NCBI GenBank assembly: GCA_964495325.1
Contig: CAZBVI010000002.1
Location: 125,729 to 189,728 of the forward strand
DNA: 64,000 nt
Origin: an uncultured bacterium
Lineage (GTDB): Bacteria > Deinococcota > Deinococci > Deinococcales > Trueperaceae
Reading direction: 5' to 3'
Part shown: in pieces, positions 1 to 64,000 of the stretch
Layout of the letters: each line of letters begins with the position of its first letter
Position numbering within the stretch: position 1 is the stretch's first letter
Translations under genes and position numbers: made by a program
The notes under the pieces: model-generated
Told to the model about the DNA's origin: nothing
The model's database searches: none
What the model saw: the letters and a program-made list of their open reading frames with translations, nothing else

Positions 1-80
1 GTCAACCAGTGTGTTGCCCTGTGCGCGAGCCTTGCTTTCAGGCAAGGACTTGCCCTCGGAACCGATGCGCGTCCCGCACG

Positions 81-1196
81 CTAGTTCACCCCTAGCGCAC
101 TAGGCAGCAGGCTGGCGTACAGCCGTAAATACTTATCAAGCATCTGATCAAAGGTAAAGCGCTGCTCATAGCGCAACCTTGAGTCTGCACCCATCCGCGA
201 CCTCGTCACCGGGTCTTCCATCAACCTTCGAACCTTGTCACCCAGCTCAGCGGCATCACCTACCGGCACGACCCAGCCGTTCTCACCATCTGCGACTGCC
301 TCTTCGACTCCGCCGACCTTTGAGGTAATGACTGGCAGACCCGCTCGCATTGCCTCAAGAACACTGCGTGGGAATCCCTCCCATCTGGACGCCAGAACGA
401 ACACCTGAGACCGCGCGAGCAGCTCCGCGATATCGGTGCGAAGCCCCAGGAAACTGACCCGCCCGATTATCCCAAGCTTGGCAGCCAGCTCCCGCATGGA
501 TCCTTCAAGCGGCCCGCTGCCGATAAGGTCCAGGTGCCAGTCAAGGTCAATGCAATTGGACAGCGCGTTGAAAAGGGTCTCATGATCCTTCGGCTCTTCG
601 AAGCGCGCGATCATGACAAGCCGAACCGGATTCGTGCCGGGACGTGCCCGGAGCTCTGAATGTACATCTGGCATCCCGTTGTGAATCGTTATGTGTTTGG
701 CTTCACTGCCGACTCGCTTCTTGAGAGCAAGCTCCTGATCGGCCTGGCAGACGTTGACTATCCTGCTGGCGAGCGGCGCGAGAAGTCGCTCGACAACGCT
801 GTACAGGGTCGCGCTCTTCTTCGGTACACCTTCCGAGAACGTCCAGCCATGTGGCGTATAGACTATTGGCGCACGAAGGCCGATACCGGCGAATCTTCCC
901 AAAACTCCTGCTTTCGCAGTATGGAGTGACAGCAGATCGGGCCTGAAGCGCCTCAGATGAGATCTCAGCTCGAAATATCCCCGAAGATCAGTCAATGGGC
1001 TGATCTCGCGCACCATGTAGTCCAGCGGCACGTATTCGATCCCGTGTGATCGGACATCTTCCGCAAACACTCCCTCTTGGCCGCCCAGCACCAGAACTTC
1101 GTGTCCACGCTGAATCAATGCGATTGACATGTCTCGGATGTGGACGTTGCTGCCCCCGATAGCATCCGATCTGGTCGAAACGAGTGCTACTTTCAT
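81..1196 (-). CDS. Glycosyltransferase, GT4 family (GT-B fold)
   Basis: ORF 81..1244. The likely start is MKVALVSTRSD at 1196, which forms an ATGA overlap with the upstream gene stop. The C-terminal EGFPRSVLEAMRAGLPVITSKVGG matches the GT4 E-x7-E region. Confidence 0.85.
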   Translation of the reverse strand: MKVALVSTRSDAIGGSNVHIRDMSIALIQRGHEVLVLGGQEGVFAEDVRSHGIEYVPLDYMVREISPLTDLRGYFELRSHLRRFRPDLLSLHTAKAGVLGRFAGIGLRAPIVYTPHGWTFSEGVPKKSATLYSVVERLLAPLASRIVNVCQADQELALKKRVGSEAKHITIHNGMPDVHSELRARPGTNPVRLVMIARFEEPKDHETLFNALSNCIDLDWHLDLIGSGPLEGSMRELAAKLGIIGRVSFLGLRTDIAELLARSQVFVLASRWEGFPRSVLEAMRAGLPVITSKVGGVEEAVADGENGWVVPVGDAAELGDKVRRLMEDPVTRSRMGADSRLRYEQRFTFDQMLDKYLRLYASLLPSALGVN

Positions 1197-2308
1197 CACT
1201 TGCTGCCGCTTCCACCGACAGCCGAGGTAATCACCCGAGCCCAAGCGTCAACCATCTTCTCGATACTGAACTTCTCCAGGATCGTTGTCCTGCCCTGCGC
1301 AGCCACTACTTCCCTGTGCTCGACCTGAAGACTCATGACCTTGAGCATAGCTTTAGCGAGAGCCGAAGCACTTGTTCCTTCAGCGATCCAACCTGTTTCC
1401 TCGTCCACTATCAGTTCAGGCACCCCGCCGACCGGCGTGGCCACGGTCGGCACGCCGTGCGTCATCGCTTCCATCACGACGTTGGGCATTCCTTCCCAAC
1501 CCGACGCCAGGATGAAAGCATCAGAAGATGCCAGCAATTCGGGAACGTCGCTTCTCTCGCCCAACAGCCTGATGTTCTCACCTAGGCCAAGGCCCTCGAC
1601 GGCATCTTCAATCTGGGGTCTCTCTGAACCTTCACCGGCGATCAACAGCCGCGCCTCTGGGTGTGCGGCCACTACCTGTCGGAAGCCTTCAACCAGTGCT
1701 CCGTAGTTCTTCTGGGGAGCCAGCCTGCCGACAGCTAGCCAGGTAAAGGCCGTTGGGGTGGATCCACTCGGGTCCGTTGGCACTCTTTCGGGCTGCAAGA
1801 CACCATTCGGGATCACTTGCACCTTTGCCCCTGCAGTCACCCTTCTCCGCGCGAGTTCCCGCGCTGCATAATCAGAGTTAACGACAGTTGAAACAGCCAG
1901 CTTCGCTGTAGCCCTCTCCAGCCGGTCACCGACGTGTTGACCAAGTCGGCTGCTGCCCCCGAAGCGCGTATTGCGAATGGAAGAGACTACTGGCGTGCCG
2001 GTCCACTTACCCACGAGCCTGCCCAGCACGTTAGCCTGCAACATGAATGTGACCACGCAATCCGGTGTCGACGCCCTGATTTCCCGCAATAGTGCCTGAA
2101 CCCGCCTGAGCCCCCCAAGTGGGCCTCTGGCGTCGATGACGACAACTTCAATACCAAGCCTCGCAAGCGCCGACTCCATCCGAGCGCCACCGGCGAAGGA
2201 GATGACGCGGATATGCCAGTTGCGGTCCACAAGTGCTCCAGCCAGTCGGACCAACTGCGTCTCCGCTCCTCCTACCATCAACCCAGTAATCACAAAAGTG
2301 ACTCGCAT
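1196..2308 (-). CDS. Glycosyltransferase, GT4 family
   Basis: 370-aa ORF starting MRVTFVITGLMVGGAETQL, a typical GT4 N-terminus. It also carries WEGMPNVVMEAMTHGVPTVATPVGG. Confidence 0.85.
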   Translation of the reverse strand: MRVTFVITGLMVGGAETQLVRLAGALVDRNWHIRVISFAGGARMESALARLGIEVVVIDARGPLGGLRRVQALLREIRASTPDCVVTFMLQANVLGRLVGKWTGTPVVSSIRNTRFGGSSRLGQHVGDRLERATAKLAVSTVVNSDYAARELARRRVTAGAKVQVIPNGVLQPERVPTDPSGSTPTAFTWLAVGRLAPQKNYGALVEGFRQVVAAHPEARLLIAGEGSERPQIEDAVEGLGLGENIRLLGERSDVPELLASSDAFILASGWEGMPNVVMEAMTHGVPTVATPVGGVPELIVDEETGWIAEGTSASALAKAMLKVMSLQVEHREVVAAQGRTTILEKFSIEKMVDAWARVITSAVGGSGSK

Positions 2309-2311
2309 CTG

Positions 2312-4000
2312 CTATCCGTTCCTTCGGACTACTGGCACTGGCGGTGGTGCCGTCGAGTCATGACTTCCGGGCCAGAAAACTGACAGGCATACGATCCATG
2401 CCGGCAGCAATACTACCGGGTTCGTAATTGTAAAGTCCACCAGGTTCACTGCCATGACTATCGCTATCGCCGCCAGAGCAAGGTTGGCTCCTGCTCGTAG
2501 AGCCCGCCTCAAGAACCAGCCTATTAGTGCGACCATAGAGGCAAGTGTGGGCAGGCCAAACTCAGCAGCGACTCCGAGAACGCTATGGGCGTGATACGCC
2601 CTGTAAACAGGACCCGGGTTGTCAGGGATTGTAAACTCATGGTGAAAGCCGAAATTACCGAACCCGACTCCCGCAACTGGATGGGCGGCTGTGAGGTCCA
2701 ATGCCGTTTTCCATGCCTGCATTCGAGCGACAGTATTCGATCCTGAGAGCGGGTCTCCAATTACCGAGTATGCGACGAACAGAACAGCTGCAAGGCCGAT
2801 GCCGCCCAGCGCAGCTATCCGAAGCAAGCCGGCATACCTTCTGAGTTGCAAGGCCACCAGTACTGCAAGGTAGATGATGAATACCAGGATACCCGCATCG
2901 CTACCCGACAGCCAGATCGTGGCTCCGCCAGTAAGCAAGGCCGCCATCGCGTGTTTCCTGTCGCCGTTTGAGAGGGTGACTATAAGCGCCACCGTTGCCA
3001 GCGCCCCATGGGCAAGCAGGTTGGGATGAGGCAATGTGCCAGCTGATCGACTGCTCTCAAGCGCGATCAGTTGAAATACAGCCACCAAGAGCTGAACGCC
3101 CAGCCCAAGATTGAACCCAATCAGCAATAGGCTCCTGTGCCGGTTCCGCAACAGATGCGGTGCGAGCAGTGCAGTGGCGAAGAGAACTACAGCCGTTCCA
3201 ACCAGCCATTGGATGCCTTCCTGCCACGACACCTTCGCATTGTGCGAACTGAAACGCTGGTCGCTCTCCAGTGCTCCAGGGCGAAGTGTAGCAAGACCGA
3301 TTTCAACTTGAGACCAATCACCGGTCAGAGTGGCCAGGTGAAGCGTCCGTAGTCGTGTTGGCTCATCCAGCGGCTGCAAAGTGGAACTCAACCTGACTAC
3401 TCCGGGTCCAATTTCGCGCAGCTCCGTCTCGGTTCCCTGCCAGCCATCCCGGGTTCTGAAGACGACGTCGGCTCCAAACTCGTTTCCATCATGGCGGACA
3501 ACCGCATTCAGCGTGTAAAGCTGGCCCGCCTCAATAGGTACCTCCTGCCAACTGCGGACCTCGTTGAACTGCGCTCCATGCCGAAAAGTTGTCAGCTGCC
3601 AGAAACCCGGCTCCACGCCCAGCGCGTAGGCACCTTCGTCAGCGGGAGCACGCCACGACTGAAGCCACGAAAGATCTGAGTTCGATAAAAGGTTGTCTCC
3701 GCTCTCTCTATCGATCCTGAGTCCCTCCACGGCAACATTCTGCAGTGGATCATCCGGAACGATCCACAAACCGCTGATGAGTTGAGTGAACAACGGAATC
3801 AGCATCAGCGGGATGACTGCAACGCCAAGCGTGAGCGATCGAGGGCTCGCGCGGCCCATAATCAGCAAGGCCAAAGCAGCCACGACGCTGGCGGCGATAT
3901 AGGCCGCCGGCCATAGAACTATCGTTGCCATCAGGCAGATCAAGGCAACGCGCATGGCACCGTGTCCACGTTGGCGAGGGTTCAGATTAGCCGCTTGCAT
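2312..4000 (-). CDS. O-antigen ligase/polymerase-like (Wzy_C-type) polytopic membrane protein with a large extracytoplasmic insert
   Basis: 562-aa ORF with multiple hydrophobic helices. The C-terminal half has the Wzy_C-like segment YHAHSVLGVAAEFGLPTL. A beta-rich soluble segment of about 190 aa sits between early TM helices. Confidence 0.75.
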   Translation of the reverse strand: MQAANLNPRQRGHGAMRVALICLMATIVLWPAAYIAASVVAALALLIMGRASPRSLTLGVAVIPLMLIPLFTQLISGLWIVPDDPLQNVAVEGLRIDRESGDNLLSNSDLSWLQSWRAPADEGAYALGVEPGFWQLTTFRHGAQFNEVRSWQEVPIEAGQLYTLNAVVRHDGNEFGADVVFRTRDGWQGTETELREIGPGVVRLSSTLQPLDEPTRLRTLHLATLTGDWSQVEIGLATLRPGALESDQRFSSHNAKVSWQEGIQWLVGTAVVLFATALLAPHLLRNRHRSLLLIGFNLGLGVQLLVAVFQLIALESSRSAGTLPHPNLLAHGALATVALIVTLSNGDRKHAMAALLTGGATIWLSGSDAGILVFIIYLAVLVALQLRRYAGLLRIAALGGIGLAAVLFVAYSVIGDPLSGSNTVARMQAWKTALDLTAAHPVAGVGFGNFGFHHEFTIPDNPGPVYRAYHAHSVLGVAAEFGLPTLASMVALIGWFLRRALRAGANLALAAIAIVMAVNLVDFTITNPVVLLPAWIVCLSVFWPGSHDSTAPPPVPVVRRNG

Positions 4001-4031
4001 CAGACAGTGTCGGCTGCACGAAGGTGCACCG

Positions 4032-5393
4032 TCACTCGCTCTGAGGTGCAGAAGCGTTGCACTTAGCTTGTGATCTTCGGCCCACGTCCGGCATACTCCG
4101 TGCGTGGTTCAGCACAGCCAGGTTCAGTGCCACTACCAGCCACAGCACTGGCAGTGTCGTTCCGCCGAACGAATCGCTTGATTGATTGGCAGCAACATAA
4201 AGGGCGCTCGCAAACGGCACGGCGATGAGCATCAGCCTAGAATACTGAGACAGAGCCCGATTGAATACTCCCCTGACCACGCTGGTGCTTGCGAGGCCGG
4301 CGAGCACCAGCAGGAACAGGGTCAGCGCCAGTAGTCCGGTGAAGCCCAGCGTCATGAGAAACTCCATGAATACGTTGTGTGCATGGTGGAATGGCAAAAA
4401 ATACTGTGCATTAGCCGCACCGATACCGACCAGGGGGTTCTCCCAGCCCAGTTGGAAGGCGGTCTGCCAGAGCTCCAGCCGAGACACCACTGCCGATACC
4501 TCAGCCGGCTCGGTCAGTAGACGGACGACGGTATTGATCGTTCTTGGCGTCACGTAAGCCATTACTGCCACGGCCATCCCAACCAGCACTACCGTTGCCG
4601 CTGTGACCCGAAGAAGGGCTTTGAGCCGAACCAGTAAACGGGGGTAAGTGAGCGCTACGAGCAGCAAGTAGGCGAGCACGCCCAACGCGAGGAGGCCCAG
4701 ATTGAGCTTGGATCCAGTCATGGCTATGCCGCCGGCTATGACCAGCACCACTAACCAAGCATTGACCCGACGGCCATGTCCCATGGCAACGGCGATTGCG
4801 ATGGGCAAAACGGTGGTCAGCAGCATCGCGAGCTGGTTCGGATGATTCATCAGGGCTTGGCTACGGTCCCCGTATCGAAGGGTGATTTCAGCAACGCTCG
4901 GCAGGATCAGGCCAAGTATCGAGATTCCGACAGATAGTACCGCGCCGAGCAGTAGCCACTTCACAAGCACTCGGACCCTGCCTGGCCGGTCAAGCAAAAC
5001 CACCAGCGACGCAACCAGGAGTAGGCCTAGGATGTAGCGCAGGGTGAATCTGGCAACAGCCCCAACATCGACCGCGTTTAGTGCGGAAAGCAAACCAGTG
5101 GCAATGATCAGGCTGATTGCAACGAGGATAAGCGTCAGAAAACTGTTCACCAATGGTGTTCGTGGACGCATACGGTCAGCTGCCTTACCACTGATTGCCA
5201 TCGCAAGCAGAATCAATACCAGCCCAGTGACATCCACCAACTGCAAGGTGGCGACGCCAAGGTCGACTCCCCTGCCGATCCACACCGCCAGTGCTATACA
5301 CGCCAGCACTGCCCGCGTAATCGCCTCAGAGATTCGGACACGCGTCCGGGCCAAAGCTGGCCTGAGCCGGGGTCCGCCCGAAGCCTCAATCAT
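4032..5393 (-). CDS. O-antigen ligase family (Wzy_C-type) membrane protein
   Basis: 453-aa polytopic ORF with FHHAHNVFMEFLMTLGFTGLL, the Wzy_C loop plus helix signature. Confidence 0.75.
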   Translation of the reverse strand: MIEASGGPRLRPALARTRVRISEAITRAVLACIALAVWIGRGVDLGVATLQLVDVTGLVLILLAMAISGKAADRMRPRTPLVNSFLTLILVAISLIIATGLLSALNAVDVGAVARFTLRYILGLLLVASLVVLLDRPGRVRVLVKWLLLGAVLSVGISILGLILPSVAEITLRYGDRSQALMNHPNQLAMLLTTVLPIAIAVAMGHGRRVNAWLVVLVIAGGIAMTGSKLNLGLLALGVLAYLLLVALTYPRLLVRLKALLRVTAATVVLVGMAVAVMAYVTPRTINTVVRLLTEPAEVSAVVSRLELWQTAFQLGWENPLVGIGAANAQYFLPFHHAHNVFMEFLMTLGFTGLLALTLFLLVLAGLASTSVVRGVFNRALSQYSRLMLIAVPFASALYVAANQSSDSFGGTTLPVLWLVVALNLAVLNHARSMPDVGRRSQAKCNASAPQSE

Positions 5394-5875
5394 GGTATGC
5401 GTTCGCGCGTCTGCCCATTAAAGTGAATTATAGCTGGGGTCGGGAGTTTCAGGCGCTCAGCCACAATGAGTGGCAACCAAGGTGTATCTGGATGCGTCCA
5501 ACCTACGATCGCGCCTTGAACCCATGTCTCTTGAATCTCAACGCCATCGATATAGTGCTCGAAAGCGTTTGCGACGGTCAAAAGTGCCAAGAAGGCCGGA
5601 AGGTAAGTGTACTTGCGCAAGTCACAACTCCTCGCACTACATTCGACTCGCAGCCCACTTGGGTGAACGGCATTGTTTCGGGCGCGAAAACACTTGTGTG
5701 TCAAGTTCTTGTTATGGTCGGCTACCCGGCACCTCCTTAAGATTCATCCGCACGCTGTCAAAAGACGCCAGCCTCTACGAGCTGCTGGCCCTGACAGATG
5801 CCGTTCACGAAGCCAGACCGCGCGAAGCCAAGGTCGCAGTTCAGGAACTCCATGCCCTACTGACCCGGCGAGAGC

Positions 5876-6381
5876 ATGCCTGAACTGGACTGAACCGCAG
5901 TCGTAGCCGCAACGCTTGAGAAGCTTGACGTCCAAGGTTCTGTGTTCGTTGGTGGCTCGATTATTGCGCTGCTGCTAACAGATGCAGGGTCTCCGCAGCC
6001 TCGCGCTACAGAGGACGTCGACGTGGTACTGCGAATAGAGTCGGCCGCACGGGCATGCAAGTTCGGATCGCATCCGCTCCCTACCTGATCGCCAGCAAAC
6101 TGGAGGCGTTCAATAACCATGGTGACAACGACCTGCGTGTGAGCGAGGCCATCACCGACATCGGCTCTGTTCTCGATGGACGCGCTGAACTGTGCAGAGA
6201 GGTCGCTGAGTCCACCGAAGAGCTGCAAGCTTTCATTCGGTCGCAGTTCAAGCGGCTGATTGAGAGCCAGGACTTCCTGTCTGACCTCGAGGCGCACCTG
6301 CCACGAGATGATTATAGTGGCGCAAGAACACCATTCATTCGCCAAAGAATTCTAGACATCGTGAACGACGGGTGTGCCTGA
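5876..6381 (+). pseudogene. Degraded nucleotidyltransferase-fold gene (AbiEii/MNT-like), with an in-frame stop, a frameshift and an internal deletion
   Basis: ATG at 5876 overlaps the upstream ORF stop (ATGCCTGA), and there is an in-frame TGA at 5891-5893. The frame then reads VFVGGSIIALLLTDAGSPQPRATEDVDVVL (NTase G-S ... DxD-like core) and ends at 6088. The C-terminal part, APYLIASKLEAFNNHGDNDL...DIGSVL, continues in another frame (6055..6381). Confidence 0.4.
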
Positions 6382-6404
6382 AGCATTATCCGCTTGAAGT
6401 CCGC

Positions 6405-7754
6405 TTATCGCCCAACCCCCACGTAATCGAAGCCGGCCTTGACCGCGTCAGCTTCATGCAACAGGTTCCGAGCATCCATCAGTACGCTGCCGCGCATCGA
6501 CTGCCGCATCTGCGCAAGCGGCAACCGCCGGTACTCCTCCCAGTCGGTTACTACGACTACCGCATCGCAGCCCCGCGCCAAATCAACCGCGCTATCGGCG
6601 TATTCAACGGGCAGGTCCGGATAATGCTCCCGAGCGTTCGGCATGGCAACCGGATCGTGCACACGCACCACGGCGCCACGCTCGGTCAGGAGTTCGACAA
6701 GCGTCAGGGCCGGCGCATCCCGCAGATCATCGGTGTTCGCCTTGAACGCCAGGCCGAGCAGACCGATGGTCCGACCCCGCAGCACCTTCAGCTTCTCCTG
6801 CAACCGGTCGACCACGTGCAGGCGCTGCCGCTCGTTCACCTCGATCGCCTTCTTGACGATCTGCAACTCGTAATCATAGTCGGCCGCGGTGGATACGATC
6901 GCCCGGGTATCCTTCCCGAAGCAGCTCCCGCCCCAACCGATCCCGGCCTGCAGGAACCGTGAACCGATCCGCGTGTCCAGACCGATAGCCCGCGCGACCT
7001 CGGTGATGTCCGCATCGACCCTCTCAGCCAGCCTGGCGAACTCGTTGATGAAACTGATCTTCGTAGCAAGGAACGAGTTGGCCGCGTACTTGGTCAGTTC
7101 CGCGCTCGTCGTGGTCGTCGTGATGAACGGCGGTAACGGGTAACGCTCCGGCCGCGGCGTGCCGGCCGGTGCGTCGAACGTCTGATCAAGCAGCGGCTGG
7201 TACAGCTCACGCAGGATGTTGAACGCAGCTGGATTATCCGAACCGACCACGATCCGATCCGGGTAGAACGTGTCGTGAATCGCCTTGCCCTCAGCCAGGA
7301 ACTCGGGGTTCGAGGCGACGTGGACGGTGGCCTCGACACGGCGTCGCTCCAGCACTCGCCGGATGATCGTCTCCACATGCCGGGCGCTGCCTATCGGCAC
7401 CGTCGACTTGTTCACCACAACCAGCTCGGCGCCCGCCTGGATCTGTTCGGCGACCTCGTTTGCCGCCGCATCGACGAACTGCAGGTCGGCATCACCATTG
7501 CCCTTGGTCGGGGTGCCGACGGCGATGATGACGACTCCCCTGCCCTTCAGCTTGGGAATGTCAGTCTGGAAGCGCGCGGGTGTCACCGCCAGCAGTTCTT
7601 CCAGACCGTCCTCGTGGATGGTTGCCTCGCCGCGTTTCAGCCGTTCGACGATGCTCGGGTTCTTGTCCACGCACGTGACGTCGTGCCCTAAGTAGCCCAG
7701 CGACAGGCCCGTGGTCAGGCCGACGTAGCCAGTCCCGATGATGGTCACGTTCAT
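6405..7754 (-). CDS. ugd: UDP-glucose 6-dehydrogenase
   Basis: MNVTIIGTGYVGLTTGLSLGYLGHDVTCVDKN is the Rossmann N-terminus. GGSCFGKDT contains the catalytic Cys motif of the UDP-glucose/GDP-mannose dehydrogenase family. A GAGGAG Shine-Dalgarno sequence lies upstream of the ATG at 7754. Confidence 0.9.
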   Translation of the reverse strand: MNVTIIGTGYVGLTTGLSLGYLGHDVTCVDKNPSIVERLKRGEATIHEDGLEELLAVTPARFQTDIPKLKGRGVVIIAVGTPTKGNGDADLQFVDAAANEVAEQIQAGAELVVVNKSTVPIGSARHVETIIRRVLERRRVEATVHVASNPEFLAEGKAIHDTFYPDRIVVGSDNPAAFNILRELYQPLLDQTFDAPAGTPRPERYPLPPFITTTTTSAELTKYAANSFLATKISFINEFARLAERVDADITEVARAIGLDTRIGSRFLQAGIGWGGSCFGKDTRAIVSTAADYDYELQIVKKAIEVNERQRLHVVDRLQEKLKVLRGRTIGLLGLAFKANTDDLRDAPALTLVELLTERGAVVRVHDPVAMPNAREHYPDLPVEYADSAVDLARGCDAVVVVTDWEEYRRLPLAQMRQSMRGSVLMDARNLLHEADAVKAGFDYVGVGR

Positions 7755-8276
7755 GCGACGCTCCTCTTGCTGCTCACTGTTTGATAGTACCAACTATGTG
7801 CTGGCCGTCGTCCGCGACGGCAACTCGCTGATGCTGAACATCGCGTGGCACACCAACACCGCGGCACCGAGGGCTTTTGCATCCGGGCCCAGAGTCGAGA
7901 TATCGACCTGGGTTCGCTCACTCCCAGGCGACTGTTCCAGAATGGACAGCCGTCGGATACGACTCTTTAGGCAACCCGATCGCAATATCCTGTGCCACAT
8001 ATACGCCCTCGTTCCTTGATCAGAAGTTCACCACAATGCTCAACCGCAGTGGATCATGTCCAGAATCGTGCCAAGTGTGCTCCAGCCCCAGCAACCTTGA
8101 AGTGCTTACCAACCAGAGCACGCACGCATTCGTTCACCAATACGCCAAACTTGAGGCCGCCGGCATCGTCCACATCTTCACGTTGGAATAGCTATTGAAA
8201 GTGCGCAGCGAGGAATGCGACACGCCATACTTGTGACCCGGGCTGCGAAGTTCCCGCCATTCCTTATGATGCCTGC

Positions 8277-8780
8277 ATGAGTGGGGCCAGGTCACGCGCA
8301 GCCGTCCTTACGGCTGCGCGGCGTGTAGTCATCGTAACTCTCGTCTGCGGCGCGGTTGCCACGCTGCCTTGGCTCGCAACTCAACTCAATCCTTATGGCG
8401 ACGGAGCGATGATTCGCCACTTCGAGCGAAATCTGGATGCGTTGGCAGACCCGTACTCGTTGGAGTTCGTTTCCGACCAGGCAGAAGAGTCCTGGCTGCG
8501 CAACTTGCGTATATCGAGAACGAACTTCTTTCGGGGCGCCCGTGTCTTTGAGGTCCACCGCTTCACAGGTCTAGGCATGGGCGACTACGGAGATGCGACC
8601 CGAGGCTACGCATTCTATCCAGACATTTCCGAATCGCGGGACCTACACGTAGTTGAACAGGTATGCGGTCTTACAGGGATCTGCGACGATAGGCCCGGCC
8701 ACAACTATTTCCGGCACTTAGTTGGGCATTGGTATCTGTACTGGATTCGCCCAGCCGTACAGCATAGGGAGCTTGAGTAG
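8277..8780 (+). CDS. Hypothetical protein with an N-terminal membrane anchor
   Basis: 167-aa ORF with one hydrophobic helix (VVIVTLVCGAVATLPWLA). No recognisable family. The region is visibly more AT-rich than its neighbours. Confidence 0.4.
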   Translation: MSGARSRAAVLTAARRVVIVTLVCGAVATLPWLATQLNPYGDGAMIRHFERNLDALADPYSLEFVSDQAEESWLRNLRISRTNFFRGARVFEVHRFTGLGMGDYGDATRGYAFYPDISESRDLHVVEQVCGLTGICDDRPGHNYFRHLVGHWYLYWIRPAVQHRELE

Positions 8781-8941
8781 CACATTCGCAACTCCCTGCC
8801 TCGTGGATCAGACATGAGCTGACATTTGAGCGGTGCAGCAACTCGTTGTGACCGTGCCTCCGGCCACGCTCGCACGTGGGAGTGGAGTGCTGGCTTGCAG
8901 TTGTCGGCAAACCCCAGCGACAGCACGATCCTTAGTACCCC

Positions 8942-9901
8942 TCAGCTCGGCACAAGGTCTTCCCACACTCCCGATGCAGGTGCGTCGTACTGATCCGGGA
9001 ACAGGTCTGCAAGTCGCGCTTTGAGGAACTCAAGCGAGTTGACCTCGGGTTCGTACCGCACGGTGATCGAGTGATGCTTCTTGCAGAACATCCCTACGAA
9101 CTCATTGACCGCATGGCTGTGCACAATCACGTCACACTGCATCAGCGGCTCCATGTCCTCGATCGCGTCCGTTATGAACGGAGTCACTTCGACATCCCGG
9201 GAATAGACGCGTACCACGTCACACAATCTTAGGGCCGCCGTCTGGTTCGTGGCGAGGGTCGCTACTCGCTTGCCGGTGGCGATCCGGGACAGCTGGACCA
9301 TGGTGAGCGTGGTGGGCATCGAGTTGATCACGATGACTGGCGTTACTTCGTTGACGGCCTGATGCACCGAGTCGCTGTGGTTCGGCACCGTGATGACAAC
9401 GTCAGCCATCATCAGGTGCTTCTCCGCATTAGTGCTGAGCTCACCAAGGACCACAGGTTCGACGCGCAGTCCGAGGGTGGCTGACAACACGCTCGATACA
9501 TCCAGCGCATCGTACTGATTGCATTCAACAAACAGCAGGCGCAGGGGCTCGGAGTGCGAGTCAAGACTAACGGCGTCCTGGAAGAGTCGCCTCAGTTCAT
9601 CCGGGCCAACTCCCGCACTGAACGCCCTGTCAACTACGCGGAGCAGGTCCCGCTGCAGCTGGTGCAGGACGTTCGGCCGGTCCTCGCTGTCCGGATAACG
9701 GATCACAAATGTTCCACGACCCCGCTCTCCCTTGATGATTCCTGCGGCGGCCAGCTCGCGGTACGCGAGCACGACTGTATTCACGTTGGCCCTTGTCTCG
9801 GTTGCCAGCTCGCGGATGCTAGGAACGGTCTCGCCAACCGGATACGTGCCGTCGAAGATCCGCTCCAGGACGAGCGCCTTGATTTTAAGTGCCTTGCTCA
9901 A
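8942..9901 (-). CDS. GntR-family transcriptional regulator
   Basis: The N-terminus LERIFDGTYPVGETVPSIRELATETRANVNTVVLAYRELAAAGIIKGERGRGTFV is a GntR winged HTH. The C-terminal effector domain of about 240 aa is unassigned. Confidence 0.8.
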   Translation of the reverse strand: MSKALKIKALVLERIFDGTYPVGETVPSIRELATETRANVNTVVLAYRELAAAGIIKGERGRGTFVIRYPDSEDRPNVLHQLQRDLLRVVDRAFSAGVGPDELRRLFQDAVSLDSHSEPLRLLFVECNQYDALDVSSVLSATLGLRVEPVVLGELSTNAEKHLMMADVVITVPNHSDSVHQAVNEVTPVIVINSMPTTLTMVQLSRIATGKRVATLATNQTAALRLCDVVRVYSRDVEVTPFITDAIEDMEPLMQCDVIVHSHAVNEFVGMFCKKHHSITVRYEPEVNSLEFLKARLADLFPDQYDAPASGVWEDLVPS

Positions 9902-9933
9902 TGTGCAGCATCCCTCGCAAACGTTCTAGCGCG

Positions 9934-10599
9934 TCAGAAAGCAATCTTGCGTTCAAGACGCGAGAGCTGGCGTACCAAAGGCCACAGAATTAACAGATAG
10001 ATTATCGCAGCGAAGGTCAACGGAGTCGGATTGAAGTACAGTCCCTGCGCCACCTCAGCAGACCGCAACAGCTCCGGTACCGTCACAATGGACGCGATCG
10101 ATGTGTTCTTGACCAGCTCGATCGTATTCGTCGCGACCGGGGGTACGACGTTGCGGATCGCCTGGGGCAGGATGATCAGGCGCATGATCTGCCAGTTCGA
10201 GAGCCCCGATGCCCTCCCCGCTTCCCATTGTGCGCGCCCGATGCTCTCGATGCCGCTCCGGAAGATCTCGCCATAGTATGCAAGCCCGTTAAGGCTGAGT
10301 GCCGCGACGGCCGCCCAGAAGTTCGGCAGCCTAATACCCAGGAACGGAAGTCCGAAGTAAATCAGGACAAGCAGCACCAGGGGTGGGAATGCCCTTAAGA
10401 AGTCCACGATCAGGAGCAGAAGCCAATGAACCACACCTTTGCGCAGTTGAGCCAGTGTTGCGATTGCAAGACCAAGAACTGCAGCGAGCGGAACGCTCAC
10501 GATCGCCAGCAGAAACGTGTTCAGCAACCCCCTGAGCAGAAAGGGCCAGGATGCTGCGAGCACCTGCATGTTGAAGAAATTCTCGATGACTTCGGACAC
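9934..10599 (-). CDS. Polar amino-acid ABC transporter permease
   Basis: 221 aa, His/Glu/Gln/Arg/opine-type permease. The EAA-like loop reads AQWEAGRASGLSNWQIMRLIILPQA. Confidence 0.85.
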   Translation of the reverse strand: MSEVIENFFNMQVLAASWPFLLRGLLNTFLLAIVSVPLAAVLGLAIATLAQLRKGVVHWLLLLIVDFLRAFPPLVLLVLIYFGLPFLGIRLPNFWAAVAALSLNGLAYYGEIFRSGIESIGRAQWEAGRASGLSNWQIMRLIILPQAIRNVVPPVATNTIELVKNTSIASIVTVPELLRSAEVAQGLYFNPTPLTFAAIIYLLILWPLVRQLSRLERKIAF

Positions 10600-11273
10600 T
10601 ATCTGGCCACCCCCCGAATCCGCTTCTCAAGAAGGCGGCTTCCGACCACCAGCGGAAAGAACAGCACGAGGTAAAGGGCCGCACCGAGCATCAGGGGCGA
10701 AGGGCTCGCAGCTATCGACTGTGCACTCATCGACCTGTTGATCAACTCTGGCACCGCAATCGCGGATGCCAGTGACGTGGCCTTGGTGATCGCGATCGTC
10801 CTGTTTGTGAGGTCTGGGATTCCCATCCTGATTGCCTGTGGGAGTATCACGAGAAAGAGGATTGCGAGAAAGGACATGCCGGTTGCACGCGCCGCTTCCC
10901 ACTGCCCCTTGTCAACTGAAAGGATGCAGGCCCAGAATATCTCCTCCGCGAACGCCGCCAGGATCAGGCTAAGGCAGAGGACCGCCGCGGTCATGGAGGG
11001 AAGCGTCAGCCCAACATATGGAAGTGCGAAGTAGGCGAATATGAGCAGCATCAACGGAGGGATGCTGCGCAAGATATCCACGACCACAACGATGGCGGCG
11101 GTGAGCAGCCTGATCCGGAAGCTCCGAAGGACGGCAAGGATAAGTCCAAGGCCTATTCCGATAACCGTAACCAGCAACGCAAGTACCGCGGTGATCCTGA
11201 GGCCGACCAGCAGCGTAGGCAAGTACTGTGCCATGACCTCAAAGTTCAGATAGTAGTATGCGAACTCGGTCAT
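10599..11273 (-). CDS. Polar amino-acid ABC transporter permease
   Basis: 224 aa with the loop GQWEAARATGMSFLAILFLVILPQA. It is a paralogue of the adjacent permease. Confidence 0.85.
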   Translation of the reverse strand: MTEFAYYYLNFEVMAQYLPTLLVGLRITAVLALLVTVIGIGLGLILAVLRSFRIRLLTAAIVVVVDILRSIPPLMLLIFAYFALPYVGLTLPSMTAAVLCLSLILAAFAEEIFWACILSVDKGQWEAARATGMSFLAILFLVILPQAIRMGIPDLTNRTIAITKATSLASAIAVPELINRSMSAQSIAASPSPLMLGAALYLVLFFPLVVGSRLLEKRIRGVAR

Positions 11274-11277
11274 GTAC

Positions 11278-12003
11278 TCAGCCCCTTATTCGCGACAGAA
11301 ACTGTGCCGTCCTGTCCTGCTTGGGCTGTCTGAATACTTCCGCAGGAACCCCTTGCTCAACTATGTGGCCGCCTTCCATGAAGACGATCTCGCTGGCGAC
11401 TTCCTGCGCAAACCCCATCTCGTGACTGACGACAACCATCGTTATTCCATCGTCAGACAGGCGCCGCATTACGCTGAGCACCTCCCCGACCAGCTCCGGG
11501 TCCAGCGCGCTTGTAGGCTCGTCAAACAGCATAATCTTGGGCTTCATGACGAGTGCTCTGGCGATCCCGACTCTTTGCTGCTGTCCGCCGGACAGTTCAC
11601 CAGGAAATGCCCCTGACTTGTCACTCAGCCCAACCTGGTCCAGCGCTTCCTGTCCTCGATCGATCGCTTCCCGTTTCGGCACCCGCAACACATGCCGCAA
11701 CGCGAGAGTGACGTTACTCAGGGCGGTCATATGGGGATAGAGGTTGAAGCCCTGAAACACCATTCCGATCTCGCGCCGCGCCTTCGCGATGTCGGTCTTT
11801 GGTGACATGAGGTCAAGCCCGTCCATGAGTATCGCACCACTGTCAGGCTCTTCCAGCCGGTTGATGCAGCGCAGGAGCGTGCTCTTCCCCGATCCTGAGG
11901 GTCCGATGATGCAAACCACGTCGCCGGCGCCAACGCTCAGGCTCACACCCTTGAGCACGGTGTTCTGCCCGTACGACTTGTAAAGTTTGTCCAGTTCCAG
12001 CAA
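11278..12003 (-). CDS. Amino-acid ABC transporter ATP-binding protein
   Basis: Walker A GPSGSGKST, signature LSGGQQQRV, Walker B IMLFDEPTSALD. Confidence 0.9.
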   Translation of the reverse strand: MLELDKLYKSYGQNTVLKGVSLSVGAGDVVCIIGPSGSGKSTLLRCINRLEEPDSGAILMDGLDLMSPKTDIAKARREIGMVFQGFNLYPHMTALSNVTLALRHVLRVPKREAIDRGQEALDQVGLSDKSGAFPGELSGGQQQRVGIARALVMKPKIMLFDEPTSALDPELVGEVLSVMRRLSDDGITMVVVSHEMGFAQEVASEIVFMEGGHIVEQGVPAEVFRQPKQDRTAQFLSRIRG

Positions 12004-12091
12004 GTTCTCACTCCGCCTCTAGTGCGGGTGCCAGCGACTCGAACGAGTCACCGAATCGCCAGCACCCATGGGCTTCAGGAATCCGATACTG

Positions 12092-12955
12092 TCAGTCGTT
12101 CCCCCAGATTGGTTCGTGCGGATCGGCTGAGAAGCCCGTGTAGCCCGCGGGACCGTACCCGAACCATACGGTGTTCATCGCCGAGTCTTCGGGCGGATAA
12201 TCGCCGAACCATTTTAAGTGAAGCTCCGCCAGCGTTCCATCAAGCTTCAGACCCTCGATAGCCCGCTCCACCAGATTGCGGAACTCAACATCATCATTAC
12301 GGAAGACCAGGCCATAGTTCCTGCCGGTATCGATCACGTGGGAAACCTTGATGCGACTGTTCTGGAATGCCGCATACTGGGCACCGGGGAGGTCGGCAAT
12401 GGCGACGAAGGCTCGCCTGGTCAGCAGGGTCTGGAGCGAATCGGTGCTCGTGTTGACACGCTCGACGGTGAAGCCATACACGTCGCTGTTTTCTGTCGCC
12501 CATGTGTCCGACAGGTTTCCGTTGTTGACCACGACGACTTTACCTTCGAGGTCGGAGAGACTGTTGAGCTCCTCGTCCGCCAGCGTCATGAGCCCCAGGC
12601 CAACGGCCATGTATCCCTCCGTGTACAGCATCTCTTCCGCTCGCTCCGGCGTGATGTTCGTGGGCGCGATGATGCCTTCGTAATTCTTCGAGAACAATCC
12701 TGAGAAGATCGCAGAGAAGGGAACGTCGATGATGTTGCAGCCCGGCCGGCCTATCCTTCCGGCGATCGCCTCGCAGAAGTCGACCGAGAAGCCTTCGACT
12801 CCGCCACTAGCGGTCGCCATGACGAACGGAGCGAATCCGACCTCGCTGGCCATCGTTAGCGGCTGGTCAACCGGGTGATCGTCCCCCTGAGCGGAAACGA
12901 ACCCGAAAGCCAGGGCGAGCAGTGCCAGGATTGCAGTTGTCTTCTGTAACGTCAT
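12092..12955 (-). CDS. Amino-acid ABC transporter substrate-binding protein
   Basis: The start MTLQKTTAILALLALAFGFVSAQ is a signal peptide, with a GGAGG Shine-Dalgarno sequence upstream of the ATG at 12955. The body looks like PBP type 3. Confidence 0.85.
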   Translation of the reverse strand: MTLQKTTAILALLALAFGFVSAQGDDHPVDQPLTMASEVGFAPFVMATASGGVEGFSVDFCEAIAGRIGRPGCNIIDVPFSAIFSGLFSKNYEGIIAPTNITPERAEEMLYTEGYMAVGLGLMTLADEELNSLSDLEGKVVVVNNGNLSDTWATENSDVYGFTVERVNTSTDSLQTLLTRRAFVAIADLPGAQYAAFQNSRIKVSHVIDTGRNYGLVFRNDDVEFRNLVERAIEGLKLDGTLAELHLKWFGDYPPEDSAMNTVWFGYGPAGYTGFSADPHEPIWGND

Positions 12956-13008
12956 AACATGTGCCTCCAATTTGATTGATGTACTTGTCAGAGCTTCTGG
13001 GCTGGCAG

Positions 13009-14355
13009 TCAAGTCAGGAGCTGGCCGTGGCGTAGCGCCGAGAGCCCTTCAGTGCGCGAGTATGCCTGATGCCCGTTAACGAAAGTGGCGCTTATCTGTC
13101 CTCGTATCAACCTGTCATCGTATGGGCTCCAATCGGCTATTGACTCTTGCTGACTCGCATCGAAGTTCCAGGTGGTATCGGGGTCAATAATCATGAGATC
13201 AGCGTCAGCACCGACAGCGATTCTTCCCTTTGCAGGAGAAAGCCCGTATCGTCTGGCCACGTTCTCTGAAGTCAGCTCAACGAATCGGCTGATACTGAGG
13301 TTCCGCTTCACAACACCCTCGCTGAAGAGCAGCGGCACCAGAACTTCGATGCTCGGCAAGCCGGGCGGCTGATCAAAGTAGTCGCCTTGCTGCTTCTGCT
13401 CGCGGGTCCAGGGCACGTGATCCGACGTGACGAACTCAACGCCGCCACTCACGACCTCCTGCCACAGCTTGGTTTGAATCGCGGCACTCCGTAATGGCGG
13501 ATGCACCTTTGCGTAGCTCCCCAGTTGCGCGATGTTCTCCTCGCTCAACAGCAGGTAATGCAGGCATGCCTCTGCCGTGGCGTCAGTTCCGTGTTCCTGA
13601 TAGAACCGGATCAGCTCGTACCCGAATGGCACAGTGAGGTGAGCGATGTGCAGCTTTCCCTGATGAACGCGAGCCAGCTCAAGAAGCCTCGAGACTGCCG
13701 TCGTTTCCGACTCAAGTGGCCTGGCGATACCGTGTGCCTTGGCGTCCAGCTCGCCTGCCTCGCGCGCCTCCCTGACCAACGGATCTATCAGATTTGCATT
13801 CTCGGCATGAGCAGTAACAACGACCTGCCGCTCACCACTGATTCGCAGAAGCTGCGCCAGGTCGTGCTCCGGGATCTCCGGAAACCTCTCTGGATCATTC
13901 TCGTACGTCGACACCTTTATCGCTATCGCGCCAGCATCGATGAGTTCTTCAGCGTGCTTCCAACCCTCATGCTTGGCGATGGTCGCGAACAAGGCAACGT
14001 TCACGTGCGCCTCGTCCTTTGCAACAACGGCCTTGGCGCGGAACTTCTCAGCAGTCGTGATCGGACCGCCACGATCGTAGGGCATCTCCAGGACTGTAGT
14101 GACCCCGCCCTTTGCTGCGGCACGGGTCAGGCGGCTGATGCCTTCGGCTTCGGGCGAGTTGCTGTATGCGTGAGCGTGGCCATCGATGGCACCAGGCAAG
14201 ACAAGATTGCCTGAAAAGTCAAATACTTCGCGCGCCAAGCCCTCGCTTCTCGTGCTAAGAACGGCGGCAATGACGCCATCCTTGATCAGTAAGCTTCCTC
14301 CGGAAATGACGCTACTATCGACATAGACGTCACCTATGATCTCTGAATCGTACAC
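13009..14355 (-). CDS. Cyclic amidohydrolase (allantoinase / dihydropyrimidinase / dihydroorotase-like)
   Basis: 448 aa with GAIDGHAHAY (HxH metal motif), AIKVSTY, VTAHAEN, HIAHLT and VTSDHVPW. This is the metal-ligand pattern of the amidohydrolase superfamily. Confidence 0.8.
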   Translation of the reverse strand: MYDSEIIGDVYVDSSVISGGSLLIKDGVIAAVLSTRSEGLAREVFDFSGNLVLPGAIDGHAHAYSNSPEAEGISRLTRAAAKGGVTTVLEMPYDRGGPITTAEKFRAKAVVAKDEAHVNVALFATIAKHEGWKHAEELIDAGAIAIKVSTYENDPERFPEIPEHDLAQLLRISGERQVVVTAHAENANLIDPLVREAREAGELDAKAHGIARPLESETTAVSRLLELARVHQGKLHIAHLTVPFGYELIRFYQEHGTDATAEACLHYLLLSEENIAQLGSYAKVHPPLRSAAIQTKLWQEVVSGGVEFVTSDHVPWTREQKQQGDYFDQPPGLPSIEVLVPLLFSEGVVKRNLSISRFVELTSENVARRYGLSPAKGRIAVGADADLMIIDPDTTWNFDASQQESIADWSPYDDRLIRGQISATFVNGHQAYSRTEGLSALRHGQLLT

Positions 14356-14435
14356 GTATACCTCGCAATGATTCCACAGCTTGCCAACAAGTGTGTGATG
14401 TTCTATTGAGGCACACTATAGAGTAAAACCTGGCC

Positions 14436-14750
14436 TTGGTGCAAGTACCCTGTACCGCGAGCGCTTCCGCTAAAGACAGTAACCAACTGTCGGTCTATGA
14501 CGGCGAGATGATTGATCCTGCTGACTCGTGGCGTCACTACACAGGCGAGCTGAACCTTGAGTCGGCAGGAGTATTGGCAGTTTCCGTTACCGAATGTAAG
14601 ACGCTTGAGCTAAGGGTAACGCCGGACCCAGATGCATTTCCGGAACATGCATTGATTGATTTCGGCAGCGCGGGCCGGCTGCAGCTTGAGCGAACATCAA
14701 AGAAGCTCCGCGAATACGCGATGTCCCGCGGATGGAAGTACCGGCATTAG
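14436..14750 (+). CDS. Hypothetical small protein, possibly a truncated remnant
   Basis: The composition looks protein-like, but the ORF needs a non-ATG start; the first ATG is at 14508. The patch is AT-richer and no family was recognised. Confidence 0.25.
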   Translation: MVQVPCTASASAKDSNQLSVYDGEMIDPADSWRHYTGELNLESAGVLAVSVTECKTLELRVTPDPDAFPEHALIDFGSAGRLQLERTSKKLREYAMSRGWKYRH

Positions 14751-14929
14751 TATTGGCAGCTTGCCAAACACGGTTCCAGGCCTGCCGTGAGTCGCAGTGT
14801 AACGGCCGCTCATTGTACTGCCGAAGTATCCGATTCACGTTTTCCATGAATTGGCCAGCACCTTTGTAAGGTGTAGCATCGGTCAATCGACCTGATCGCA
14901 GGGCGAGAAGACATCGGAGGGTTCAACCA

Positions 14930-16498
14930 ATGAAAAACACGTCAGCACTCAAGGTACTGGGAGTCACAGCATTGTTGGCGATCGCTGCCAGCTCAGCCCT
15001 GGCACAAGGCGGGGGCACGCTTCGGATAGCGTATGCAGCGATTCAGCAGCTGGACCCATACAAGACTGCCAGCAACGATGAGATCCACGCTTTCTCCCAG
15101 GTGTTCGATCCCCTGTTCATCCTGAGCCGCGAGGACTTCAGCCCCGTGCCGCATGCGGCCACGAGCTGGGAAAATCCGGACGACCTCACTTGGGTCTTCC
15201 ATCTGCGCGAGGGCGTTTACTTCCAGGACGGCAACGATGTGTTTGCCGAGGGCGAGGCTCGCGAGGTGACGGCCGAGGACTGGGTCTATTCAATCAACCG
15301 CTTCATCAACGAGAGCACGGCATTCGCCATGGGCGATATCGAGAGCGTGGAAGCGCTGGACCGCTACACCTTGCAGATCACGACGCCTGAACCCGATCCG
15401 TTCCTGATGGACGGCAACCGCCTGGCGCGCGTGGTCGCAATCCCGCATGAGGCGATCGAGGTTCTTGGTGAAGACGGCTTCGCCCAGCGGCCCTTCGGCA
15501 GCGGACCCTTCAAGCTCACAGACTTCCGGCCGAACCAGTCGCTGCGCTTCGAGCGCAACGAGGACTACTGGCTGCCTGTTCAGCTCGATGCCGTGGAGTT
15601 CGTTTTCATCCCCGACCCGACCGTCCAGACGATCGCCCTTGAAGCCGATGAGATCGATGTCATTCCCTACCTGCTGAACATCGACGAGGCAGACTGGCTG
15701 ATGGAAAATCCGGACGTTGAGCTGCACGGACGTGGCGGCAGCTGGCGCGGTCTCGGCTTCAACCTGTCCACCGCCCCGTTTGACGAGTTTGAAGTTCGCG
15801 ACGCGATCTCGATGGCCATGGACATCGACTCTGCCGTTGCAGCCGTGGTCGAGCCGTTCGGCTTCCGCGCCTACGGCCAGGTTCCGGACTGGACGGGCTT
15901 CGCACTCGATCCCGAACTCGAGTCCTACTGGACCTACGATCCCGAGGCCGCCGCGGCACAGCTCGAATCGGTTGGCTTCGCAAAGAACGCCAACGGGATC
16001 TACGAGCGGGACGGCGTCCCGCTCAGCTTCAGCGTCAAGGTTGTCGCCGGCTCCCCGGTTCGGGTGCTGACCATCCTCGTCACGCAGCTGCAGGCCTTCG
16101 GCATCAATGCGGAGCTTCTGCTTCAGGACACCGCCGTCTGGGCAGACGATCTGGTCGCGGGTAACAACACCGGGCTCTTCTTCGACTTCAGCTACGCTGG
16201 CGTAACCGGACTCTGGTCGCTTTTTCACTCCAGCAACATCGGGATGAGCAACACCCACTTCTACAGCAACCCTGAAGTGGACGCCATCTTCGATGAAGCC
16301 AGCTATACGGTGGACTTCGAAGCCCGGCAGGAACTTTGGCACCAGGCGCAGCGCCTCATCATGGCGGATCGCGCCGCCATTCCGCTGTACTTCGAGAACG
16401 GCTTCTCCGTGGTCTCGTCGTCAGTAGTCGACTGGGTGGGTCCCTGGGCGGGCCTCAACCTCGTCACCCTCGAAAACTCAACCTACAAGGAAGACTGA
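14930..16498 (+). CDS. ABC transporter substrate-binding protein, family 5 (peptide/nickel type)
   Basis: Signal peptide MKNTSALKVLGVTALLAIAASSALAQ. Also ATSWENPDDLTWVFHLREGVYFQDG, a typical SBP_bac_5 segment. Confidence 0.9.
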   Translation: MKNTSALKVLGVTALLAIAASSALAQGGGTLRIAYAAIQQLDPYKTASNDEIHAFSQVFDPLFILSREDFSPVPHAATSWENPDDLTWVFHLREGVYFQDGNDVFAEGEAREVTAEDWVYSINRFINESTAFAMGDIESVEALDRYTLQITTPEPDPFLMDGNRLARVVAIPHEAIEVLGEDGFAQRPFGSGPFKLTDFRPNQSLRFERNEDYWLPVQLDAVEFVFIPDPTVQTIALEADEIDVIPYLLNIDEADWLMENPDVELHGRGGSWRGLGFNLSTAPFDEFEVRDAISMAMDIDSAVAAVVEPFGFRAYGQVPDWTGFALDPELESYWTYDPEAAAAQLESVGFAKNANGIYERDGVPLSFSVKVVAGSPVRVLTILVTQLQAFGINAELLLQDTAVWADDLVAGNNTGLFFDFSYAGVTGLWSLFHSSNIGMSNTHFYSNPEVDAIFDEASYTVDFEARQELWHQAQRLIMADRAAIPLYFENGFSVVSSSVVDWVGPWAGLNLVTLENSTYKED

Positions 16499-16509
16499 TT
16501 CGGAGGTCG

Positions 16510-16540
16510 CTCAGGGTGCCGGCAAGCCTGGCACCCTGAG
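16510..16540 (+). promoter_or_regulatory. Intercistronic GC-rich hairpin between the SBP and permease genes
   Basis: Perfect 11-bp inverted repeat CTCAGGGTGCC / GGCACCCTGAG with a 9-nt loop. No U-tract follows. Confidence 0.6.
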
Positions 16541-16549
16541 CCACAATCT

Positions 16550-17497
16550 GTGCTCACTTACATCCTCAGACGGCTGATCCTGATCGTCCCCGTGCTCCTG
16601 GGAATCACGTTCATCGTGTTCGCGCTGCTTGCCTTCGCTCCCGGTGACGCCATCAGCCTGATGCTCGGAACCGAGGCCGCGAACCCTGAACTCATCGAAC
16701 GCCGTCGCGCCGAGCTGGGGCTGGACAAGCCCTGGCTGCAGCAGTACGTGGACTACATGGGCCGCCTGCTGCAGGGCGACCTTGGGCGCTCCTTCACTTA
16801 TGGCACGCCGGTTGCGACCATGGTAGGTGAGCGCTTGCCCAATACGCTCGTGCTGACGGTCGCAAGCATGCTGGTCGCCCTGGCAATCGCGCTTCCCCTG
16901 GGCATCATCAGTGCAGTCAAGCGGAACACTGTTTGGGACTACTCAGCTATGTTCGTCTCCATCGCTGGTGTGAGCATGCCGAACTTCTGGCTGGGACTGC
17001 TGCTGATCATCACCTTCGGCCTTGAACTGCGCTGGCTGCCGATCAGGGGGCTGGGCGACATATCGGATGGCTTGTGGCAGTACCTGCGTCACCTCCTCCT
17101 TCCGGCGGTGACGCTTGGAACCAGCCTCGCCGCCATCCTGATGCGCCTGACAAGAAACTCGATGCTGGATGTGCTCGGCGAGGACTACATCCGTACCGCC
17201 CACGCGAAAGGCATGGCGCGCACACCGATCATCGTCAAGCATGCGCTGCGCAACGCGCTCGTGCCAGTCGTGACCACGGCGGGCGTGCAGTTCGGCGCAC
17301 TCCTTGGCGGCGCCGTCATCGTCGAGACGATCTTCTCCCTGCCCGGCCTTGGCCTGCTCGCGATCACCGCGATCCGGGGCCGGGATATCCCCGTCATCCA
17401 GGGTTCCGTGCTTGTCTTCGCCCTCTGCTTCGTACTCGTGACACTGTTGGTCGACATCATGTACGCCGTGATCAATCCGAGGGTGCGCTATGCGTGA
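16550..17497 (+). CDS. ABC transporter permease (DppB/OppB-like)
   Basis: GTG start, 315 aa. Contains YIRTAHAKGMARTPIIVKHALRNALVPV, the EAA loop of the PepT family. Confidence 0.9.
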   Translation: MLTYILRRLILIVPVLLGITFIVFALLAFAPGDAISLMLGTEAANPELIERRRAELGLDKPWLQQYVDYMGRLLQGDLGRSFTYGTPVATMVGERLPNTLVLTVASMLVALAIALPLGIISAVKRNTVWDYSAMFVSIAGVSMPNFWLGLLLIITFGLELRWLPIRGLGDISDGLWQYLRHLLLPAVTLGTSLAAILMRLTRNSMLDVLGEDYIRTAHAKGMARTPIIVKHALRNALVPVVTTAGVQFGALLGGAVIVETIFSLPGLGLLAITAIRGRDIPVIQGSVLVFALCFVLVTLLVDIMYAVINPRVRYA

Positions 17498-18350
17498 GAA
17501 CCGGCCAGTCCGGAGCAGCTTCTGGCGCAAGTTCGCCCGCAACCGCCTGGCTGTGGCGGGCCTGCTCATGCTCGTGGTCATGACCAGCGTGGCGATCTTC
17601 GCCGACGCCGTCGCACCGTACAGCCCGCTCGAAATGAACCTGGGAAACGCCTACGCACCACCGGGCTCAGAAGGCCACCTGCTTGGCACGGACAACTACG
17701 GCCGCGACATCCTCTCGCGCATAATCCACGGCTCCCGCATCTCGCTCAGCATCGGTCTCGTTGTGGTCGGTATCGCTGCCTCGGTCGGCACGGTCCTGGG
17801 CCTCCTGGCCGGGTTCATCGGCGGCTGGGTCGACATGCTGATCATGCGTCTGGTCGAGATCTTCTACGCGTTCCCGTTCCTGATCCTAGTCATCGGCGTG
17901 ATGGCCATCCTTGGCCCCAGCATCTTCAACGTCATGTGGGTGCTCGGCGCGGTCAGCTGGCCGATCTATGCCCGCCTGGTAAGGGCGGTGGTCATGGGTC
18001 TGCGGGAACAGGAGTTCGTGGAGGCCGCCAGGTCGGGCGGTGCAAGTGTCGCCAGGCTGATCTTCCGGCACGTCCTGCCCAACTCGCTCACCCCCGTCAT
18101 CGTCACTGCCACCTTCGGGATCCCGGAGGCCATCCTGTCAGCCGCTGCCCTTGGCTTCCTCGGACTCGGCGTTCAGCCCCCGACCCCGGAGTGGGGCGCG
18201 CTGGTCAGCGAGGGCAAGGACTTCATCCGCCGGGCACCGTTCCTGATCACCTGGCCCGGCCTGGCGATAATGATCACCGTAATGAGCTTCAACTTCTTGG
18301 GCGACGGCCTGCGTGACACGCTCGACCCCCGCCTCAACAAAGGAAAGTGA
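17490..18350 (+). CDS. ABC transporter permease (DppC/OppC-like)
   Basis: 286 aa with FVEAARSGGASVARLIFRHVLPNSLTPVIV and a C-terminal NFLGDGLRDTLDPR. Confidence 0.9.
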   Translation: MRENRPVRSSFWRKFARNRLAVAGLLMLVVMTSVAIFADAVAPYSPLEMNLGNAYAPPGSEGHLLGTDNYGRDILSRIIHGSRISLSIGLVVVGIAASVGTVLGLLAGFIGGWVDMLIMRLVEIFYAFPFLILVIGVMAILGPSIFNVMWVLGAVSWPIYARLVRAVVMGLREQEFVEAARSGGASVARLIFRHVLPNSLTPVIVTATFGIPEAILSAAALGFLGLGVQPPTPEWGALVSEGKDFIRRAPFLITWPGLAIMITVMSFNFLGDGLRDTLDPRLNKGK

Positions 18351-18357
18351 TTCACAA

Positions 18358-19701
18358 GTGCTGAACATACGCGACCTGATGGCCCGAGTCCCCAGCTATG
18401 ACAGGTTCTATACCGTCGATGAGATGTATCGGCGTGCACGCGACGTGGCCGCCGACAATCCCGAGCTGGCGAAGCTCACCATCGTCGGCAAGTCTACGGA
18501 CGGGACCGAGATACCTATGGTCACGATCGGTGACGGGCCCAAGTCAGTGGTCCTCTTCGCCCTGCCCCACCCGAACGAGCCGATCGGCGCCATGCTGGTC
18601 CAGTTCCTGCTCGACGAGCTGATCACGAACGATGAACTGCGCAGCCCCTACACCTGGCACCTGCTCACCTGCGTGGACCCCGACGGCACCCGGCTGAACG
18701 AAGGCTGGTTCAAAGGCCCCTTCACTGTAGACAACTACGCAAGGAACTTCTACCGGCCCCCCTCTGCCGAGCAGGTCGAGTGGACGTTCCCGCTGAAGTA
18801 CAAGACGTATGAGTGGACCACGCCCATCCCAGAGACGAGGGCGCTGATGGCCGCCCTGGACCAGGCGAAGCCCGACTTCGTCTACTCCCTGCACAACGCC
18901 GGCTTCGGAGGCGTCTACTACTACATGACTCCTTTCGTCGAGGGAGCTTTCGACGAGCTGCACGCGATCCCCCAGGAGCAGGGCCTTTTCATGTCACTCG
19001 GCGAACCCGAGATGCCCTGGGCAGTCGAGTTCGCGCCCGCCGTGTTCGAGATGGTCTCGATCACCAAGGCATACGACTACTTCGAGGAGTTCGGCTCCGG
19101 AGACCCTGCTGAACAGATCCAGGGCGGTGCCTCCAGCTACGACTATTTGATCGACCGGGATCCGGCGTTCCTCGTCACCGAGCTGCCCTACTTCCAGGCA
19201 AAGGAGATCGCTGATCAATCCGATTCCGGCGAAACCCGCCGCGAAGTCTTCCAGCAGGCGATGGCACAGGAAGAGGCCATGTATGCCGTTCAGACGGACA
19301 TCCTCGAGCGTGTCTCCCCCCTCATGACGCTGGACACCCGCTTCCTGCGTGCAGTCACCTCGTTTGCCGAGGTCGGTCCGAAATCACTTGAGAGCAAACG
19401 CGCCTGGGTGGAACGAACACCCGGCATGGATGAACCGGCCACCGTCGCCAGCCGAGCCGACGAACTTTACGTCAGCGTGTTCTACAAACTCGTCGTCGCC
19501 AGCATGCTGGTCCGGGCGATAGACGCTCAGCTGGAAGCAACCCCATCCGACGTCCTGGTCAGCGCAAGAGACGAACTCCAGGGACATCTCGATCAGTGGC
19601 TGCAGCTGATCAACGACAACCTGGATTACAGCCCGATCCCCGTCCAGACGCTCGTGAGCGTGCAGTTCGGCGCCATGCTTGCTGTGCTGAACAACCTGTG
19701 A
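18358..19701 (+). CDS. M14-like zinc carboxypeptidase family protein
   Basis: The likely GTG start at 18358 lies just after the permease stop. LPHPNEPIG (HxxE zinc motif) and SLHNAGFGG fit an M14 fold. The assignment is by motif only. Confidence 0.65.
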   Translation: MLNIRDLMARVPSYDRFYTVDEMYRRARDVAADNPELAKLTIVGKSTDGTEIPMVTIGDGPKSVVLFALPHPNEPIGAMLVQFLLDELITNDELRSPYTWHLLTCVDPDGTRLNEGWFKGPFTVDNYARNFYRPPSAEQVEWTFPLKYKTYEWTTPIPETRALMAALDQAKPDFVYSLHNAGFGGVYYYMTPFVEGAFDELHAIPQEQGLFMSLGEPEMPWAVEFAPAVFEMVSITKAYDYFEEFGSGDPAEQIQGGASSYDYLIDRDPAFLVTELPYFQAKEIADQSDSGETRREVFQQAMAQEEAMYAVQTDILERVSPLMTLDTRFLRAVTSFAEVGPKSLESKRAWVERTPGMDEPATVASRADELYVSVFYKLVVASMLVRAIDAQLEATPSDVLVSARDELQGHLDQWLQLINDNLDYSPIPVQTLVSVQFGAMLAVLNNL

Positions 19702-19727
19702 GCCGATAGCCGTTCTTGGCAGTCACA

Positions 19728-21542
19728 TCAGGCCGTGAGGGCGAAGGCTTCACACTCCCGGCCCTCGGTCGACTCCTCGTACAGGCGTGCCTCGAACTGG
19801 ATGACGCTGCACTCGCTGTTTGATTCGATGCTCAGTTCGGTAGCCCTGGGGCAGCTGAACCAGTAATCGAACCGGCTGTTCAGCGGCAGCAGCATTTCCT
19901 GACCGAGCACGGCGCAGGGAAGCGCTGGGGCCATGACCACGCGTCTGCCACCGTCGAGCCGGAGGCTGAGCGGAACCGCGTCACCAGTGAAGCCAACCCC
20001 CAGCACGTTCTGAACCCGCGCTTCGCCGCTCAGGTGCAGGATGTGGACTCCTTCTGGGAGCAGGAGCCTGACGCCGCACGGCTCCTGCTCCTGACCGAGC
20101 CGGACGAGTGCGAAGCTCGTGCCGGAACTCTCCGCACCGGAACCGAACGGGCCCGCTACCTCAACGAAGCTGTCCTGTGCGGCAGGGCGCACCACTCTGG
20201 TCGGTCCGGGCCCGAGCCGGCTGCCGTTACCGGCCTGTTCCTCCACCGCCACTCTTGCCCAACCCGCCAGGGAATCCAGGAGCCTGTCCGTATCGACAGG
20301 TTCGCCCGCCATGTGAAGGTGCAGCAGTGACGCGAGGGCCTCCCCGTTCGCTTCCATCTCGCGGCTGCGCCGTCGGTGATGACTCCTCGCCACGCCTTCG
20401 GGCAGGCAGTTGTTCAGAAGCCTGCGGATGAACGGGGACGTGAAACACCAGCCCTCGTTACCGAACTCGAGCCAGCGTCGGTCGACCAGCTCCCCGAGGC
20501 AGTCATCCGCGGACGCGGATTCGCTCAGATACTTCCCGGCGAGCTGCGGACGGATGGAGACGAGTGATTCGACCAGCTGACGGCATGCCGGCCTCAGCTT
20601 CCGCAGCTCCAGCTCAAGTGCGGCCCGGTATTTCTGCGGTACCGGCAGGTTCTGCTCATCGGAAAGTGCACTTATCTCCGCGAGGTAGCCCAGGTGCCCG
20701 GCACATGCGAGGAACAGACGGGCGGCCGCGTCGAACTCCATATCGCGTAGCCGAGTACCCGATCGGGCCGCCAGCCACGTGCCTGCGGGCAGCTTCTGGT
20801 AACTGATGCTTGCCGCGGGCAGCCGATAGCGCAGCTCTAGCAGCTCGTCAGGATCGTTCCCCAAGTAAGGACGCTCGAAGACCCAGATCGAGCGTTCGTC
20901 CCTGATGATCCTGCCTACCAGCTCAGCGGGGTATGGGGGAGCGGCATACCGCAGTCCCGCACCCGTGGCGCCCAGTGGAAGCACCGGCGAACGCATCCGC
21001 TGGCTGAGAGCCTCAACGAAACCTGAGGCGCTCTCGAAAGGCTCCGGCTCAACAACAAGCAGGTGCGGTGCCCGCAGGGTGGCCGCCAGCCGTTCTATGA
21101 GCGGACTGTTCCCGAACGTCACGGTGCCAGCAGCCCGCAGCCTGGCGCGCCGCCATCCCAACCACTCCTGAAAGTCGGCACCGCCCAGGTCATCAAGTCC
21201 CTCCAGGAGGGACACTGCTGAGTTCCCCTGCAGGTCCAGCCTCAGACCGGGCGGCAGCTCCAGCGGATCCTGGTAGCGGGCAAACTGCGGGACTCCTGCC
21301 GCGGCCAGCTCACGGTTGATGGCGTTGATCTCGACACGCAGGTTGGCAAGCGGATCCGGGCCATCCCAGAGCAGGTCTGCGAGCCTGTCCCGGAGCGTGG
21401 GTCCCTCGAACGCCAGGAAGTAAAGGACGGCCAACGCCTTGCGGCGCAGGTGTACGCGACCGTCCGGTCCGCTCAGCCGCACCGGTCCACATATCGGCAA
21501 ATAAAGACATCGAGCCCCACCGGTTTCAGAACTTGCCGTCAT
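19728..21542 (-). CDS. SARP/OmpR-type winged-helix transcriptional regulator with a long uncharacterised C-terminus
   Basis: The N-terminus VRLSGPDGRVHLRRKALAVLYFLAFEGPTLRDRLADLLWDGPDPLANLRVEINAINREL follows the SARP/BTAD-family DNA-binding pattern. The remaining roughly 500 aa has no clear Walker A and ends in a beta-rich domain. Confidence 0.6.
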   Translation of the reverse strand: MTASSETGGARCLYLPICGPVRLSGPDGRVHLRRKALAVLYFLAFEGPTLRDRLADLLWDGPDPLANLRVEINAINRELAAAGVPQFARYQDPLELPPGLRLDLQGNSAVSLLEGLDDLGGADFQEWLGWRRARLRAAGTVTFGNSPLIERLAATLRAPHLLVVEPEPFESASGFVEALSQRMRSPVLPLGATGAGLRYAAPPYPAELVGRIIRDERSIWVFERPYLGNDPDELLELRYRLPAASISYQKLPAGTWLAARSGTRLRDMEFDAAARLFLACAGHLGYLAEISALSDEQNLPVPQKYRAALELELRKLRPACRQLVESLVSIRPQLAGKYLSESASADDCLGELVDRRWLEFGNEGWCFTSPFIRRLLNNCLPEGVARSHHRRRSREMEANGEALASLLHLHMAGEPVDTDRLLDSLAGWARVAVEEQAGNGSRLGPGPTRVVRPAAQDSFVEVAGPFGSGAESSGTSFALVRLGQEQEPCGVRLLLPEGVHILHLSGEARVQNVLGVGFTGDAVPLSLRLDGGRRVVMAPALPCAVLGQEMLLPLNSRFDYWFSCPRATELSIESNSECSVIQFEARLYEESTEGRECEAFALTA

Positions 21543-21560
21543 CGTTCTACCCCCTATCTG

Positions 21561-21669
21561 CTTAACGTTTACGTAAATACGCGTGTTAAGCCTTACCCCC
21601 GCAGCGTGAAGTGGTTATACAACTTTTTCGCTTATCGCGTGCGGAGGCACCCCGGCCTGCTTCACGCTG
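21561..21669. promoter_or_regulatory. Divergent control region with nested palindromes and a 10-bp inverted repeat
   Basis: CTTAAC (21561-66) pairs with GTTAAG (21585-90), enclosing TTACGTAA (21569-76) and ACGCGT (21579-84). CAGCGTGAAG (21602-11) pairs with CTTCACGCTG (21660-69). Confidence 0.3.
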
Positions 21670-21826
21670 GCTAAACGGCCCACACCCTAAGCTCATTTCG
21701 AACTCATCAGTCGACCGGCAGCTGGCAGCAGCTTCAGCCGGAACGGGGAAGGAGGAAGCACTGGCCACGCCGGCCGGACATCATCTGCCGATAACGAATC
21801 TTCGTCCTCTCACGAAAGGAACCACG

Positions 21827-22672
21827 ATGCTCAAGAAAATCGCCGTAGCCGCAATCGCCATCCTCGCTTGTTTCAGCTTCGCGCAGATCACCGTCTCCCC
21901 CACCGTTGGAAACGGGGACGACCAGTTTGATACCGGGGCCAACTCGGCCTCAGTCCAGCAGAACGTGAACCTGATCTTGCCGGCAGCTGTTGCACTGCAC
22001 CTTGACGTCAGCGAGCTGGACTTCGATCTGGAGCTCCTGGGCAGTGAGGACGCACCTTACGTGTGCGTGTATGGCAACTCGCTTACGGATCTCCCAGGTG
22101 GGAGCTTCAATGGTCAAGAGCAGACGCTTCCACTTGGCACCTCCTACTGGGTCGCAAATACATGGTCACTCTCGGAAGCGCCAATCATCGAGATCCTGGA
22201 CGCAGCCGGCCTCGCCACGTCCTACCCACCAGCCGCATTTGACGGCGAAGCTGATTCACTAATTGGTGAATCTCCGCAGGGCGAGCTGATCCCCGGATCA
22301 AAGAATCACTTCGTGTGCTATCAGACCTTCATTCTGCAGAAGTTCAGCAACCACAGCAACTGGGAGCTGACGGTCACACGTGGGGGCACGGGCGCGTTTG
22401 ACATGTACATCCAGGACAACACTTTCTGTTCGTTCAATGCCGTTACTCCGACCGGATTCTTCCAGATCGCACAGGACCAGACGATCAACCTTCTGCCGGC
22501 CTCGCTTACCGGCGGGACAACAGGTGCGCTGGCAGAGGCCTGCGGTCAGGACGGCAAGAGCTGGCTGGATGACCTGGTGGTAGTGGCGGTCAAGGTCAAC
22601 GGTGACCCGTACGGCACGAACACCGCAACCCTGACCTACACGATCCAGTCTGTTTCGCCGAACGAGAACTGA
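21827..22672 (+). CDS. Secreted beta-rich protein, candidate major subunit of a surface structure
   Basis: ATG at 21827 preceded by a GAAAGGA Shine-Dalgarno sequence. Signal peptide MLKKIAVAAIAILACFSFAQ. 281 aa with four Cys and no recognised family. Confidence 0.7.
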   Translation: MLKKIAVAAIAILACFSFAQITVSPTVGNGDDQFDTGANSASVQQNVNLILPAAVALHLDVSELDFDLELLGSEDAPYVCVYGNSLTDLPGGSFNGQEQTLPLGTSYWVANTWSLSEAPIIEILDAAGLATSYPPAAFDGEADSLIGESPQGELIPGSKNHFVCYQTFILQKFSNHSNWELTVTRGGTGAFDMYIQDNTFCSFNAVTPTGFFQIAQDQTINLLPASLTGGTTGALAEACGQDGKSWLDDLVVVAVKVNGDPYGTNTATLTYTIQSVSPNEN

Positions 22673-22713
22673 GCCGATCCCCGTTCACGACACAGTACTG
22701 CGACACGCTCAGT

Positions 22714-22744
22714 GGTGTGGACAGCTCGGGGGGCTGTCCACACC
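22714..22744 (+). promoter_or_regulatory. Intercistronic hairpin after the first gene of the secreted operon
   Basis: Perfect 12-bp inverted repeat GGTGTGGACAGC / GCTGTCCACACC with a 7-nt loop. No U-tract follows. Confidence 0.6.
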
Positions 22745-22776
22745 ACATCCCCTGTGAGTGGAAGGAACGAACCAGC

Positions 22777-23661
22777 ATGCGAAATCCAACACCTATCTTC
22801 AGAATCATTCCCGCCCTCGTCGCACTCTGTATCGGCCTGGCACCCGCCGCTCTGGGACAGGGCGCCGTCGGAGTCCAGCCGAACGCAGTCATCCTTGAGG
22901 TTGCACCGGGCGGAAGCGTCACCCAGGAGCTCCGGATCGACAACCCTGGCAGCAATCCCCTTGGCCTCACCATCTACCCCGGGGACTGGCAGCTGGACGG
23001 GAGCGATCAGATCAACTATTATCCCGCAGAAACGCTTGAACGCAGTGCCGCGGGCTGGCTGACTCTCAGTGCCACCGACCTGTCCCTGGCGAGCCGCGCC
23101 AACACGACCCTCACTTACACGGTTCAGGTGCCTGATTCAGCGACAGCGGGTACTTACTGGGCAGCGGTCTTCATCGAAGGAGTGGACCCGGCCACCGAAG
23201 GCAGTCAGGCGCTCGCCGCCTTCAGGCTCCGCACCGCCCACACTTTCTACATCAACGTGCCGCCAATCCAGCACGCCGGTTCGATCCTCGGCATCTTCGG
23301 CACGCCTCCGCAGACCCCCGAACAGCCCTACCGGATGCAGCTCAGCTACATGAATGAGGGCAACACAGTTCAGATCCTCAACGGGCAGATCGACATTCGC
23401 ACCGTGACAGGCGAACTGGTAGATACCGTTCCTGTCGAGCGCGAAGTGGCGCTGCCTGGCCTGGTAAAGAGCCTGAACATCGCGCTGTACGGTCCGCTGC
23501 CGGCCTCCGAGTACCTGGCCCTGGCTGTCCTCAACTACGGCGACTTCACCCGGGATGTCGCCGCCGAGCTCGTGTTCGAAGTTCCGATCGACCTTGCCGC
23601 GCCTGAGTTCTACTTCGAAGGCGCACGGGAGCGCGCCAGCACCCTGGACGGCACGCCATGA
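22777..23661 (+). CDS. Secreted two-domain beta-sandwich-like protein, candidate periplasmic chaperone
   Basis: Signal peptide MRNPTPIFRIIPALVALCIGLAPAALGQ. The mature N-terminus VQPNAVILEVAPGGSVTQELRIDNPGSNPLGLTIYPGDW resembles the first strands of PapD-like/Ig-fold chaperones. This is pattern resemblance only. Confidence 0.6.
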   Translation: MRNPTPIFRIIPALVALCIGLAPAALGQGAVGVQPNAVILEVAPGGSVTQELRIDNPGSNPLGLTIYPGDWQLDGSDQINYYPAETLERSAAGWLTLSATDLSLASRANTTLTYTVQVPDSATAGTYWAAVFIEGVDPATEGSQALAAFRLRTAHTFYINVPPIQHAGSILGIFGTPPQTPEQPYRMQLSYMNEGNTVQILNGQIDIRTVTGELVDTVPVEREVALPGLVKSLNIALYGPLPASEYLALAVLNYGDFTRDVAAELVFEVPIDLAAPEFYFEGARERASTLDGTP

Positions 23662-24164
23662 TCCGGCACTCCTCCAGAACCAGGGTCCTTCGCCTCCTCG
23701 CCCTGCTGGCACTCACGGGTTCGGTTCTGGCCCAGGCGACCTGGCCCGTCCATGTACTTATCCCCGAGCTCATCACGGTGCGCGCACCCAGCGACACTCT
23801 CAGTTTCGATCTCGAGACGCAGAACTACCCGCCACTGGAGTTTCCGGCAACGTTCTCGGGCGGCACCCTGCCAGTGCAGGTTCATTCGAGCAGTGAGCAA
23901 TCATGGACTCTCAGCCTCGACGTGAGCGACATCATCGATGACGCGGGCGTCCTGTTGGTGCCCGCCAGCCAGGTCATGTACCGCGTCAACGAGGGTGGCT
24001 GGCTGCGCGCGAATGGGTTCCCGCAGGTCGTACACGCACAGAACGGCCCGACTCTGGGCTGGATGGAGTTCTCCCTCGAGTTCATGCTCGAGCTGACAGG
24101 CACGGAACGGGCCGGCTCTTACGAGGTCACCGCGACAATCACTGCCCAGACTGAAGCGTTCTGA
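23658..24164 (+). CDS. Small secreted protein, candidate minor subunit (paralogue of the 281-aa protein)
   Basis: ATGA overlap with the previous gene. Signal peptide LLALLALTGSVLAQ. It shares the LIP..h.h....L.FDLE motif and a T-x-T-x-T-x-Q C-terminus with the 21827..22672 product. Confidence 0.65.
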   Translation: MIRHSSRTRVLRLLALLALTGSVLAQATWPVHVLIPELITVRAPSDTLSFDLETQNYPPLEFPATFSGGTLPVQVHSSSEQSWTLSLDVSDIIDDAGVLLVPASQVMYRVNEGGWLRANGFPQVVHAQNGPTLGWMEFSLEFMLELTGTERAGSYEVTATITAQTEAF

Positions 24165-27115
24165 TGGTGCAGCGGGCACTTCTGGCATTGGCCATGCTGG
24201 TGACCACGGGAGCAGTTGGCGCCCAGGTCGAGTTCGGGAGCATGCCTGCGCTGGAAGCACTGCCTGGCGAGTACTTAACCTTCGCCGTTCCGATCTCCGG
24301 AGACGGCAGTGTGACTGTCGTGGTCACCGCACCGGACGGCTGGCACGTGGTTACGGACACGCGAGAGCTTCAGCTGAGAGGCACCAGGCAAGTTCCGTTC
24401 ACCGTGCGGGTTCCGGCTACCGCCCTGGCGGGTACGCGCGCACAACTGGAGCTCAGCGCAACCGGTGAAGCGGGCAGAGCGCAAACAAGCATCGGCGTAA
24501 CCGTCGGGGGCAGCGCGGGAGTGAGCGTCACGGAAACAACTGATCCGCAAGCATCGCCCAACGAGGTGCTTGCGTTCGAGATCAATGTCACTAATGCCGG
24601 CAACCAACCGGAAGTGATCTCGCTCAGGGCATACAGCGCCTCCCGGCAGGTACATGTGAGCCCGACTCAGCTTGTCCTCGAGCCATTTCAGTCGGCTGCG
24701 GCCACCGTGAGCATCCCGGTTCAGGGCACAGTCGGCCAGGGATATCGAATGACGGTCACAATCGAGGCAACTAGCGGTAACACCGGCGGTGTCACGACTC
24801 GCGATGTAACCGCTGTTTACCGGCGAGCCGGTACCCGGTCTGCCGTGGCGAACCCGGACCCACGGCTGCTCTTGCGCATCACTTCCGGGGTCAACACCGG
24901 AGTCGAGGTCAGTGAAGAGGGCGCAGCGCCGTTCCTCAACTGGAGCGTGCAACCGGGCCTGAGCGGCGAGCTGTCGGACTTTGTGCAGCTGAACGTCAGC
25001 ACCGGTTCGTTCCGTAATGCGCCGGGGTCGGTGTTCTCCGCGCCGCAGCACGCCCGGATCGAACTCACTGCCCAGGAGTGGCAGGCCGCAATCACCTTCG
25101 GTCACGGACGCTTCGGACTGAGTGGCGCGATGCGAGCAGCCGGTTGGCGCTTCAACGTCGGTGGGCACTACTTTCGTCCCGCTGAAGCGGGCCTGTTCCA
25201 ACTGCAGGCTGGCGCGGTCAGCCAGACCCCAGGGCTCGACCTGCAGTTTCACGGCAACCTCATGCTGGCCGGTGAGGCCCATTCCGAATCCCTGTCCGGC
25301 CTGTGGCGCCGGGCATTGAGCAACCAGTTGCAGCTGGGAATCGGCCTGGGACTGAGCGGCTATGCCGATGCGCAAACGGACTACCGCCTTTATCTCACCG
25401 TCAATCAGAACTTGAGGTGGCTGACTCAGAACTTCGACCTCGTCCAGTCGATCAGTACGACTCCGGGCCTGGGGCAGCACAGCGTCAGCCTCACCGGCGG
25501 CAGCCGCTCGGCCGGCCCTTTCGGCATCCGTTTCCTGGCAAGGCTGAACGTCGGGCCCACGCGCAGTACACTGTCTACGGGTGTGCAGCTGACCAGCGTT
25601 CCTGTCCAGAACCTGCGGCTGTCGGCCGGCGTGATCCACTCCACCGCAGACTTCGGCGCTGGCCCAGCCAACCTCCGCTTGCAGGCCGGCGCGGCCATGC
25701 GGTTCAGTGCGGGCTCGGGCGCAGTGACAGGAAGCATCAGCGGCAACCTCGAGTCAAGTCTTGCCCTGAACGAACATGCCCGGCCGAGCAACGGTTTCAG
25801 GATTACGGCCGAGACCCACTTCAGGAAAGTATCTCTGCGGCTCGGCGTCAGCCGGGACTCCCGTGCAGCCCACGGCGAGCGCGAAGCCGAACTGCGTGTG
25901 GTCTACAGCCTCGGAGGTTCGCTCGCGCTCGGTCCGGGATCCGAGGTGGAGGCAAGCTTCAACCATCAGCGCGGCACCATGACCGGTACCAGCTTCGCGA
26001 TCCGCTGGCGGCAGGAATGGAGCGCACGCTTGTCCAGCGACGTGACGTGGAGGGTCAGTGCCCGGACCAACAGCTTCGCGATCGGCGTCGCAGCTACTGA
26101 TATCTTCACTCCCGGGCTCAACCTGGGCTTCGGTTACGGCCTGGTGCTAACGCCCGCCGGCACCACCCACCGGTTCAGTGCCGGGATCAGCTACACCTGG
26201 CTCATCCCGTTCTCGACCCCTGCACCACTTGTGGACGCCTTCGGCGGTCGCGAGACCGGCGGCTTCACCGGCGTCGCCTTCATCGATCGCAACCTGGACG
26301 GCCAACGCGACATCACGGAAGAACGCCTTGCAGGCATCACGATCGTTGCTGGAGACACTGCCACCGTGACTCAGGCAGACGGCAGCTTCAACCTGCGCGT
26401 GCCACCTGGCCCGTATACGCTGGAGTTCAAGGGTTTGCCCGCCACGCTCGGCTTCACCGGTGATCCGGCCATCGAGGTGCACCTGAACAGCGTCGTGCCC
26501 CGTGATTTGAGCTTCTCGCCCGTAAGCACCATGCGGATAGTCGCGTTCGCCGACCTTGACCGTGACGGCCAGCCCGGCGTGGGCGAACCCTTCCTGCCAG
26601 GCATCCAGGTTGAGCTGCAAGGCCCCCGCACCGCGCATGGAGTGACCGATTCGAGCGGGACAATCTGGATCACCAACCTGACCCAGGGAAGCTACACACC
26701 TGTCGTCAACCAGTCGAGCCTGCCCGCAGGGCACGAGCTCACGCGCCGCCTGCAGGCGATAACCGTTGAGCCACCGGCCGGCCCTCCCGTGCTGTACATC
26801 CCGGTGGCGCCACTGATTCGCGACGTCGTCACGACTTTCCAGTCCGGCACACTGGCCCTGGTGGCCTGGACTTCCGACGGGTCAACTGTCGCAGGCAGGA
26901 ACCTGACCGTGTTCGCACGCGTCCACGGCGAGGTCGATACCGTCCAGGTCGAGCTGTTCGACGAGGTCCTCTCCTTGCTGCAACAGGGGGACGTATGGAT
27001 CGGTCACCTTACGGTCCCGCCGCAGGCCGGCATGACGAGCGGCGTGGTGCGGGCCACGGGCGCCGGCCAGCAACAGGAGGTCGGCATCCAGGTGTTCGTG
27101 ACGCTGCCTGAGTAG
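24164..27115 (+). CDS. Large secreted protein with N-terminal Ig-like domains, a central beta-barrel-like segment and C-terminal SdrD-B/CarboxypepD_reg-like domains (usher-like architecture)
   Basis: TGATG overlap with the previous gene. Signal peptide MVQRALLALAMLVTTGAVGAQ. A segment of about 450 aa shows amphipathic strand periodicity and ends in GISYTWLIPF. Later come FTGVAFIDRNLDGQRD and GSFNLRVPPGPYTLEF (Cna-B/SdrD-B-like). Confidence 0.65.
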   Translation: MVQRALLALAMLVTTGAVGAQVEFGSMPALEALPGEYLTFAVPISGDGSVTVVVTAPDGWHVVTDTRELQLRGTRQVPFTVRVPATALAGTRAQLELSATGEAGRAQTSIGVTVGGSAGVSVTETTDPQASPNEVLAFEINVTNAGNQPEVISLRAYSASRQVHVSPTQLVLEPFQSAAATVSIPVQGTVGQGYRMTVTIEATSGNTGGVTTRDVTAVYRRAGTRSAVANPDPRLLLRITSGVNTGVEVSEEGAAPFLNWSVQPGLSGELSDFVQLNVSTGSFRNAPGSVFSAPQHARIELTAQEWQAAITFGHGRFGLSGAMRAAGWRFNVGGHYFRPAEAGLFQLQAGAVSQTPGLDLQFHGNLMLAGEAHSESLSGLWRRALSNQLQLGIGLGLSGYADAQTDYRLYLTVNQNLRWLTQNFDLVQSISTTPGLGQHSVSLTGGSRSAGPFGIRFLARLNVGPTRSTLSTGVQLTSVPVQNLRLSAGVIHSTADFGAGPANLRLQAGAAMRFSAGSGAVTGSISGNLESSLALNEHARPSNGFRITAETHFRKVSLRLGVSRDSRAAHGEREAELRVVYSLGGSLALGPGSEVEASFNHQRGTMTGTSFAIRWRQEWSARLSSDVTWRVSARTNSFAIGVAATDIFTPGLNLGFGYGLVLTPAGTTHRFSAGISYTWLIPFSTPAPLVDAFGGRETGGFTGVAFIDRNLDGQRDITEERLAGITIVAGDTATVTQADGSFNLRVPPGPYTLEFKGLPATLGFTGDPAIEVHLNSVVPRDLSFSPVSTMRIVAFADLDRDGQPGVGEPFLPGIQVELQGPRTAHGVTDSSGTIWITNLTQGSYTPVVNQSSLPAGHELTRRLQAITVEPPAGPPVLYIPVAPLIRDVVTTFQSGTLALVAWTSDGSTVAGRNLTVFARVHGEVDTVQVELFDEVLSLLQQGDVWIGHLTVPPQAGMTSGVVRATGAGQQQEVGIQVFVTLPE

Positions 27116-27158
27116 GCTCGCCTTGGGCGTGCCTCACTGGTTCACTTGCCTGTGACCG

Positions 27159-27563
27159 TTACTGCGAGTCCATAGTCAACCAGGCACTGAACTCGAAGGC
27201 TTTGGTCAGTGGCTCCACGGCCGGGCAACTGGTACCGCCGCGTTCCCAGGAGATCGAGCATACTGCTCGCGTGGACGCATTCGGTGTGGCCGTTACAGTC
27301 ATGGTGTAGATGCCGGGCTGAAGCGTCACCGCAGAGCGCTCGGGCAAGTCAGGGATGGTTGGCCCGGTTCCACCGCTGATCGATTCCGAGGCGACAACGT
27401 CGCCTTCGTCAGAGTGAATAGTTACCTCCAATGAGTTTTGACCATATGTGTAGACAACGCTTGAAGCGATGGCAGTACCAGCGCTGTTCTGGCTGCTCCC
27501 GCTCCTGGAGTCCTGGCCGACACGCCCATCTACTCCGAACTCGACCACAGTGGGAGATACCAA
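27159..27563 (-). CDS. Hypothetical beta-rich protein without a signal peptide, possibly a gene remnant
   Basis: 134-aa ORF containing QPGIYTMTVTATP, an Ig-like strand. It lacks an N-terminal signal and has no obvious Shine-Dalgarno sequence. Confidence 0.3.
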   Translation of the reverse strand: MVSPTVVEFGVDGRVGQDSRSGSSQNSAGTAIASSVVYTYGQNSLEVTIHSDEGDVVASESISGGTGPTIPDLPERSAVTLQPGIYTMTVTATPNASTRAVCSISWERGGTSCPAVEPLTKAFEFSAWLTMDSQ

Positions 27564-27599
27564 CAGGATGGTCTTGGTGACACGCGTGGAAATTGGCTC

Positions 27600-28016
27600 T
27601 GGTTAACCCGGGAGCGGGTCGCGGAACACGCCCGGCAGATCTGGGTCGATGCTGCCAGTGATGCCCTCGCAGCGGGAGATTCAGTACAAGCCAGGACACT
27701 GGCCGAGTTCGCCATGGGCATCGAACACGCATCTGCGCACGAGTCGCTCAGCTCGGTAGACCTCCTCCAGGTACTGCGCAGCACCGAGGGTAACCGCCTC
27801 GGTGAGTTGCAGCGCGTGATCGCAGACGCCAGCGCAACGACAACACGGCTTGGCAACCGGCCGAACCCCGCCGATGCATTCGTGGGTCGCCGTCATGAGC
27901 TGAGGCGGATCCTGCGGCTGTTTTGCCACGACGGTGCGCGCCTCGTGACGCTGCATTGAACCGGAGGCAACGGCAAGACACGCCTGGCTGTCGAGGCCGC
28001 CGGACTGCTGCAACAG
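27600..28016 (+). pseudogene. Fragment of a STAND/AfsR-LuxR-type regulator, interrupted in its P-loop
   Basis: The frame reads ...FVGRRHELRRILRLFCHDGARLVTLH*TGGNGKTRLAVEAAGLL. The in-frame TGA at 27957-27959 falls inside the Walker A region. The fragment has no N-terminal DNA-binding domain and no ATPase body. Confidence 0.55.
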
Positions 28017-28626
28017 ATGGGAGCATACCCGGCCGGCGAACCTGATCTTGCCGAGTCGTTCGAAGCCACAGAGGGTGGCAGGCTTTGGACCTTCAAGCTC
28101 CGTGAAGGAGTCCAGTTTCACGGCGGCTATGGTGAACTGAAGGCTTCCGACGTGAAGTTCACCTTCGACCGCGTCCGCAACCCCGATTTTGTTTCGCCCT
28201 GGTTGTCGCAGTTCACCAACGTCGAGGAGATTCTCGTGCTCGACGATTACACGGTGCAGGTTGTGCTCGAGGAAGCCGATCCGCTGTTCCTCATCAACAT
28301 CGCCGGACACACGCGCGGCGCGATCCTGAACGAGCGGGCCGTCACCGAGCTTGGCTCGGCTTTCCGCACGAATCCGATCGGCACGGGCCCATTCCAGTTC
28401 GATGATTACGTCTCAACGCAGAGTCTGCGCGTCACGCGCTTCGACGACTACTTCCGGGCCGACGAGGCCGCGATTCTGGAAGCGACCCAGTTCCACTACG
28501 GGCCAGAGGTGTCCTCCCTCTACATCGGCCTGCAACGCGGCGACTACGACGTAGCCGGCGGCGTCGACACCCGCCAGTTCGCCGAGCGTACCGAGTCCCT
28601 GGGCCTGAACGTGATCTCGTACGGCC
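28017..28626 (+). pseudogene. Internal fragment of a family-5 ABC substrate-binding protein
   Basis: It lies in the same frame as the regulator fragment. LAESFEATEGGRLWTFKLREGVQFHGGYGELKASDVKFTFDRV is an SBP_bac_5 segment. There is no signal peptide, and about 300 C-terminal residues are missing. Confidence 0.6.
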
Positions 28627-28917
28627 TTGGCGCATCCGTCGCCCTTTCCAAACATCATCAGCCCCATCATCGTTGCGGCCACCATCCAGCTTGCCTTCGC
28701 CATCCGCACTGAGGCAGGTATCAGCTTCCTCAGCCTTGGAGTGTCTCCGCCCACCCCGACGTGGGGGAACATGATCAGCGAAGGCAGGAACTACCTGCAG
28801 TTCGCCCCGTGGGTGGCCACCAGCGCCGGTACCGCTATCATGCTTGTCATTCTTTCCTTCAACCTGCTTGGCGACATCCTGCGCGACGTCGTCGATCCGC
28901 GCGGCAACCGCCGCTGA
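28627..28917 (+). pseudogene. C-terminal fragment of a DppC/OppC-type permease
   Basis: IIVAATIQLAFAIRTEAGISFLSLGVSPPTPTWGNMISEG...NLLGDILRDVVDPR. Only the last 90 aa or so of a permease survives, in a different frame from the SBP fragment. Confidence 0.6.
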
Positions 28918-28960
28918 TACACCCCTGTCCAGTCACCGTGACTGAGAAGTGAGGAAAACC

Positions 28961-30100
28961 ATGTCATCAATGCCTAACGATCCGACCCTGTTCCCAGAGA
29001 ACACCGCACGCATGGCCGCTGCGCTCAAGCGCGCCAACGTTGAAGTCGCCGTCATCGCATCGCCCGTGAATGTCCTCTACTCCAGCGGCGCGTTCATCAA
29101 GACCCAAGTGACGATTCCCGAGCGTCTCGCCATCCATGTGCTACAGGCGAACGGAACCTCATGCATGATCGTCTGCGACATCGAAGAACCCCTCGCGAAA
29201 CACGAGACCTGGATCGAGGACATAAGGACGTACGTCGAGTTCCAGCGCACACCAATCGACGCGGTCGTCGACTACCTGGCCGCCAACGGCCTGGACAATG
29301 CCCGCGTCGGCGTCGAGCCGCGTTTCCTCGTCTCCACCTACATGGACGAGGTCCGCAACAAGCTGCCGCAGGCGCAACTGATCGATATTGACGACACACT
29401 CGACGGTGTCCGTGGCCGAAAGAGCCAGGCCGAGATCGACCTGTTGCGCCACGCCGAACAGACCACCGAGGAGATCCTCTACGCCGCATTCGCGAACTTC
29501 CAGTTGGGCCAGTCCGAGGAGGAACTCGGCTGGGACATCCAGCTTCGCATGCGCGAAATCGGCACCTCGCCCACCCTGCTGACCGTCGTATCCGGAGCTT
29601 CCACCGCCGTGCCCCATGCCACATCCACCCGCACCCCGATTGAGCGTGGCGCCATGATCAAGGTCGACGTTGGCGGCCACTTCCGCAACTACACCTCAGA
29701 CTTCGCCCGCGTCGTTTACGCCGGCGAGATCTCGCCAGAGAAGGAGAAGGCGTGCGACACGTACGTTGACATCTACGAGGCAATCGTCGCGGGCATCAAG
29801 CCCGGCATCACCGCCGCTGACCTCTTCAACCTGATGGATACCGAACACACCAGGCGCGGCATCCCGCTTGCTGCCCCGCACGTCGGGCACAGCATAGGTG
29901 TGGGCCTGCACGACGAGCCACTGCTGCACCCAAAGAGCGACCGCGTGCTAGAGCCCGGCATGATCCTGGCCATCGAGCCCCGCGCCATTCTGACCGACGG
30001 TGAGCGGATCCACCTAGAGGACCTCGTGCTTGTCACCAACGACGGTTGTGAAGTGTTCACGGACCTGAGCAAGCTGCGGAGTGTGAAGGCTATCGGTTAA
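28961..30100 (+). CDS. M24-family metallopeptidase (Xaa-Pro dipeptidase/creatinase-like)
   Basis: ATG at 28961 follows a GAGGAAAA Shine-Dalgarno sequence. Contains VDVGGHFRNYTSDFARV, HVGHSIGVGLHDEP, ILAIEP and IHLEDLVLVT, the pita-bread metal ligands. Confidence 0.85.
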   Translation: MSSMPNDPTLFPENTARMAAALKRANVEVAVIASPVNVLYSSGAFIKTQVTIPERLAIHVLQANGTSCMIVCDIEEPLAKHETWIEDIRTYVEFQRTPIDAVVDYLAANGLDNARVGVEPRFLVSTYMDEVRNKLPQAQLIDIDDTLDGVRGRKSQAEIDLLRHAEQTTEEILYAAFANFQLGQSEEELGWDIQLRMREIGTSPTLLTVVSGASTAVPHATSTRTPIERGAMIKVDVGGHFRNYTSDFARVVYAGEISPEKEKACDTYVDIYEAIVAGIKPGITAADLFNLMDTEHTRRGIPLAAPHVGHSIGVGLHDEPLLHPKSDRVLEPGMILAIEPRAILTDGERIHLEDLVLVTNDGCEVFTDLSKLRSVKAIG

Positions 30101-30134
30101 CTAACGGGAGATCCCACAGTAGTTGACGTTTTGT

Positions 30135-30161
30135 CGGGCCGGCTGCGATTCAGCCGGCCCG
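30135..30161. terminator. GC-rich hairpin between convergent genes
   Basis: 11-bp stem CGGGCCGGCTG / CAGCCGGCCCG with a 5-nt loop. It lacks a canonical U-tract on either strand. Confidence 0.4.
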
Positions 30162-30226
30162 CTCTACATTGGCAGCAGTGCCTCGCATTCCGAATGGGGT
30201 GCAATGGGCCCGATGTCTCCAGCCGG

Positions 30227-31108
30227 TCAGGGCAAGTCGTATTCCCTCATTTTGTGCCGGAGGAAGTCCGCCGAAGCCGCCAAGCTTTGCATTCCAACAG
30301 TGGGATCATCACCGTTTTCTATGGATATCCAGCCGCTAAACGCGACGCTTCTCAGGATCGCAAAGATCTCATCGTAAGGAATAAGGCCGGATCCGATCAC
30401 ACCGTGGAGCAGGTCCTCATACTCGTAAGCCCCATCATCCGAAGGCTCGGCACCTGGCTTGGGCCGCCGATCACTAGCGTGCATGGTCACTATCCGATCC
30501 TTTACCGCCACGAGTAGCTCCACTGGATCATCTCCTGCGATCAGGGCGTTCGACGGATCATAGTTTATGCCGAGCCATGGCGACTCAGGCAACTGGTGAA
30601 CAAGTTCAAGAAACACGTCGGACTGCATGGCAAATTCCGGATAATCCCAGTATCCATCCTTAAAGTGGTTCTCCAACACCAGTACCACGCCGTGTCGTTC
30701 AGCGGCAGGCAACACGGCCGTTATGCACTCGACGGTCCATGCGATGCCTTCTCTGCGGCCAACATCCGGCCGACGCTGGCCTGAGAGTACTCTGCAATAG
30801 CCACCACCGAGCGCAGCCGTGACTTCAATGGCTCTTTCCTGACGGGCAATCTCGAGAGCTCGCTCGGAGCGATCGGGCTTAGTGAAGTCGGGCGAATAAC
30901 ACATCATCGGTATGGACAGGTCCGACCGGCCTGCCAATTCCCTAAGATGCGCAAGCTCTGCCGGATCGTCATGTGGTGTGAAGCCCCAGTAGAACTCAAG
31001 CCCATCGACATCCAGGGTAGCTGCCTTATGTATCCAGTCGGCTACACTCATGCTTCCTGTGATGCACAGCGCATCCAGATAACACTTGGGAAATGCAGCC
31101 AGTGGCAT
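30227..31108 (-). CDS. Sugar phosphate isomerase/epimerase (xylose-isomerase-like TIM barrel)
   Basis: The likely start MPLAAFPKCY at 31108 forms an ATGA overlap with the SDR stop. Also LDVDGLEFYW, VLVLENH and NYDPSNA. Confidence 0.8.
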   Translation of the reverse strand: MPLAAFPKCYLDALCITGSMSVADWIHKAATLDVDGLEFYWGFTPHDDPAELAHLRELAGRSDLSIPMMCYSPDFTKPDRSERALEIARQERAIEVTAALGGGYCRVLSGQRRPDVGRREGIAWTVECITAVLPAAERHGVVLVLENHFKDGYWDYPEFAMQSDVFLELVHQLPESPWLGINYDPSNALIAGDDPVELLVAVKDRIVTMHASDRRPKPGAEPSDDGAYEYEDLLHGVIGSGLIPYDEIFAILRSVAFSGWISIENGDDPTVGMQSLAASADFLRHKMREYDLP

Positions 31109-31899
31109 CAGCTGAGGAAGCGGCTGTCCGCTGTAAGTCGACCGACGACCGGGTACTGCTCTAGATCCACTATCGATCCAGAAATCGGACTCGACTCCGC
31201 TGATAACCAATGGACTACATGATGCGCAATGTTTTCCGGAGATAGCAGGGCGCCACTCGGCCGATACTCGGGTTTCAGGTGCTTCAGCCAGTCGGCCCCT
31301 GGACCTTCGTTTCGGATGATCTCATCCTCATTCTCCGTCACCGTCCATCCTACATTGAGCTGGTTGAAGCGGATCCCGTCGCTTGCGTGCGCATTCGCCA
31401 AGTTTCTGGTCGCAGTCATCAGACCGCCCTTGCTGATTGAGTAAGCAAGGAGGTTCGGCTCACCACAGTAAGCGTTAACGGAACCGATGTTGACAACGGA
31501 GGCGTTCTCAGCGGCCTTGAGGTGGGGCAGGGCGGCACGTGACACAAGGACCGGAGCACGCAAGTTGACAGAAATGATGTAGTCAAAGTTCTTCTCATCC
31601 GTTCCGGCCAACGTCGTTCGGGTCATTACTGCGGCATTGTTCACTATGCCGTCAAGCTTTCCGAAGGTGTCAACAGCAAACTCAACGATCTCACGACATG
31701 CTGCGGGATCCGCAATGTCCGCGACGAAATGCGCACCCGGTCGCTCCAGCCCAGCCGCAACCCGTTCAGTTTTTTCGCGTTCCCGGCCATTGACAACGAC
31801 AAGTGCGCCCCTCCTGGCACAGGCACGAGCTGTCGCGGCACCGATACCGGTACTGGAACCGGTGACGATGACAACCTGCCCATCGAGTTCCGCCATCAC
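31108..31899 (-). CDS. SDR-family oxidoreductase
   Basis: VVIVTGSSTGIGAATA (TGxxxGxG), NNAA and YSISKGG (YxxxK). Confidence 0.9.
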   Translation of the reverse strand: MMAELDGQVVIVTGSSTGIGAATARACARRGALVVVNGREREKTERVAAGLERPGAHFVADIADPAACREIVEFAVDTFGKLDGIVNNAAVMTRTTLAGTDEKNFDYIISVNLRAPVLVSRAALPHLKAAENASVVNIGSVNAYCGEPNLLAYSISKGGLMTATRNLANAHASDGIRFNQLNVGWTVTENEDEIIRNEGPGADWLKHLKPEYRPSGALLSPENIAHHVVHWLSAESSPISGSIVDLEQYPVVGRLTADSRFLS

Positions 31900-32954
31900 G
31901 CACCTCTTTCGGTCGGCGTCAGGACAATCTTCATCGCCTTGCCTTCATGCATGTCGCTGAAGGCGTTCCGCCAGTTCTTCAGGCTATCCACCCTGCTGAC
32001 GAGCGGAGCAGGATCGAGTTGCCCGGACTCGAGCAATCGCAACACGCTGTTCCAAACCGACCAATTATGGGAGAAAGAACCCCGCAACACTTGTGCTTTC
32101 TGGACTAACGGATCTAGGCTGAACTCCAAGGGCTGGGGGCCCCAGCCAACCTTGACGATCACACCCCCTGGTCTTGTGTGTCTGATTGCGTCCTGCAGTG
32201 CGCTGCTCACTCCTGCAGCATCGATGGTTACGTCTACGCCGTAACCATCGTCGAGCCCCGCAATCAAATCAGGTACTTCTTCCCTCATGACAGCTTCGAT
32301 CCCCATTGCGCGGGCTACAGCCAAGCGTGCTTCATCGCCAGAAACACCGCTGACAAGCACGGTCGTAGCGCCGCTAATACGGGCCAAAGCGGCACACAGC
32401 AGACCTATCGGGCCGGGACCAAGCACCAGAACTCGCTGTCCGGGCCGGACGTTACCGCTTGCGACTACAGCACTATAGGCAACGCAACATGGCTCAGCCA
32501 GCACAGCCAGGTCGGTAGGCAAGTCCGAGGAGACGCGGTGTAACAGGCGCGATGGAACCCTTACAAATTCTGCCATTGCACCGTCGGTGCCATAGCCGAA
32601 ACCAAGTCGCTCCGGATCAAGGTGATAGAGCCCCTGCTTCGCGAATGCAGACTCATGATTAATGACGGCGGCGGTCTCACTGACAACACGCTCGCCTACA
32701 GCGAACGCCCGCACCTGCGCTCCGAGCTCAGCTATCGTTCCAGTGAACTCGTGACCTAGTATGACCGGGTAATTTACGTTCCAGCTATGCCGTCCGAGCC
32801 ATTGATGTACGTCACTGCCGCAAATCCCGACGGCCTCGACACGCAGGATCACATCGTACGGATCAGTGAGCTCTGGCACCGGCACCGTCCGTAGTTCGGT
32901 ATCGCCGGCACCCGGGCCATAGTTCACAAGAGCAGTCATCTCGGCGGGCTTCAT
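31896..32954 (-). CDS. Zinc-dependent medium-chain alcohol/polyol dehydrogenase
   Basis: GICGSDVHQWLG, GHEFTGTI and VLVLGPGPIGL (MDR family motifs). Confidence 0.85.
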   Translation of the reverse strand: MKPAEMTALVNYGPGAGDTELRTVPVPELTDPYDVILRVEAVGICGSDVHQWLGRHSWNVNYPVILGHEFTGTIAELGAQVRAFAVGERVVSETAAVINHESAFAKQGLYHLDPERLGFGYGTDGAMAEFVRVPSRLLHRVSSDLPTDLAVLAEPCCVAYSAVVASGNVRPGQRVLVLGPGPIGLLCAALARISGATTVLVSGVSGDEARLAVARAMGIEAVMREEVPDLIAGLDDGYGVDVTIDAAGVSSALQDAIRHTRPGGVIVKVGWGPQPLEFSLDPLVQKAQVLRGSFSHNWSVWNSVLRLLESGQLDPAPLVSRVDSLKNWRNAFSDMHEGKAMKIVLTPTERGA

Positions 32955-33658
32955 CAGTTCAGCTCAGAATCCGGCTCGAATGCATGAACCCGTTCGCAGA
33001 TTTCGCGCAGTACCGCGGATACATCTCCACTTGCTCGCTTGAAAGCATGCGCGTCGACAGCAAGGGGCGCACCGATAACAACAATGCTGGCACCAAGCGC
33101 GGGAGTTCTGACGGCTTGCTCCAGCGTCAGCCCTCCAACCGCCTGCACAGGCACAGCAACTGCAGCTGCCACGTCCGCAAGTCGGTCAATCGGGGTCTCA
33201 TGTTCTTCGTTGCGACTCTGTCTTAACGTCCGATAGTCATAGCCGGTGTGATGAATGATTATGTCACAGCCGGCTTGCTCGAGAAGTCGGGCTCCTTCCA
33301 CGGAGTCAGGCATTCCTAAATTGTCACCCATGACCTGTACTCCGAAATCCCGGCCCGCCTGGACCGCCAACTCCACCGTCTCTGGCAGCGCCTGGCCCAT
33401 TACGACAACGTGCGTCGCTCCGGCCCGAGCCATCAGCTCGACCTCAAGCCAGGCGCCGTCCATCGTCTTGATGTCAGCAACGATAGGCACGTTGGGAAAC
33501 TCGCGCCTTAACTCCCGCACCGCCGTCATGCCCTCACTGATGAGCAGTGGGGTGCCGGCCTCCAGCCAGTCAACCCCGGCATCAACCGCGATGTGGGCGG
33601 TTTCGAGCGCCTCGGCCAGATCCGTAATGTCCAGCGATAGTTGTACAAGATGCTTCAT
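32954..33658 (-). CDS. Orotidine-5-phosphate-decarboxylase-fold enzyme (3-hexulose-6-P synthase / 3-keto-L-gulonate-6-P decarboxylase family)
   Basis: The start MKHLVQLSLDITDLAEALE..VDWLEAGTPL, then VADIKTMD. ATGA overlap at 33655-33658. Confidence 0.7.
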   Translation of the reverse strand: MKHLVQLSLDITDLAEALETAHIAVDAGVDWLEAGTPLLISEGMTAVRELRREFPNVPIVADIKTMDGAWLEVELMARAGATHVVVMGQALPETVELAVQAGRDFGVQVMGDNLGMPDSVEGARLLEQAGCDIIIHHTGYDYRTLRQSRNEEHETPIDRLADVAAAVAVPVQAVGGLTLEQAVRTPALGASIVVIGAPLAVDAHAFKRASGDVSAVLREICERVHAFEPDSELN

Positions 33659-34557
33659 GGTTGGCCCCCTGGCGCATAGTGGTGGCGTTCTTGCCAAGCC
33701 TGCATGAAACCGGCGAAAGCCCTCTTGAGGACCCGTTCACCGGGCTCCTTCCAAATCGAATCCGGCAACCAGCCTTCCGAGAAGACCTCGAGGCTGTACG
33801 CACCCCGATAGCCACTTGCTTCAATCGCTCCGAGCAATCCTCGTAGATCAATGCATCCATCTCCAGGGAGCACGCGGTCACCAGGTGCACGTGGTCGGTC
33901 AGCCGGCCAGTCGCACACGTGCACAACCTGCAGTTCCGATCCAAGTCGGCTGATGCGCCTGTGAATATCGGCTTCATGCCAAACATGCCACACATCGAGC
34001 GTCAGTCCGAACGAAGCGCTGTTGACTGCTTCTATCAGCTCTAGCGCACCATCAAGTGAGCTGATGAACGTGTCGTTGTTCATGAGTATTGGATTCAAGG
34101 GCTCAAAGGCCAGCGTCATGCCGTGATCCTCGGTGATCTCAGCCAGCCGGCGATAGTTTCTTAGCGCGATGTTCCAAGCCTCCCGGTAGTTGTAACGCGG
34201 AGCGTTGCCGGTAATCGTCACAAGCGGTGTGCCCGGGAAGTGATCGGCCATAAGTACGATCGTGTCTCTCAAGTGCTGGGCCCGACGTTCTACGTGGTCA
34301 TTGGCTGGATTCATTGAGTCCGGAAAGAGCGCATGGACGCGAGGCTGAATCGAGCTGACCCTAAGGCCGGCCTCTTTGAGAAGTGCCAGTTGCTCACTTG
34401 CCTTTCCGGTGTCTTCAGCGAGCTTTCGTTCACAGAGTTCAATGGTTGCGATTCCCTGCCGTACGAACAGCTCAATGTCCTCCTCAAATGTTTGATTCCA
34501 AGTGGTGAACTGGCTCACAGCAAAGTCAGGCACCAATTCAGGTGTGGACTCGCTCAT
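33655..34557 (-). CDS. Sugar phosphate isomerase/epimerase (TIM barrel)
   Basis: 300 aa with TLAFEPLN, LTLDVWHVWH and SLEVF. Family assignment is by pattern. Confidence 0.75.
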   Translation of the reverse strand: MSESTPELVPDFAVSQFTTWNQTFEEDIELFVRQGIATIELCERKLAEDTGKASEQLALLKEAGLRVSSIQPRVHALFPDSMNPANDHVERRAQHLRDTIVLMADHFPGTPLVTITGNAPRYNYREAWNIALRNYRRLAEITEDHGMTLAFEPLNPILMNNDTFISSLDGALELIEAVNSASFGLTLDVWHVWHEADIHRRISRLGSELQVVHVCDWPADRPRAPGDRVLPGDGCIDLRGLLGAIEASGYRGAYSLEVFSEGWLPDSIWKEPGERVLKRAFAGFMQAWQERHHYAPGGQP

Positions 34558-35392
34558 GATTCCCCTCCACTCTCAGCAATTGCCTTAGTCGTTTCATGCT
34601 TGCCGTGATGTCATCATCCGAGTAGCACTCAAGCATCAGCAAATGCGGCTCGGTAGCGAGCACTTGGGGGATACTTTCTGACCAATTGACGGTCCCCCTC
34701 CCAAGCGACAGATGTTGGTCACCCGTCCCGTCGTTGTCGTGAAGATGTACTTCTACGACTCGGCTTCGCATGACCTTGGCAAACTCTTGCACGGAGTGGC
34801 CCAATGTGTTGGCATGCCCGATATCCAGCACATACGCCAAGCCATCAACTTTGATGCTACGAAAGTCCTCAGGGTTGTGGAACAAGGTGGGTCTCGAAAC
34901 CTCATCATTCTCGAGGGCGGGGCGGCACACCATAGTGGCGGCATGCTTGACTAGCTCATGGGCCGCGTCATTCACCAGCTCATGTCCACCTGCACGGTCC
35001 TCGTTCCATCCGCCATGGAACACCATCACCTCGCTGCCAAGCTCAGCCGCGAGGTCCAACAACTTCTTGTACTGATCTAGTGCGAAGCGTCGGCTGTTCC
35101 TGTCGCTGCTGGCCAAGTTAAGCTTCCAAGGCGCATGCACACTACTGCGCAGGCCAGCCGCCTCAAGAGCTTGCCTGATTGCTTTGCGTCCACTCGTGTC
35201 AACCTTGTCGTCCCCCCCGATAAACTGTCGCAGCTCGATATGACTCGCTCCAACGCTTCGGGCCAGTCGACAGAAGCCGTCGACATTCCCACCGTAGCCA
35301 GTCCAGGCGCTAATTCCGATGTTCTCATGGTTGGTCTCTCTTGAGATCTGCTGTTGGTGCACTGACGTCATCCCCTGCCTCGCGTTGGACAT
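34538..35392 (-). CDS. Sugar phosphate isomerase/epimerase (TIM barrel)
   Basis: 284 aa with HIELR, MVFHGG, ALENDE, VLDIGHAN and VHLHDNDG. Confidence 0.75.
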   Translation of the reverse strand: MSNARQGMTSVHQQQISRETNHENIGISAWTGYGGNVDGFCRLARSVGASHIELRQFIGGDDKVDTSGRKAIRQALEAAGLRSSVHAPWKLNLASSDRNSRRFALDQYKKLLDLAAELGSEVMVFHGGWNEDRAGGHELVNDAAHELVKHAATMVCRPALENDEVSRPTLFHNPEDFRSIKVDGLAYVLDIGHANTLGHSVQEFAKVMRSRVVEVHLHDNDGTGDQHLSLGRGTVNWSESIPQVLATEPHLLMLECYSDDDITASMKRLRQLLRVEGNHERVHT

Positions 35393-35454
35393 TGATTCGA
35401 TAATGTGCTGAATAGACTGGTTTCATGGAAGATAATCGAGCGTGAAAGCGGCTT

Positions 35455-35484
35455 GGTGGTGCGCGCAGTATTGTGCGCACCACC
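35455..35484 (-). promoter_or_regulatory. Intercistronic hairpin downstream of the sugar SBP gene
   Basis: 10-bp perfect inverted repeat GGTGGTGCGC / GCGCACCACC, extendable, lying between the SBP stop (35501) and the next gene start (35392). Confidence 0.55.
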
Positions 35485-35500
35485 CCTCATTTACTGCAAT

Positions 35501-36781
35501 TCAGAAGCCGTAGTCTTCAATCAGTCGTCTGACGCTGTTGGCAGCCCGCCCAAGGGCACTCTCGGCAGGTTCCGCTCCGGTGATGATCAGTGAGAGCGCC
35601 TCATTCATCGCCTCATGCTGCTCGAGATAGAACGCAGGACCCGGATCACCTAACGCGATCTCAAGTGAATCACGCATCGTTGCGTAGTACTCGGCCGGCT
35701 CCAGGTCTGGATCCTGCATTACGGATACCCTTGCAGGTGTACCACCAGCTTCGGCCATAATGCGTGTGCCCTCATCGCTGACCAAGAACTGGAAGAAGTC
35801 CCAAGCCGCCTCTTGCCGTTGCGAATTGGCGTTCATCACGAACACTTTGCCCTGCTGAAACGGCGTGCGATGGATCGAGCCATCGTCGAGCCTTACACCA
35901 GGAACAAGTGTGATCTCAATGTTATCGGCAGCTCCTTCTGCTACAAGCGTGGGATATGCAGCATTCCAGTACGGTCCTGCCATGGCAATCGTTCCGGTCT
36001 GCAGCGCCTCATAGACGTCAGAGAATCCCCATGAGAAGACATCAGGAGGCAGCAAGCCCTCATCGGCAAGCGTACGGTAGAAGTTTCCAGCTGCGATTGC
36101 ACCTTCAGAATCGAGCCCGACGTTACCTTCATCATCTATGATCCAGCCACCCATGGACCACATGATGCTGTAGAACACCTTCGGCTGTTCGGAGCCGGCC
36201 AGTGCAGTGAGCGCCGTGCCATAGCGTGTGGGTGAATCGGGGTTCAGGGACTGTGTCCAGGCACGCGCCGTTTCCAGATACTCGTCCCAAGTCTGTGGCG
36301 GCTCTTCAATGAGATCTGAACGGTAGTAGAGGAAGTGCGTACTGATGTCGAACGGGACCGAGTAGATTTCGCCGTCATGTGTGTAGACAGCCGGGAAGTC
36401 CTCCAGGTCAAGCCCACCGGATTCGGGCCGGTTGATGAACTCGTCCAGCGACCTAATGCCACCCGCTATCGCCAAAGCAGCGATATCTACGTCGTTTGCC
36501 TGGGCAAGGTCAAACACGGTGGTGCCCCCGACCAACTGCGTGTGTAAAGCAGCGTAGTAGCCGGAGCGGCCGGCCTCCATTATCTCAATGGGCAGACCGG
36601 TTTTCGCGGTGTACGCCTCGGCCACTGCCCGGGTTGCGTCTGCCTCGGTACCTGAGCGTACGAACACCACCGCGGGATCGCTCTGCGCAAGGGCAGCTCC
36701 TGCCAGCAAGACTGCAAACAGAACCATACGAAGTTGTCTACTCTTCACTCTCGACACCCAGAACATGCGATTCTCCTTCAT
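35501..36781 (-). CDS. Carbohydrate ABC transporter substrate-binding protein (CUT1 type)
   Basis: Signal peptide LRMVLFAVLLAGAALAQ. The body looks like SBP_bac_1. Confidence 0.85.
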   Translation of the reverse strand: MKENRMFWVSRVKSRQLRMVLFAVLLAGAALAQSDPAVVFVRSGTEADATRAVAEAYTAKTGLPIEIMEAGRSGYYAALHTQLVGGTTVFDLAQANDVDIAALAIAGGIRSLDEFINRPESGGLDLEDFPAVYTHDGEIYSVPFDISTHFLYYRSDLIEEPPQTWDEYLETARAWTQSLNPDSPTRYGTALTALAGSEQPKVFYSIMWSMGGWIIDDEGNVGLDSEGAIAAGNFYRTLADEGLLPPDVFSWGFSDVYEALQTGTIAMAGPYWNAAYPTLVAEGAADNIEITLVPGVRLDDGSIHRTPFQQGKVFVMNANSQRQEAAWDFFQFLVSDEGTRIMAEAGGTPARVSVMQDPDLEPAEYYATMRDSLEIALGDPGPAFYLEQHEAMNEALSLIITGAEPAESALGRAANSVRRLIEDYGF

Positions 36782-36890
36782 GAATATCCTATTCCTCCCT
36801 CGGACAGGCTGAGGCTTTCACTGTCGCCAGTGACACCGAGCTCATTCCTGATTACGACGCTTCACCTCCCATCTTGTTTGGGCTGCCGAT

Positions 36891-37736
36891 TCACTTGATG
36901 GCCCCAAGCATCAGTCCACGCGTGATGTACCTCTGGAGCACGATGGAAAGTAAGAACACTGGGAGCACAATCACTGTTCCCGACGCGAAGATCGGTCCCC
37001 AGTTAATGGCATAACCAGTAATGAAGTCTGCTGCAGCGGCAGGCAGCGTCTTGGAAGTAGTACCGGTCGCGTACACGATGGCGAAGAGATACTCGTTCCA
37101 CGCGAAAATAAAGGTCAGGATCGTACTGGTGACTATTCCGGGTACTGCGATGGGCAATACCACATACCTGAAAGCCTGCATGCGCGAGGCACCATCGATC
37201 ATGGCCGCTTCATCCAGTGAAGTAGGAACCTCGTCGAAAAAGCTCCGCATCGTCCAAATGACGAAGGACAGGAGAAATGTAGTGTCCGCAATGATGAGAG
37301 CCCAAAGCGTGTTTATTAGTCCGAGCACCCGGAAGATCAGGAACAGGGGAATGAGCAGAACGACGGGGGGTACCATACGAGTCGCCAGAACCCAGAGCTC
37401 GAACCAGCGTCCGCCTGCTGAGAAACGGCTCATACCATACGCAGCCAGCAGTCCGGCTGTCAGGGTTACCACCGTTACGCTGCTCGCCACAATGAGGCTG
37501 TTCAACAAGAAACGGCTGAACGGTTGTCTGGTGAATATCTCACGGTAGTGCTCCAGTGTTGGGCTGAAGAAGATGACCAGCTGATCCGAAATGATGTCGC
37601 GAGCGGGCTTGACTGATCCAAGCAGCATCCATATGAACGGAAACGCCCAGACAAGCAGAACTGCGACTATGGCCATCCCGACAAAGACGCTTACCGAGTC
37701 AATACGGCGTTTGCGGAGTTTGGGTGAAGTCGCCAT
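36891..37736 (-). CDS. Carbohydrate ABC transporter permease
   Basis: 281 aa with LDEAAMIDGASRMQAFRYVVLPIAVPG (EAA loop). Confidence 0.9.
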   Translation of the reverse strand: MATSPKLRKRRIDSVSVFVGMAIVAVLLVWAFPFIWMLLGSVKPARDIISDQLVIFFSPTLEHYREIFTRQPFSRFLLNSLIVASSVTVVTLTAGLLAAYGMSRFSAGGRWFELWVLATRMVPPVVLLIPLFLIFRVLGLINTLWALIIADTTFLLSFVIWTMRSFFDEVPTSLDEAAMIDGASRMQAFRYVVLPIAVPGIVTSTILTFIFAWNEYLFAIVYATGTTSKTLPAAAADFITGYAINWGPIFASGTVIVLPVFLLSIVLQRYITRGLMLGAIK

Positions 37737-37738
37737 GT

Positions 37739-38854
37739 TCAGTGCACCTGCGGTCCGGAAGTACGCCGCAGAATCAGGAAGATGCCGATGGAAAGCATTC
37801 CGACGATAATGCTCAGCGCAGCAGCCATGCTGTAGTTCTGGCTACCCAGCCCAAGCGTGTGGATATGGATGTTGAGAATACGGGTGAACGGAGCGTTGCC
37901 GAAGAGCGTCCAAATAAGCCCGAACGATTTCATCAGGTCAACCGCACGAAGCAACAGGACCACTCCGATCACAGGCTTCAGCATCGGCAACGTGATGAAC
38001 CAGAACGTTTGCCAGCCGTTCGCGCCATCAACTCGGGCTGCTTCAAAGGGCTCCTGAGACAGGCTCCTGAGACCAGCCATTAGCAACAGAAAAACGAAAG
38101 GTGTCCACTGCCAGGTATTCGTCCAGATGATGGACAGGAAGCCGTAGTTGGCATTGAAGTTGCTGACCAACCATCCGCCAATAACGGGAATGCCCTGAAT
38201 GAGTGGCAAAGGCTGATTGGTGAGCCACGGCTGCGCTGGCACGTTCACGTAACTGAGCAACAGGTTGACCAGGCCCGTCTGGTAGTCGAGCATGTACTTC
38301 CAAAGCAAGCCAACGACTATCGTGTTAGTCATTATCGGCAGCAGGAGAATCGTACTGACGAGACTCCGCCCACGGAACTCCCGGTTACATAGCAAGGCCA
38401 GCAACAGGCCGATAACCAGTTGTAGGGCAATTGCAAACACGAGTAGCTGCAGACTGCGCACCAAGTTCGGGTAGAAGAGGGGATCTTCCGTAACGAGCCG
38501 AATGTAATTGGTCAGCCCCACGAACGGCCATTCGCCGTTGAAGTTGAGCATTGTCACCCGATGAAAGCTGATGTACAGCAGGTACAGAAGTGGAGTCAGG
38601 GTCACGCCGAACATGATGGTAATGCTTGGAATCAGCAGCAGGTTCTTTACGGCCCGATCTGTCGCCCGGTTGAGCCAGTAGGCATAGAAGCCTGCTGCCA
38701 GCACGAGCATAAGCCCCAGCCTTGCGGCTATCTCAAGAGGCACCATGAACCAGATGCCGAAAAGGCCCGCGAGGCCAATTGCCAATGTGATGCCTGGTGG
38801 AAACCGACGCACCCGGGGTCTTGGCCCGATCGATGCTGGACCAGTAACACCCAT
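37739..38854 (-). CDS. Carbohydrate ABC transporter permease with an extended N-terminus
   Basis: 371 aa with PFEAARVDGANGWQTFWFITLPMLKP. An N-terminal extension of about 70 aa adds extra hydrophobic helices. Confidence 0.85.
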   Translation of the reverse strand: MGVTGPASIGPRPRVRRFPPGITLAIGLAGLFGIWFMVPLEIAARLGLMLVLAAGFYAYWLNRATDRAVKNLLLIPSITIMFGVTLTPLLYLLYISFHRVTMLNFNGEWPFVGLTNYIRLVTEDPLFYPNLVRSLQLLVFAIALQLVIGLLLALLCNREFRGRSLVSTILLLPIMTNTIVVGLLWKYMLDYQTGLVNLLLSYVNVPAQPWLTNQPLPLIQGIPVIGGWLVSNFNANYGFLSIIWTNTWQWTPFVFLLLMAGLRSLSQEPFEAARVDGANGWQTFWFITLPMLKPVIGVVLLLRAVDLMKSFGLIWTLFGNAPFTRILNIHIHTLGLGSQNYSMAAALSIIVGMLSIGIFLILRRTSGPQVH

Positions 38855-39714
38855 CAGCGTGAAGTCGGCCCTTCATTCCTGAGGCGATGATGTGCTGCGG
38901 CCGCGGCAAGGCAGTCAAGCAGTGCAACCTGTGCAACACGGGTAACCCCGGCGTCACTCCCGACAGCAGTATGCGGCACGGCGGTTCGTAGGTGCACATC
39001 ACTCAGTTCAGCTATAGGTGAGTCTTGGGCCCCGGTTATCGCAATGATCGGGATACTGCGAGCCGCAGCCAGGCGCACCGCGTTCTCTACGGCCTTCGTG
39101 ACCCCAGTGTGCGAAAGCGCGATGACTACGGCAGTGTCGTCGAGATACTTCGCATGTAGCTCGAGCAGATAGTCATCAGTGTGGCTAAGACTATTGAAGC
39201 CGAGAATCAGGAACTTCTCCGCGGCGGTATTCGCAATGTGGCCTGATCCACCATGGCTGAAAAACACCACACTTTCGGCGTCGGCAATTAGCGTAGTAGC
39301 CTCTACTAAGTCGTCAGCATTCAAGTTTTGCTCGGTGTCGTCCAATGCTATGCGCATCAGGCTGAAGAGCCTGGGAGCAATGTCGGTAATCTCGTCGACC
39401 TGGCTTAGCTCTTCGTATGGCGCGCGCACCGATTCGTTTGAGCCACGGTCAGCTAAGATTTCGCTCAGCAATGCCCTCTTAAAGTCGGCAAACCCTTGAT
39501 AGTCCAGTCGCTTGGTAAATCGGACCACGCTTGCCTCACTCACACGCGTGTGGCGAGCCAGTGATGATATTGTAAGCAAGTCAGACACGTTAGAATCACG
39601 GTCAAACAGTAAGTCAGCAATTTTCTTCTCGGTTACGCTTAAGCCTTGATATTTATTGCGCAATCTGACAAATAAGCCCGTTGCTGATTCATGTGCGGAA
39701 TACATGGCCGACAT
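38854..39714 (-). CDS. RpiR/MurR-family transcriptional regulator (HTH_6 plus SIS)
   Basis: LSVTEKKIADLLF..LTISSLARHTRVSEASVVRFTKRLDYQGFADFK is the HTH. VVFFSHGGSGHIA and IALSHTGVTK mark the SIS domain. The start was chosen at MSAMYSAHE. The stop overlaps the permease start. Confidence 0.8.
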   Translation of the reverse strand: MSAMYSAHESATGLFVRLRNKYQGLSVTEKKIADLLFDRDSNVSDLLTISSLARHTRVSEASVVRFTKRLDYQGFADFKRALLSEILADRGSNESVRAPYEELSQVDEITDIAPRLFSLMRIALDDTEQNLNADDLVEATTLIADAESVVFFSHGGSGHIANTAAEKFLILGFNSLSHTDDYLLELHAKYLDDTAVVIALSHTGVTKAVENAVRLAAARSIPIIAITGAQDSPIAELSDVHLRTAVPHTAVGSDAGVTRVAQVALLDCLAAAAAHHRLRNEGPTSR

Positions 39715-40392
39715 CGCAACCTTGCCCTCTCCAACAATGATGAAATTCTTTCTTCTTAAGAAGATACAGTGGTGACAGTTTTTTGTCAAGTGTATTGATG
39801 GAGGTCGATCCGTAGCCCTGAGACCTACACTTGCACTTGCCACGACTTGCCATCTCAACTAGATCCCATAGCTGAGAGTGCCGATGCTGGCACGCGTGCC
39901 ATCGATCGCATTCCACTCCACAGGCACGACCACAGTAAGCCAATCAGTTAACAGTCGCCTTGCTCCCGCCAGCCTGTCCAGGGGGATGGGAGACCCATGC
40001 GGATGAGCATGTACAGGTCGCTCAGGTCAAAACCCATCACCCTCACTTCCGACGTTCCGCCCACGAAAAGCGTGTTGCCGTCGGCATCGAAGGCCGGCCC
40101 GACTCCCTCGCAGGCGTAATCGTACTCGAACAGCAACCAACAAACCACGGCCTGCAGCGTCGCCCTCGCATGGACCGAGAGTTTTTCGGTACCAGTACCA
40201 TCTAACCGTTCTGGTTGGCGATACTGCAGCGCCTGGTTGTGCTGCCCTCGGCCACCAGCCCGAACTTTCGCGACTGGATACTTAGCTTGACAGACGAGCT
40301 AAACTTTTGCCAAGAGCGAGTCGGACTGCTTCTGCTGCCTGATGTACAATCAAGCAGCTATAGGACTCGATGGATCGAAAGGAGGTTATGTA

Positions 40393-40587
40393 ATGGCAAC
40401 GCGCACAAATGGTTCACCATCTGGTAACCATGCAAAGGATGCAAGGCCAAAGTCGATCGTCGATGTACGGGTCAGTTTTGAAGGGACGCCATACGTGACC
40501 AGAGATACGGCCGCTCTCTCTCCGCGGGAGTTCCGACAATTGACCCAACGAGTGATGGCCGAACTGAAATCCAAGAGTGAACAGTAG
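40393..40587 (+). CDS. Small hypothetical protein (64 aa)
   Basis: A strong AAAGGAGG Shine-Dalgarno sequence lies 7 nt upstream of the ATG. The stop overlaps the GTG of the next gene (TAGTG). The region is AT-richer than its surroundings. Confidence 0.55.
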   Translation: MATRTNGSPSGNHAKDARPKSIVDVRVSFEGTPYVTRDTAALSPREFRQLTQRVMAELKSKSEQ

Positions 40588-41414
40588 TGCCCACGTTAAA
40601 CGAGTTCTTGCCACCCCTGTTCGGTGGCTTTCTTTTTACAGTTCTTTTCAAGCAGTTACGCCTGTATCTCGCTCGTGCGGATGGCTATCGGCTCCTGTTT
40701 GCAGTTTCAACAGCAGCCTTGATACTCCACCTGTTCTCTCTGGTGACCATAAGCTTGGCCGAGCGCTACTCAGCAATCAGGGAAGCACTCGGCGCGTGGC
40801 GGTCAATGGAAAGTTTAGCAGGACTCGAGCATGGCCTTGCGGCCATCACTCTAGGCCTCGTACTCGCTCCGGGCATGAATTGGGTCTGGCGGCTTGGTGA
40901 TAAAACTGGCGCACGCGCTGCTCGACGATTCATCAGTTCACGAGGTGATCCGTTCGAAATGCTCCTTATGGAATTCCTCACGAGTCAGGAACTGTTAATG
41001 GTGACATTGAAGTCGGGCAAGGTCTATCTCGGCAAGGTAATGAACTCGATAAACCCAGTCAGAAACGTTGAAAGCATCCGGCTGGCACTTCACTCCAGTG
41101 GCCACCGGAACAAGGAAACTCACGGTCTGGTTCTTGATGTGGACTACGCGAAAACGCACAAGGGAATTCGCGATGCCGTGGAGGCCCAATACACGGAAGC
41201 CATCAAGGAATATCTCGAAGCGAACAAGCGGGCCTCGATCGATGACGTTGAGAAAGTCGTATTTGGATCAATTGATACCTCGGCCATGGGCGTAGTTAAC
41301 TTCGAGACTGTGATTAGAGCCAGTGAGATTCAGACAATTAGCCCTTTCGACCCAGACATCTACAAAGAGTACTTTGACGCCAAAGCCCGTGTGGCCAACA
41401 GCGACTCAGACTAA
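40587..41414 (+). CDS. Hypothetical membrane protein with about three N-terminal TM helices and a cytoplasmic C-terminal domain
   Basis: 275 aa. The helices are FLPPLFGGFLFTVLF, LLFAVSTAALILHLFSLVTI and GLAAITLGLVLAPGM. The C-terminal LLMVTLKSGKVYLGKV segment is Sm-like and vaguely DUF6338-like from memory. Confidence 0.6.
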   Translation: MPTLNEFLPPLFGGFLFTVLFKQLRLYLARADGYRLLFAVSTAALILHLFSLVTISLAERYSAIREALGAWRSMESLAGLEHGLAAITLGLVLAPGMNWVWRLGDKTGARAARRFISSRGDPFEMLLMEFLTSQELLMVTLKSGKVYLGKVMNSINPVRNVESIRLALHSSGHRNKETHGLVLDVDYAKTHKGIRDAVEAQYTEAIKEYLEANKRASIDDVEKVVFGSIDTSAMGVVNFETVIRASEIQTISPFDPDIYKEYFDAKARVANSDSD

Positions 41415-41482
41415 AAGACAATCCTCCACACCGTAACGTTCCGTCATAAGCCTTGCCGGCCCCAGACGCCACCCTGGTTATC

Positions 41483-43210
41483 ATGCCGGATGTGAGCCAG
41501 CCGGACCCGACCAAGCCCCTCATCGTTCATGCGGACCGGACGCTGATGCTGGAAACGTTCAACGACCTGGCCGAGCCAGCCCGGGCGGCCATCGCCCCGT
41601 TCGTCGAGCTGGAGAAAAGCCCGGAGTACCTGCACACTTACCGCATCTCCCCTCTGTCGCTGTGGAACGCGACCAGCGCGGGCTTCACGGCCGAACAGAT
41701 GCTGCGGGCCCTGCAGAGCTTTGCCAAGTTCCCACTGCCGCAGAACGTGGTCACGGATATCAAGGAGCTGTCCGGCCGCTGGGGCCGACTGCGCCTGTTA
41801 GGTGAGGAAGGCCGCCTAGTCTTACGTGTGGATCCGGCAGACGCGTCGCTGCTGCTGGAGCTCGGGAGTCACGACCACGTGCGGCCACTGCTCGGGGAAC
41901 GCCTTGGCGAGCACGTTACACAGGTGCCCCTGGCAAACCGGGGCAGCCTCAAGCAGGCGCTGCTGGCGCTCGGCTGGCCGGTGCAGGACCTGGCCGGCTA
42001 TCAGGCGGGGGAAGCACTGGACATCTCGCTTGCGAAGCACTTGGACGTGCGCCCGTATCAGGAGGCCGCTGCCCAGGCCTTCTACCGGGCGGGCAGCAGC
42101 GAGGGCGGCTCCGGCGTTGTGGTGCTGCCGCCAGGCTCCGGCAAGACGGTCGTGGGCATGGCCGCCATGTCGCTGGTGGGCCAGCGGACGCTTGTGCTGA
42201 CCACCAACCGGACCAGCACCGGACAGTGGCAGCGGGAGTTGCTCGCCAAGACATCGCTGCAGCCCGAACAGGTCGTCGAGTACGGTTCCAGGACCAAGGG
42301 CATCGGCGCCGTCACGCTCTGCACCTACCAGATGCTGACCACCAGGAAACGCGGCGCTGAGCCCGGAGCCCAAGGCGAGTACCCGCACATGCAGCTGTTC
42401 CGTGACCACCAGTGGGGCCTGGTCATCTATGACGAGGTCCACATGCTGCCTGCCCCGGTCTTCAGGCTGACGGCCGAGCTGCAGGCACTGCGTCGCCTTG
42501 GGCTGACGGCCACGCTCATCCGGGAGGACGGGCGCGAGGGCGACGTGTTCAGCCTCATCGGCCCGAAACGCTACGACGGGGCGTGGCGCGAGCTTGAGCG
42601 GGACGGCTGGATCGCCAGCGTTCACTGCACCGAGGTCCGCCTGGCGCTCGACGACGCGGGCCGCCGCGACTACGCGCTCACAGACCCCCGGCTCCGCTTC
42701 CGCCTGGCGGCCGAGAACCCCCGCAAGCTGAGCCTGATGCGCAGGATCCGGCAGCTGCACGCTGGCGAGCCGACCCTGATCATCGGCGTCTACCTGAGCC
42801 AGCTGAAGCAGATCGCCGCCGCCCTGGACGTGCCCCTGGTGACGGGCGAGACGCCGCAGGAGCGTCGCGATGCGTTGTTCGACGATTTCCGGGCCGGCCG
42901 CATCCGTACGCTGGTGCTCTCGAAGGTCGGAAACTTTGCCCTGGACCTCCCCGACGCCTCGGTGATGATCCAGGTTTCGGGCACGTTCGGCTCCCGGCAG
43001 GAAGAGGCGCAGCGGATGGGTCGGCTGCTGCGGCCGAAAGCACCCGGCCAGGGCGCCCAGTTCTACTCGCTGGTCACGCGCGAGACCGACGAGGAGACCT
43101 TTGCCCACAACCGCCAGCGGTTCCTGACCGAACAGGGCTACACTTACCGCATCATGAGCGAGGACGAGTGGCTCGACCCGCAGCCGCCGCGCCTCGAACT
43201 GCTCAACTGA
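41483..43210 (+). CDS. xpb: XPB/ERCC3/Rad25-type SF2 DNA helicase
   Basis: DVRPYQEAAAQAF, Walker A LPPGSGKT, DEVH, and GLTATLIREDGRE, the R-E-D motif diagnostic of XPB. Also QRMGRLLR, plus an N-terminal damage-recognition-like domain. The start is taken at ATG 41483; the ORF opens at 41453. Confidence 0.85.
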   Translation: MPDVSQPDPTKPLIVHADRTLMLETFNDLAEPARAAIAPFVELEKSPEYLHTYRISPLSLWNATSAGFTAEQMLRALQSFAKFPLPQNVVTDIKELSGRWGRLRLLGEEGRLVLRVDPADASLLLELGSHDHVRPLLGERLGEHVTQVPLANRGSLKQALLALGWPVQDLAGYQAGEALDISLAKHLDVRPYQEAAAQAFYRAGSSEGGSGVVVLPPGSGKTVVGMAAMSLVGQRTLVLTTNRTSTGQWQRELLAKTSLQPEQVVEYGSRTKGIGAVTLCTYQMLTTRKRGAEPGAQGEYPHMQLFRDHQWGLVIYDEVHMLPAPVFRLTAELQALRRLGLTATLIREDGREGDVFSLIGPKRYDGAWRELERDGWIASVHCTEVRLALDDAGRRDYALTDPRLRFRLAAENPRKLSLMRRIRQLHAGEPTLIIGVYLSQLKQIAAALDVPLVTGETPQERRDALFDDFRAGRIRTLVLSKVGNFALDLPDASVMIQVSGTFGSRQEEAQRMGRLLRPKAPGQGAQFYSLVTRETDEETFAHNRQRFLTEQGYTYRIMSEDEWLDPQPPRLELLN

Positions 43211-43227
43211 GGCACCGGAGGCCCACG

Positions 43228-43488
43228 ATGTCCCAGACCACGCCCTCACCGGATCATGACGAAGTGCACCCGGTTAGCGACGCACTCGGCATGCTGCACC
43301 GCGACCTGACCGTCATCGAGGTAACTGACGCCACTGACCTCACCAGCCTGCTGTCGGACACTAGAATGGCCGAGCTCGTCTTGGCCCGCATCGGAACCAC
43401 CGCCGCCGTGGTGGAACCCCGAAACGTGCCCAAGCTCCTGGCGGCGCTCCAGAAGGCCGGCCACACTCCGACGGTGCTGGGCGCGTGA
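43228..43488 (+). CDS. Small conserved-looking hypothetical protein (86 aa), translationally coupled inside the XPB operon
   Basis: A GGAGG Shine-Dalgarno sequence precedes the ATG at 43228. The stop overlaps the GTG of the next gene (GTGA). Confidence 0.6.
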   Translation: MSQTTPSPDHDEVHPVSDALGMLHRDLTVIEVTDATDLTSLLSDTRMAELVLARIGTTAAVVEPRNVPKLLAALQKAGHTPTVLGA

Positions 43489-46061
43489 GCAGGCAGGAGC
43501 AGCTGCTCGGCATCTTCCTGGACTCGCTGGAGCACGAAGACAGCGAGCAACCGGACGAACCCCTTGTGACGCAGGACCCCGGACTGTTCTCCTTCGAGCG
43601 CCGGCTCGACCTGATGACGATGCCTCAGCTGACGCGCGTCATGAGGCGTTACGCTCCCGCCAGGCGGGCCACCACCCGGGCGGCGGCCATCAAGGCGATC
43701 AAGGGGGCGCTCGCGTCCCCGGACCTGCTCGCGGCGCTTATAGCGGGCCTGTCGCCGTTCGAGCGGCTGGTGCTGGAGGAGCTCAAGCGGCGCGGGGGCA
43801 AAGCCAGCGGCTGGCAGGTCTTCATGACCGCGGTCCTGCACGGCGCGGAACCCGAAAACGCCGCGGGAGACGGGTCAGCAAACTATGACTACCAGCGTTC
43901 TTTTGGCATCCGCTCGATCGCGGCCCGTGAGCTGGCGGAGCTCTACGATGACGGGCTCCTGCAGACCGGCAGGCTTCGTACCGACTGGTCCCGGTTCGGC
44001 TACAGCACTCACGCGGACGACATGGTGGGCGCCCCGCCACAACTGCTCAACCGGCTGAAACCGCGGCCGCGGCCCCCGGTAAAGAGGCTCACCCTCGAGC
44101 CGGCCGCCCAGGCCGTGCTGGATGCCCGGCATCCGGCGGCCGTCGTCCTGGAACTGCTGGACGTCCTGCAACTCGTCTCGAGCGAGGGCGGCCTGCACGT
44201 AACCAGGAACGGCGCGCTCGCCAAGCCGTTCCTGAAGCGACTCCACAAGGAGCGGCCCCACCTGGCGGACCGGCTCGCGCCCCTCCTGCTGCTGCTGTCC
44301 ATGCTCGGTTTCGTGCGGAAGCCGCACGATGACTCCGTACCGCAGCCCTGGCCACTCGTCCCGGGCGCAATCTCCGCTTTCCAGCGAATGCCGCTTCGCC
44401 TCATGTACGCCAAGCTGATCGACGCCACCGCCTCGGTCAACGACCCGGACATCGCCCTCGCGTGGGCCGAAAGCCCCTTCGGCACCAGCAGCATCGAACC
44501 GTTCTGGACGGCGATACTGCAGAGCCTGGTGGCGCTGCCCGACCATGGCGTCCCGGTCGAGGCGGCGGTCAACGGCCTCTGGGATCAGGTGCTTGCGAAA
44601 GCCTTCGGCGGCCGGGTACAGCACTGGCGGGACAACGCGAGGCATCTTGACCTGCTTGAGAGGCTGCTCCGCGAGTTCCTGCCTTCCATGGGCCTGATCG
44701 CCATTGGCGGCGAAGTAAGCGACATCAACGAACTGGTCCCGTTGATCGCACCCGCCGCCGGCCTGGCATGGTACGCCGAATCCCGTGCCATGGCCGAGGG
44801 CGCCTCGGCCATGCCGTCAATCGCCCTGACCGACGATGAGCAGCAGCTTGAGGCGTCGAGCCCGGCCCTGCTGATCCAGCCGAACTTCGAGGTGCTTGCC
44901 TACCTGGACCTGCTCACCTCCGGCGCGGTCCGGGCCCTATCCTGCGCCGGTATCGAGCGGCTGGACGCTCAAACAGCCACTTTCAGGATCGACCGGAACA
45001 GCGTCACCCACGCACTTGACTCGGGCATGGACGCAGCCGAGCTTCTGAGCCAGCTGGAGCGCCACGCCCCTGGTGTGCCGGAGAACGTGGCCGACGCCAT
45101 CAGGGACTGGGCGGCCCGGCGGGACCGGCTCAAGGTCCACACTGGAACCCGCCTCATCGAGTACCCGGACGAGGCCGCACGCGACGCCGCCCTGAAGCAC
45201 GTCGAAGGCGGCCGCGCGATCGCCGAAAGGTTCGTACTGCTCGCCGGGAACTCACCCGAGCCCCGCGTGGCTGCCGAACATGATTACCGCCCTGGCATCG
45301 AGCCCGCCCTCAAGGTCCGGGCCAACGGCACGATCCGTGCCGACGGGCCCCTCAACCTGCCGGCCCGAGCCGTCCTGAAGCAGCTCACCACGCAGACGGG
45401 CAAGCACACGTTCCGGATCACCGAAGACGCCGTGCGCGCGCCCGTGTTCCGGCAGAAGCTTCACGCGCTTCTGCAGGATCAGGCGATCAACGGGGTACCC
45501 CGGGAGCTGGCCGCCCTCCTGGCCGCCTGGTCCGGCCAGGCGCAGAAGCCGGTGGTGGCACCGGCCGTCCTGTTCCAGCATCCGGAGGCTGGCGCCTGGG
45601 CCACCAACCCGAAGTTCCGCGACCTGCTGGGCACCCAGCTGAGCCCGAGCACCTACCTGGTCGCTCCCGGCAAGGAGGCCGCGTTGCGGACGCTGCTGGA
45701 CGAGCTGGGTGTGGGCCATCAGTCCGAGTGGTCCGAGGGCGGACCCGCGGTCACCGCCATCCCGGGCGAGGGCGAACTCCAGACCGGGCTCAGCACCCGC
45801 AAGATGCGCGAGGCGCTTGAAGCTGCGATTGAAGCCGGGCACCACGTCGAGCTTCGCTACGCGCCGGAGAACGTGCGCTACACGCATCGCGGCTACAGCC
45901 GACGCAGCCCGGGCAAACTCCGCACCGAGTTGCTCATCCCGGAAAGCATCTCGTACGAGGGCTCGACGCCGTACCTGGATGCCTTGACCGCCAAAAGGAA
46001 GTCCGAGCGTTACATCCGGATCGGCTACATCGAGGCGATCGGCGTGCGGACGGCGGCGTAG
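43485..46061 (+). CDS. Large XPB-associated protein carrying a copy of the XPB N-terminal (DRD/helicase-associated) domain and a WYL-like C-terminus
   Basis: 858 aa. The segment ALLIQPNFEVLAYLDLL...TFRIDRNSVTHALDSGMDAAELLSQLERHAPGVPENVADAIRDWA parallels the XPB N-terminus PLIVHADRTLMLETF...TYRISPLSLWNATSAGFTAEQMLRALQSFAKFPLPQNVVTDIKEL. The C-terminal HHVELRYAP...LIPESISYEGSTPYLDALT...RYIRIGYIEAIGV fits the WYL-domain pattern. Confidence 0.7.
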   Translation: MSRQEQLLGIFLDSLEHEDSEQPDEPLVTQDPGLFSFERRLDLMTMPQLTRVMRRYAPARRATTRAAAIKAIKGALASPDLLAALIAGLSPFERLVLEELKRRGGKASGWQVFMTAVLHGAEPENAAGDGSANYDYQRSFGIRSIAARELAELYDDGLLQTGRLRTDWSRFGYSTHADDMVGAPPQLLNRLKPRPRPPVKRLTLEPAAQAVLDARHPAAVVLELLDVLQLVSSEGGLHVTRNGALAKPFLKRLHKERPHLADRLAPLLLLLSMLGFVRKPHDDSVPQPWPLVPGAISAFQRMPLRLMYAKLIDATASVNDPDIALAWAESPFGTSSIEPFWTAILQSLVALPDHGVPVEAAVNGLWDQVLAKAFGGRVQHWRDNARHLDLLERLLREFLPSMGLIAIGGEVSDINELVPLIAPAAGLAWYAESRAMAEGASAMPSIALTDDEQQLEASSPALLIQPNFEVLAYLDLLTSGAVRALSCAGIERLDAQTATFRIDRNSVTHALDSGMDAAELLSQLERHAPGVPENVADAIRDWAARRDRLKVHTGTRLIEYPDEAARDAALKHVEGGRAIAERFVLLAGNSPEPRVAAEHDYRPGIEPALKVRANGTIRADGPLNLPARAVLKQLTTQTGKHTFRITEDAVRAPVFRQKLHALLQDQAINGVPRELAALLAAWSGQAQKPVVAPAVLFQHPEAGAWATNPKFRDLLGTQLSPSTYLVAPGKEAALRTLLDELGVGHQSEWSEGGPAVTAIPGEGELQTGLSTRKMREALEAAIEAGHHVELRYAPENVRYTHRGYSRRSPGKLRTELLIPESISYEGSTPYLDALTAKRKSERYIRIGYIEAIGVRTAA

Positions 46062-46151
46062 GGCCGGCCACTATCGGCAGCATGTAAGCTGGATGAAGCA
46101 CCCGGCACATCTGCAAAGCTCCGGCTGAAGAGCCAGAAGTCGCCCTGACTG

Positions 46152-47213
46152 CTACGCAGTGCCCCCGGACTGTCGAATGCCGGCCCAGCCTAGATCAGTC
46201 AGCCTGTTCACTGTCAAGTCAATCTGCCTTCTGGTGAACTGCTTCTTCCGCTTGTTCCAGGCATAGGTGTGGGCAACCACTTCATCCAGGGATCGGTGTC
46301 CCTCGTGTTCCATAATCCAATGTACCGTAGACAGAAGCTCCAGCCCGAACGGCGACTCGAATCCGTCAACCAGCTGCGCTACCCGGCTGAACCGCGTACG
46401 CGTCTCCGGCTGGTTCGCAAGGTACTTCTCCGCTGCTATGGCGGCATCGGGCATCACGCGTAGCTCCTTGGCTGGCTGATCGCCACCGTCGTGGAAACCG
46501 TGAACCATATGACCCTCCATTCGATGGAGCACATGACGGAGGTTTTCCGCGTACGGACCATAGTGGGCTTTCTTGAAGTGCAGCCGCAGAGGTTCGCCTG
46601 CCTCCTGCAGGAAGTACATCAACTTATGCAGTTCCAACAACGAAACAGAGGGGTCCATCAGGCCATTCAAGTACCGAGTCATGAGCTCTAGCAGGGCTGC
46701 TCTGCCGGGCGTCATATCGGGCCTCTTGCTTATGTCAGCATTATATTCGCCATACCGCGCAGCATCCGGCGGATAGACTTTGATCAGAACGCCAGGCAAA
46801 TCCTGTAGTGCTTCGTCAATCAGGGGCCTGACCTGCGACCAGTCGAGCCCACCGAGCCCACTACCGAGAGGAGGTATGGCTATCGATTCAATTTGGTACT
46901 CACGGATGGTCTCTGCCAAGGCTTCCAAGCCACTGGCAATATCCTCTATTCGACTCTTGCTCCGCCAATGTCGCTTTGTCGGGAAATTGATGATCAGTCG
47001 CGGGCCAGTCAGCATCCCCGTTGTATGAACGAACATGCGGCCAGGCTGCACTTCGCCTTGCGCACAGGCCCGAGCGTATTCTTTGAAGTTCTCAGGGAAG
47101 GCGCGTTTGAACTGGAGTGCGATACCACGGCCCATGACACCAACACAGTTAACAGTGTTGACAAGTGCCTCAGCTTCATCGGCCAGAATGTCACCCTTCA
47201 CGTAGGAAATCAC
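46152..47213 (-). CDS. darG: DarG antitoxin (macrodomain ADP-ribosyl-DNA glycohydrolase plus C-terminal domain)
   Basis: ISYVKGDILADEAEALVNTVNCVGVMGRGIALQFKRAFPENF...IINFPTKRHWR...IAIPPLGSGLGGLDW is a macrodomain matching DarG. A GTG at 47213 is preceded by a strong AAGGAGG Shine-Dalgarno sequence. An alternative ATG lies at 47243. Confidence 0.85.
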   Translation of the reverse strand: MISYVKGDILADEAEALVNTVNCVGVMGRGIALQFKRAFPENFKEYARACAQGEVQPGRMFVHTTGMLTGPRLIINFPTKRHWRSKSRIEDIASGLEALAETIREYQIESIAIPPLGSGLGGLDWSQVRPLIDEALQDLPGVLIKVYPPDAARYGEYNADISKRPDMTPGRAALLELMTRYLNGLMDPSVSLLELHKLMYFLQEAGEPLRLHFKKAHYGPYAENLRHVLHRMEGHMVHGFHDGGDQPAKELRVMPDAAIAAEKYLANQPETRTRFSRVAQLVDGFESPFGLELLSTVHWIMEHEGHRSLDEVVAHTYAWNKRKKQFTRRQIDLTVNRLTDLGWAGIRQSGGTA

Positions 47214-47230
47214 TGCATCCTCCTTCTTGG

Positions 47231-47938
47231 TCAGTAGTACCAATCAGGCTCAATTGAAACCCTCGGCGAATCGCGACCAACAGGCAAGACCTCCCTGACT
47301 AAATCATACGTTTCCCGCGTGTGAACTCCCACAACCTCGATCAGCTCCCATGGGAACGACTCCTCAACGAGAAACTCCGCCTGCTTGCGCTCTTTGATTC
47401 TCGATGGCACGCCGGGCCCACTCCATTGGTGGGCTCTCACTGCCTTCCAGTCAATTTCGCTCAGCTCGGCTCGATCAGCTCTGTCTTCGAAGTAGTAGGA
47501 ACCAGCATTACTCAGAGTGAAAGCCCATCGCTTGTCGTTGTTCTCGGCCCAATCAATCGAAGCGTTCAGGTCGGCGACAAGATGAAGTATTGGACCCTGC
47601 CCACCGCCATAGTTGACACCCTCTCGGTTCCCCTTGTGAAGAAGGTAGAGCATTACCGACCGAGGGCAGAAGTAGAACGGTACGCATGCTCCAACGTACA
47701 GCCCCGGACAGCTGTTAATCTCCAAGGACAGCCGTCTGGCCTTGATCTCTGCCATTCCAACGGGGGTCCCTGGCAACACCTTCGTACGTGCAGCTCGATC
47801 ACACCACAACCGACCTTCCGACACCAGAGATGGCAACTTATCGACGTGGACGATGTGATAAATCTTGGGATCAGGCGGAACGCTCAATAATGACTCCAGT
47901 GTCGGCATTATACGCAGTGACTTGATGCAAGGCGCCAC
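47231..47938 (-). CDS. darT: DarT toxin (DUF4433 ssDNA thymidine ADP-ribosyltransferase)
   Basis: IYHIVHVDKLPSL, VPFYFCPRSVMLY, KQAEFLVEESFPWELIEVVGV and a C-terminal EPDWYY. These motifs are characteristic of DarT as known from Thermus and Mycobacterium. Confidence 0.85.
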   Translation of the reverse strand: MAPCIKSLRIMPTLESLLSVPPDPKIYHIVHVDKLPSLVSEGRLWCDRAARTKVLPGTPVGMAEIKARRLSLEINSCPGLYVGACVPFYFCPRSVMLYLLHKGNREGVNYGGGQGPILHLVADLNASIDWAENNDKRWAFTLSNAGSYYFEDRADRAELSEIDWKAVRAHQWSGPGVPSRIKERKQAEFLVEESFPWELIEVVGVHTRETYDLVREVLPVGRDSPRVSIEPDWYY

Positions 47939-47960
47939 ACGGCACTAGTAGGTAGCTCCG

Positions 47961-50378
47961 GTGGCACACACGCTCCGGACCATGCTTAAGCCACATCGAC
48001 GAAGTAATTTCGCACCGACAAGCCGAGCTGCATCACCACCGGCTACGATAGCCCTGATGCCTTCGGACACAGCAGCCCGCATTGTCCAGCTCGAGCGAGA
48101 GATCGCCTGCATGTCGGCTGACCTTGCAGAATTACGGGCTGAACTCACGGCGCTCCGGTCAGCCGAAGTCAGTACCGCAGTGAATCGCAACTCGCCGCCT
48201 TCCGCCAAGCTCGCGCTCTACTCATCGCTCTTCACCGGCAGAACGGACGCCTATGCGGTTCGCTGGACCAGTAATCGCACGGGCAAGAGCGGCTGGAGCC
48301 CGGCTGTGCGTGGCGGATTCTACACGGATGCTGCGACCGATGCTGACCTGCTGCCAATTGATGAAATGGTGCTCGCATGGCACCTCACCGGGTGCACACC
48401 ACAGGGGCGGGACTTTCACGCGGGCCTTTACCCAATGATGACTGACGACACCTGCAAGCTCCTCGCTTGCGACTTCGATGGCGGGTCATGGCGCGAGGAC
48501 ACCTCCGCTTATGCCCAGGCTTGTGCCAGTCACGGGGTACCCGTGGCGATTGAGATCTCGCGATCCGGCGACGGCGCTCACGCATGGCTGTTCTTTGAGG
48601 AAGAGGTGCCGGCTCAGGCCGCCCGGCGACTCGGAGCGGCCCTGCTTCAAGCTGGAATGGCCATGAGCGCATCCCTCGGACTCGGCAGCTACGACCGCTT
48701 CTTCCCGGCCCAGGACCTGTTGCCCAGCCGCTCCCCAGGACGGATGCAGCTGGGCAACCTGATCGCGCTCCCGCTACAAGGCACGTGTCGCAAACGTGGC
48801 ACCACGGTGTTTGCCGATCCGCGCAGCTGGCAGCCGTTCGAAGACCAGTTCGCCTACCTCTCAACGGTGCAGCGCTTCAGCTCGGAGCAGCTCGCGGCTC
48901 TCATCAGCGACCTGCGACCAGTAGTGGCCGGGCCAGCAAACCGGGTATCAACGCTGCCGCAGTCTCTGCTTCCGCTATCGGTGGAACAGATCGAACTGCG
49001 ACATGGGGCGACGCTTGACGTCCCGACTGACCGGCTTCCCCCAGGTCTGACTGCCGAACTGAAGCACCTCGCGTCTGTGCCCAACCCGGAGTTCTACCGG
49101 AAGCAGGCGCAGCGCTTCAGTACATTCGGAACACCACGCCACGTCCTCTGCTTCCAGCTCGACGGAAACACGTTGCGGTTGCCGCGTGGTCTGCACGACC
49201 AGGCTCTCGAGTTATTCGCCAAGTCCGGTATCACGGCGTCCGTCACCAGCACGATCAAGGTGCCACCCGGAGCATCTTTGAGCTTCACCGGCGATCTGAG
49301 GCCCGAACAGACAGAGGCAGTCTCACGAATCGCGCCCCACGACACCGGCGTACTCGTCGCCCCTCCGGGAGCCGGAAAGACCGTGATGGCTTGCGCACTC
49401 ATCGCGGCCAGGAAGGTCCCAACCGCAATCATCGTGAACCGCGCTGAGCTCGTGACCCAGTGGCGCACACGGTTGACAGAGTTCCTTGACATCGAAGACC
49501 GGCAGATCGGACAGCTCGGTAACGGTCGCCGCAAACGCAAGGGGCTGGTCGACTTGATCATGCTGCAGAGCATCAGCCACCGAAGTGCCGACCCATCAAT
49601 ACTTGCCGAGTACGGCCAGATCATCATCGACGAGTGCCACGCCATCGCCGCACCAGCTGCCGAAGCCGCCGTCCGCAACGTCGCGGCAAAGTATTGGCTG
49701 GGACTTACCGCCACGCCTTACCGTGCGGATCAGCTGGACGAGCTCATTACGATGCAATGCGGCCCGGTCCGCTTCGAGATGGAGGCGGAAGCGACTTCGG
49801 AGAAGCAACTGATCGTGCGCACCACGACCTTCACCACGGACGAACCCGGACACGACGGCGCATCGATCCAAGCGATGTACGGCGAGCTCGCCGGCGACTC
49901 CGCCCGCTCCAGGGCCATTGCCGACGATGTAGTCGCCGCCCATCAGCAGGGACGCCGCAGCCTCGTTCTCACGAACCGGCTCCAGCACCTTGAATCCCTC
50001 GAAGAGCTGTTGCGCGATCGACTCGACCATCTGCAGGTACTGCACGGCCGGTTGACCAGACGCGAGCGGGCTGCCGTCCTCGCCTCCGTCTCCCGGCAAG
50101 ACTACGAGCCCACAGTCCTGCTCGCGATAGACAAGGTCGCCGGCGAGGGCCTCGACCTGAGTGGGCTTGACACGCTCTTCCTCACGATGCCGATCTCGTT
50201 CCGCGGACGCATCGTTCAACAGGTCGGCCGGATCGGTCGGAGTGCCGGCGAGGCCAACACCGTCATCCGGGTGCACGACTACCATGACGAGCGTGTCCCT
50301 CTCTTCGATCGAATGTTCAGGAAGCGACGGCGAGTACTGGCGAGGTTGGGCTGGCAGCAGGAGTGGGCTACCGATTAG
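47961..50378 (+). CDS. Archaeo-eukaryotic primase (PrimPol-like) domain fused to an SF2 DExH helicase
   Basis: AEP motifs: LLACDFDG (DxD), SRSGDGAHAWLFF (sGxGxH) and YDRFFPAQD. Helicase motifs: APPGAGKT, IIIDECH, GLTATP, AGEGLDL and QQVGRIGR. The start is uncertain: GTG 47961, ATG 47982 or ATG 48057. Confidence 0.8.
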   Translation: MAHTLRTMLKPHRRSNFAPTSRAASPPATIALMPSDTAARIVQLEREIACMSADLAELRAELTALRSAEVSTAVNRNSPPSAKLALYSSLFTGRTDAYAVRWTSNRTGKSGWSPAVRGGFYTDAATDADLLPIDEMVLAWHLTGCTPQGRDFHAGLYPMMTDDTCKLLACDFDGGSWREDTSAYAQACASHGVPVAIEISRSGDGAHAWLFFEEEVPAQAARRLGAALLQAGMAMSASLGLGSYDRFFPAQDLLPSRSPGRMQLGNLIALPLQGTCRKRGTTVFADPRSWQPFEDQFAYLSTVQRFSSEQLAALISDLRPVVAGPANRVSTLPQSLLPLSVEQIELRHGATLDVPTDRLPPGLTAELKHLASVPNPEFYRKQAQRFSTFGTPRHVLCFQLDGNTLRLPRGLHDQALELFAKSGITASVTSTIKVPPGASLSFTGDLRPEQTEAVSRIAPHDTGVLVAPPGAGKTVMACALIAARKVPTAIIVNRAELVTQWRTRLTEFLDIEDRQIGQLGNGRRKRKGLVDLIMLQSISHRSADPSILAEYGQIIIDECHAIAAPAAEAAVRNVAAKYWLGLTATPYRADQLDELITMQCGPVRFEMEAEATSEKQLIVRTTTFTTDEPGHDGASIQAMYGELAGDSARSRAIADDVVAAHQQGRRSLVLTNRLQHLESLEELLRDRLDHLQVLHGRLTRRERAAVLASVSRQDYEPTVLLAIDKVAGEGLDLSGLDTLFLTMPISFRGRIVQQVGRIGRSAGEANTVIRVHDYHDERVPLFDRMFRKRRRVLARLGWQQEWATD

Positions 50379-50652
50379 CCCACCTGGCGAATCAGCCGCC
50401 ACTCGCGTCTGCTCAACCGTAATGTCTAAGCGCTGGAGCGGATCGCCGGGTAGATTCGGCTTGTTTCAGCCCGGGACACGGACTGTCGTCCGTTCGTACT
50501 GATTCGTCACGGCGCCATGAGTTGTCCTGTCGCTACGGATTTTTCCCGCGTCCCTGAGCTGCTACCAACCAATGCCAGCGAGCCTTCCGATAGTGCGAAA
50601 CGGCCGCCTACCTTAAACCATCACTTTAGATATTCATGACATATTAAAGCAC

Positions 50653-51798
50653 ATGTTCAAGCGGTCCCTACAACTGCCACCCCCCGGCGCAGAGACGCTC
50701 TTCCTTTGGGGACCGCGCCAGACGGGCAAATCCACCCTGCTCCGCCAAGCCTACCCGGATGCCCTTTGGATCGACCTCCTGAAGTCCGAAGAGTACTGCC
50801 GCTACCTACAGAATCCCGAGTTCCTGCGCCAGGAGCTGGCTGCACGATCCACCCCGCAAGTGGTGATCGACGAGGTACAGAAGGTTCCAGCCTTACTGGA
50901 CGAGGTGCACTGGCTGCTGGAGAACGGTGGTCCCAGCTTCGCACATTGCGGCTCCAGCGCCCGCAAGGTAAAGCGCGGTGTAGCCAACCTCCTGGGCGGC
51001 AGAGCCATACGTTTCGAACTCTTTGGCCTCTCAGCACACGAGATCGGACCGGACTTCGATCTGGACAGGCTGCTGAATCACAGCTACCTGCCCAGCATCT
51101 ATCAATCGGCCAAACCCAGGGCTCGGCTCAATACATACGTCTCGGATTACCTGCGCGAGGAGGTGATGGCTGAGGCGCTGGTTCGCAATGCATCAATCTT
51201 CGCTGACTTCCTGGAGGTAGCAGCACTGGGCGACACGGAACAGGTGAACTTCACCAACATCGCACGCGAGACCGGCACCTCCAGCCCGACAGTAAAGGCG
51301 TATTACGGGATTCTCGAGGACACGTTGCTCGGCAGGTGGCTACCTGCTTGGCAGAAGCGCCCGAAGAGGCGCACTGCAGTGGCTCCCAAGTTCTACTTCT
51401 CCGACGTCGGCGTGGTTAACCAGCTCGCGCGGCGGGGCACCGTGGAACCCAGGTCGGAACTCTACGGCAAGGCCTTCGAGAACTGGGTTCATCACGAGCT
51501 GACAGCCTACGCCTCCTACAGCAAGTCGTACGCCACGCTCAGTTTCTGGCGGCTGACCAGCGGCGCCGAAGTCGACTTCATAGTGAACGACATGCAGCTC
51601 GCCATCGAATCGAAAGCTTCTCACCGGCTCGGGGACCAGCACTTGCGCGGCCTGCGGGAACTGGCGAAGGACCATCCAGAGGTAGGCAACCGGGTGGTGG
51701 TGAGCCTCGAGCAGAAAGCCAGAACTACCTCTGATGGCATCCTGATACTGCCGGCACGCGAGTTCGTGAAGCTGCTATGGAGTGGAGAGTGGTACTGA
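50653..51798 (+). CDS. AAA-family ATPase with a DUF4143-like C-terminal domain
   Basis: LFLWGPRQTGKSTLL (Walker A), VVIDEVQK (Walker B), and a C-terminal FENWVHHEL...SFWRLTSGAEVDFIV (restriction-endonuclease-like tail typical of AAA_14/DUF4143). Confidence 0.8.
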   Translation: MFKRSLQLPPPGAETLFLWGPRQTGKSTLLRQAYPDALWIDLLKSEEYCRYLQNPEFLRQELAARSTPQVVIDEVQKVPALLDEVHWLLENGGPSFAHCGSSARKVKRGVANLLGGRAIRFELFGLSAHEIGPDFDLDRLLNHSYLPSIYQSAKPRARLNTYVSDYLREEVMAEALVRNASIFADFLEVAALGDTEQVNFTNIARETGTSSPTVKAYYGILEDTLLGRWLPAWQKRPKRRTAVAPKFYFSDVGVVNQLARRGTVEPRSELYGKAFENWVHHELTAYASYSKSYATLSFWRLTSGAEVDFIVNDMQLAIESKASHRLGDQHLRGLRELAKDHPEVGNRVVVSLEQKARTTSDGILILPAREFVKLLWSGEWY

Positions 51799-52109
51799 AG
51801 TCGCGGTTCTCGAACGCTGCCGGGCGAGGTACCTTCGCAGCAACTGCGCAACACCCAGCGACTTATTCGAGCTGAACCAATAAGCCGCTTGCGCGGGACA
51901 GTGCCACTCAGGCACCCTACCTCGCAGCTGCCCAGTTGACGCCCCTGCAACCACCAAGTAGACTGCACTTACTCTAAGCTCTAGATTAAGTGCCGTAACA
52001 GCAGCACCCGGCCACTTGATCGGAGTCCACGACCGTGGAATCGAAGGGAGGCCCGGAACCGCAGCTGGTCGGCAACGTTCATCTATCGCTTTATGGAAGG
52101 TACAGAGAA

Positions 52110-53444
52110 ATGTTGAAGAGCTTACGCAATCCGAAATCCTTAGCCGTGGCGCTGGCAACCAGCGCAGCAATCCTTGCAGGAACCGCACTTGGCCAGAACC
52201 TGGTCACGCCCGACCGCATCGGCAACGCGGACGCAGCGACTACCATCACGTGGGCGGGGCGCCAGACACTGTCGCATCAGATCGCCAACCCAGACCTAGC
52301 TGCCCACTTCGAACAGGCGTTCCAGGACTGGGCGGAGCGTCATCCCGACTTCAAGATCGAGCTGTCCATCATGGCCGGTGACGGCAACGAGGCGATGGCC
52401 CGCCTGCTCGAGCAGACCACGGCCGGGCGCCAGCCGGACTTCGCGCTGATCGACTCGTTCTTCCTGTCGACCTTCGCCCCGTACCTCCAGCCGATCGGCG
52501 ACTACCTGCCGGAAGGCGAGTTCGAGGACTTCGTTCCGTTCGCCCGCGAAGGCGTCGTGTTTGACGACGAGGTCAAGGCGCTCTGGATCACCACCGACGT
52601 GCGTGCGCTGTACTACAACACCGAGATCGTCGATACGCCGCCCACCACCTGGGACGAGATGTTCGAAACCGGTAAGGCTCTCGCGGACGAGGGCTACGTA
52701 GCTTACGTCTTCCCCGGCGGCCGTGGCGAGGGCGCGGTCATGGAGAACCTGCCGATGTTCTGGAGCCAGGGCGGCAGGCTCGTTGACGAGGACGGCCGTC
52801 CCGTCTTTAATGAGGGCGAAAACCGGACGGCGATGCTCAACGTCCTGTACTACCTCAGGGACCTGGTGGACGAAGGTGTCAGCCCAACGCGCGTCACCAC
52901 GTTTGGCAACGGCTCCGACCTCAACCCTGACATCGCCTCGGGCCAGGTCGCCATGTTCCTGGGCGGCAGCTGGATCCTCGGCCAGCTCCCCAACCTGCTC
53001 GGCGACGAGGAAGCCGCCAATTGGCACTTTGCTCCCATCCCGAACATGACGGCCGACCTGCCTCTCTCCACCGCGGTGGGCGGCTGGGCCATCGGCGTAC
53101 TCACCGAGGATGCGGCCAAGCAGGAGGCCATCGTCGACTTCATCCAGACTGTCTACTCGGGCTACGAGGGCATGGCCGGCCTCGCCAGCAATGGCAGCCT
53201 TCTGCCCACCCGCACAAGCGTGGCCAGCTACGACGACCCGTACTTCGAGGCCGACGACACCCGCGAGTTCTCCGCCATGACCGAATACGGCCGCCCGCGC
53301 CCCGGCGCGCCCATCTACCCGACCATCTCCACCGAGCTTCAGGTCGCGATCTCCGATACGATCTCGGGACGCAAGTCGGCCGAAGAAGCGCTTGACGACG
53401 CTTGGAACCGCGTGCTCGAGGAGCACACCGCCCAGCAGCAGTAA
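52110..53444 (+). CDS. Carbohydrate ABC transporter substrate-binding protein
   Basis: ATG at 52110. Signal peptide MLKSLRNPKSLAVALATSAAILAGTALGQ. The body looks like SBP_bac_1. Confidence 0.85.
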   Translation: MLKSLRNPKSLAVALATSAAILAGTALGQNLVTPDRIGNADAATTITWAGRQTLSHQIANPDLAAHFEQAFQDWAERHPDFKIELSIMAGDGNEAMARLLEQTTAGRQPDFALIDSFFLSTFAPYLQPIGDYLPEGEFEDFVPFAREGVVFDDEVKALWITTDVRALYYNTEIVDTPPTTWDEMFETGKALADEGYVAYVFPGGRGEGAVMENLPMFWSQGGRLVDEDGRPVFNEGENRTAMLNVLYYLRDLVDEGVSPTRVTTFGNGSDLNPDIASGQVAMFLGGSWILGQLPNLLGDEEAANWHFAPIPNMTADLPLSTAVGGWAIGVLTEDAAKQEAIVDFIQTVYSGYEGMAGLASNGSLLPTRTSVASYDDPYFEADDTREFSAMTEYGRPRPGAPIYPTISTELQVAISDTISGRKSAEEALDDAWNRVLEEHTAQQQ

Positions 53445-53452
53445 GTTGAACC

Positions 53453-53476
53453 GGGCCCCTCCCGACCGAGGGGCCC
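53453..53476 (+). promoter_or_regulatory. Intercistronic hairpin after the SBP gene
   Basis: 9-bp perfect inverted repeat GGGCCCCTC / GAGGGGCCC with a 6-nt loop. Confidence 0.55.
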
Positions 53477-53507
53477 ACACTTCAGTCCCAAGGAGCCACT
53501 GAGGAGC

Positions 53508-54395
53508 ATGCAGCACCGAAACCGACACGCCTATCTGCTGTGGCTCTTGCCCCTGATCTTCATGCTGGCGGCGTTCTATGCGTACCCGGTGATCGACCTG
53601 ATCCGGCTGTCATTCACCAACGCCAGCTTCCTGCATCCGACGTTCAGGTATGGCCTCAGCTCGTATGCCTCTATCTTTCGCGATCCCGACTTCCTCCATA
53701 CCGTCTGGATCACCCTCATATTTGTCTTCTTCAGTGTCACCCTGCAGATCGGCCTGGGCTTCCTCCTTGCCCTCATGTTCGATACCAGCAGCCGGCTGCG
53801 CCTGTTCGGCACCGTCGCCGCACGCACCTCCGTCCTGATCGGCTGGGCGATTCCCGGTGTGATCATCGGCATCATCTGGAACCTGATGTTCGTCGAGACC
53901 CGCTCCGGCATCCTCACTTATGGGCTCTCGCAGCTGGGCATCGGGCCGGTCCCCTTCCTGTCGGATCCCAACGTCGCGCTCGGCGCCGCGATCCTCGCAA
54001 ACGTCTGGCGCGGCACTGCGTTCAGCATGATCCTCCAGTACTCGGCGCTGCAGACGGTTCCGGCCGAGCTGACCGAAGCAGCCCGCATAGACGGTGCCTC
54101 GGCGGTGGGCGTCATCACGCGCGTGGTGCTGCCGTTCATCCTTCCGATCATCATGATCAACCTGGTACTGGCCACGATCAACACGTTCAATACGTTCGAT
54201 CTGATAATCGCACTCACCCGGGGTGGTCCCGGCCGCGCGACCGAGGTGCTCGCCATGAGCGTCTACAACAACGTGTTCCAGAACCTTTCCCTGGGGCGCG
54301 GCGCGGCTATCGCAGTCGTCTTGCTTGTCCTGAACGCGATCATGGCGGTCGGCTATTACCGGTTGCTCAAGCGGCAGAGCGGCGGCTCCCTGTGA
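53508..54395 (+). CDS. Carbohydrate ABC transporter permease
   Basis: 295 aa with LTEAARIDGASAVGVITRVVLPFILP (EAA loop). Confidence 0.9.
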   Translation: MQHRNRHAYLLWLLPLIFMLAAFYAYPVIDLIRLSFTNASFLHPTFRYGLSSYASIFRDPDFLHTVWITLIFVFFSVTLQIGLGFLLALMFDTSSRLRLFGTVAARTSVLIGWAIPGVIIGIIWNLMFVETRSGILTYGLSQLGIGPVPFLSDPNVALGAAILANVWRGTAFSMILQYSALQTVPAELTEAARIDGASAVGVITRVVLPFILPIIMINLVLATINTFNTFDLIIALTRGGPGRATEVLAMSVYNNVFQNLSLGRGAAIAVVLLVLNAIMAVGYYRLLKRQSGGSL

Positions 54396-55234
54396 AGCCG
54401 CGCACAGCCCGCAATCTCCAGAAGCTCACGCTATACCTGCTGATGGCAGCCACGGCGCTGCTGTTCCTGTTTCCCGTCCTCTGGGTGTTCTCACTGTCAC
54501 TCAAGGACGTGAGGCAGGTGTTTCAGTTCCCGCCCCGGCTGATTCCCGAGAATGCCTCGCTGGCGAACTACGAGTTCCTGCTCGGTCGAAGCCAGATCCC
54601 CACCTACATCTGGAACTCGATGAAGATCGTCTTCATGACAGTGGTCGGCACGATCTTCGTCGCCACACCGGCAGCCTATGCCCTTTCGCGCTTCCGAATC
54701 CCGCGCCAGCGCATGATCCTCTTCCTAATCCTGGCGTTCCAGATGCTCTCACCGATGGTGATCGCGATCCCGCTCTACCGCTACTTCAACCAGCTCAACC
54801 TGATCAACTCCCACTGGGGCGTCATTCTGGTTTACATAGCGTGGCAAGCGCCCTTCGCCACCTGGGTGCTCAAGGGCTTCATCGACTCGATCCCCATCGA
54901 GCTGGACGAGGCCGCCATGATAGACGGCGCGACTCGCTGGCAGAGCATGCTGCGGGTGATCATGCCCGTGTCGCTGCCGGGCCTGACTTCGGCGATGATC
55001 ATGATCGCCATCAACAGCTGGTCGCAGTTCATCATTCCGTTCGTCCTGATCGACTCTCAGTCACTGATGCCTGTCTCGGTGGGTATCCTTAACTTCCAGA
55101 ACACGCAGGAGGCGATCCAGGTCCACCTGCTCGCCGCCGCGAGCATCCTGGCGACGCTGCCAGCACTGGCAGTCTTTATCGTTCTTCAACGTTTCATTGT
55201 GCGTGCCCTGACGGCCGGCGCGGTGAAGGGATGA
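54392..55234 (+). CDS. Carbohydrate ABC transporter permease
   Basis: GTG start with a GTGA overlap. It forms the 3-prime part of the long ORF 53540..55234, whose 5-prime part is an Arg-rich shadow frame. Contains LDEAAMIDGATRWQSMLRVIMPVSLPG. Confidence 0.85.
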   Translation: MKPRTARNLQKLTLYLLMAATALLFLFPVLWVFSLSLKDVRQVFQFPPRLIPENASLANYEFLLGRSQIPTYIWNSMKIVFMTVVGTIFVATPAAYALSRFRIPRQRMILFLILAFQMLSPMVIAIPLYRYFNQLNLINSHWGVILVYIAWQAPFATWVLKGFIDSIPIELDEAAMIDGATRWQSMLRVIMPVSLPGLTSAMIMIAINSWSQFIIPFVLIDSQSLMPVSVGILNFQNTQEAIQVHLLAAASILATLPALAVFIVLQRFIVRALTAGAVKG

Positions 55235-57726
55235 CTTCAATGAGCAGCGACCGAAAGACGTTCCACCTCGTCGGCCACGGCCATCTGGACCCGGTGTTCA
55301 TGTGGCGCTGGCAGGAAGGCTACGAGGCCACCCGGGCCACGTTCAGGTCCGTGCTGGACCGCATGAGCGAGTTCGAAGCGTTCCGTTTCACGAGCACCAC
55401 GACCGCACTCCTGGTCGCCATCAGCGAGCACGACCCGGGCATGTTCGCAGAGATCCGCGAACGCGTGAACGAGGGCCGCTGGGAACTGGCCGGCGGCTGG
55501 TGGGTCGAACCCGACACCAATCTGGTGCATGGCGAGTCGCTGGTCCGGCAGGCGCTGTACGGCCAGCTGGAACTGCAGCGGCTGTTCGGCCGGTCCGCCC
55601 TGATCGGCATGAACCCCGACACGTTTGGCCACAGCGCTGTGGTTCCGCAGATCCTGAGCCAGACCGGCGCGATGGCATACGTCTTCATGCGGCCCGAGCG
55701 CTACGAAAGCCCGGTCGACGCGAACTCCTTCATCTGGGTGGGAGACAACGGTGCGGAGCTGCCGACTTTCCGGCTGCAGAGCTACAACGCTGTCCCATCC
55801 GATGCCCTGTTCTCGCAGGAACCCTTCTACGAAGGTGAGCATCAGCTGGTCGTCTACGGCGTCGGCAACCACGGTGGCGGGCCCACGAAGGCCGCTCTTC
55901 GCGAGATCGAGAGGCTGCGCGGCGAGACCCTGGACTACGCCTGCCTCGAGGACTTCTGTTCCGCTGCTGCCCCCGGCATCGCGCGGCGCGTGACCGGCGA
56001 GCTTCAGCACCACGCGCGCGGCTGCTACTCAACGATGGTCCGTCTGAAACAGGCCAACCGCAGGGCGGAATACGTGCTGCTGGCGGCCGAGCGCTGGGCC
56101 AGCCTGGCCAGTGCGCACGGCTACGGCTATCCCTCCGAATGCCTCACAGGCGCTTGGAAGGACGCCCTCTTCTGCCAGTTCCACGACATCCTGCCCGGCA
56201 CCTGCATCAGGGAGGCCGAGGAAGATGCCCTGCAGCAGCTCGGCCGGGCCGGGTTCACGGCCGCCGAGCTACTGCACTTCTCCGTTAACCACCTGGCTGC
56301 CGTCATAGACACTGCCACCGAGCACACGCCGTTCGTCCTCTTCAACTCCGCCTCCTCCGACCTGGACAGCGTGGTCGAGGTGGAAGTCGACATCCGTCAC
56401 TGGGACCGGGGCAACCCGACCAACAGCCAGACCTGGTGGAGGGAGCGCAACCTGCAGCTGTTCGACAGCGAGGGCAACACCGTTCCACACAACCTGGTCC
56501 AGCCCGCCGGCTTCGACGGCAACACCAACCGGCTGCGCATCGCCTTCCGCGCGTCCGTGCCAGCCCTCGGTTACAGGGTCTACCAGTACCGGGACTCACC
56601 ACCCACCGAGGCCTCCGATGGCTGCAGCACGCATGACGACGGCAACAGGCTCACCGCAAGCAACGGGTCCATCAGCATCACGGTCTGCAAGGATTCCGGA
56701 GCGATCCTCTCGTGGTTCGACCACACGCTTGGCTGCGAGCTACTGAGCGGGCCCTCTGACGTCCTGGCTGTCCATGACGACCCTGGTGACTCCTGGGCGC
56801 ATGAGCTGCGCAGCTTCAGCGAGCAGGTCGGTTCGTTCGGCCGGGCCCGCGTCACTGTCGCGGAGGAAGGCCCCGTTCGCACCGTAATCATGGTCCGCTC
56901 TACTTACGGACGCAGCGAAGCAGTCCGTTGGATTGCAGTGCCCGCATCCGGCTCCGAGGTGGCCATCGAGACGCGCATCAACTGGCAGGAACACCGCAAG
57001 GCGCTCAAGTCGAACTGGCAGCTGAACCTGTCCCAGTGCCGGTCAGTCAGTGGGACGCCCTACCGGGCAGTCGAGCGCACCCCAGGCTCGGGTGAGGAAC
57101 CCGGCAGCGAGTGGCTCACCCTCACCGGCGACGCCCGCGACGACCGGGGCCGCTGGCTGCCCGGTGGCTGGCAATTCGCGAACGACAGCTGCTGGTCGTA
57201 CGACGTCAACTCGAAGTTCCGCCGCTACAGCTGGGGACTCGGTGACACCTCGCTCGGCCTCACGCTCCTGCGCAGCCCCATCTACGCCTTCCACGAACCC
57301 CACGAGCCGCTACCTGACCGGCATTACGACTACCAGAACCAGGGCTGGCACACGTTCCGCTTTACCGTCCGGGCCGGCGAGCCACAGGGTCCCGCAGCCG
57401 CGGTGCGGGCCGGCGAGCTGCTCAACCACGAGCTGATCGTCGTCAGAGAGCACCAGCACCCTGGCAAGCTGCCACGGCAGCACGGGTTCCTGGAGCAGGC
57501 GGCGCCCGGCGCCGTGCTCACGGTACTGAAGCAGGCCGAGGACAACGGTGGTTTTGTCATGCGCGCGATCGATTACGGCGAGGGCGGCCCGGCCAGTTTC
57601 AGGGTCGCAACGCTCGGGCTGATCGCTGAGGCCGACCTGGCCCCGTCAGAGATCCGGACCTGGCGAGCCGGCCCCGGCACAACCCGGCAGGTGAACCTGT
57701 TGGAAGAGCCCCAGGAGGACAAGTGA
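55231..57726 (+). CDS. Alpha-mannosidase, glycoside hydrolase family 38
   Basis: FHLVGHGHLDPVFMWRWQEGY, MNPDTFGHS and FHDILPGT. The length of 831 aa is typical of bacterial GH38. Confidence 0.85.
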   Translation: MTSMSSDRKTFHLVGHGHLDPVFMWRWQEGYEATRATFRSVLDRMSEFEAFRFTSTTTALLVAISEHDPGMFAEIRERVNEGRWELAGGWWVEPDTNLVHGESLVRQALYGQLELQRLFGRSALIGMNPDTFGHSAVVPQILSQTGAMAYVFMRPERYESPVDANSFIWVGDNGAELPTFRLQSYNAVPSDALFSQEPFYEGEHQLVVYGVGNHGGGPTKAALREIERLRGETLDYACLEDFCSAAAPGIARRVTGELQHHARGCYSTMVRLKQANRRAEYVLLAAERWASLASAHGYGYPSECLTGAWKDALFCQFHDILPGTCIREAEEDALQQLGRAGFTAAELLHFSVNHLAAVIDTATEHTPFVLFNSASSDLDSVVEVEVDIRHWDRGNPTNSQTWWRERNLQLFDSEGNTVPHNLVQPAGFDGNTNRLRIAFRASVPALGYRVYQYRDSPPTEASDGCSTHDDGNRLTASNGSISITVCKDSGAILSWFDHTLGCELLSGPSDVLAVHDDPGDSWAHELRSFSEQVGSFGRARVTVAEEGPVRTVIMVRSTYGRSEAVRWIAVPASGSEVAIETRINWQEHRKALKSNWQLNLSQCRSVSGTPYRAVERTPGSGEEPGSEWLTLTGDARDDRGRWLPGGWQFANDSCWSYDVNSKFRRYSWGLGDTSLGLTLLRSPIYAFHEPHEPLPDRHYDYQNQGWHTFRFTVRAGEPQGPAAAVRAGELLNHELIVVREHQHPGKLPRQHGFLEQAAPGAVLTVLKQAEDNGGFVMRAIDYGEGGPASFRVATLGLIAEADLAPSEIRTWRAGPGTTRQVNLLEEPQEDK

Positions 57727-58979
57727 ACCCCGACTCGCCCCTGCCGCCTGCAGGCAACAACGAAAGCCTGCGGCGCAACAACTTGAGCGCTGTGCTGGAG
57801 TGCATCCGGCAGAGCGGCCCGATCTCACGCGCCGACCTGACCCGCATCACCGGCCTGAACTTCACGACCGTGACCAGCATCATCGAGTCGCTCCGCGAAT
57901 CCGGGCTCGTGGCCGACGTCGGCTATGGCGACTCGAAGGGCGGACGCCGCCCGCTCCTGCTGCACCTCAACCCGCACGGCCGCTTCGCCGTCGGCTGCGA
58001 GATCCAGGCGACCCTCGTGCGGGTCGGCCTGGTGAACCTGCTCGGCGAGACAGTAGCCGTCCGAACGTGGGCACTCGGCGCCGAAGACCAGCCGGACGCG
58101 GTCGTGGCGATGATCGCCGCCGCGATCAGGGAACTCCAGGTGGAACAAAGGCTCGAGGCCAGCCAACTGGAAGGCATCGGAGTGGCCGCGCCCGGTCCGC
58201 TCGACACGCGGACGGGCACGTTCGGCAACCCACCGAACCTGCCCCGTTGGCAGGGCTACCGGTTGAGGTCCGGGCTCGAGGCCGCAACCGGCCTGCAGGT
58301 CGTGCTCGAGAAGGACGGCAACGCCGGCGCGCTCGGCGAGACCTGGTACGGCAACGCCCAGACAGGCAACACCGTGCTGTTCATCATCGCCGACGTCGGC
58401 ATCGGCGCCGGCCTCATCCTGCACCGCCGTCTGCATCGCGGACTGCACGACGGCGCCGGCGAATTCGGTCACATGGTCATAGACATCGACGGACCCGAAT
58501 GCTCCTGCGGCAACCACGGCTGCCTCGAAGCCATCGCCTCCGGCCTCGCGCTCAGCCGCAGGGCGGGCCGCGAACTCAGGCGCGGCGTGCAGAGCCAAGT
58601 CGCGGGCATCGAATGGAACGATCCCGACAAGCTGGTCGCCGCCCTGCCCGACCTTGCGCGCACCGACAGCCTCGCAGCCGAGCTGCTCAACCACTGCGGA
58701 CGGCACGTAGGCATCGCACTGGCCAACATGATCAACGTCCTCTCGCCCGACACCGTCGTGGTCGGTGGGCGCCTCGGCCTCTCCGGTCACGTTGGCGCAG
58801 AGCTCGAGCGCCTGGCCCGCGAGCGCTCATTCCTGGGCACAGCAACCGAACTTCGCGTGGTCAACACCGCGTTCCCTGATGGGTCCCTTGTCACGGGCGC
58901 AGCCAGCCTCGTGCTCGCACAGATGCTGCAGGCTCCGATCGAGCTGGGCAACGACAGGAACGGCAACCATGCCGGCTGA
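57723..58979 (+). CDS. ROK-family transcriptional repressor (NagC/XylR-like)
   Basis: The N-terminal wHTH reads NNLSAVLECIRQSGPISRADLTRITGLNFTTVTSIIESLRESGLV. The ROK body contains CSCGNHGCLEA. Confidence 0.85.
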   Translation: MNPDSPLPPAGNNESLRRNNLSAVLECIRQSGPISRADLTRITGLNFTTVTSIIESLRESGLVADVGYGDSKGGRRPLLLHLNPHGRFAVGCEIQATLVRVGLVNLLGETVAVRTWALGAEDQPDAVVAMIAAAIRELQVEQRLEASQLEGIGVAAPGPLDTRTGTFGNPPNLPRWQGYRLRSGLEAATGLQVVLEKDGNAGALGETWYGNAQTGNTVLFIIADVGIGAGLILHRRLHRGLHDGAGEFGHMVIDIDGPECSCGNHGCLEAIASGLALSRRAGRELRRGVQSQVAGIEWNDPDKLVAALPDLARTDSLAAELLNHCGRHVGIALANMINVLSPDTVVVGGRLGLSGHVGAELERLARERSFLGTATELRVVNTAFPDGSLVTGAASLVLAQMLQAPIELGNDRNGNHAG

Positions 58980-59934
58980 GCCCGTACTCGCGCTCGACAT
59001 CGGCGGCACGAAGCTCGCGGCCGGCCTGGTCGGCCCGGACGGCGCGATCCTCGCCCAGGCCGAGACGCCAACTCGCGTCTGGGAGGGTGTCGACCGCTGC
59101 GTCAAGCGCCTGCTGGAACTAGGTGACCGCGTCCGGCTGGAAGCCGGCAGGCCCTCACTGCGCGGTATCGGCATCGCCTGCGGCGGCCCGCTCGACAGCG
59201 TAAGCGGGCGGCTGCTCGGGCCGCCCAACCTGCCAGGCTGGGACGATGTACCGATCGTCGACATCACCTCCGGCCACTTCGGCCTGCCAGCCAGCCTCGA
59301 GAACGACGGCAACGCCGGCATCCTGGCTGAGCACCGCTTCGGCGCCGCACGCGGCATACGGAATGCTGCCTACATCACTCTCAGCAGCGGCGTCGGCGGC
59401 GGGGTGATGCTCGACGGTGAGCTCTTCCGCGGGCAGGACGGCAATGCCTTCGAGATCGGCCACCTGTCCGTCAAGTTCGATGGCCTGCCCTGCAAGTGCG
59501 GCAACGTCGGCTGCCTGGAGGCCTATGCCAGCGGCAATCAGCTGGCCGCCCGCGCCCGCGAGGCGCTGATTGGCTGCGCGCAAAGCTCGTTGAAGACGTT
59601 AGCGGACGTGACCGGCAAGGACGTCGCCGATGCCGCCGTGGCCGGCGACCCGCTTGCCCAACGCCTCTGGTCCGACGCAACCATGGCTGTAGGCAGCGCC
59701 ATCACCACCATCACGCACCTGTTCAATCCCGAACTCATCACGATCGGAGGCGGCGTCTCCCAGGCCGGCGACCAGCTCATCGCGCCCGTCGTGAGCTGGC
59801 TCGACAGGCACGCCTTCCCGCACCTGCGCCGCCAGGTCAGGGTCGAACTCACCCCGCTCAACCGCGACATGGGCGTGCTCTCTGCAGCTGCGGTCGCCCT
59901 GCGCGCCCTGGATGGAGGAAACCGATGCCCCTGA
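58969..59934 (+). CDS. ROK-family sugar kinase
   Basis: ATG at 58969. LALDIGGTKLAAGLV, LENDGNAG and CKCGNVGCLEAYASG. Confidence 0.85.
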   Translation: MPAEPVLALDIGGTKLAAGLVGPDGAILAQAETPTRVWEGVDRCVKRLLELGDRVRLEAGRPSLRGIGIACGGPLDSVSGRLLGPPNLPGWDDVPIVDITSGHFGLPASLENDGNAGILAEHRFGAARGIRNAAYITLSSGVGGGVMLDGELFRGQDGNAFEIGHLSVKFDGLPCKCGNVGCLEAYASGNQLAARAREALIGCAQSSLKTLADVTGKDVADAAVAGDPLAQRLWSDATMAVGSAITTITHLFNPELITIGGGVSQAGDQLIAPVVSWLDRHAFPHLRRQVRVELTPLNRDMGVLSAAAVALRALDGGNRCP

Positions 59935-60482
59935 TCGAAGTCGTGTCCAAACACATTCAGGTGATCTCGAGCCTGTCACTGATAGAGGAACAGTTCAGCG
60001 CCGCCGCTTCCGCGGTCGCCGCCCGGCTCGCCGCTCGCGGCACCCTGTACGCCTTCGGCAACGGAGGCAGTGCGGCCGACGCCCAGCACCTGGTCGCCGA
60101 ACTCATTGGCCGCTTCCTGCACGACCGTGAACCGATCCCCGCCGCCGTCCTGCCGACCGACAGCAGCAGCATGACCTGCATCGGCAACGACTACTCCTTC
60201 ACTGAGGTGTTTGCCCGGCCCGCCCGTGCCCTTGTGACCGAGCGAGACGCCGTGGTCGGCTTCAGCACGTCGGGCAGTTCGGCCAACGTCCTGGCCGGGC
60301 TGCGGCAGGCGCGCGAGAACGGCGCCTACACCGTGCTCTTCACCGGGCAGACTGCCGATCCGGCGTCCGCCGACGCAGTCCTGCGCGTGCCCAGCCGCGA
60401 AACCGCCCGGATCCAAGAGGCGCACGTGCTGATGCTGCATGTGCTCTGCGAGGTCATCGAAGGAGCGATGTCGAGGAGGTGA
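59925..60482 (+). CDS. SIS-domain protein (GmhA/phosphoheptose-isomerase-like)
   Basis: ATG at 59925. GTLYAFGNGGSAADAQHLVAELIGRF and VVGFSTSGSSANV. Confidence 0.8.
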   Translation: MPLIEVVSKHIQVISSLSLIEEQFSAAASAVAARLAARGTLYAFGNGGSAADAQHLVAELIGRFLHDREPIPAAVLPTDSSSMTCIGNDYSFTEVFARPARALVTERDAVVGFSTSGSSANVLAGLRQARENGAYTVLFTGQTADPASADAVLRVPSRETARIQEAHVLMLHVLCEVIEGAMSRR

Positions 60483-60579
60483 GGCGTGAGCGTTCTGGCC
60501 AAAGATCAGCCACACGAAGAGCTTTTGCCTGGAGCGGGTCAGATTGCTTCTGCTACCCGTTGAACAATCAGCCAGCGAC

Positions 60580-62328
60580 TCAATCGACGGGCACGTAATA
60601 GAAGCCGCGGCCCCTCCGCGTCTCGCGACCAGGCTTGAGCAATCCGTCTTCAGACAAACTCGTCAGGATGGTGTTCGAGTGGCTGGTGGATAACCCCAGC
60701 AAATCAGCCACTTCGGTGGACGATACACGTCCGCGGTGGCGGGCCCAACCGGTTATCAGTCGCTGCCGGTTTCCAGGCCCGGCGAGGACTTCCAGGCGGT
60801 CAGCGAGCCGTAGGCGGGCAGCGTTGGAGAGCCTCCAGGCATCGGGACTATCGACCGGAATGCCTTCGATGACCGATATCAAGGACTGACCCGACAAGGT
60901 CGTTCGCTCAAGGCGATCAATCGCCTCTGTTGTCTCCGTTGGGCTCTTCTGCAGAACTGGATATGCAGAGTTCACATCGAACCAGCCCATATGCATGAGC
61001 AGGTCGAGCAGCAACAGCAAGTCCACTTCCCGAGCGACGGTTTCAGGCGTGACCGCCCTCAGGAACTCCATCCAATGCCCGTCCGGCGCTCCTCCAACCA
61101 GGGCCACCCTTACACGAGGGCCTTCAATCTCATGGATGTCCGGCAGGGAGTGTCCCAATGCCAGCATGTCCCTGACCATCCTGTCGACGCCTATTCCCTC
61201 ACGTTCAGCAAGCTTCAGTGCCGAAATGGCAGACGCAAGCGCCCTGTATCGGGGTGTTGAAGGGTAGGTGATGATGTTCTTCGGTGTGACTCCCGGCACG
61301 AAGCCTCCCGGCGAAGTCACGACCAACGTGTCGGCCATATGCTCGACAACCGTAGGGTGGGCCGAATTCCAGTCTCGATGTACAACTCCGTTGACGATCG
61401 CTTCGCGCAAGGCGAGCTCGGGGATCGCGCGTACCTGTACCTGGGCCGGCCCTACTGGAACATGTACTATCCTGTTCGCCGTCATTGCCGCACTCAGAAC
61501 CGCATCCAACTGGGTCAGGAGCGGACCCTTGCGGTTGACTCTTGCGCTGCTGTCGGCGCCGCTGTAGTCGCGGCGGATGTAGTCGATGCCGGGTTCGGGC
61601 GTATCGACGAAAAGCAGGGAGCCGGCATTGCTCAAATACCCGGCCGGCGTGACCAGGTTAAGGCGCCGCAGAAGGTCTGCATCGGTTGACGCAGCCAGTT
61701 CTGCGGCGGTTGGATCGTTGGAGGCGTCCAACAGGAAGCCCCTGGCAATCTCCAGAGCCACCGCGCTGGCGGCCTCGATCCGGTGTCCCGAAGGCTGGTC
61801 GGACCAGTCAAACCCGGACCGAATCACGCGGCCCGCCAGCCAGGTCGCGGCATCAACCTCAACGCAGTTGTCAGCCACTCTCCAGCGAATCCTTCTGTCC
61901 CGTGGGGACCTGATTGGCTCTATGGATTCCGGAGGACGCAACAGTAACAGGCGCACACCGTGAAGCTCAGCCTCTCGTATGTCAACCGTGAGCTTGGAGT
62001 CGCTTACTTCATAGATCCTGTGTCGGAGCCATTCAGTATCGAGGTTCGTTCCAAGGGATTCGCCCTCATCCGAAATGCCCAGTATTATTACGCCGCTACC
62101 CGGCGTGTTGGACATGCAAGCGAGCTCGTCGACCAGGTAGGCTGCCGCAGCCTCATTGCGACTTTCACCGGCCAGGATCTGACCTCCCGGACCCCTGCGG
62201 CCCGGTTCTTCCTTGATTTCGATCATGCTTCGTTCGATATCCCGTGGTCTCTTGCCAGCGGCAACCTGTGTCAGGACAGCCTTCAGCTCCTCTTCAATCT
62301 TTTGCGGACCAAGAAATCGAAAGTTCAC
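60580..62328 (-). CDS. AlbA_2/Schlafen-like plus HATPase_c_4-like plus C-terminal wHTH protein (putative DNA-binding ATP-binding regulator)
   Basis: The probable GTG start at 62328 has a GGAGG Shine-Dalgarno sequence; upstream ORF residues look non-coding. SMIEIKEE..., ALREAIVNGVVHRDWN...TVVEH..LVVTSPGG and a C-terminal VSSTEVADLLGLSTSHSNTILTSLSEDGLL. Confidence 0.65.
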   Translation of the reverse strand: MNFRFLGPQKIEEELKAVLTQVAAGKRPRDIERSMIEIKEEPGRRGPGGQILAGESRNEAAAAYLVDELACMSNTPGSGVIILGISDEGESLGTNLDTEWLRHRIYEVSDSKLTVDIREAELHGVRLLLLRPPESIEPIRSPRDRRIRWRVADNCVEVDAATWLAGRVIRSGFDWSDQPSGHRIEAASAVALEIARGFLLDASNDPTAAELAASTDADLLRRLNLVTPAGYLSNAGSLLFVDTPEPGIDYIRRDYSGADSSARVNRKGPLLTQLDAVLSAAMTANRIVHVPVGPAQVQVRAIPELALREAIVNGVVHRDWNSAHPTVVEHMADTLVVTSPGGFVPGVTPKNIITYPSTPRYRALASAISALKLAEREGIGVDRMVRDMLALGHSLPDIHEIEGPRVRVALVGGAPDGHWMEFLRAVTPETVAREVDLLLLLDLLMHMGWFDVNSAYPVLQKSPTETTEAIDRLERTTLSGQSLISVIEGIPVDSPDAWRLSNAARLRLADRLEVLAGPGNRQRLITGWARHRGRVSSTEVADLLGLSTSHSNTILTSLSEDGLLKPGRETRRGRGFYYVPVD

Positions 62329-62835
62329 TGCATGCCTCCATGGCCTCGGTTCGCCGCCGAGAATAATCAACAGTGTACGCCAGTGCGCACCGATCACTGG
62401 TGATTTAGCGAATAAAAGACCACTATTTCCTGACCGCCACGGATTACTGGTGTTTTCATGGCGAAAACACCAGCCTTGGCATTCATGGCGTGATTGAGCG
62501 AGGGAGTGACACTCACGCTTTCCGACGATGGGGCGCATTGGGCTCAACCAGCACCGCGGGATGCTCCAGAGAGTCAGCAACTACACCGGATAAGTTTGAT
62601 CAGCTCAACCGCAGTTGATTGATGGTGGCTTCTGGGGACGTTGCCAACAAGCACCCAGGCATCCGCCAAGCAGATCCGGTCGGCGCAACTCAGCCTTGCT
62701 ATAGATGAGAGATGACGACTGGAGGCAACCTGAAACTTGGCTGCATCAAGCCGGATTCAGCCCCGCACCACTCGGAGCTCGGTCCACGACCACCGCCCGG
62801 CAACGTCCTTGAGTTTGACAGCAGCGTACAGCACT

Positions 62836-62849
62836 TGTACAATTGTACA
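62836..62849. promoter_or_regulatory. Perfect 14-bp palindrome TGTACAATTGTACA immediately upstream of the PIN gene, a candidate TA operator
   Basis: Read directly from the sequence. It ends 3 nt before the ATG at 62853. An additional GTACA half-site lies at 62826-62830. Confidence 0.5.
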
Positions 62850-62852
62850 TCA

Positions 62853-63257
62853 ATGGCCCGGGTGATAACCATCGACACTTCCGCAATCCTGGCCGTTGTC
62901 CTCAACGAGCCGATACGTGAGCAGCTGCTGAAGCTGACTCGTGGAGCCACGCTCGTAGCGGCCCCGACGTTACCGTGGGAAGTAGGCAACGCCTTGAGCG
63001 CCCTCTTCAAACGGCGCCGCCTCAAGCTGCCAGTGGCACAGCAGGTGCTGGAGCAGTTCCAACGCATCCCGGTGCAACTCCTGGAGACCAGTATCGGAGC
63101 ATCCGTTGCTGTTGCGCACCGCTGGAACCTCTGCGCCTATGACGCCTACGTCATCGAATGCGCCCGAGCCGTGAACGCTCCTCTGCTCTCGCTTGACCGG
63201 CGACAGTGCGAGGCGGCCAGCCAGGCAGGCGTATCTGTCCTGGAGGTGGAACCATGA
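62853..63257 (+). CDS. vapC: PIN-domain ribonuclease toxin (VapC-like)
   Basis: ITIDTSAILAVV (Asp), PWEVGNAL (Glu), YDAYVIECA (Asp) and LLSLDRR (Asp). This is the four acidic residues of the PIN fold. Confidence 0.8.
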   Translation: MARVITIDTSAILAVVLNEPIREQLLKLTRGATLVAAPTLPWEVGNALSALFKRRRLKLPVAQQVLEQFQRIPVQLLETSIGASVAVAHRWNLCAYDAYVIECARAVNAPLLSLDRRQCEAASQAGVSVLEVEP

Positions 63258-63472
63258 AGGTCTACACCTACTCGGACGCCAGGCAGCAGCTGGCCCGTCT
63301 CCTGGACGAGGCCCTTGCCGAAGGCGAGGTCCGCATCAAGAGACGCGACGGAACCACTTTCGCGCTCACGCACGTCAAGCAAACCGGTTCACCTCTTGAC
63401 GTTCCCGGTGTTGATACGGGGATCACCCGCGACGAGATCCTGGCGGCTATCGCAGAGTCACGAGAGCGGTAA
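63254..63472 (+). CDS. Phd/YefM-type antitoxin-like protein
   Basis: MKVYTYSDARQQLARLLDEALAEGEVRIKRRDGTTFALTHV is a typical Phd/YefM N-terminus. ATGA overlap with the PIN gene stop. Confidence 0.75.
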   Translation: MKVYTYSDARQQLARLLDEALAEGEVRIKRRDGTTFALTHVKQTGSPLDVPGVDTGITRDEILAAIAESRER

Positions 63473-64000
63473 CACCTGCCCCCGGACCGCTCCGCGAACA
63501 ACGGCGCCCGCCAACAGGCTGATAGCCGTTGCCGTCACCGCGACCGTTGAGAGGTACTCGGCCACGCCGACGCGCTCGAAAGGCGTGTGATCCAGCGCCG
63601 AGTCACCGGGCCCGTAGGCGAGCGCAGGAGCCGACCAGTACGGGGCGACCACGTTCATGTCGCTCGTTCCCGTCTTGACCTTGAAGCCCGGCCGGCCGCC
63701 GTGCTGCCTGATCGCGGCGCGGAAGCTGCGGCTGAGTAGCGAGTCTTTCGGCCTGAGCACGGCGTCTATGGCGCCGCTCGCCCGGCATTCAAGCCTTGCG
63801 CCGGCCGAGGGCGTAAGACTGCTCGCGGCAGCGCGTCGCAGCCTACGCTCCGCCTCGTGCGCACGCACTCCCGGGGGCAGGCGGAACGAGACAGAGGCCC
63901 CCGCCACCTGTTCGAGCCCGTCGCTGGAACTGGCCAGGGCGCCCACGGTCATCTGCACCCTGTCGAACTGCCCGGATCCCGCGCCCACTTCCGGCGCGAG
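63458..64000 (-). CDS. M20-family deacylase (ArgE / LysK-like), C-terminal part; the gene continues beyond the window
   Basis: FKVKTGTSDMNVVAPYWSAPALAYGPGDSALDHTPFERV resembles the C-terminus of acetylornithine deacetylase or [LysW]-lysine hydrolase. The reading frame is open to the window edge. Confidence 0.6.
   Translation of the reverse strand, partial: LAPEVGAGSGQFDRVQMTVGALASSSDGLEQVAGASVSFRLPPGVRAHEAERRLRRAAASSLTPSAGARLECRASGAIDAVLRPKDSLLSRSFRAAIRQHGGRPGFKVKTGTSDMNVVAPYWSAPALAYGPGDSALDHTPFERVGVAEYLSTVAVTATAISLLAGAVVRGAVRGQVLPLS

Follow-up and report, generated by a model that had tools for sequence, protein, structure and literature searches.

Five linked genes in a 64-kb stretch of Deinococcota DNA (the window, meaning the whole stretch that was analysed) raise the question of which cell envelope system they encode. 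Four of them specify secreted proteins, here called P1 to P4, and the fifth a 604-aa cytoplasmic protein. Direct family assignment of all five proteins by Pfam, NCBIfam and PDB sequence searches returned Ig-type domains in P4 only, and no above-threshold Pfam match was obtained for the 604-aa protein, P1, P2 or P3. An earlier sequence-only reading had proposed an architecture of the chaperone-usher kind.

Organisation of the gene module

The ORF list places the genes of P1 (281 aa, 21827..22672), P2 (294 aa, 22777..23661), P3 (168 aa, 23658..24164) and P4 (983 aa, 24164..27115) consecutively and co-directionally on the forward strand, in agreement with the interval 21827-27115 read before. P1 and P3 were described as secreted subunits from the ORF list together with a family alignment (P1) or a family HMM (P3), P2 as a periplasmic two-Ig-domain protein from AF2, Foldseek and profile comparisons, and P4 as a predicted outer-membrane protein from Pfam, AF2 and Foldseek. 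The proposed Sec signal peptides were found on all four proteins, with a basic n-region, a hydrophobic core and a -3/-1 motif before Gln, and the cleavage sites read in the translations are SFA|Q, ALG|Q, VLA|Q and VGA|Q for P1 to P4. Translational coupling of P2, P3 and P4, also proposed before, is borne out by an ATGA overlap at 23658 and a TGATG overlap at 24160-24164. A T-tract terminator scan found none after P1 or P4, and tRNA and Rfam scans of the 64-kb window gave no matches.

The hairpin noticed after P1 was recovered by folding as a GC-rich element with a perfect 16-bp stem between P1 and P2 (22712..22746, forward strand). Folding of the 107-nt spacer that contains it gives -47.2 kcal/mol (z = -3.1), a stability reached by 0 of 200 shuffled sequences. 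Strong hairpins of unrelated sequence occupy the equivalent position in loci L010, L011/L013 and L002. The hairpin may act as an attenuator within the operon or stabilise the mRNA, and would in this way set the ratio of subunit to machinery; P1 is probably the most abundant product of the module.

P2, a protein with two Ig-like domains

The AF2 model of P2 contains two Ig-like domains (pLDDT 81.6). Its top Foldseek matches are Enterococcus WxLIP structures with WxLIP bound to a WxL protein (9i25/9i1y, E 3e-10), followed by the pilus chaperones CfaA, YadV, FimC, DraB, Caf1M, CsuC and PapD (E 1e-9 to 1e-7, TM 0.45-0.54). The two-Ig fold expected from the sequence-only reading, which had likened the mature N-terminus of P2 to the first strands of PapD-like Ig chaperones, is present in the model and matches pilus chaperones, but in sequence P2 is a distant relative of WxLIP and not of PapD. 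Comparison of the P2 family with WxLIPs by hhalign gave 87.5% (E 3.6e-6, 212 columns), against 1.5% probability with FimC and YadV. PapD_N and PapD_C were not matched in P2 or 14 relatives even at E<=10. The best PDB match of the P2-family profile was EfmWxLIP1 (E 0.012), spanning both domains, and the link also appeared in reciprocal HMM matches and in a ranking test. Weak matches to PF06030 were obtained for 9 of 15 family members (best E 4e-4), P2 of the window lying below the Pfam cut-off. In the wider P2 superfamily, members match both DUF916 (PF06030) and DUF3324 (PF11797), and one passes the cut-off. A search with the P2 profile yielded 3,175 representative clusters (E<=1e-10).

The C-terminus of Firmicute WxLIPs is a transmembrane helix (PMC10599100). 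In contrast, in P2 and its relatives domain 2 is followed only by a short tail that is acidic and polar and lacks a hydrophobic segment (alignment, DSSP), so P2 would be free in the periplasm. P2 is best described as a distant, anchor-less relative of WxLIP (DUF916-DUF3324) that falls below the curated family threshold.

RefSeq names the P2-like protein of D. deserti a 'FimB/Mfa2 family fimbrial subunit'. The label corresponds to a 58-residue match to PF08842 at 21.7 bits, with a cut-off of 21.2; PF08842 was not matched in P2 of the window or in 14 relatives, and NCBIfam gave no support, so the assignment was rejected. The type V pili of Bacteroidota (Mfa/Fim) share with P2 the use of two-domain beta-sandwich proteins; unlike them, the proteins of the module carry no lipoprotein signals.

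The small secreted proteins P1 and P3

P1 is built of a short N-terminal strand, a linker rich in G, D, N and S, and a conserved strand (V.Q.VNLILP.AVALHLDVSEL.FD), and contains four Cys and the motif SNWELTV, with ATLTYTI at the C-terminus. No Pfam or PDB match was found for P1, and its family was confined to Deinococcota loci in the HMM search. P3 shows the motifs QATWPV.VLIPE.ISVR.PSD.LSFDL, SS..SWTLSL and ELTG.E.AG.Y....T.TA. Its HMM retrieved small subunits encoded beside P2-like genes in L025, in the Elusimicrobiota locus L034 and in Opitutae (L020-24), with E from 6e-8 to 3e-3 and no reverse-strand decoys. P3 would represent the subunit type present throughout the wider family, in all lineages examined. 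A Cys in the signal peptide of P1 is not conserved, and no small protein has a conserved lipobox.

P3 had been taken for a paralogue of P1. The N-terminal 48 columns of the two families do align (hhalign 72%), but the remainder does not, and the P1 HMM does not retrieve P3; paralogy is weakly supported and was set aside, the alignment being limited to an N-terminal motif. Hydrophobic residues alternate at the mature N-termini, in ATWPVHVLIP (P3) and in ITVSPTV followed by the linker (P1), a pattern at most suggestive of a donor strand. Against the PDB, the P1 and P3 family profiles gave chance matches to nanobodies and AgCarC2 only.

PF13731 (WxL) had no match in the P1 and P3 families, and when the subunit families were compared with seven small WxL proteins of Firmicutes, hhalign stayed below 7%, which is not significant; the subunits are therefore not classed as WxL proteins. 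The first W-x-L motif is present as SWTLSL in P3 and NWELTV in P1, and the second has Y or T for W (TLTYTI, TATITA). The subunit HMM aligned to four WxL proteins weakly and below threshold, in register at motifs 1 and 2. In the ranking of 56 ORFs by this HMM, nine WxL ORFs took the 3rd to 11th places (p = 7.5e-6; cross-controls 0.015-0.056).

Comparison with the WxL/WxLIP (Csc) clusters of Bacillota

The module was compared with the WxL/WxLIP clusters of Enterococcus, Lactiplantibacillus, Listeria and Bacillus. Similar to these loci, it encodes a secreted two-domain protein of the DUF916-DUF3324 type between small secreted beta-rich proteins. In the weak HMM alignments, the first W-x-L motif of the subunits and their C-terminal G.Y...T.T strand fall in register with WxL motifs 1 and 2. 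A short N-terminal strand on a low-complexity linker is common to P1 and small WxL proteins. A large regulator gene adjoins the module as in WxL loci, the regulators themselves being unrelated.

Unlike the WxL clusters, the module belongs to a diderm host of the Deinococcota, with relatives in Trueperaceae, Thermaceae, Deinococcus, Opitutae and Elusimicrobiota. Its subunits have Y, T or another residue for W in the second motif and leave the Pfam WxL model unmatched. The module also lacks an LPXTG protein, and adds the 983-aa predicted outer-membrane barrel, which has no counterpart in Firmicute loci. The earlier statement that none of the four products could be matched to a familiar family has to be amended in that P2 is a distant relative of WxLIP and the subunits are WxL-like at the motif level.

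In the published AF2 model of WxLIP, a beta-hairpin strand is predicted to insert into WxL (PMC10599100). WxLIPs are thought to hold WxL proteins on peptidoglycan and not to polymerise them (PMC10599100, PMC9772566). This bears on a second reading of the module, as a non-polymeric envelope complex that is the diderm counterpart of WxL/Csc. P2 and the subunits would be tethered by P4 or link the outer membrane to the wall, with P4 acting as an anchor or porin-like scaffold and no fibre being formed. We regard it as unlikely, though a serious alternative. The nearest sequence relatives of P2 are these WxLIPs, the order of subunit, WxLIP-like protein and subunit parallels that of Firmicute loci, and the N-terminal strand of the P3 family is not specially conserved. 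A large envelope-tethering barrel also has a precedent in Deinococcus, namely SlpA. Against these points, the membrane anchor by which WxLIP is positioned has been lost from P2, and Pfam and NCBIfam detected no SLH, LysM or other wall-binding domain in P4. Moreover, a major-subunit gene with an attenuating hairpin and tandem subunit genes (four in L025) are typical of polymer systems, and the structural search with P4 ranks ushers over all other barrels.

P4, a predicted outer-membrane barrel

P4 begins with a signal peptide (aa 1-20), after which two Ig-like domains occupy aa 22-219 (nt 24227-24820). A run of 28 antiparallel strands at aa 235-683 (nt 24866-26212) ends in GISYTWLIPF and is followed by a short helix. 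The C-terminal part (aa 699-980; nt 26258-27103) consists of three Ig-like domains with DxNxDGxxD loops of the SdrD_B/CarboxypepD_reg type. The Ig domains that had been read on both flanks were found by Pfam as SdrD_B and CarboxypepD_reg at the C-terminus and as weak NEW3/Ig matches at the N-terminus. The segment described earlier as strand-periodic became 28 consecutive strands in the AF2 model, running up to GISYTWLIPF. The strands are amphipathic and joined by turns of 2-8 residues. The longest inter-strand loop has 16 residues, so there is no plug insert, and an unplugged 28-strand pore would need some other gate. Barrel closure rests on the model, which was built from a 5-sequence alignment (pLDDT 76, pTM 0.43); the alignment is shallow because the word-indexed homologue search found only 5 full-length clusters, and a repeat with the alignment added none. 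P4 is modelled as a large outer-membrane beta-barrel between Ig-like domains, the closure of the 28-strand barrel being predicted.

The best bacterial Foldseek matches of P4 were FimD and PapC (E 2e-12 to 2e-11); TonB-dependent receptors and LptD came next. Structural similarity groups P4 with FimD and PapC, and P2 with CfaA, YadV, FimC, Caf1M, CsuC and PapD. The operon follows the same logic as chaperone-usher operons, with a major subunit and hairpin, a two-Ig periplasmic protein, a minor subunit and a large barrel flanked by beta-sandwiches. In contrast to the classical (Fim/Pap), alternative (CFA/I-ECP) and archaic (Csu) chaperone-usher systems, no component is detectably related to theirs in sequence. 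PF00577 (Usher) was absent from P4 and six other P4-like proteins, hhalign of P4 against FimD and HtrE gave at most 0.5%, and P1 and P3 are not of the fimbrial or SCPU type by profile. Ushers have 24 strands and an internal plug, whereas the P4 model has 28 strands, very short loops and no plug domain. In place of the usher N-terminal domain and two C-terminal domains, P4 carries two Ig domains of the NEW3/CARDB type and three of the SdrD_B/CarboxypepD_reg type. Of the architecture proposed from the sequence, the two-Ig fold of P2, the barrel and Ig layout of P4 and the gene order were retained; no kinship with PapD or the ushers was seen in sequence.

Archaic chaperone-usher systems have been reported in Deinococcus-Thermus (PMC4654587). 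Together with the PapD-like fold of P2 and the FimD/PapC-like fold of P4, this would favour a highly diverged member of the known superfamily, for example of the archaic sigma class. Such membership is very improbable given that no family member has a PapD_N/PapD_C, Usher or SCPU/fimbrial Pfam match, that both hhalign comparisons with chaperone-usher components were so low, that P4 has 28 strands instead of 24 and no plug insert, and that P2 lies closer to WxLIP. Classical and archaic chaperone-usher membership was rejected on the Pfam and hhalign results.

The neighbours of the module in the window, an Opp-like transporter and an M14 peptidase on one side and an M24 peptidase on the other, would fit an outer-membrane uptake system. 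P4 would then be a SusC/TonB-like or porin-type channel, and P1 to P3 substrate-binding accessories. TonB-dependent receptors are among the Foldseek matches of P4, and SusC-type proteins also carry CarboxypepD_reg, with a weak match of P4 to TIGR04056 (E 0.04). This match covers 40 residues within the CarboxypepD_reg domain only, and the domain is C-terminal in P4 but N-terminal in SusC. Unlike TonB-dependent and SusC-like transporters, which have a 22-stranded barrel, P4 has 28 strands in the model and neither a plug nor a TonB box, Plug (PF07715) and TonB_dep_Rec being without a match. None of the other loci has these flanking genes, which vary from locus to locus, and the association with peptide use is therefore a local one. 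An uptake system is also at odds with the small proteins, where neither a lipobox nor the signal-peptide Cys of P1 is conserved, and we consider it improbable.

Distribution and conservation of gene order

More than 20 independent loci, spread over several phyla, share the gene order, well beyond chance. The proposal made from the sequence depended on genes outside known pilus and adhesin families, on a barrel and an Ig fold in the models and on a conserved order, and all three were found. The four-gene order is kept in Trueperaceae, Thermaceae and the megaplasmids of cultured Deinococcus, and homologues of P2 are present in Trueperaceae and Thermaceae MAGs and on those megaplasmids. The megaplasmid-borne clusters are those of Deinococcus sp. 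D7000, D. psychrotolerans S14-83, Deinococcus sp. NW-56 and D. deserti VCD115. On the Deinococcus megaplasmids all four genes are annotated as 'hypothetical'.

Small subunits, a P2-like gene and a complete large protein of 839-1093 aa occur together in Deinococcota (including D. deserti), in Opitutae and on two metagenomic contigs. The P2 relatives of Opitutae, D. deserti and the two contigs lie between the small subunits and the large protein. The large protein has Pfam CarboxypepD_reg/SdrD_B matches in Deinococcota and on the two contigs, and in that of Opitutae the P4 profile matches the Ig domains at both the N- and the C-terminus. Full-length homologues of P4 occur across Deinococcota, and the barrel region cannot be aligned between these and the most distant loci. 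The Elusimicrobiota locus has subunits and a P2-like gene, the large gene being cut by the contig end. Locus L025 has four tandem subunit genes.

Proposed function of the module

Deinococcota are a lineage with an outer membrane. With moderate confidence, we favour the view that the five genes are a self-contained module by which these diderm bacteria assemble or display a protein structure on their outer surface in a chaperone-usher-like manner, with parts distinct from the known ones. Under this proposal P2 would bind P1 and P3 in the periplasm and stabilise them by beta-strand insertion. P4 would sit in the outer membrane as a 28-stranded barrel whose flanking Ig-like domains dock the complexes of P2 and subunit, and would either pass the subunits through or anchor them at the surface. 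P1 may be the main constituent, since its gene leads the operon and has a conserved hairpin behind it, and P3 a component common to all lineages examined. We lean towards an oligomeric or filamentous assembly as the product rather than a non-polymeric surface complex; fibre polymerisation, chaperone activity of P2 and usher activity of P4 are inferred here from folds, gene order and family relationships.

The system may have gone unnoticed because every component is below curated family thresholds and labelled 'hypothetical'. In the literature searched, mostly without subscription-journal papers, we found no described diderm WxLIP or usher-like system. If the favoured reading is true, bacteria with two membranes have a further general route to place protein structures on their surface. 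More tentatively, the module may be the first example of a very widespread and so far unrecognised diderm envelope pathway with thousands of sequence clusters, in at least Deinococcota, Verrucomicrobiota and Elusimicrobiota. A soluble chaperone of the WxLIP type would hold WxL-type subunits, which would be polymerised or exported by strand exchange through a new family of 28-stranded outer-membrane barrels. Gram-positive WxL loci and the module would then be two versions of one ancient machinery, and the likeness of the pathway to chaperone-usher pili would reflect either convergence or a very deep kinship.

The Gram-positive WxL/WxLIP system, whose own function is poorly defined and whose mechanism is unclear, is important in enterococci, lactobacilli and Listeria for adhesion and virulence. 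In the diderm version the binder is parted from the membrane and a dedicated partner in the outer membrane is added, an arrangement that suggests that WxLIP acts in a chaperone-like way. The homologous clusters in cultivated Deinococcus strains make the module testable.

The divergent gene and the intergenic region

The 604-aa cytoplasmic protein is encoded on the reverse strand (19728..21542, ORF list) and transcribed divergently from the module. In 8 loci a homologue of it accompanies the module, lying divergently upstream in L010, L011, L014, L015 and L019 and downstream of the module in L002/L003 and Deinococcus sp. D7000. The protein is a candidate regulator, which would control expression from the divergent promoter.

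The sequence-only reading had called it SARP-like. By eye, residues 15-80 resemble SARP N-termini, and the N-terminus looks winged-helix-like, followed by a degenerate P-loop region. Pfam, NCBIfam and PDB searches with the protein and three homologues gave no match, and the only hit to a relative was Trans_reg_C at residues 17-66 of the Deinococcus sp. D7000 homologue (E=0.17). The SARP assignment (an OmpR-type winged helix, Trans_reg_C, with BTAD) was dropped, as no profile supports it. The protein is also unrelated to the HTH regulators that adjoin Firmicute WxL loci.

The divergent intergenic region (21543..21826, unstranded) is a candidate control region, as judged from the sequence and the alignment of loci. 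It contains the palindrome TTTACGTAAA at 21568-21577. Alignment with L010, L014 and L011 revealed the conserved blocks CGTGAAGTGGTTATACA, GCTTCACGCT.GCTAAA and GGAAAGGAGGAAG, and a palindrome TTAACG-N4-CGTTAA whose position matches in L010 and L014. The palindrome and blocks may constitute an operator.

Organisation of the module

Four consecutive plus-strand genes form a conserved module of exported proteins, with a linked gene on the opposite strand. The genes and sizes proposed from the sequence alone were recovered in the ORF list: the small secreted subunit P1 (281 aa, 21827-22672), the chaperone-like P2 (294 aa, 22777-23661), a second subunit P3 (168 aa, 23658-24164), the barrel protein P4 (983 aa, 24164-27115), and the 604-aa minus-strand gene (19728-21542). 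As had been claimed, all four plus-strand products carry signal peptides, with a basic and hydrophobic leader ending in SFA/Q, ALG/Q, VLA/Q and VGA/Q, respectively. These sites conform to the -3/-1 rule and give mature proteins that start with Gln. The last three genes are translationally coupled, via an ATGA overlap (P2/P3) and a TGATG overlap (P3/P4).

The hairpin noticed after P1 is a perfect 16-bp stem (22712-22746) between P1 and P2. The folding energy of the spacer is -47.2 kcal/mol (z = -3.1), a stability reached by none of 200 shuffles. It was missed by the terminator scan because it has no T-tract. Equally strong hairpins of unrelated sequence were found at the same site after the P1 gene in the comparison loci L010, L011/L013 and L002, and this maintenance of structure without sequence conservation argues for a function.

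Conservation and hosts

A word-indexed protein search yielded only five clusters of full-length P4 and 15 of P2, and the contigs of these homologues keep the same gene order. Locus L002, with a P4 of only 29% identity, encodes proteins of 297-293-166-1059 aa. Locus L011 possesses a divergent 603-aa gene followed by genes for 298-286-238-186-1003 aa, and in L010 and L014 a divergent 603-aa gene is followed by P1, P2 and further genes. The flanking genes vary between loci; therefore, the module moves as a unit. The additional 238-aa subunit in L011 (4262-4978, between P2 and P3, in one lineage) belongs to the P1 family (HMM E 8e-13), not to the P3 family, so that number and type of subunits vary within the Deinococcota.

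Scanning species-representative genomes with the P2 alignment revealed the module in one MAG of the Trueperaceae, in MAGs of the Thermaceae and in uncultured bins; in MAGs of Opitutae and Opitutaceae, matches to the N-domain were obtained. When clusters were looked up and plasmids searched, the module was also found in cultured strains, where it lies on megaplasmids with every gene annotated as 'hypothetical protein'. These include Deinococcus sp. D7000 (291-300-189-1018 aa, plus a regulator homologue) and D. psychrotolerans S14-83 (291-281-175-1058 aa). D. deserti VCD115 harbours a reduced form (164-256-839 aa), and in Deinococcus sp. NW-56 and AB2017081, where the P2 gene only was looked at, P2 homologues are plasmid-borne. 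Its presence in Deinococcota MAGs and Deinococcus megaplasmids identifies the Deinococcota as the host lineage; these bacteria have an outer membrane, so that a barrel protein is meaningful there.

P2 is a WxLIP-like protein with a chaperone fold

P2 is a periplasmic protein resembling WxLIP, the Gram-positive WxL-interacting protein (domains DUF916, PF06030, and DUF3324, PF11797). Its AF2 model, built from 15 sequences, is confident (pLDDT 81.6) and contains two beta-sandwich domains. The top Foldseek matches in the PDB were structures of the Enterococcus faecium WxLIP, both unbound and in complex with a long WxL protein (9i25_C and 9i1y, E 3e-10), followed by pilus chaperones of every class (CfaA, YadV, FimC, DraB, CupB2, Caf1M, CsuC and PapD; E 1e-9 to 1e-7). 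TM-scores were modest (0.4-0.54), which is to be expected when two domains are joined by a hinge. The sequence-only reading had likened the mature N-terminus of P2 to PapD-like chaperones, and the chaperone-like fold agrees with this; the sequence relationship, as judged by profile comparison, is to WxLIP and not to PapD. Nine of the 15 family members gave sub-threshold PF06030 matches, and the best PDB hit of the family profile was EfmWxLIP1, over both domains (E 0.012). Against six Firmicute WxLIPs taken from plasmids, hhalign gave 87.5% probability (E 3.6e-6, 212 columns), compared with 1.5% against FimC and YadV, and the P2 HMM ranked the six WxLIPs 1st-6th among 56 ORFs from Firmicute loci. 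Unlike WxLIP, P2 lacks a C-terminal membrane helix.

When the P2 profile was run in an exhaustive HMMER search, the representative clusters retrieved numbered 10,460 at E<=1e-3, 3,175 at <=1e-10 and 59 at <=1e-30; the top 150 are mostly 255-300 aa long and span both domains. Sampled members repeatedly showed weak PF06030 and PF11797 matches, one of them above the PF06030 cut-off. The gene contexts of three remote members, including one from an Elusimicrobiota MAG, have the same layout as far as the contigs reach: a P2-like gene preceded by four small proteins and followed by a 1079-aa protein with SdrD_B/CarboxypepD_reg (L025); a 197-aa protein, a 367-aa P2-like gene and a 1077-aa protein of the L025 type (L035); and proteins of 185 and 165 aa, a P2-like gene and a large gene broken off by the contig end (L034, Elusimicrobiota). 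In Opitutae loci, the P2-like gene is accompanied by two or three small subunits and a 930-1090-aa protein.

Two database entries deserve mention. RefSeq names the P2-like protein of D. deserti VCD115 plasmid 2 (L037, NC_012529.1 88292-89062) 'FimB/Mfa2 family fimbrial subunit'; the sole support is a PF08842 match of 58 residues (21.7 bits, cut-off 21.2), so that the label probably misleads. Among plasmid sequences, the nearest to E. faecium WxLIP1 by a wide margin (72% identity) is an unannotated frame in PLSDB CP069367.1 (101788-102435), labelled as a Klebsiella pneumoniae plasmid. This is odd for a Klebsiella replicon, and the entry may be mislabelled or mixed-culture Enterococcus sequence.

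The subunits P1 and P3

No relatives of P1 or P3 were found in Pfam or PDB searches. In L025, L034 and Opitutae, the small proteins adjoining P2-like genes were retrieved with the P3 HMM (E 6e-8 to 3e-3), and no decoy from the reverse strand was hit; therefore, P3 represents the type common to all lineages examined. The P1 family is restricted to Deinococcota in the HMM search. All these subunits share an early strand with ...L.F[DG] at its end, the motif h.h.h.S...W.L.h and a C-terminal G.Y...h.h.h strand, and Firmicute WxL proteins possess the same three features in identical order. Profile-profile scores between subunits and WxL were below significance. Subunit HMM alignments to four WxL proteins were in register at both motifs, and nine WxL ORFs ranked 3rd-11th of 56 (p = 7.5e-6; cross-controls p = 0.015-0.056). 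On these sequence patterns, homology of the subunits to WxL is likely but unproven.

P4 is a predicted barrel protein with usher-like architecture

The AF2 model of P4 (pLDDT 76, pTM 0.43), from just five sequences, predicts a large barrel protein in which 28 strands are preceded by two N-terminal Ig-like domains and followed by a short helix and three C-terminal ones. The consecutive antiparallel strands (residues 235-683, mean length 12 residues) are joined by turns of 2-8 residues, with one of 16, and no plug-sized insertion was modelled. The proposed Ig-flanked, strand-periodic segment agrees with the model, in which the last barrel strand ends at GISYTWLIPF, a motif kept in four of five homologues. 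Foldseek matched eukaryotic multi-Ig ciliary proteins first, then FimD/PapC ushers (E 2e-12 to 2e-11, ~780-800 aligned columns), and below them TonB-dependent receptors and LptD. Layout and structural matches thus favour the usher-like description, but no sequence kinship to ushers was found (PF00577 absent, hhalign at most 0.5%).

The P4 homologues of the Deinococcota are full-length, that of D. deserti among them (98.8% over 738 columns). Opitutae proteins align with P4 in the N-terminal Ig domains, barrel start and C-terminal Ig domains, and the large proteins of L025 and L035 in the C-terminal domains alone. Ig domain 1 of P4 is similar to domain 1 of P2 in hhalign (81%, partly inflated by signal peptides).

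Relation to known systems

By analogy, the module may work like a chaperone-usher pathway. P2 would bind P1 and P3 through strand insertion, as predicted for WxLIP-WxL (PMC10599100), P4 would serve as outer-membrane platform, and P1 would be the bulk of a putatively oligomeric or filamentous product. The chaperone-usher logic proposed from sequence is retained in the chaperone fold of P2 and the usher-like P4, but not as family membership, since the module falls outside the chaperone-usher family in the membership tests. The module is related to WxL/WxLIP loci, but it has another host envelope, another mode of anchoring and an additional barrel. Literature searches, in a library without most subscription-journal papers, gave no earlier description of such a system.

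Regulator candidate and surroundings

Members of the 604-aa protein family accompany the module in eight loci. A SARP-like regulator had been suggested; no profile matched except Trans_reg_C, in one homologue (E 0.17). By eye, residues 15-80 resemble a winged helix of the OmpR/SARP type, and the L011 homologue retains the P-loop-like motif GEPGSGRP. In Firmicute WxL loci on plasmids, a helix-turn-helix protein (~490-510 aa in complete genes) adjoins the WxL/WxLIP genes in four of six (L026, L027, L029 and L031, the last cut at the locus end). Both systems have a large dedicated regulator-like gene alongside, although the sequences are unrelated.

The divergent intergenic region contains a conserved palindrome and further conserved blocks. 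The purine-rich block GGGAAAGGAGGAAG (21740-21760), conserved with the L010 and L014 intergenic regions, lies ~70 nt upstream of the P1 start, well apart from P1's own RBS, GAAAGG. In L010 it is directly 5' of an ATG opening a 21-codon frame; no such ATG frame is present in L014 or the window.

Directly after P4, a 134-aa ORF (27159-27563, minus strand) was called as a gene in L007 but not in the three other assemblies of this contig, and it could be assigned to no family; the related loci L004 and L009 have a META-domain gene in its place. Further downstream, 28017-28917 encodes 231 aa of an SBP_bac_5 peptide-binding protein, whose intact copies have ~520 aa, and a second fragment, of 96 aa, corresponding to the C-terminus of an ABC permease. 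Both resemble pseudogene remains of a second Opp-like transporter, and the module may therefore have entered a decaying peptide-uptake locus or its immediate vicinity. Composition of the window is patchy, with G+C of 0.62-0.64 around the module, 0.54-0.58 at 30-42 kb and up to 0.67-0.69 at 42001-46000 and 56001-60000.

Follow-up and report, generated by a model that had tools for sequence, protein, structure and literature searches.

Between 46.1 and 51.8 kb of the window, the whole 64-kb stretch of DNA that was analysed, a darT/darG pair is transcribed divergently from a gene encoding a fusion of an AEP (PrimPol) domain with an XPB-like SF2 helicase, downstream of which lies an ATPase gene. 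Host core genes flank the region: to one side XPB with a partner of 858 aa, to the other an operon for a sugar ABC transporter and GH38. The features are as follows:

41453-46061, a separate gene pair: genuine host XPB and its Helicase_C_3 partner (858 aa)
46152..47243, minus strand: darG antitoxin (longest ORF), macrodomain ADP-ribosyl glycohydrolase with a C-terminal DarT-binding domain
47231..47908, minus strand: darT toxin, ssDNA thymidine ADP-ribosyltransferase family; likely start ATG 47908, 225 aa
47909..48056, no strand: divergent intergenic spacer between darT and the fusion, 148 bp, GC 0.57
48057..50378, plus strand: AEP(PrimPol)-XPB-like SF2 helicase fusion, 773 aa
48063..48164, plus strand: N-terminal long helix or coiled coil of the fusion, residues 3-36 of the 773-aa form
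48207..48899, plus strand: AEP Prim-Pol domain of the fusion, residues 51-281 of the 773-aa form
48984..50330, plus strand: XPB-like module of the fusion, a beta/alpha domain before the motor and two RecA-like lobes
50439..50460, plus strand: terminator-like hairpin, 60 nt 3' of the helicase stop codon
50653..51798, plus strand: AAA_14 + DUF4143 ATPase, PADLOC phage-defence candidate PDC-S01

Third-position GC content (GC3) sets apart three groups within this layout: the host core genes (0.85-0.87), darT and darG (0.61-0.64), and the helicase (0.74) with the AAA_14 gene (0.75). The downstream ATPase matches the Pfam families DUF4143 (4.9e-29) and AAA_14 (6.2e-18), as well as PADLOC PDC-S01 (9e-54).

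The darTG pair and the divergent spacer

The assignment of darT and darG in an earlier, sequence-only reading of this DNA is borne out by Pfam, NCBIfam and PADLOC matches. DarT matches Pfam PF14487 over 201 of 201 positions (3.1e-58), NCBIfam NF048013 toxin_DarT (3.3e-65) and PADLOC DarT (1.1e-64), while DarG matches NCBIfam NF048014 antitoxin_DarG over 338 of 338 positions (2.2e-140), PADLOC DarG (1.5e-137) and Pfam Macro (2.9e-27). Both genes far exceed the curated equivalog cut-offs, and they share with the macrodomain-type DarTG2 systems of Thermus aquaticus, M. tuberculosis and EPEC the order darT then darG, here with a 17-nt gap or a short overlap. The start called for darG on identical contigs (L001/L083) is 47213, giving a 353-aa form in which the lysine of the FPTK motif, counted from the translation, is K80, and which retains the C-terminal domain. 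Likewise, DarT carries a KQAEF catalytic-glutamate motif and H-Y-E-type residues in columns conserved in the alignment. The pair differs from the known DarTG2 systems in its DarT, which has a putative activity and target motif and shares just 57-61% identity with the closest DarT clusters; moreover, those relatives lie inside hsdM-hsdS-darT-darG-hsdR loci, or in an HTH/ImmA island, whereas the window pair lies outside any type I R-M locus.

The longest darT ORF reaches GTG 47938 (235 aa; 47231-47938, minus strand), and ATG 47908 corresponds to a 225-aa gene call in L083; the closest homologues, 218-219 aa long, cover 96-97% of this shorter form. For the fusion, ATG 48057 is favoured both by the N-termini of homologues, which have the consensus RIxxLExE a few residues past the methionine, and by a 773-aa gene call on identical metagenome contigs. 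Given these favoured starts, the spacer most likely spans 148 bp (47909-48056), in place of the 22-118 bp between the two starts that had been suggested initially. A control region necessarily common to both units, containing a GCTCCGG direct repeat, had also been argued for. That argument only restates the adjacency, and nothing here shows co-regulation; the repeat is present at 47955-47961 and 47972-47978, but its significance falls away, since the motif occurs 29 times in the window against 18.95 expected and the same 251 bp hold a second direct repeat of 7 nt as well as seven pairs of inverted repeats at least 7 nt long, such that the repeat is no more than chance would give. The spacer yielded no match to a sigma-70-like promoter consensus and has no supported regulatory element. 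Terminator-like sites in the region do not exceed the number expected from shuffled sequence, and the hairpin at 50439..50460 hints only weakly that the helicase is transcribed apart from the next gene.

Domains and fold of the AEP-helicase fusion

The longest plus-strand ORF (47961-50378, starting at GTG 47961) is 805 aa long and, exactly as first described, combines PrimPol-type motifs (KLLACDFDGGSW and SRSGDGAHAWLFFEE) with a DExH helicase core: motif I PPGAGKT, motif II DECH, motif III LTATP and motif VI QQVGRIGR. Pfam matches agree, placing AEP-TOTE PF22548 on residues 83-313 of the 805-aa ORF (4.8e-71; 239 bits, cut-off 27), followed by ResIII (4.7e-23) and Helicase_C (9.3e-10), and the AEP domain is also matched by the PADLOC CRISPR-associated PrimPol profile (8.5e-87). 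All catalytic motifs of both domains are conserved. AEP motif I (D139-F-D141) and motif II (S170-G-x-G-A-H175) are invariant across 75 homologues, as is D213, the likely third AEP carboxylate. An AF2 model of the protein (pLDDT 88.8, pTM 0.78) opens with a helix assigned by DSSP to residues 3-36, the stretch in which homologues conserve RIxxLExE.

The nearest solved structure to the AEP domain, by both profile and fold, is the biochemically characterised CRISPR-associated Prim-Pol (CAPP) of Marinitoga (PDB 7nqd, 7nqe, 7nqf, 7p9j). The catalytic residues align with those of CAPP (7nqd/7nqf), the profile match to 7nqd (E 1.3e-8) brings the GxH-W-FF and LGNLI-PL motifs into register, and Foldseek superposes the domain on 7nqe, 7nqf and 7p9j with TM(target) 0.77-0.80 and rmsd 3.0-3.7 A. 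Where the PDB chain of CAPP names a TPR region, the window AEP domain is instead joined to an XPB-like helicase; the locus has no cas genes in its vicinity and the window no CRISPR-like array, and the NCBIfam PrimPol_Msp model reaches only 44.5 bits, its cut-off being 200.

By sequence as by fold, residues ~310-773 match best to the XPB/Rad25/Ssl2 group, which includes archaeal XPB-Bax1 and TFIIH XPB. The XPB-like module consists of a beta/alpha domain (residues ~310-400) preceding the motor and RecA-like lobes (~413-758) bearing the GAGKT, DECH, TAT and QxxGRxxR motifs. PDB profiles retrieve XPBII (6p4f/5tnu, 2.8e-24), and Foldseek retrieves XPB structures 5tnu, 6p4o and 6p4f (E 1e-17 to 1e-20) over ~480-490 columns, including the domain ahead of the two lobes. 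The fusion is nevertheless distinct from XPB itself, falling far under the NCBIfam equivalog cut-off (83.6 bits against 610) and adding a Prim-Pol domain as well as a coiled coil at its N terminus, while the genuine host XPB is encoded separately.

The TOTE-type database label given to this architecture in the earlier reading proved accurate, both through PF22548 and through RefSeq, where proteins of the family in E. coli are named 'TOTE conflict system AEP domain-containing protein', AEP standing for archaeo-eukaryotic primase. In the passage of PMC12458937 that cites Aravind, Iyer and Burroughs (2022), TOTE conflict systems are named for TPR, OB, TBP and Effector. Neither a TPR-cold-shock/OB fusion nor a TATA-binding-protein gene adjoins the fusion in the window, and neither TPR-OB nor TBP emerged as a conserved partner in the surveyed loci described below; the locus is therefore not a TOTE system, and only the domain name applies.

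Distribution and neighbours of the fusion family

The fusion family is widespread and already named in databases. Among 5,426 complete genomes of E. coli, 876 carry it, the O157:H7 copy lying inside an integrase-bounded int-HTH-DUF3987/YfjI-Gp2 island whose backbone recurs on E. coli plasmid B. Full-length copies are carried by 96 plasmids, which range from 45 kb to >1 Mb among the matches listed, and by 0 of 50,697 phage genomes. The fusion itself is no PADLOC v2 system or candidate, its separate domains alone matching PADLOC models, and a literature search found no experiment on any member of the family.

Neighbourhoods were surveyed at 161 other fusion loci (80 species genomes, 80 metagenome contigs and L088), ranked by similarity to the window fusion protein without de-replication; 136 had at least 1.5 kb upstream, and the flanks totalled 1.89 Mb. 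Searches of these flanks with tblastn, with phmmer and with a profile covering two DarT subfamilies, which a DarT1/NADAR-type toxin could escape, found DarT or DarG near the fusion at a single locus, L139. The absence of statistical co-occurrence, which the first interpretation had named as evidence against itself, is thus essentially what is seen for the family overall. Instead, its neighbours are of the kind usual in defence islands or as mobile cargo, with Fic/SoFic/PDC-S04/PDC-S23 genes at 34 loci, PDC-S01 at 16, integrases at eight and AbiEi/AbiEii at five to six. Such 'hitch-hiker' genes (SoFic, PDC-S01, PDC-S04/S05/S23, AbiE) recur beside the helicase family, and one of them, PDC-S01, lies directly downstream of the window helicase, as an AAA_14/DUF4143 ATPase also does beside the fusion in those 16 loci, plus L088 and L193. 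The closest relative (L088, 66% identity) neighbours AAA_14/DUF4143, ATPase_2, PIN and Fic genes, and fusions at 57% identity (L193-195) form an operon with SoFic, overlapping it by 4 bp, with AAA_14/DUF4143 alongside. At the 34 loci with Fic genes, 27 have these on the same strand, mostly within 1.3 kb, and around 13 show operon-like gaps. Fic, like DarT, is a nucleotide-transferring toxin domain. In ~70% of the loci the helicase has no adjacent Fic, DarT or AbiE.

The L139 clade, in which DarT is 77-94% and the helicase 82-87% identical, is only distantly related to the window (DarT about 20-25%, helicases 35-37%). All five sampled members retain an intact DarT-macro pair, whereas the helicase is intact in L139 and L192, N-terminally split in L191, reduced to a 190-aa stub in L169 and absent from L172. 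The pairing is therefore unsupported as a rule, DarT being so rarely present, the closest relatives unpaired and the helicase decaying while DarT-macro persists; these observations tell against the proposal that the fusion serves DarT as a dedicated enzyme for repriming or translocation, and favour the alternative offered alongside it, an independent defence-type gene.

Origin and role of the region

The region is probably a small, horizontally acquired defence island of three self-contained modules, in which darT and the fusion are adjacent through co-residence, with no obligate partnership. The first would be a DarTG2-type toxin-antitoxin and abortive-infection pair, in which DarT is predicted to ADP-ribosylate thymidine in ssDNA and DarG to undo this through its K80 macrodomain and to sequester DarT; the second would be the single-gene AEP(PrimPol)-XPB-like helicase, and the third the PDC-S01 ATPase.

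Fic often fills the slot beside the helicase in relatives, sometimes with the 4-bp overlap at the helicase start, which hints at a modular system in which the helicase is a conserved sensor or processor and the toxin is exchangeable (Fic/SoFic in relatives, DarTG in the window and the L139 clade, AbiEii elsewhere). The helicase-primase might uncover or generate the ssDNA substrate of DarT, or sense intermediates of phage replication and then set the toxin free, or be guarded by DarTG as type I R-M is by PrrC. DarTG, SoFic and AbiE are, however, all known to be sufficient as systems by themselves, and SoFic and DarTG are PADLOC entries in their own right. A precedent exists in DarHTG, a DarTG variant in which the UvrD-like SF1 helicase DarH is essential and encoded in the same operon (PMC13069673); the window resembles it in that a DarT module adjoins a helicase gene, but has an SF2 XPB-like helicase with a Prim-Pol domain, transcribed divergently, and a canonical macrodomain DarG in place of the ARH-like DarG3. 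The closest DarT relatives also adjoin another ResIII-type translocase, HsdR, and divergent, adjacent DarT and fusion genes in two unrelated lineages, apparently independent juxtapositions, exceed a naive genome-wide expectation. Against this stand the lack of DarT at the other 160 loci, the many helicases with no toxin alongside, the divergent rather than operonic arrangement in the window, the GC3 gap of about 0.12 between darTG and the helicase, and the decay of the helicase in the L139 clade. A toxin-swapping link between Fic or DarT and the helicase is possible, although a modular system of this kind is unlikely to account for the window.

More doubtful still is a role for the fusion as primase-helicase in the replication of an integrative or plasmid-like element, with DarTG as that element's addiction or defence cargo. 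In its favour, plasmids and integrated elements classically replicate with fusions of an AEP Prim-Pol domain and a helicase, such as pRN1 ORF904, the integrases at the eight loci are tyrosine integrases within 4 kb, and the family occurs in the O157:H7 island and on plasmids. However, the window island shows neither an integrase, an excisionase or a relaxase nor direct repeats at its flanks, the motor is of the monomeric SF2 XPB-like type rather than hexameric SF3, SF4 or MCM, none of the 50,697 phage genomes has a full-length fusion, the large carrier plasmids would have their own replication genes, and no origin-like or partner gene is conserved across the surveyed loci.

DarT lesions stop replication on ssDNA and AEP PrimPols re-prime past lesions, which, with the adjacency of the genes in the window, had suggested a host damage-tolerance partner that re-primes at or bypasses ADP-ribosyl-thymidine, letting the host survive leaky DarT. 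The association of mycobacterial darTG with dnaB, put forward as co-operonic, is seen as adjacency, in the gene order Rv0058 dnaB, Rv0059 darT, Rv0060 darG, and M. tuberculosis DarG co-purifies the replisome proteins DnaB and DnaG (PMC7689832). This role is nonetheless highly improbable for the fusion, as its family overwhelmingly lacks any DarT, for example in the E. coli genomes, DarTG relatives function without it in type I R-M loci, and L169, L172 and L191 have truncated, lost or split the helicase with DarT intact.

As one module of a probable small defence island, the fusion would most likely act in two steps, judging from its domains: the XPB-like motor would spend ATP on opening duplex or forked DNA or on moving along it, and the CAPP-like Prim-Pol domain would then prime or extend DNA on the exposed single strand, the target being invading or replicating foreign DNA.

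The darTG pair and the divergent Prim-Pol-helicase gene

As a toxin-antitoxin and abortive-infection system, DarTG is well described. The genes concerned, and their immediate neighbours, are arranged as follows in the window:

41453-46061, host XPB (585-aa ORF) and its 858-aa Helicase_C_3 partner, directly upstream of darG; ERCC3_RAD25_C, 1.9e-44
46152-47243, minus strand, ORF of the antitoxin gene darG (gene 47213(47243)-46152), downstream of darT
47231-47938, minus strand, ORF of the toxin gene darT (gene 47908-47231), directly preceding darG on that strand
47961-50378, plus strand, ORF of the fusion of an AEP (Prim-Pol) domain to an XPB-like SF2 helicase
50653-51798, plus strand, gene for an AAA_14/DUF4143 ATPase

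Three profile libraries, each independent of the others, identify the minus-strand ORFs as DarG and DarT. The toxin scores 197.3 bits on Pfam PF14487 (cut-off 22.5; 3.1e-58), 219.6 bits on NCBIfam NF048013, toxin_DarT (cut-off 150; 3.3e-65), and matches the PADLOC DarT profile at 1.1e-64; the antitoxin scores 467.7 bits on NF048014, antitoxin_DarG (cut-off 250; 2.2e-140; 338/338 positions), with PADLOC and Pfam Macro matches at 1.5e-137 and 2.9e-27. DarG comprises two domains, a macrodomain with the catalytic lysine and a C-terminal DarT-binding domain. Its FPTK lysine is K80 in the 353-aa form, the start being that gene-called on identical contigs, and K80 is the residue named as catalytic in DarG (PMC11543638). 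In the alignment, DarT retains the glutamate motif KQAEF together with the conserved His and Tyr columns. By these profile scores, the placement of K80 and the retained DarT residues, the pair is classified from its sequence as a canonical macrodomain-type DarTG2, for which reversible ADP-ribosylation of thymidine in ssDNA, and neutralisation of the toxicity by DarG, are predicted.

The PrimPol-type motifs quoted in the sequence-only reading are present in the translation of the plus-strand ORF, and the AEP subfamily, which that reading proposed to establish through Pfam, is PF22548 (AEP-TOTE; 239.4 bits against a cut-off of 27, 228/230 model positions), followed along the protein by ResIII and Helicase_C. 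SF2 motifs I, II, III and VI (GAGKT, DECH, TAT and QxxGRxxR) are intact. An AlphaFold2 model built on 75 homologues (mean pLDDT 88.8, pTM 0.78; block means of ~88-97 across most of the AEP domain) consists of a long N-terminal helix (residues 3-36), the AEP domain, a beta/alpha domain (~310-400) and two RecA-like lobes. When compared with the PDB using Foldseek, residues from ~310 on matched archaeal and eukaryotic XPB (E 1e-17 to 1e-20, ~480-490 aligned columns), and the AEP domain matched the Prim-Pol domain of CRISPR-associated Prim-Pol (CAPP; 7nqe, 7nqf and 7p9j, TM(target) 0.77-0.80, rmsd 3.0-3.7 Å); profile searches of PDB sequences concur (XPBII 2.8e-24, CAPP 1.3e-8).

The premise that the AEP catalytic residues align is likewise borne out, with D139 and D141 of motif I, S170 and H175 of motif II, and D213, probably the acidic residue of motif III, invariant in the 75 homologues; AEP motif II and the LGNLI-PL motif also align to CAPP. 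Within the helicase, G438, G440, K441 and T442 of Walker A and Q721, G724 and R725 of motif VI are invariant in the same set, and D525, E526, C527 and H528 of motif II and R728 of motif VI are at least 90% conserved. By domain score, motifs and modelled fold, the fusion is placed in the Prim-Pol clade of the AEP superfamily (PF22548, CAPP-like), with primase/polymerase activity predicted.

ATG 48057 is the best start for the fusion, because the identical protein is gene-called at 773 aa from this codon on two metagenome contigs (755 aa on another) and because the start of homologues lies a few residues ahead of a conserved RIxxLExE helix, which is itself upstream of the 755-aa start. For darT, ATG 47908 is favoured by the length of its closest homologues, which at 218-219 aa cover 96-97% of the 225-aa form, and by a 225-aa call on one contig. 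With these starts the divergent spacer is 148 bp long (47909-48056), rather than the 22-118 bp estimated from the sequence alone. A sigma-70 promoter scan of the spacer found no consensus; TATAAT occurs at 47912-47907 on the minus strand, overlapping the darT ATG. The direct repeat GCTCCGG, earlier placed in a shared control region, does exist at the coordinates given, but it was rejected as a regulatory element and attributed to chance, as there are 29 copies of the heptamer in the window and the same 251 bp holds direct and inverted repeats of equal length.

Genomic neighbours of the helicase family

Co-occurrence was surveyed in 161 other loci encoding a full-length relative of the helicase, ranked by similarity to the window protein and with redundant entries kept. 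Genomes sampled at one per species contributed 80 loci, the best of at least 591 confirmed relatives, each taken with as much as 10 kb of flank; a metagenome scan contributed 80 of 316 relatives, and an exact-protein look-up one further locus. The phyla covered include Actinomycetota, Chloroflexota, Bacillota, Pseudomonadota, Planctomycetota and Verrucomicrobiota. In all there are 1.89 Mb of flank, with at least 1.5 kb of upstream sequence in 136/161 loci. Plain tblastn with the window DarT missed the ~23% identical DarT of one locus, L139, which was found via its macrodomain neighbour; a profile search was therefore made, using 122 DarT sequences from two very different subfamilies. With tblastn, phmmer and this profile, which NADAR-type DarT1 toxins might escape, DarT or DarG was detected in L139 alone. 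The unbiased rate of pairing, as a raw frequency in these loci, is hence ~0.6%, and the statistical co-occurrence of the fusion with darTG, whose absence the sequence-only reading named as refuting the pairing, is essentially lacking in this set.

No universal neighbour of the helicase was found among the 161 loci. Recurrent neighbours are Fic-domain genes (34 loci), AAA_14/DUF4143 ATPases (16), tyrosine integrases (8), AbiEi/AbiEii (5-6) and Mrr_cat-AbiEi_2 (5), and the PADLOC names among them (SoFic, PDC-S04, PDC-S23/S05 and PDC-S01) denote known or candidate defence genes.

The commonest neighbours, Fic-domain genes (SoFic, PDC-S04, RhuM-Fic/PDC-S23), are on the helicase strand in 27 of the 34 cases, and ~13 loci have operon-like gaps (loci include L093, L095, L097, L098, L102, L140, L141, L143, L149 and L151); a SoFic-type gene and the start of the helicase gene share 4 bp in L193-195 (L193:5922-9379). 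For part of the family, this arrangement has the look of a genuine two-gene architecture, and no description of it was found. The AAA_14/DUF4143 ATPase (PDC-S01) directly adjoins the helicase in its 16 loci (among them L008, L021, L053, L073, L126, L143, L147 and L159), in L193 and in the window, and the two may travel together.

The nearest relative of the helicase (66% identity) has AAA_14/DUF4143, ATPase_2/DUF234, RHH-PIN and Fic genes around it; another (57%) is in an operon with a SoFic-type gene, overlapping by 4 bp, next to an AAA_14/DUF4143 gene, and a Glaciihabitans relative (54%) has no DarT. The nearest relatives of the window DarT (57-61% identity) are found within hsdM-hsdS-darT-darG-hsdR loci, while another adjoins an HTH/ImmA pair and a further one occupies a region rich in IS elements that also holds a second DarT-macro pair. 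The helicase is absent from the examined loci of these DarT relatives, so that the juxtaposition seen in the window belongs to its own lineage, where seven contigs of the same species keep it. Two loci, L189 and L190 (both 7001-13157), carry two DarT-macro pairs 3.4 kb apart with an IS66 transposase between them, the second pair being in reversed order (a 309-aa macrodomain protein, then a 330-aa DarT).

L139 belongs to a tight clade (DarT 77-94% identical, helicase 82-87%) representing one ancestral juxtaposition. In L139 itself, DarT (Pfam 4e-36) and a 176-aa macrodomain protein are encoded divergently from the helicase and the HTH_37 gene ahead of it.

State of the helicase gene in the five loci of the L139 clade (coordinates within each locus)
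L139, 8239-12283: helicase intact
L192, 4420-8196: helicase intact; divergent spacer of 127 bp, no HTH
L191, 4296-8127: helicase split at the N-terminus (639 aa plus a 66-aa ORF)
L169, 7030-9192: helicase reduced to a 190-aa stub
L172, 8001-9227: helicase gone; a 24-residue HTH remnant left

The DarT and macrodomain genes are intact in 5/5 members, and their retention without the helicase counts against dependence. The DarT subfamily of this clade is ~20-25% identical to the window DarT, and its 176-aa macrodomain protein lacks the DarG C-terminal domain. An HTH_37 (HigA-like) gene directly precedes the helicase in L139, L169 and L191; similarly, on Acinetobacter baumannii plasmid NZ_CP038501.1 (L187:7132-10271), higB, an HTH regulator and the AEP-helicase lie on one strand with gaps of 25-30 bp. 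For some members of the family, the small HTH protein may serve as a regulator or as an antitoxin-like partner.

Base composition of the locus and distribution of the family

GC3 is 0.85-0.87 in the flanking host genes (XPB, its partner, an ABC transporter and GH38), 0.61-0.64 in darT and darG, 0.74 in the helicase gene and 0.75 in the AAA_14/DUF4143 gene, such that all three modules look foreign by composition. The helicase gene agrees in GC3 with the ATPase gene downstream of it. The difference of ~0.12 between darTG and the helicase and ATPase genes, by our own estimate roughly 4-5 binomial standard errors, fits separate origins or arrival times for darTG and the helicase-ATPase pair, as supporting evidence only. 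When 30000-41500 is set against 42000-46000 and 52000-60000, the window proves to be a compositional mosaic: GC3 is 0.55-0.70 in genes at 35.5-41.4 kb and 0.85-0.87 in the operon of XPB and in the sugar-utilisation genes further downstream, so that DNA of foreign or atypical character is not confined to the darTG island. With host XPB and the fusion both near darTG, two XPB-type motors are encoded within 7 kb.

No empty site was found from which to define the island borders, the 858-aa flanking protein having no close relatives and all seven same-species contigs carrying the locus; flanking direct repeats, tRNA genes and Rfam elements were likewise not found at the island. The best match to the 858-aa protein on another contig is 53% identical, on a contig of 4 kb, and its named homologues, from Trueperaceae/Deinococcota, are 39-42% identical, indicating that the host lineage is poorly sampled.

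Family matches occur in 876 of 5,426 complete Escherichia coli genomes, 684 with at least 80% coverage (~13-16%), under the RefSeq name 'TOTE conflict system archaeo-eukaryotic primase domain-containing protein'. Full-length copies were present on 96/72,556 plasmids and in 0/50,697 phage genomes. The copy in O157:H7 strain E32511 (L188:3820-14361) is in an integrase-bounded island next to the urease (ure) genes, containing int, HTH, DUF3987/YfjI, inovirus-type Gp2, the helicase and IS elements. WP_000233452.1 is an example of a natural O157:H7 allele. A 182-aa protein often encoded just upstream of the helicase has no family match and, when considered as kin of the E. coli 'inovirus-type Gp2', showed no similarity to it. 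Streptomyces, Nonomuraea and Kitasatospora members are ~860-890 aa long and possess an extra Pfam domain, PF23359 (proteins P0094, P0096, P0104, P0112, P0113 and P0115-P0119; plasmid hits H1 and H2 from Streptomyces chartreusis); some bear the annotation 'histone-like nucleoid-structuring protein Lsr2', or overlap features that bear it, which points to a fused module for DNA binding. The family is thus already named in databases, and the literature search found no experimental study of any member and no tested anti-phage system of this architecture.

Relation to named systems and interpretation

The fusion falls far below the equivalog cut-offs for XPB/Rad25 (NF045503, 83.6 bits against 610; TIGR00603, 38.8 against 328.7), and was therefore rejected as an XPB orthologue, being XPB-like in fold only. 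Nor is it a CAPP, since the scanned neighbouring ORFs contain no cas domains, leaving the gene without an adjacent CRISPR-Cas adaptation module (cas1/cas2, array), and the 64-kb window has no CRISPR-like repeat array. TOTE is expanded as TPR, OB, TBP, Effector (Aravind, Iyer and Burroughs 2022, in the form cited in PMC12458937). Pfam scans identified neither TPR nor cold-shock/OB (CSD) domains in any large ORF at 40.6-57.7 kb, nor a TATA-binding-protein-like product in the neighbouring ORFs, and no conserved TOTE-type partner was found across the 161 loci; an effector with the PF22548 AEP domain is the sole TOTE feature. The TOTE label mentioned in the sequence-only reading therefore applies as a domain-family name and does not extend to the system. 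In the DarHTG variant of DarTG, an essential UvrD-like DarH shares its operon with DarT and with DarG3, which is ARH-like (PMC13069673), whereas the window has a divergently transcribed SF2 XPB-like helicase and a macrodomain-type DarG; it is thus distinguished from DarHTG by helicase type, orientation and DarG type.

Most simply, the locus is probably a mini defence island of three modules (DarTG2, the Prim-Pol/XPB-like helicase and PDC-S01), in which the adjacency of darT and the helicase is incidental. Judging from the fusion's relatives, the XPB-like motor would open DNA or translocate along it, driven by ATP, and the CAPP-like Prim-Pol would prime or extend on the exposed strand of foreign DNA.

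Some weight, albeit small, is left to the helicase being the constant part of an undescribed modular defence system with interchangeable nucleotide-transferring toxins, as DarT and the helicase came to be paired twice, operons of Fic toxins with the helicase are frequent, and a UvrD-like helicase is essential in DarHTG (PMC13069673). This is the main rival reading. The toxin would be a SoFic-type Fic protein in many relatives, sometimes translationally coupled, and DarT-DarG in the window and the L139 clade, with the AAA_14/DUF4143 ATPase often present too; in the window, the ssDNA that DarT acts upon would be produced or recognised by the helicase-primase. That the helicase is a mobile-element replicase fits the data less well than an island of co-resident modules and seems slightly less likely still. 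The earlier idea of a lesion tolerance partner of DarT, which also fits less well, is very improbable.

Were the modular system real, it would constitute a second helicase-assisted DarTG after DarHTG, mechanistically different from it, and if the toxin and helicase modules are right, the recent finding of helicase-dependent DarTG variants would be extended. Reading the adjacency as co-residence in an island guards against the spread of a speculative 'DarT repair partner' annotation. Across many phyla, the survey places the primase-helicase family within defence islands and mobile cargo, often in operons with Fic-domain genes, and it is therefore a reasonable candidate for anti-phage function, for which E. 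coli, including O157:H7, offers natural alleles in a tractable host.
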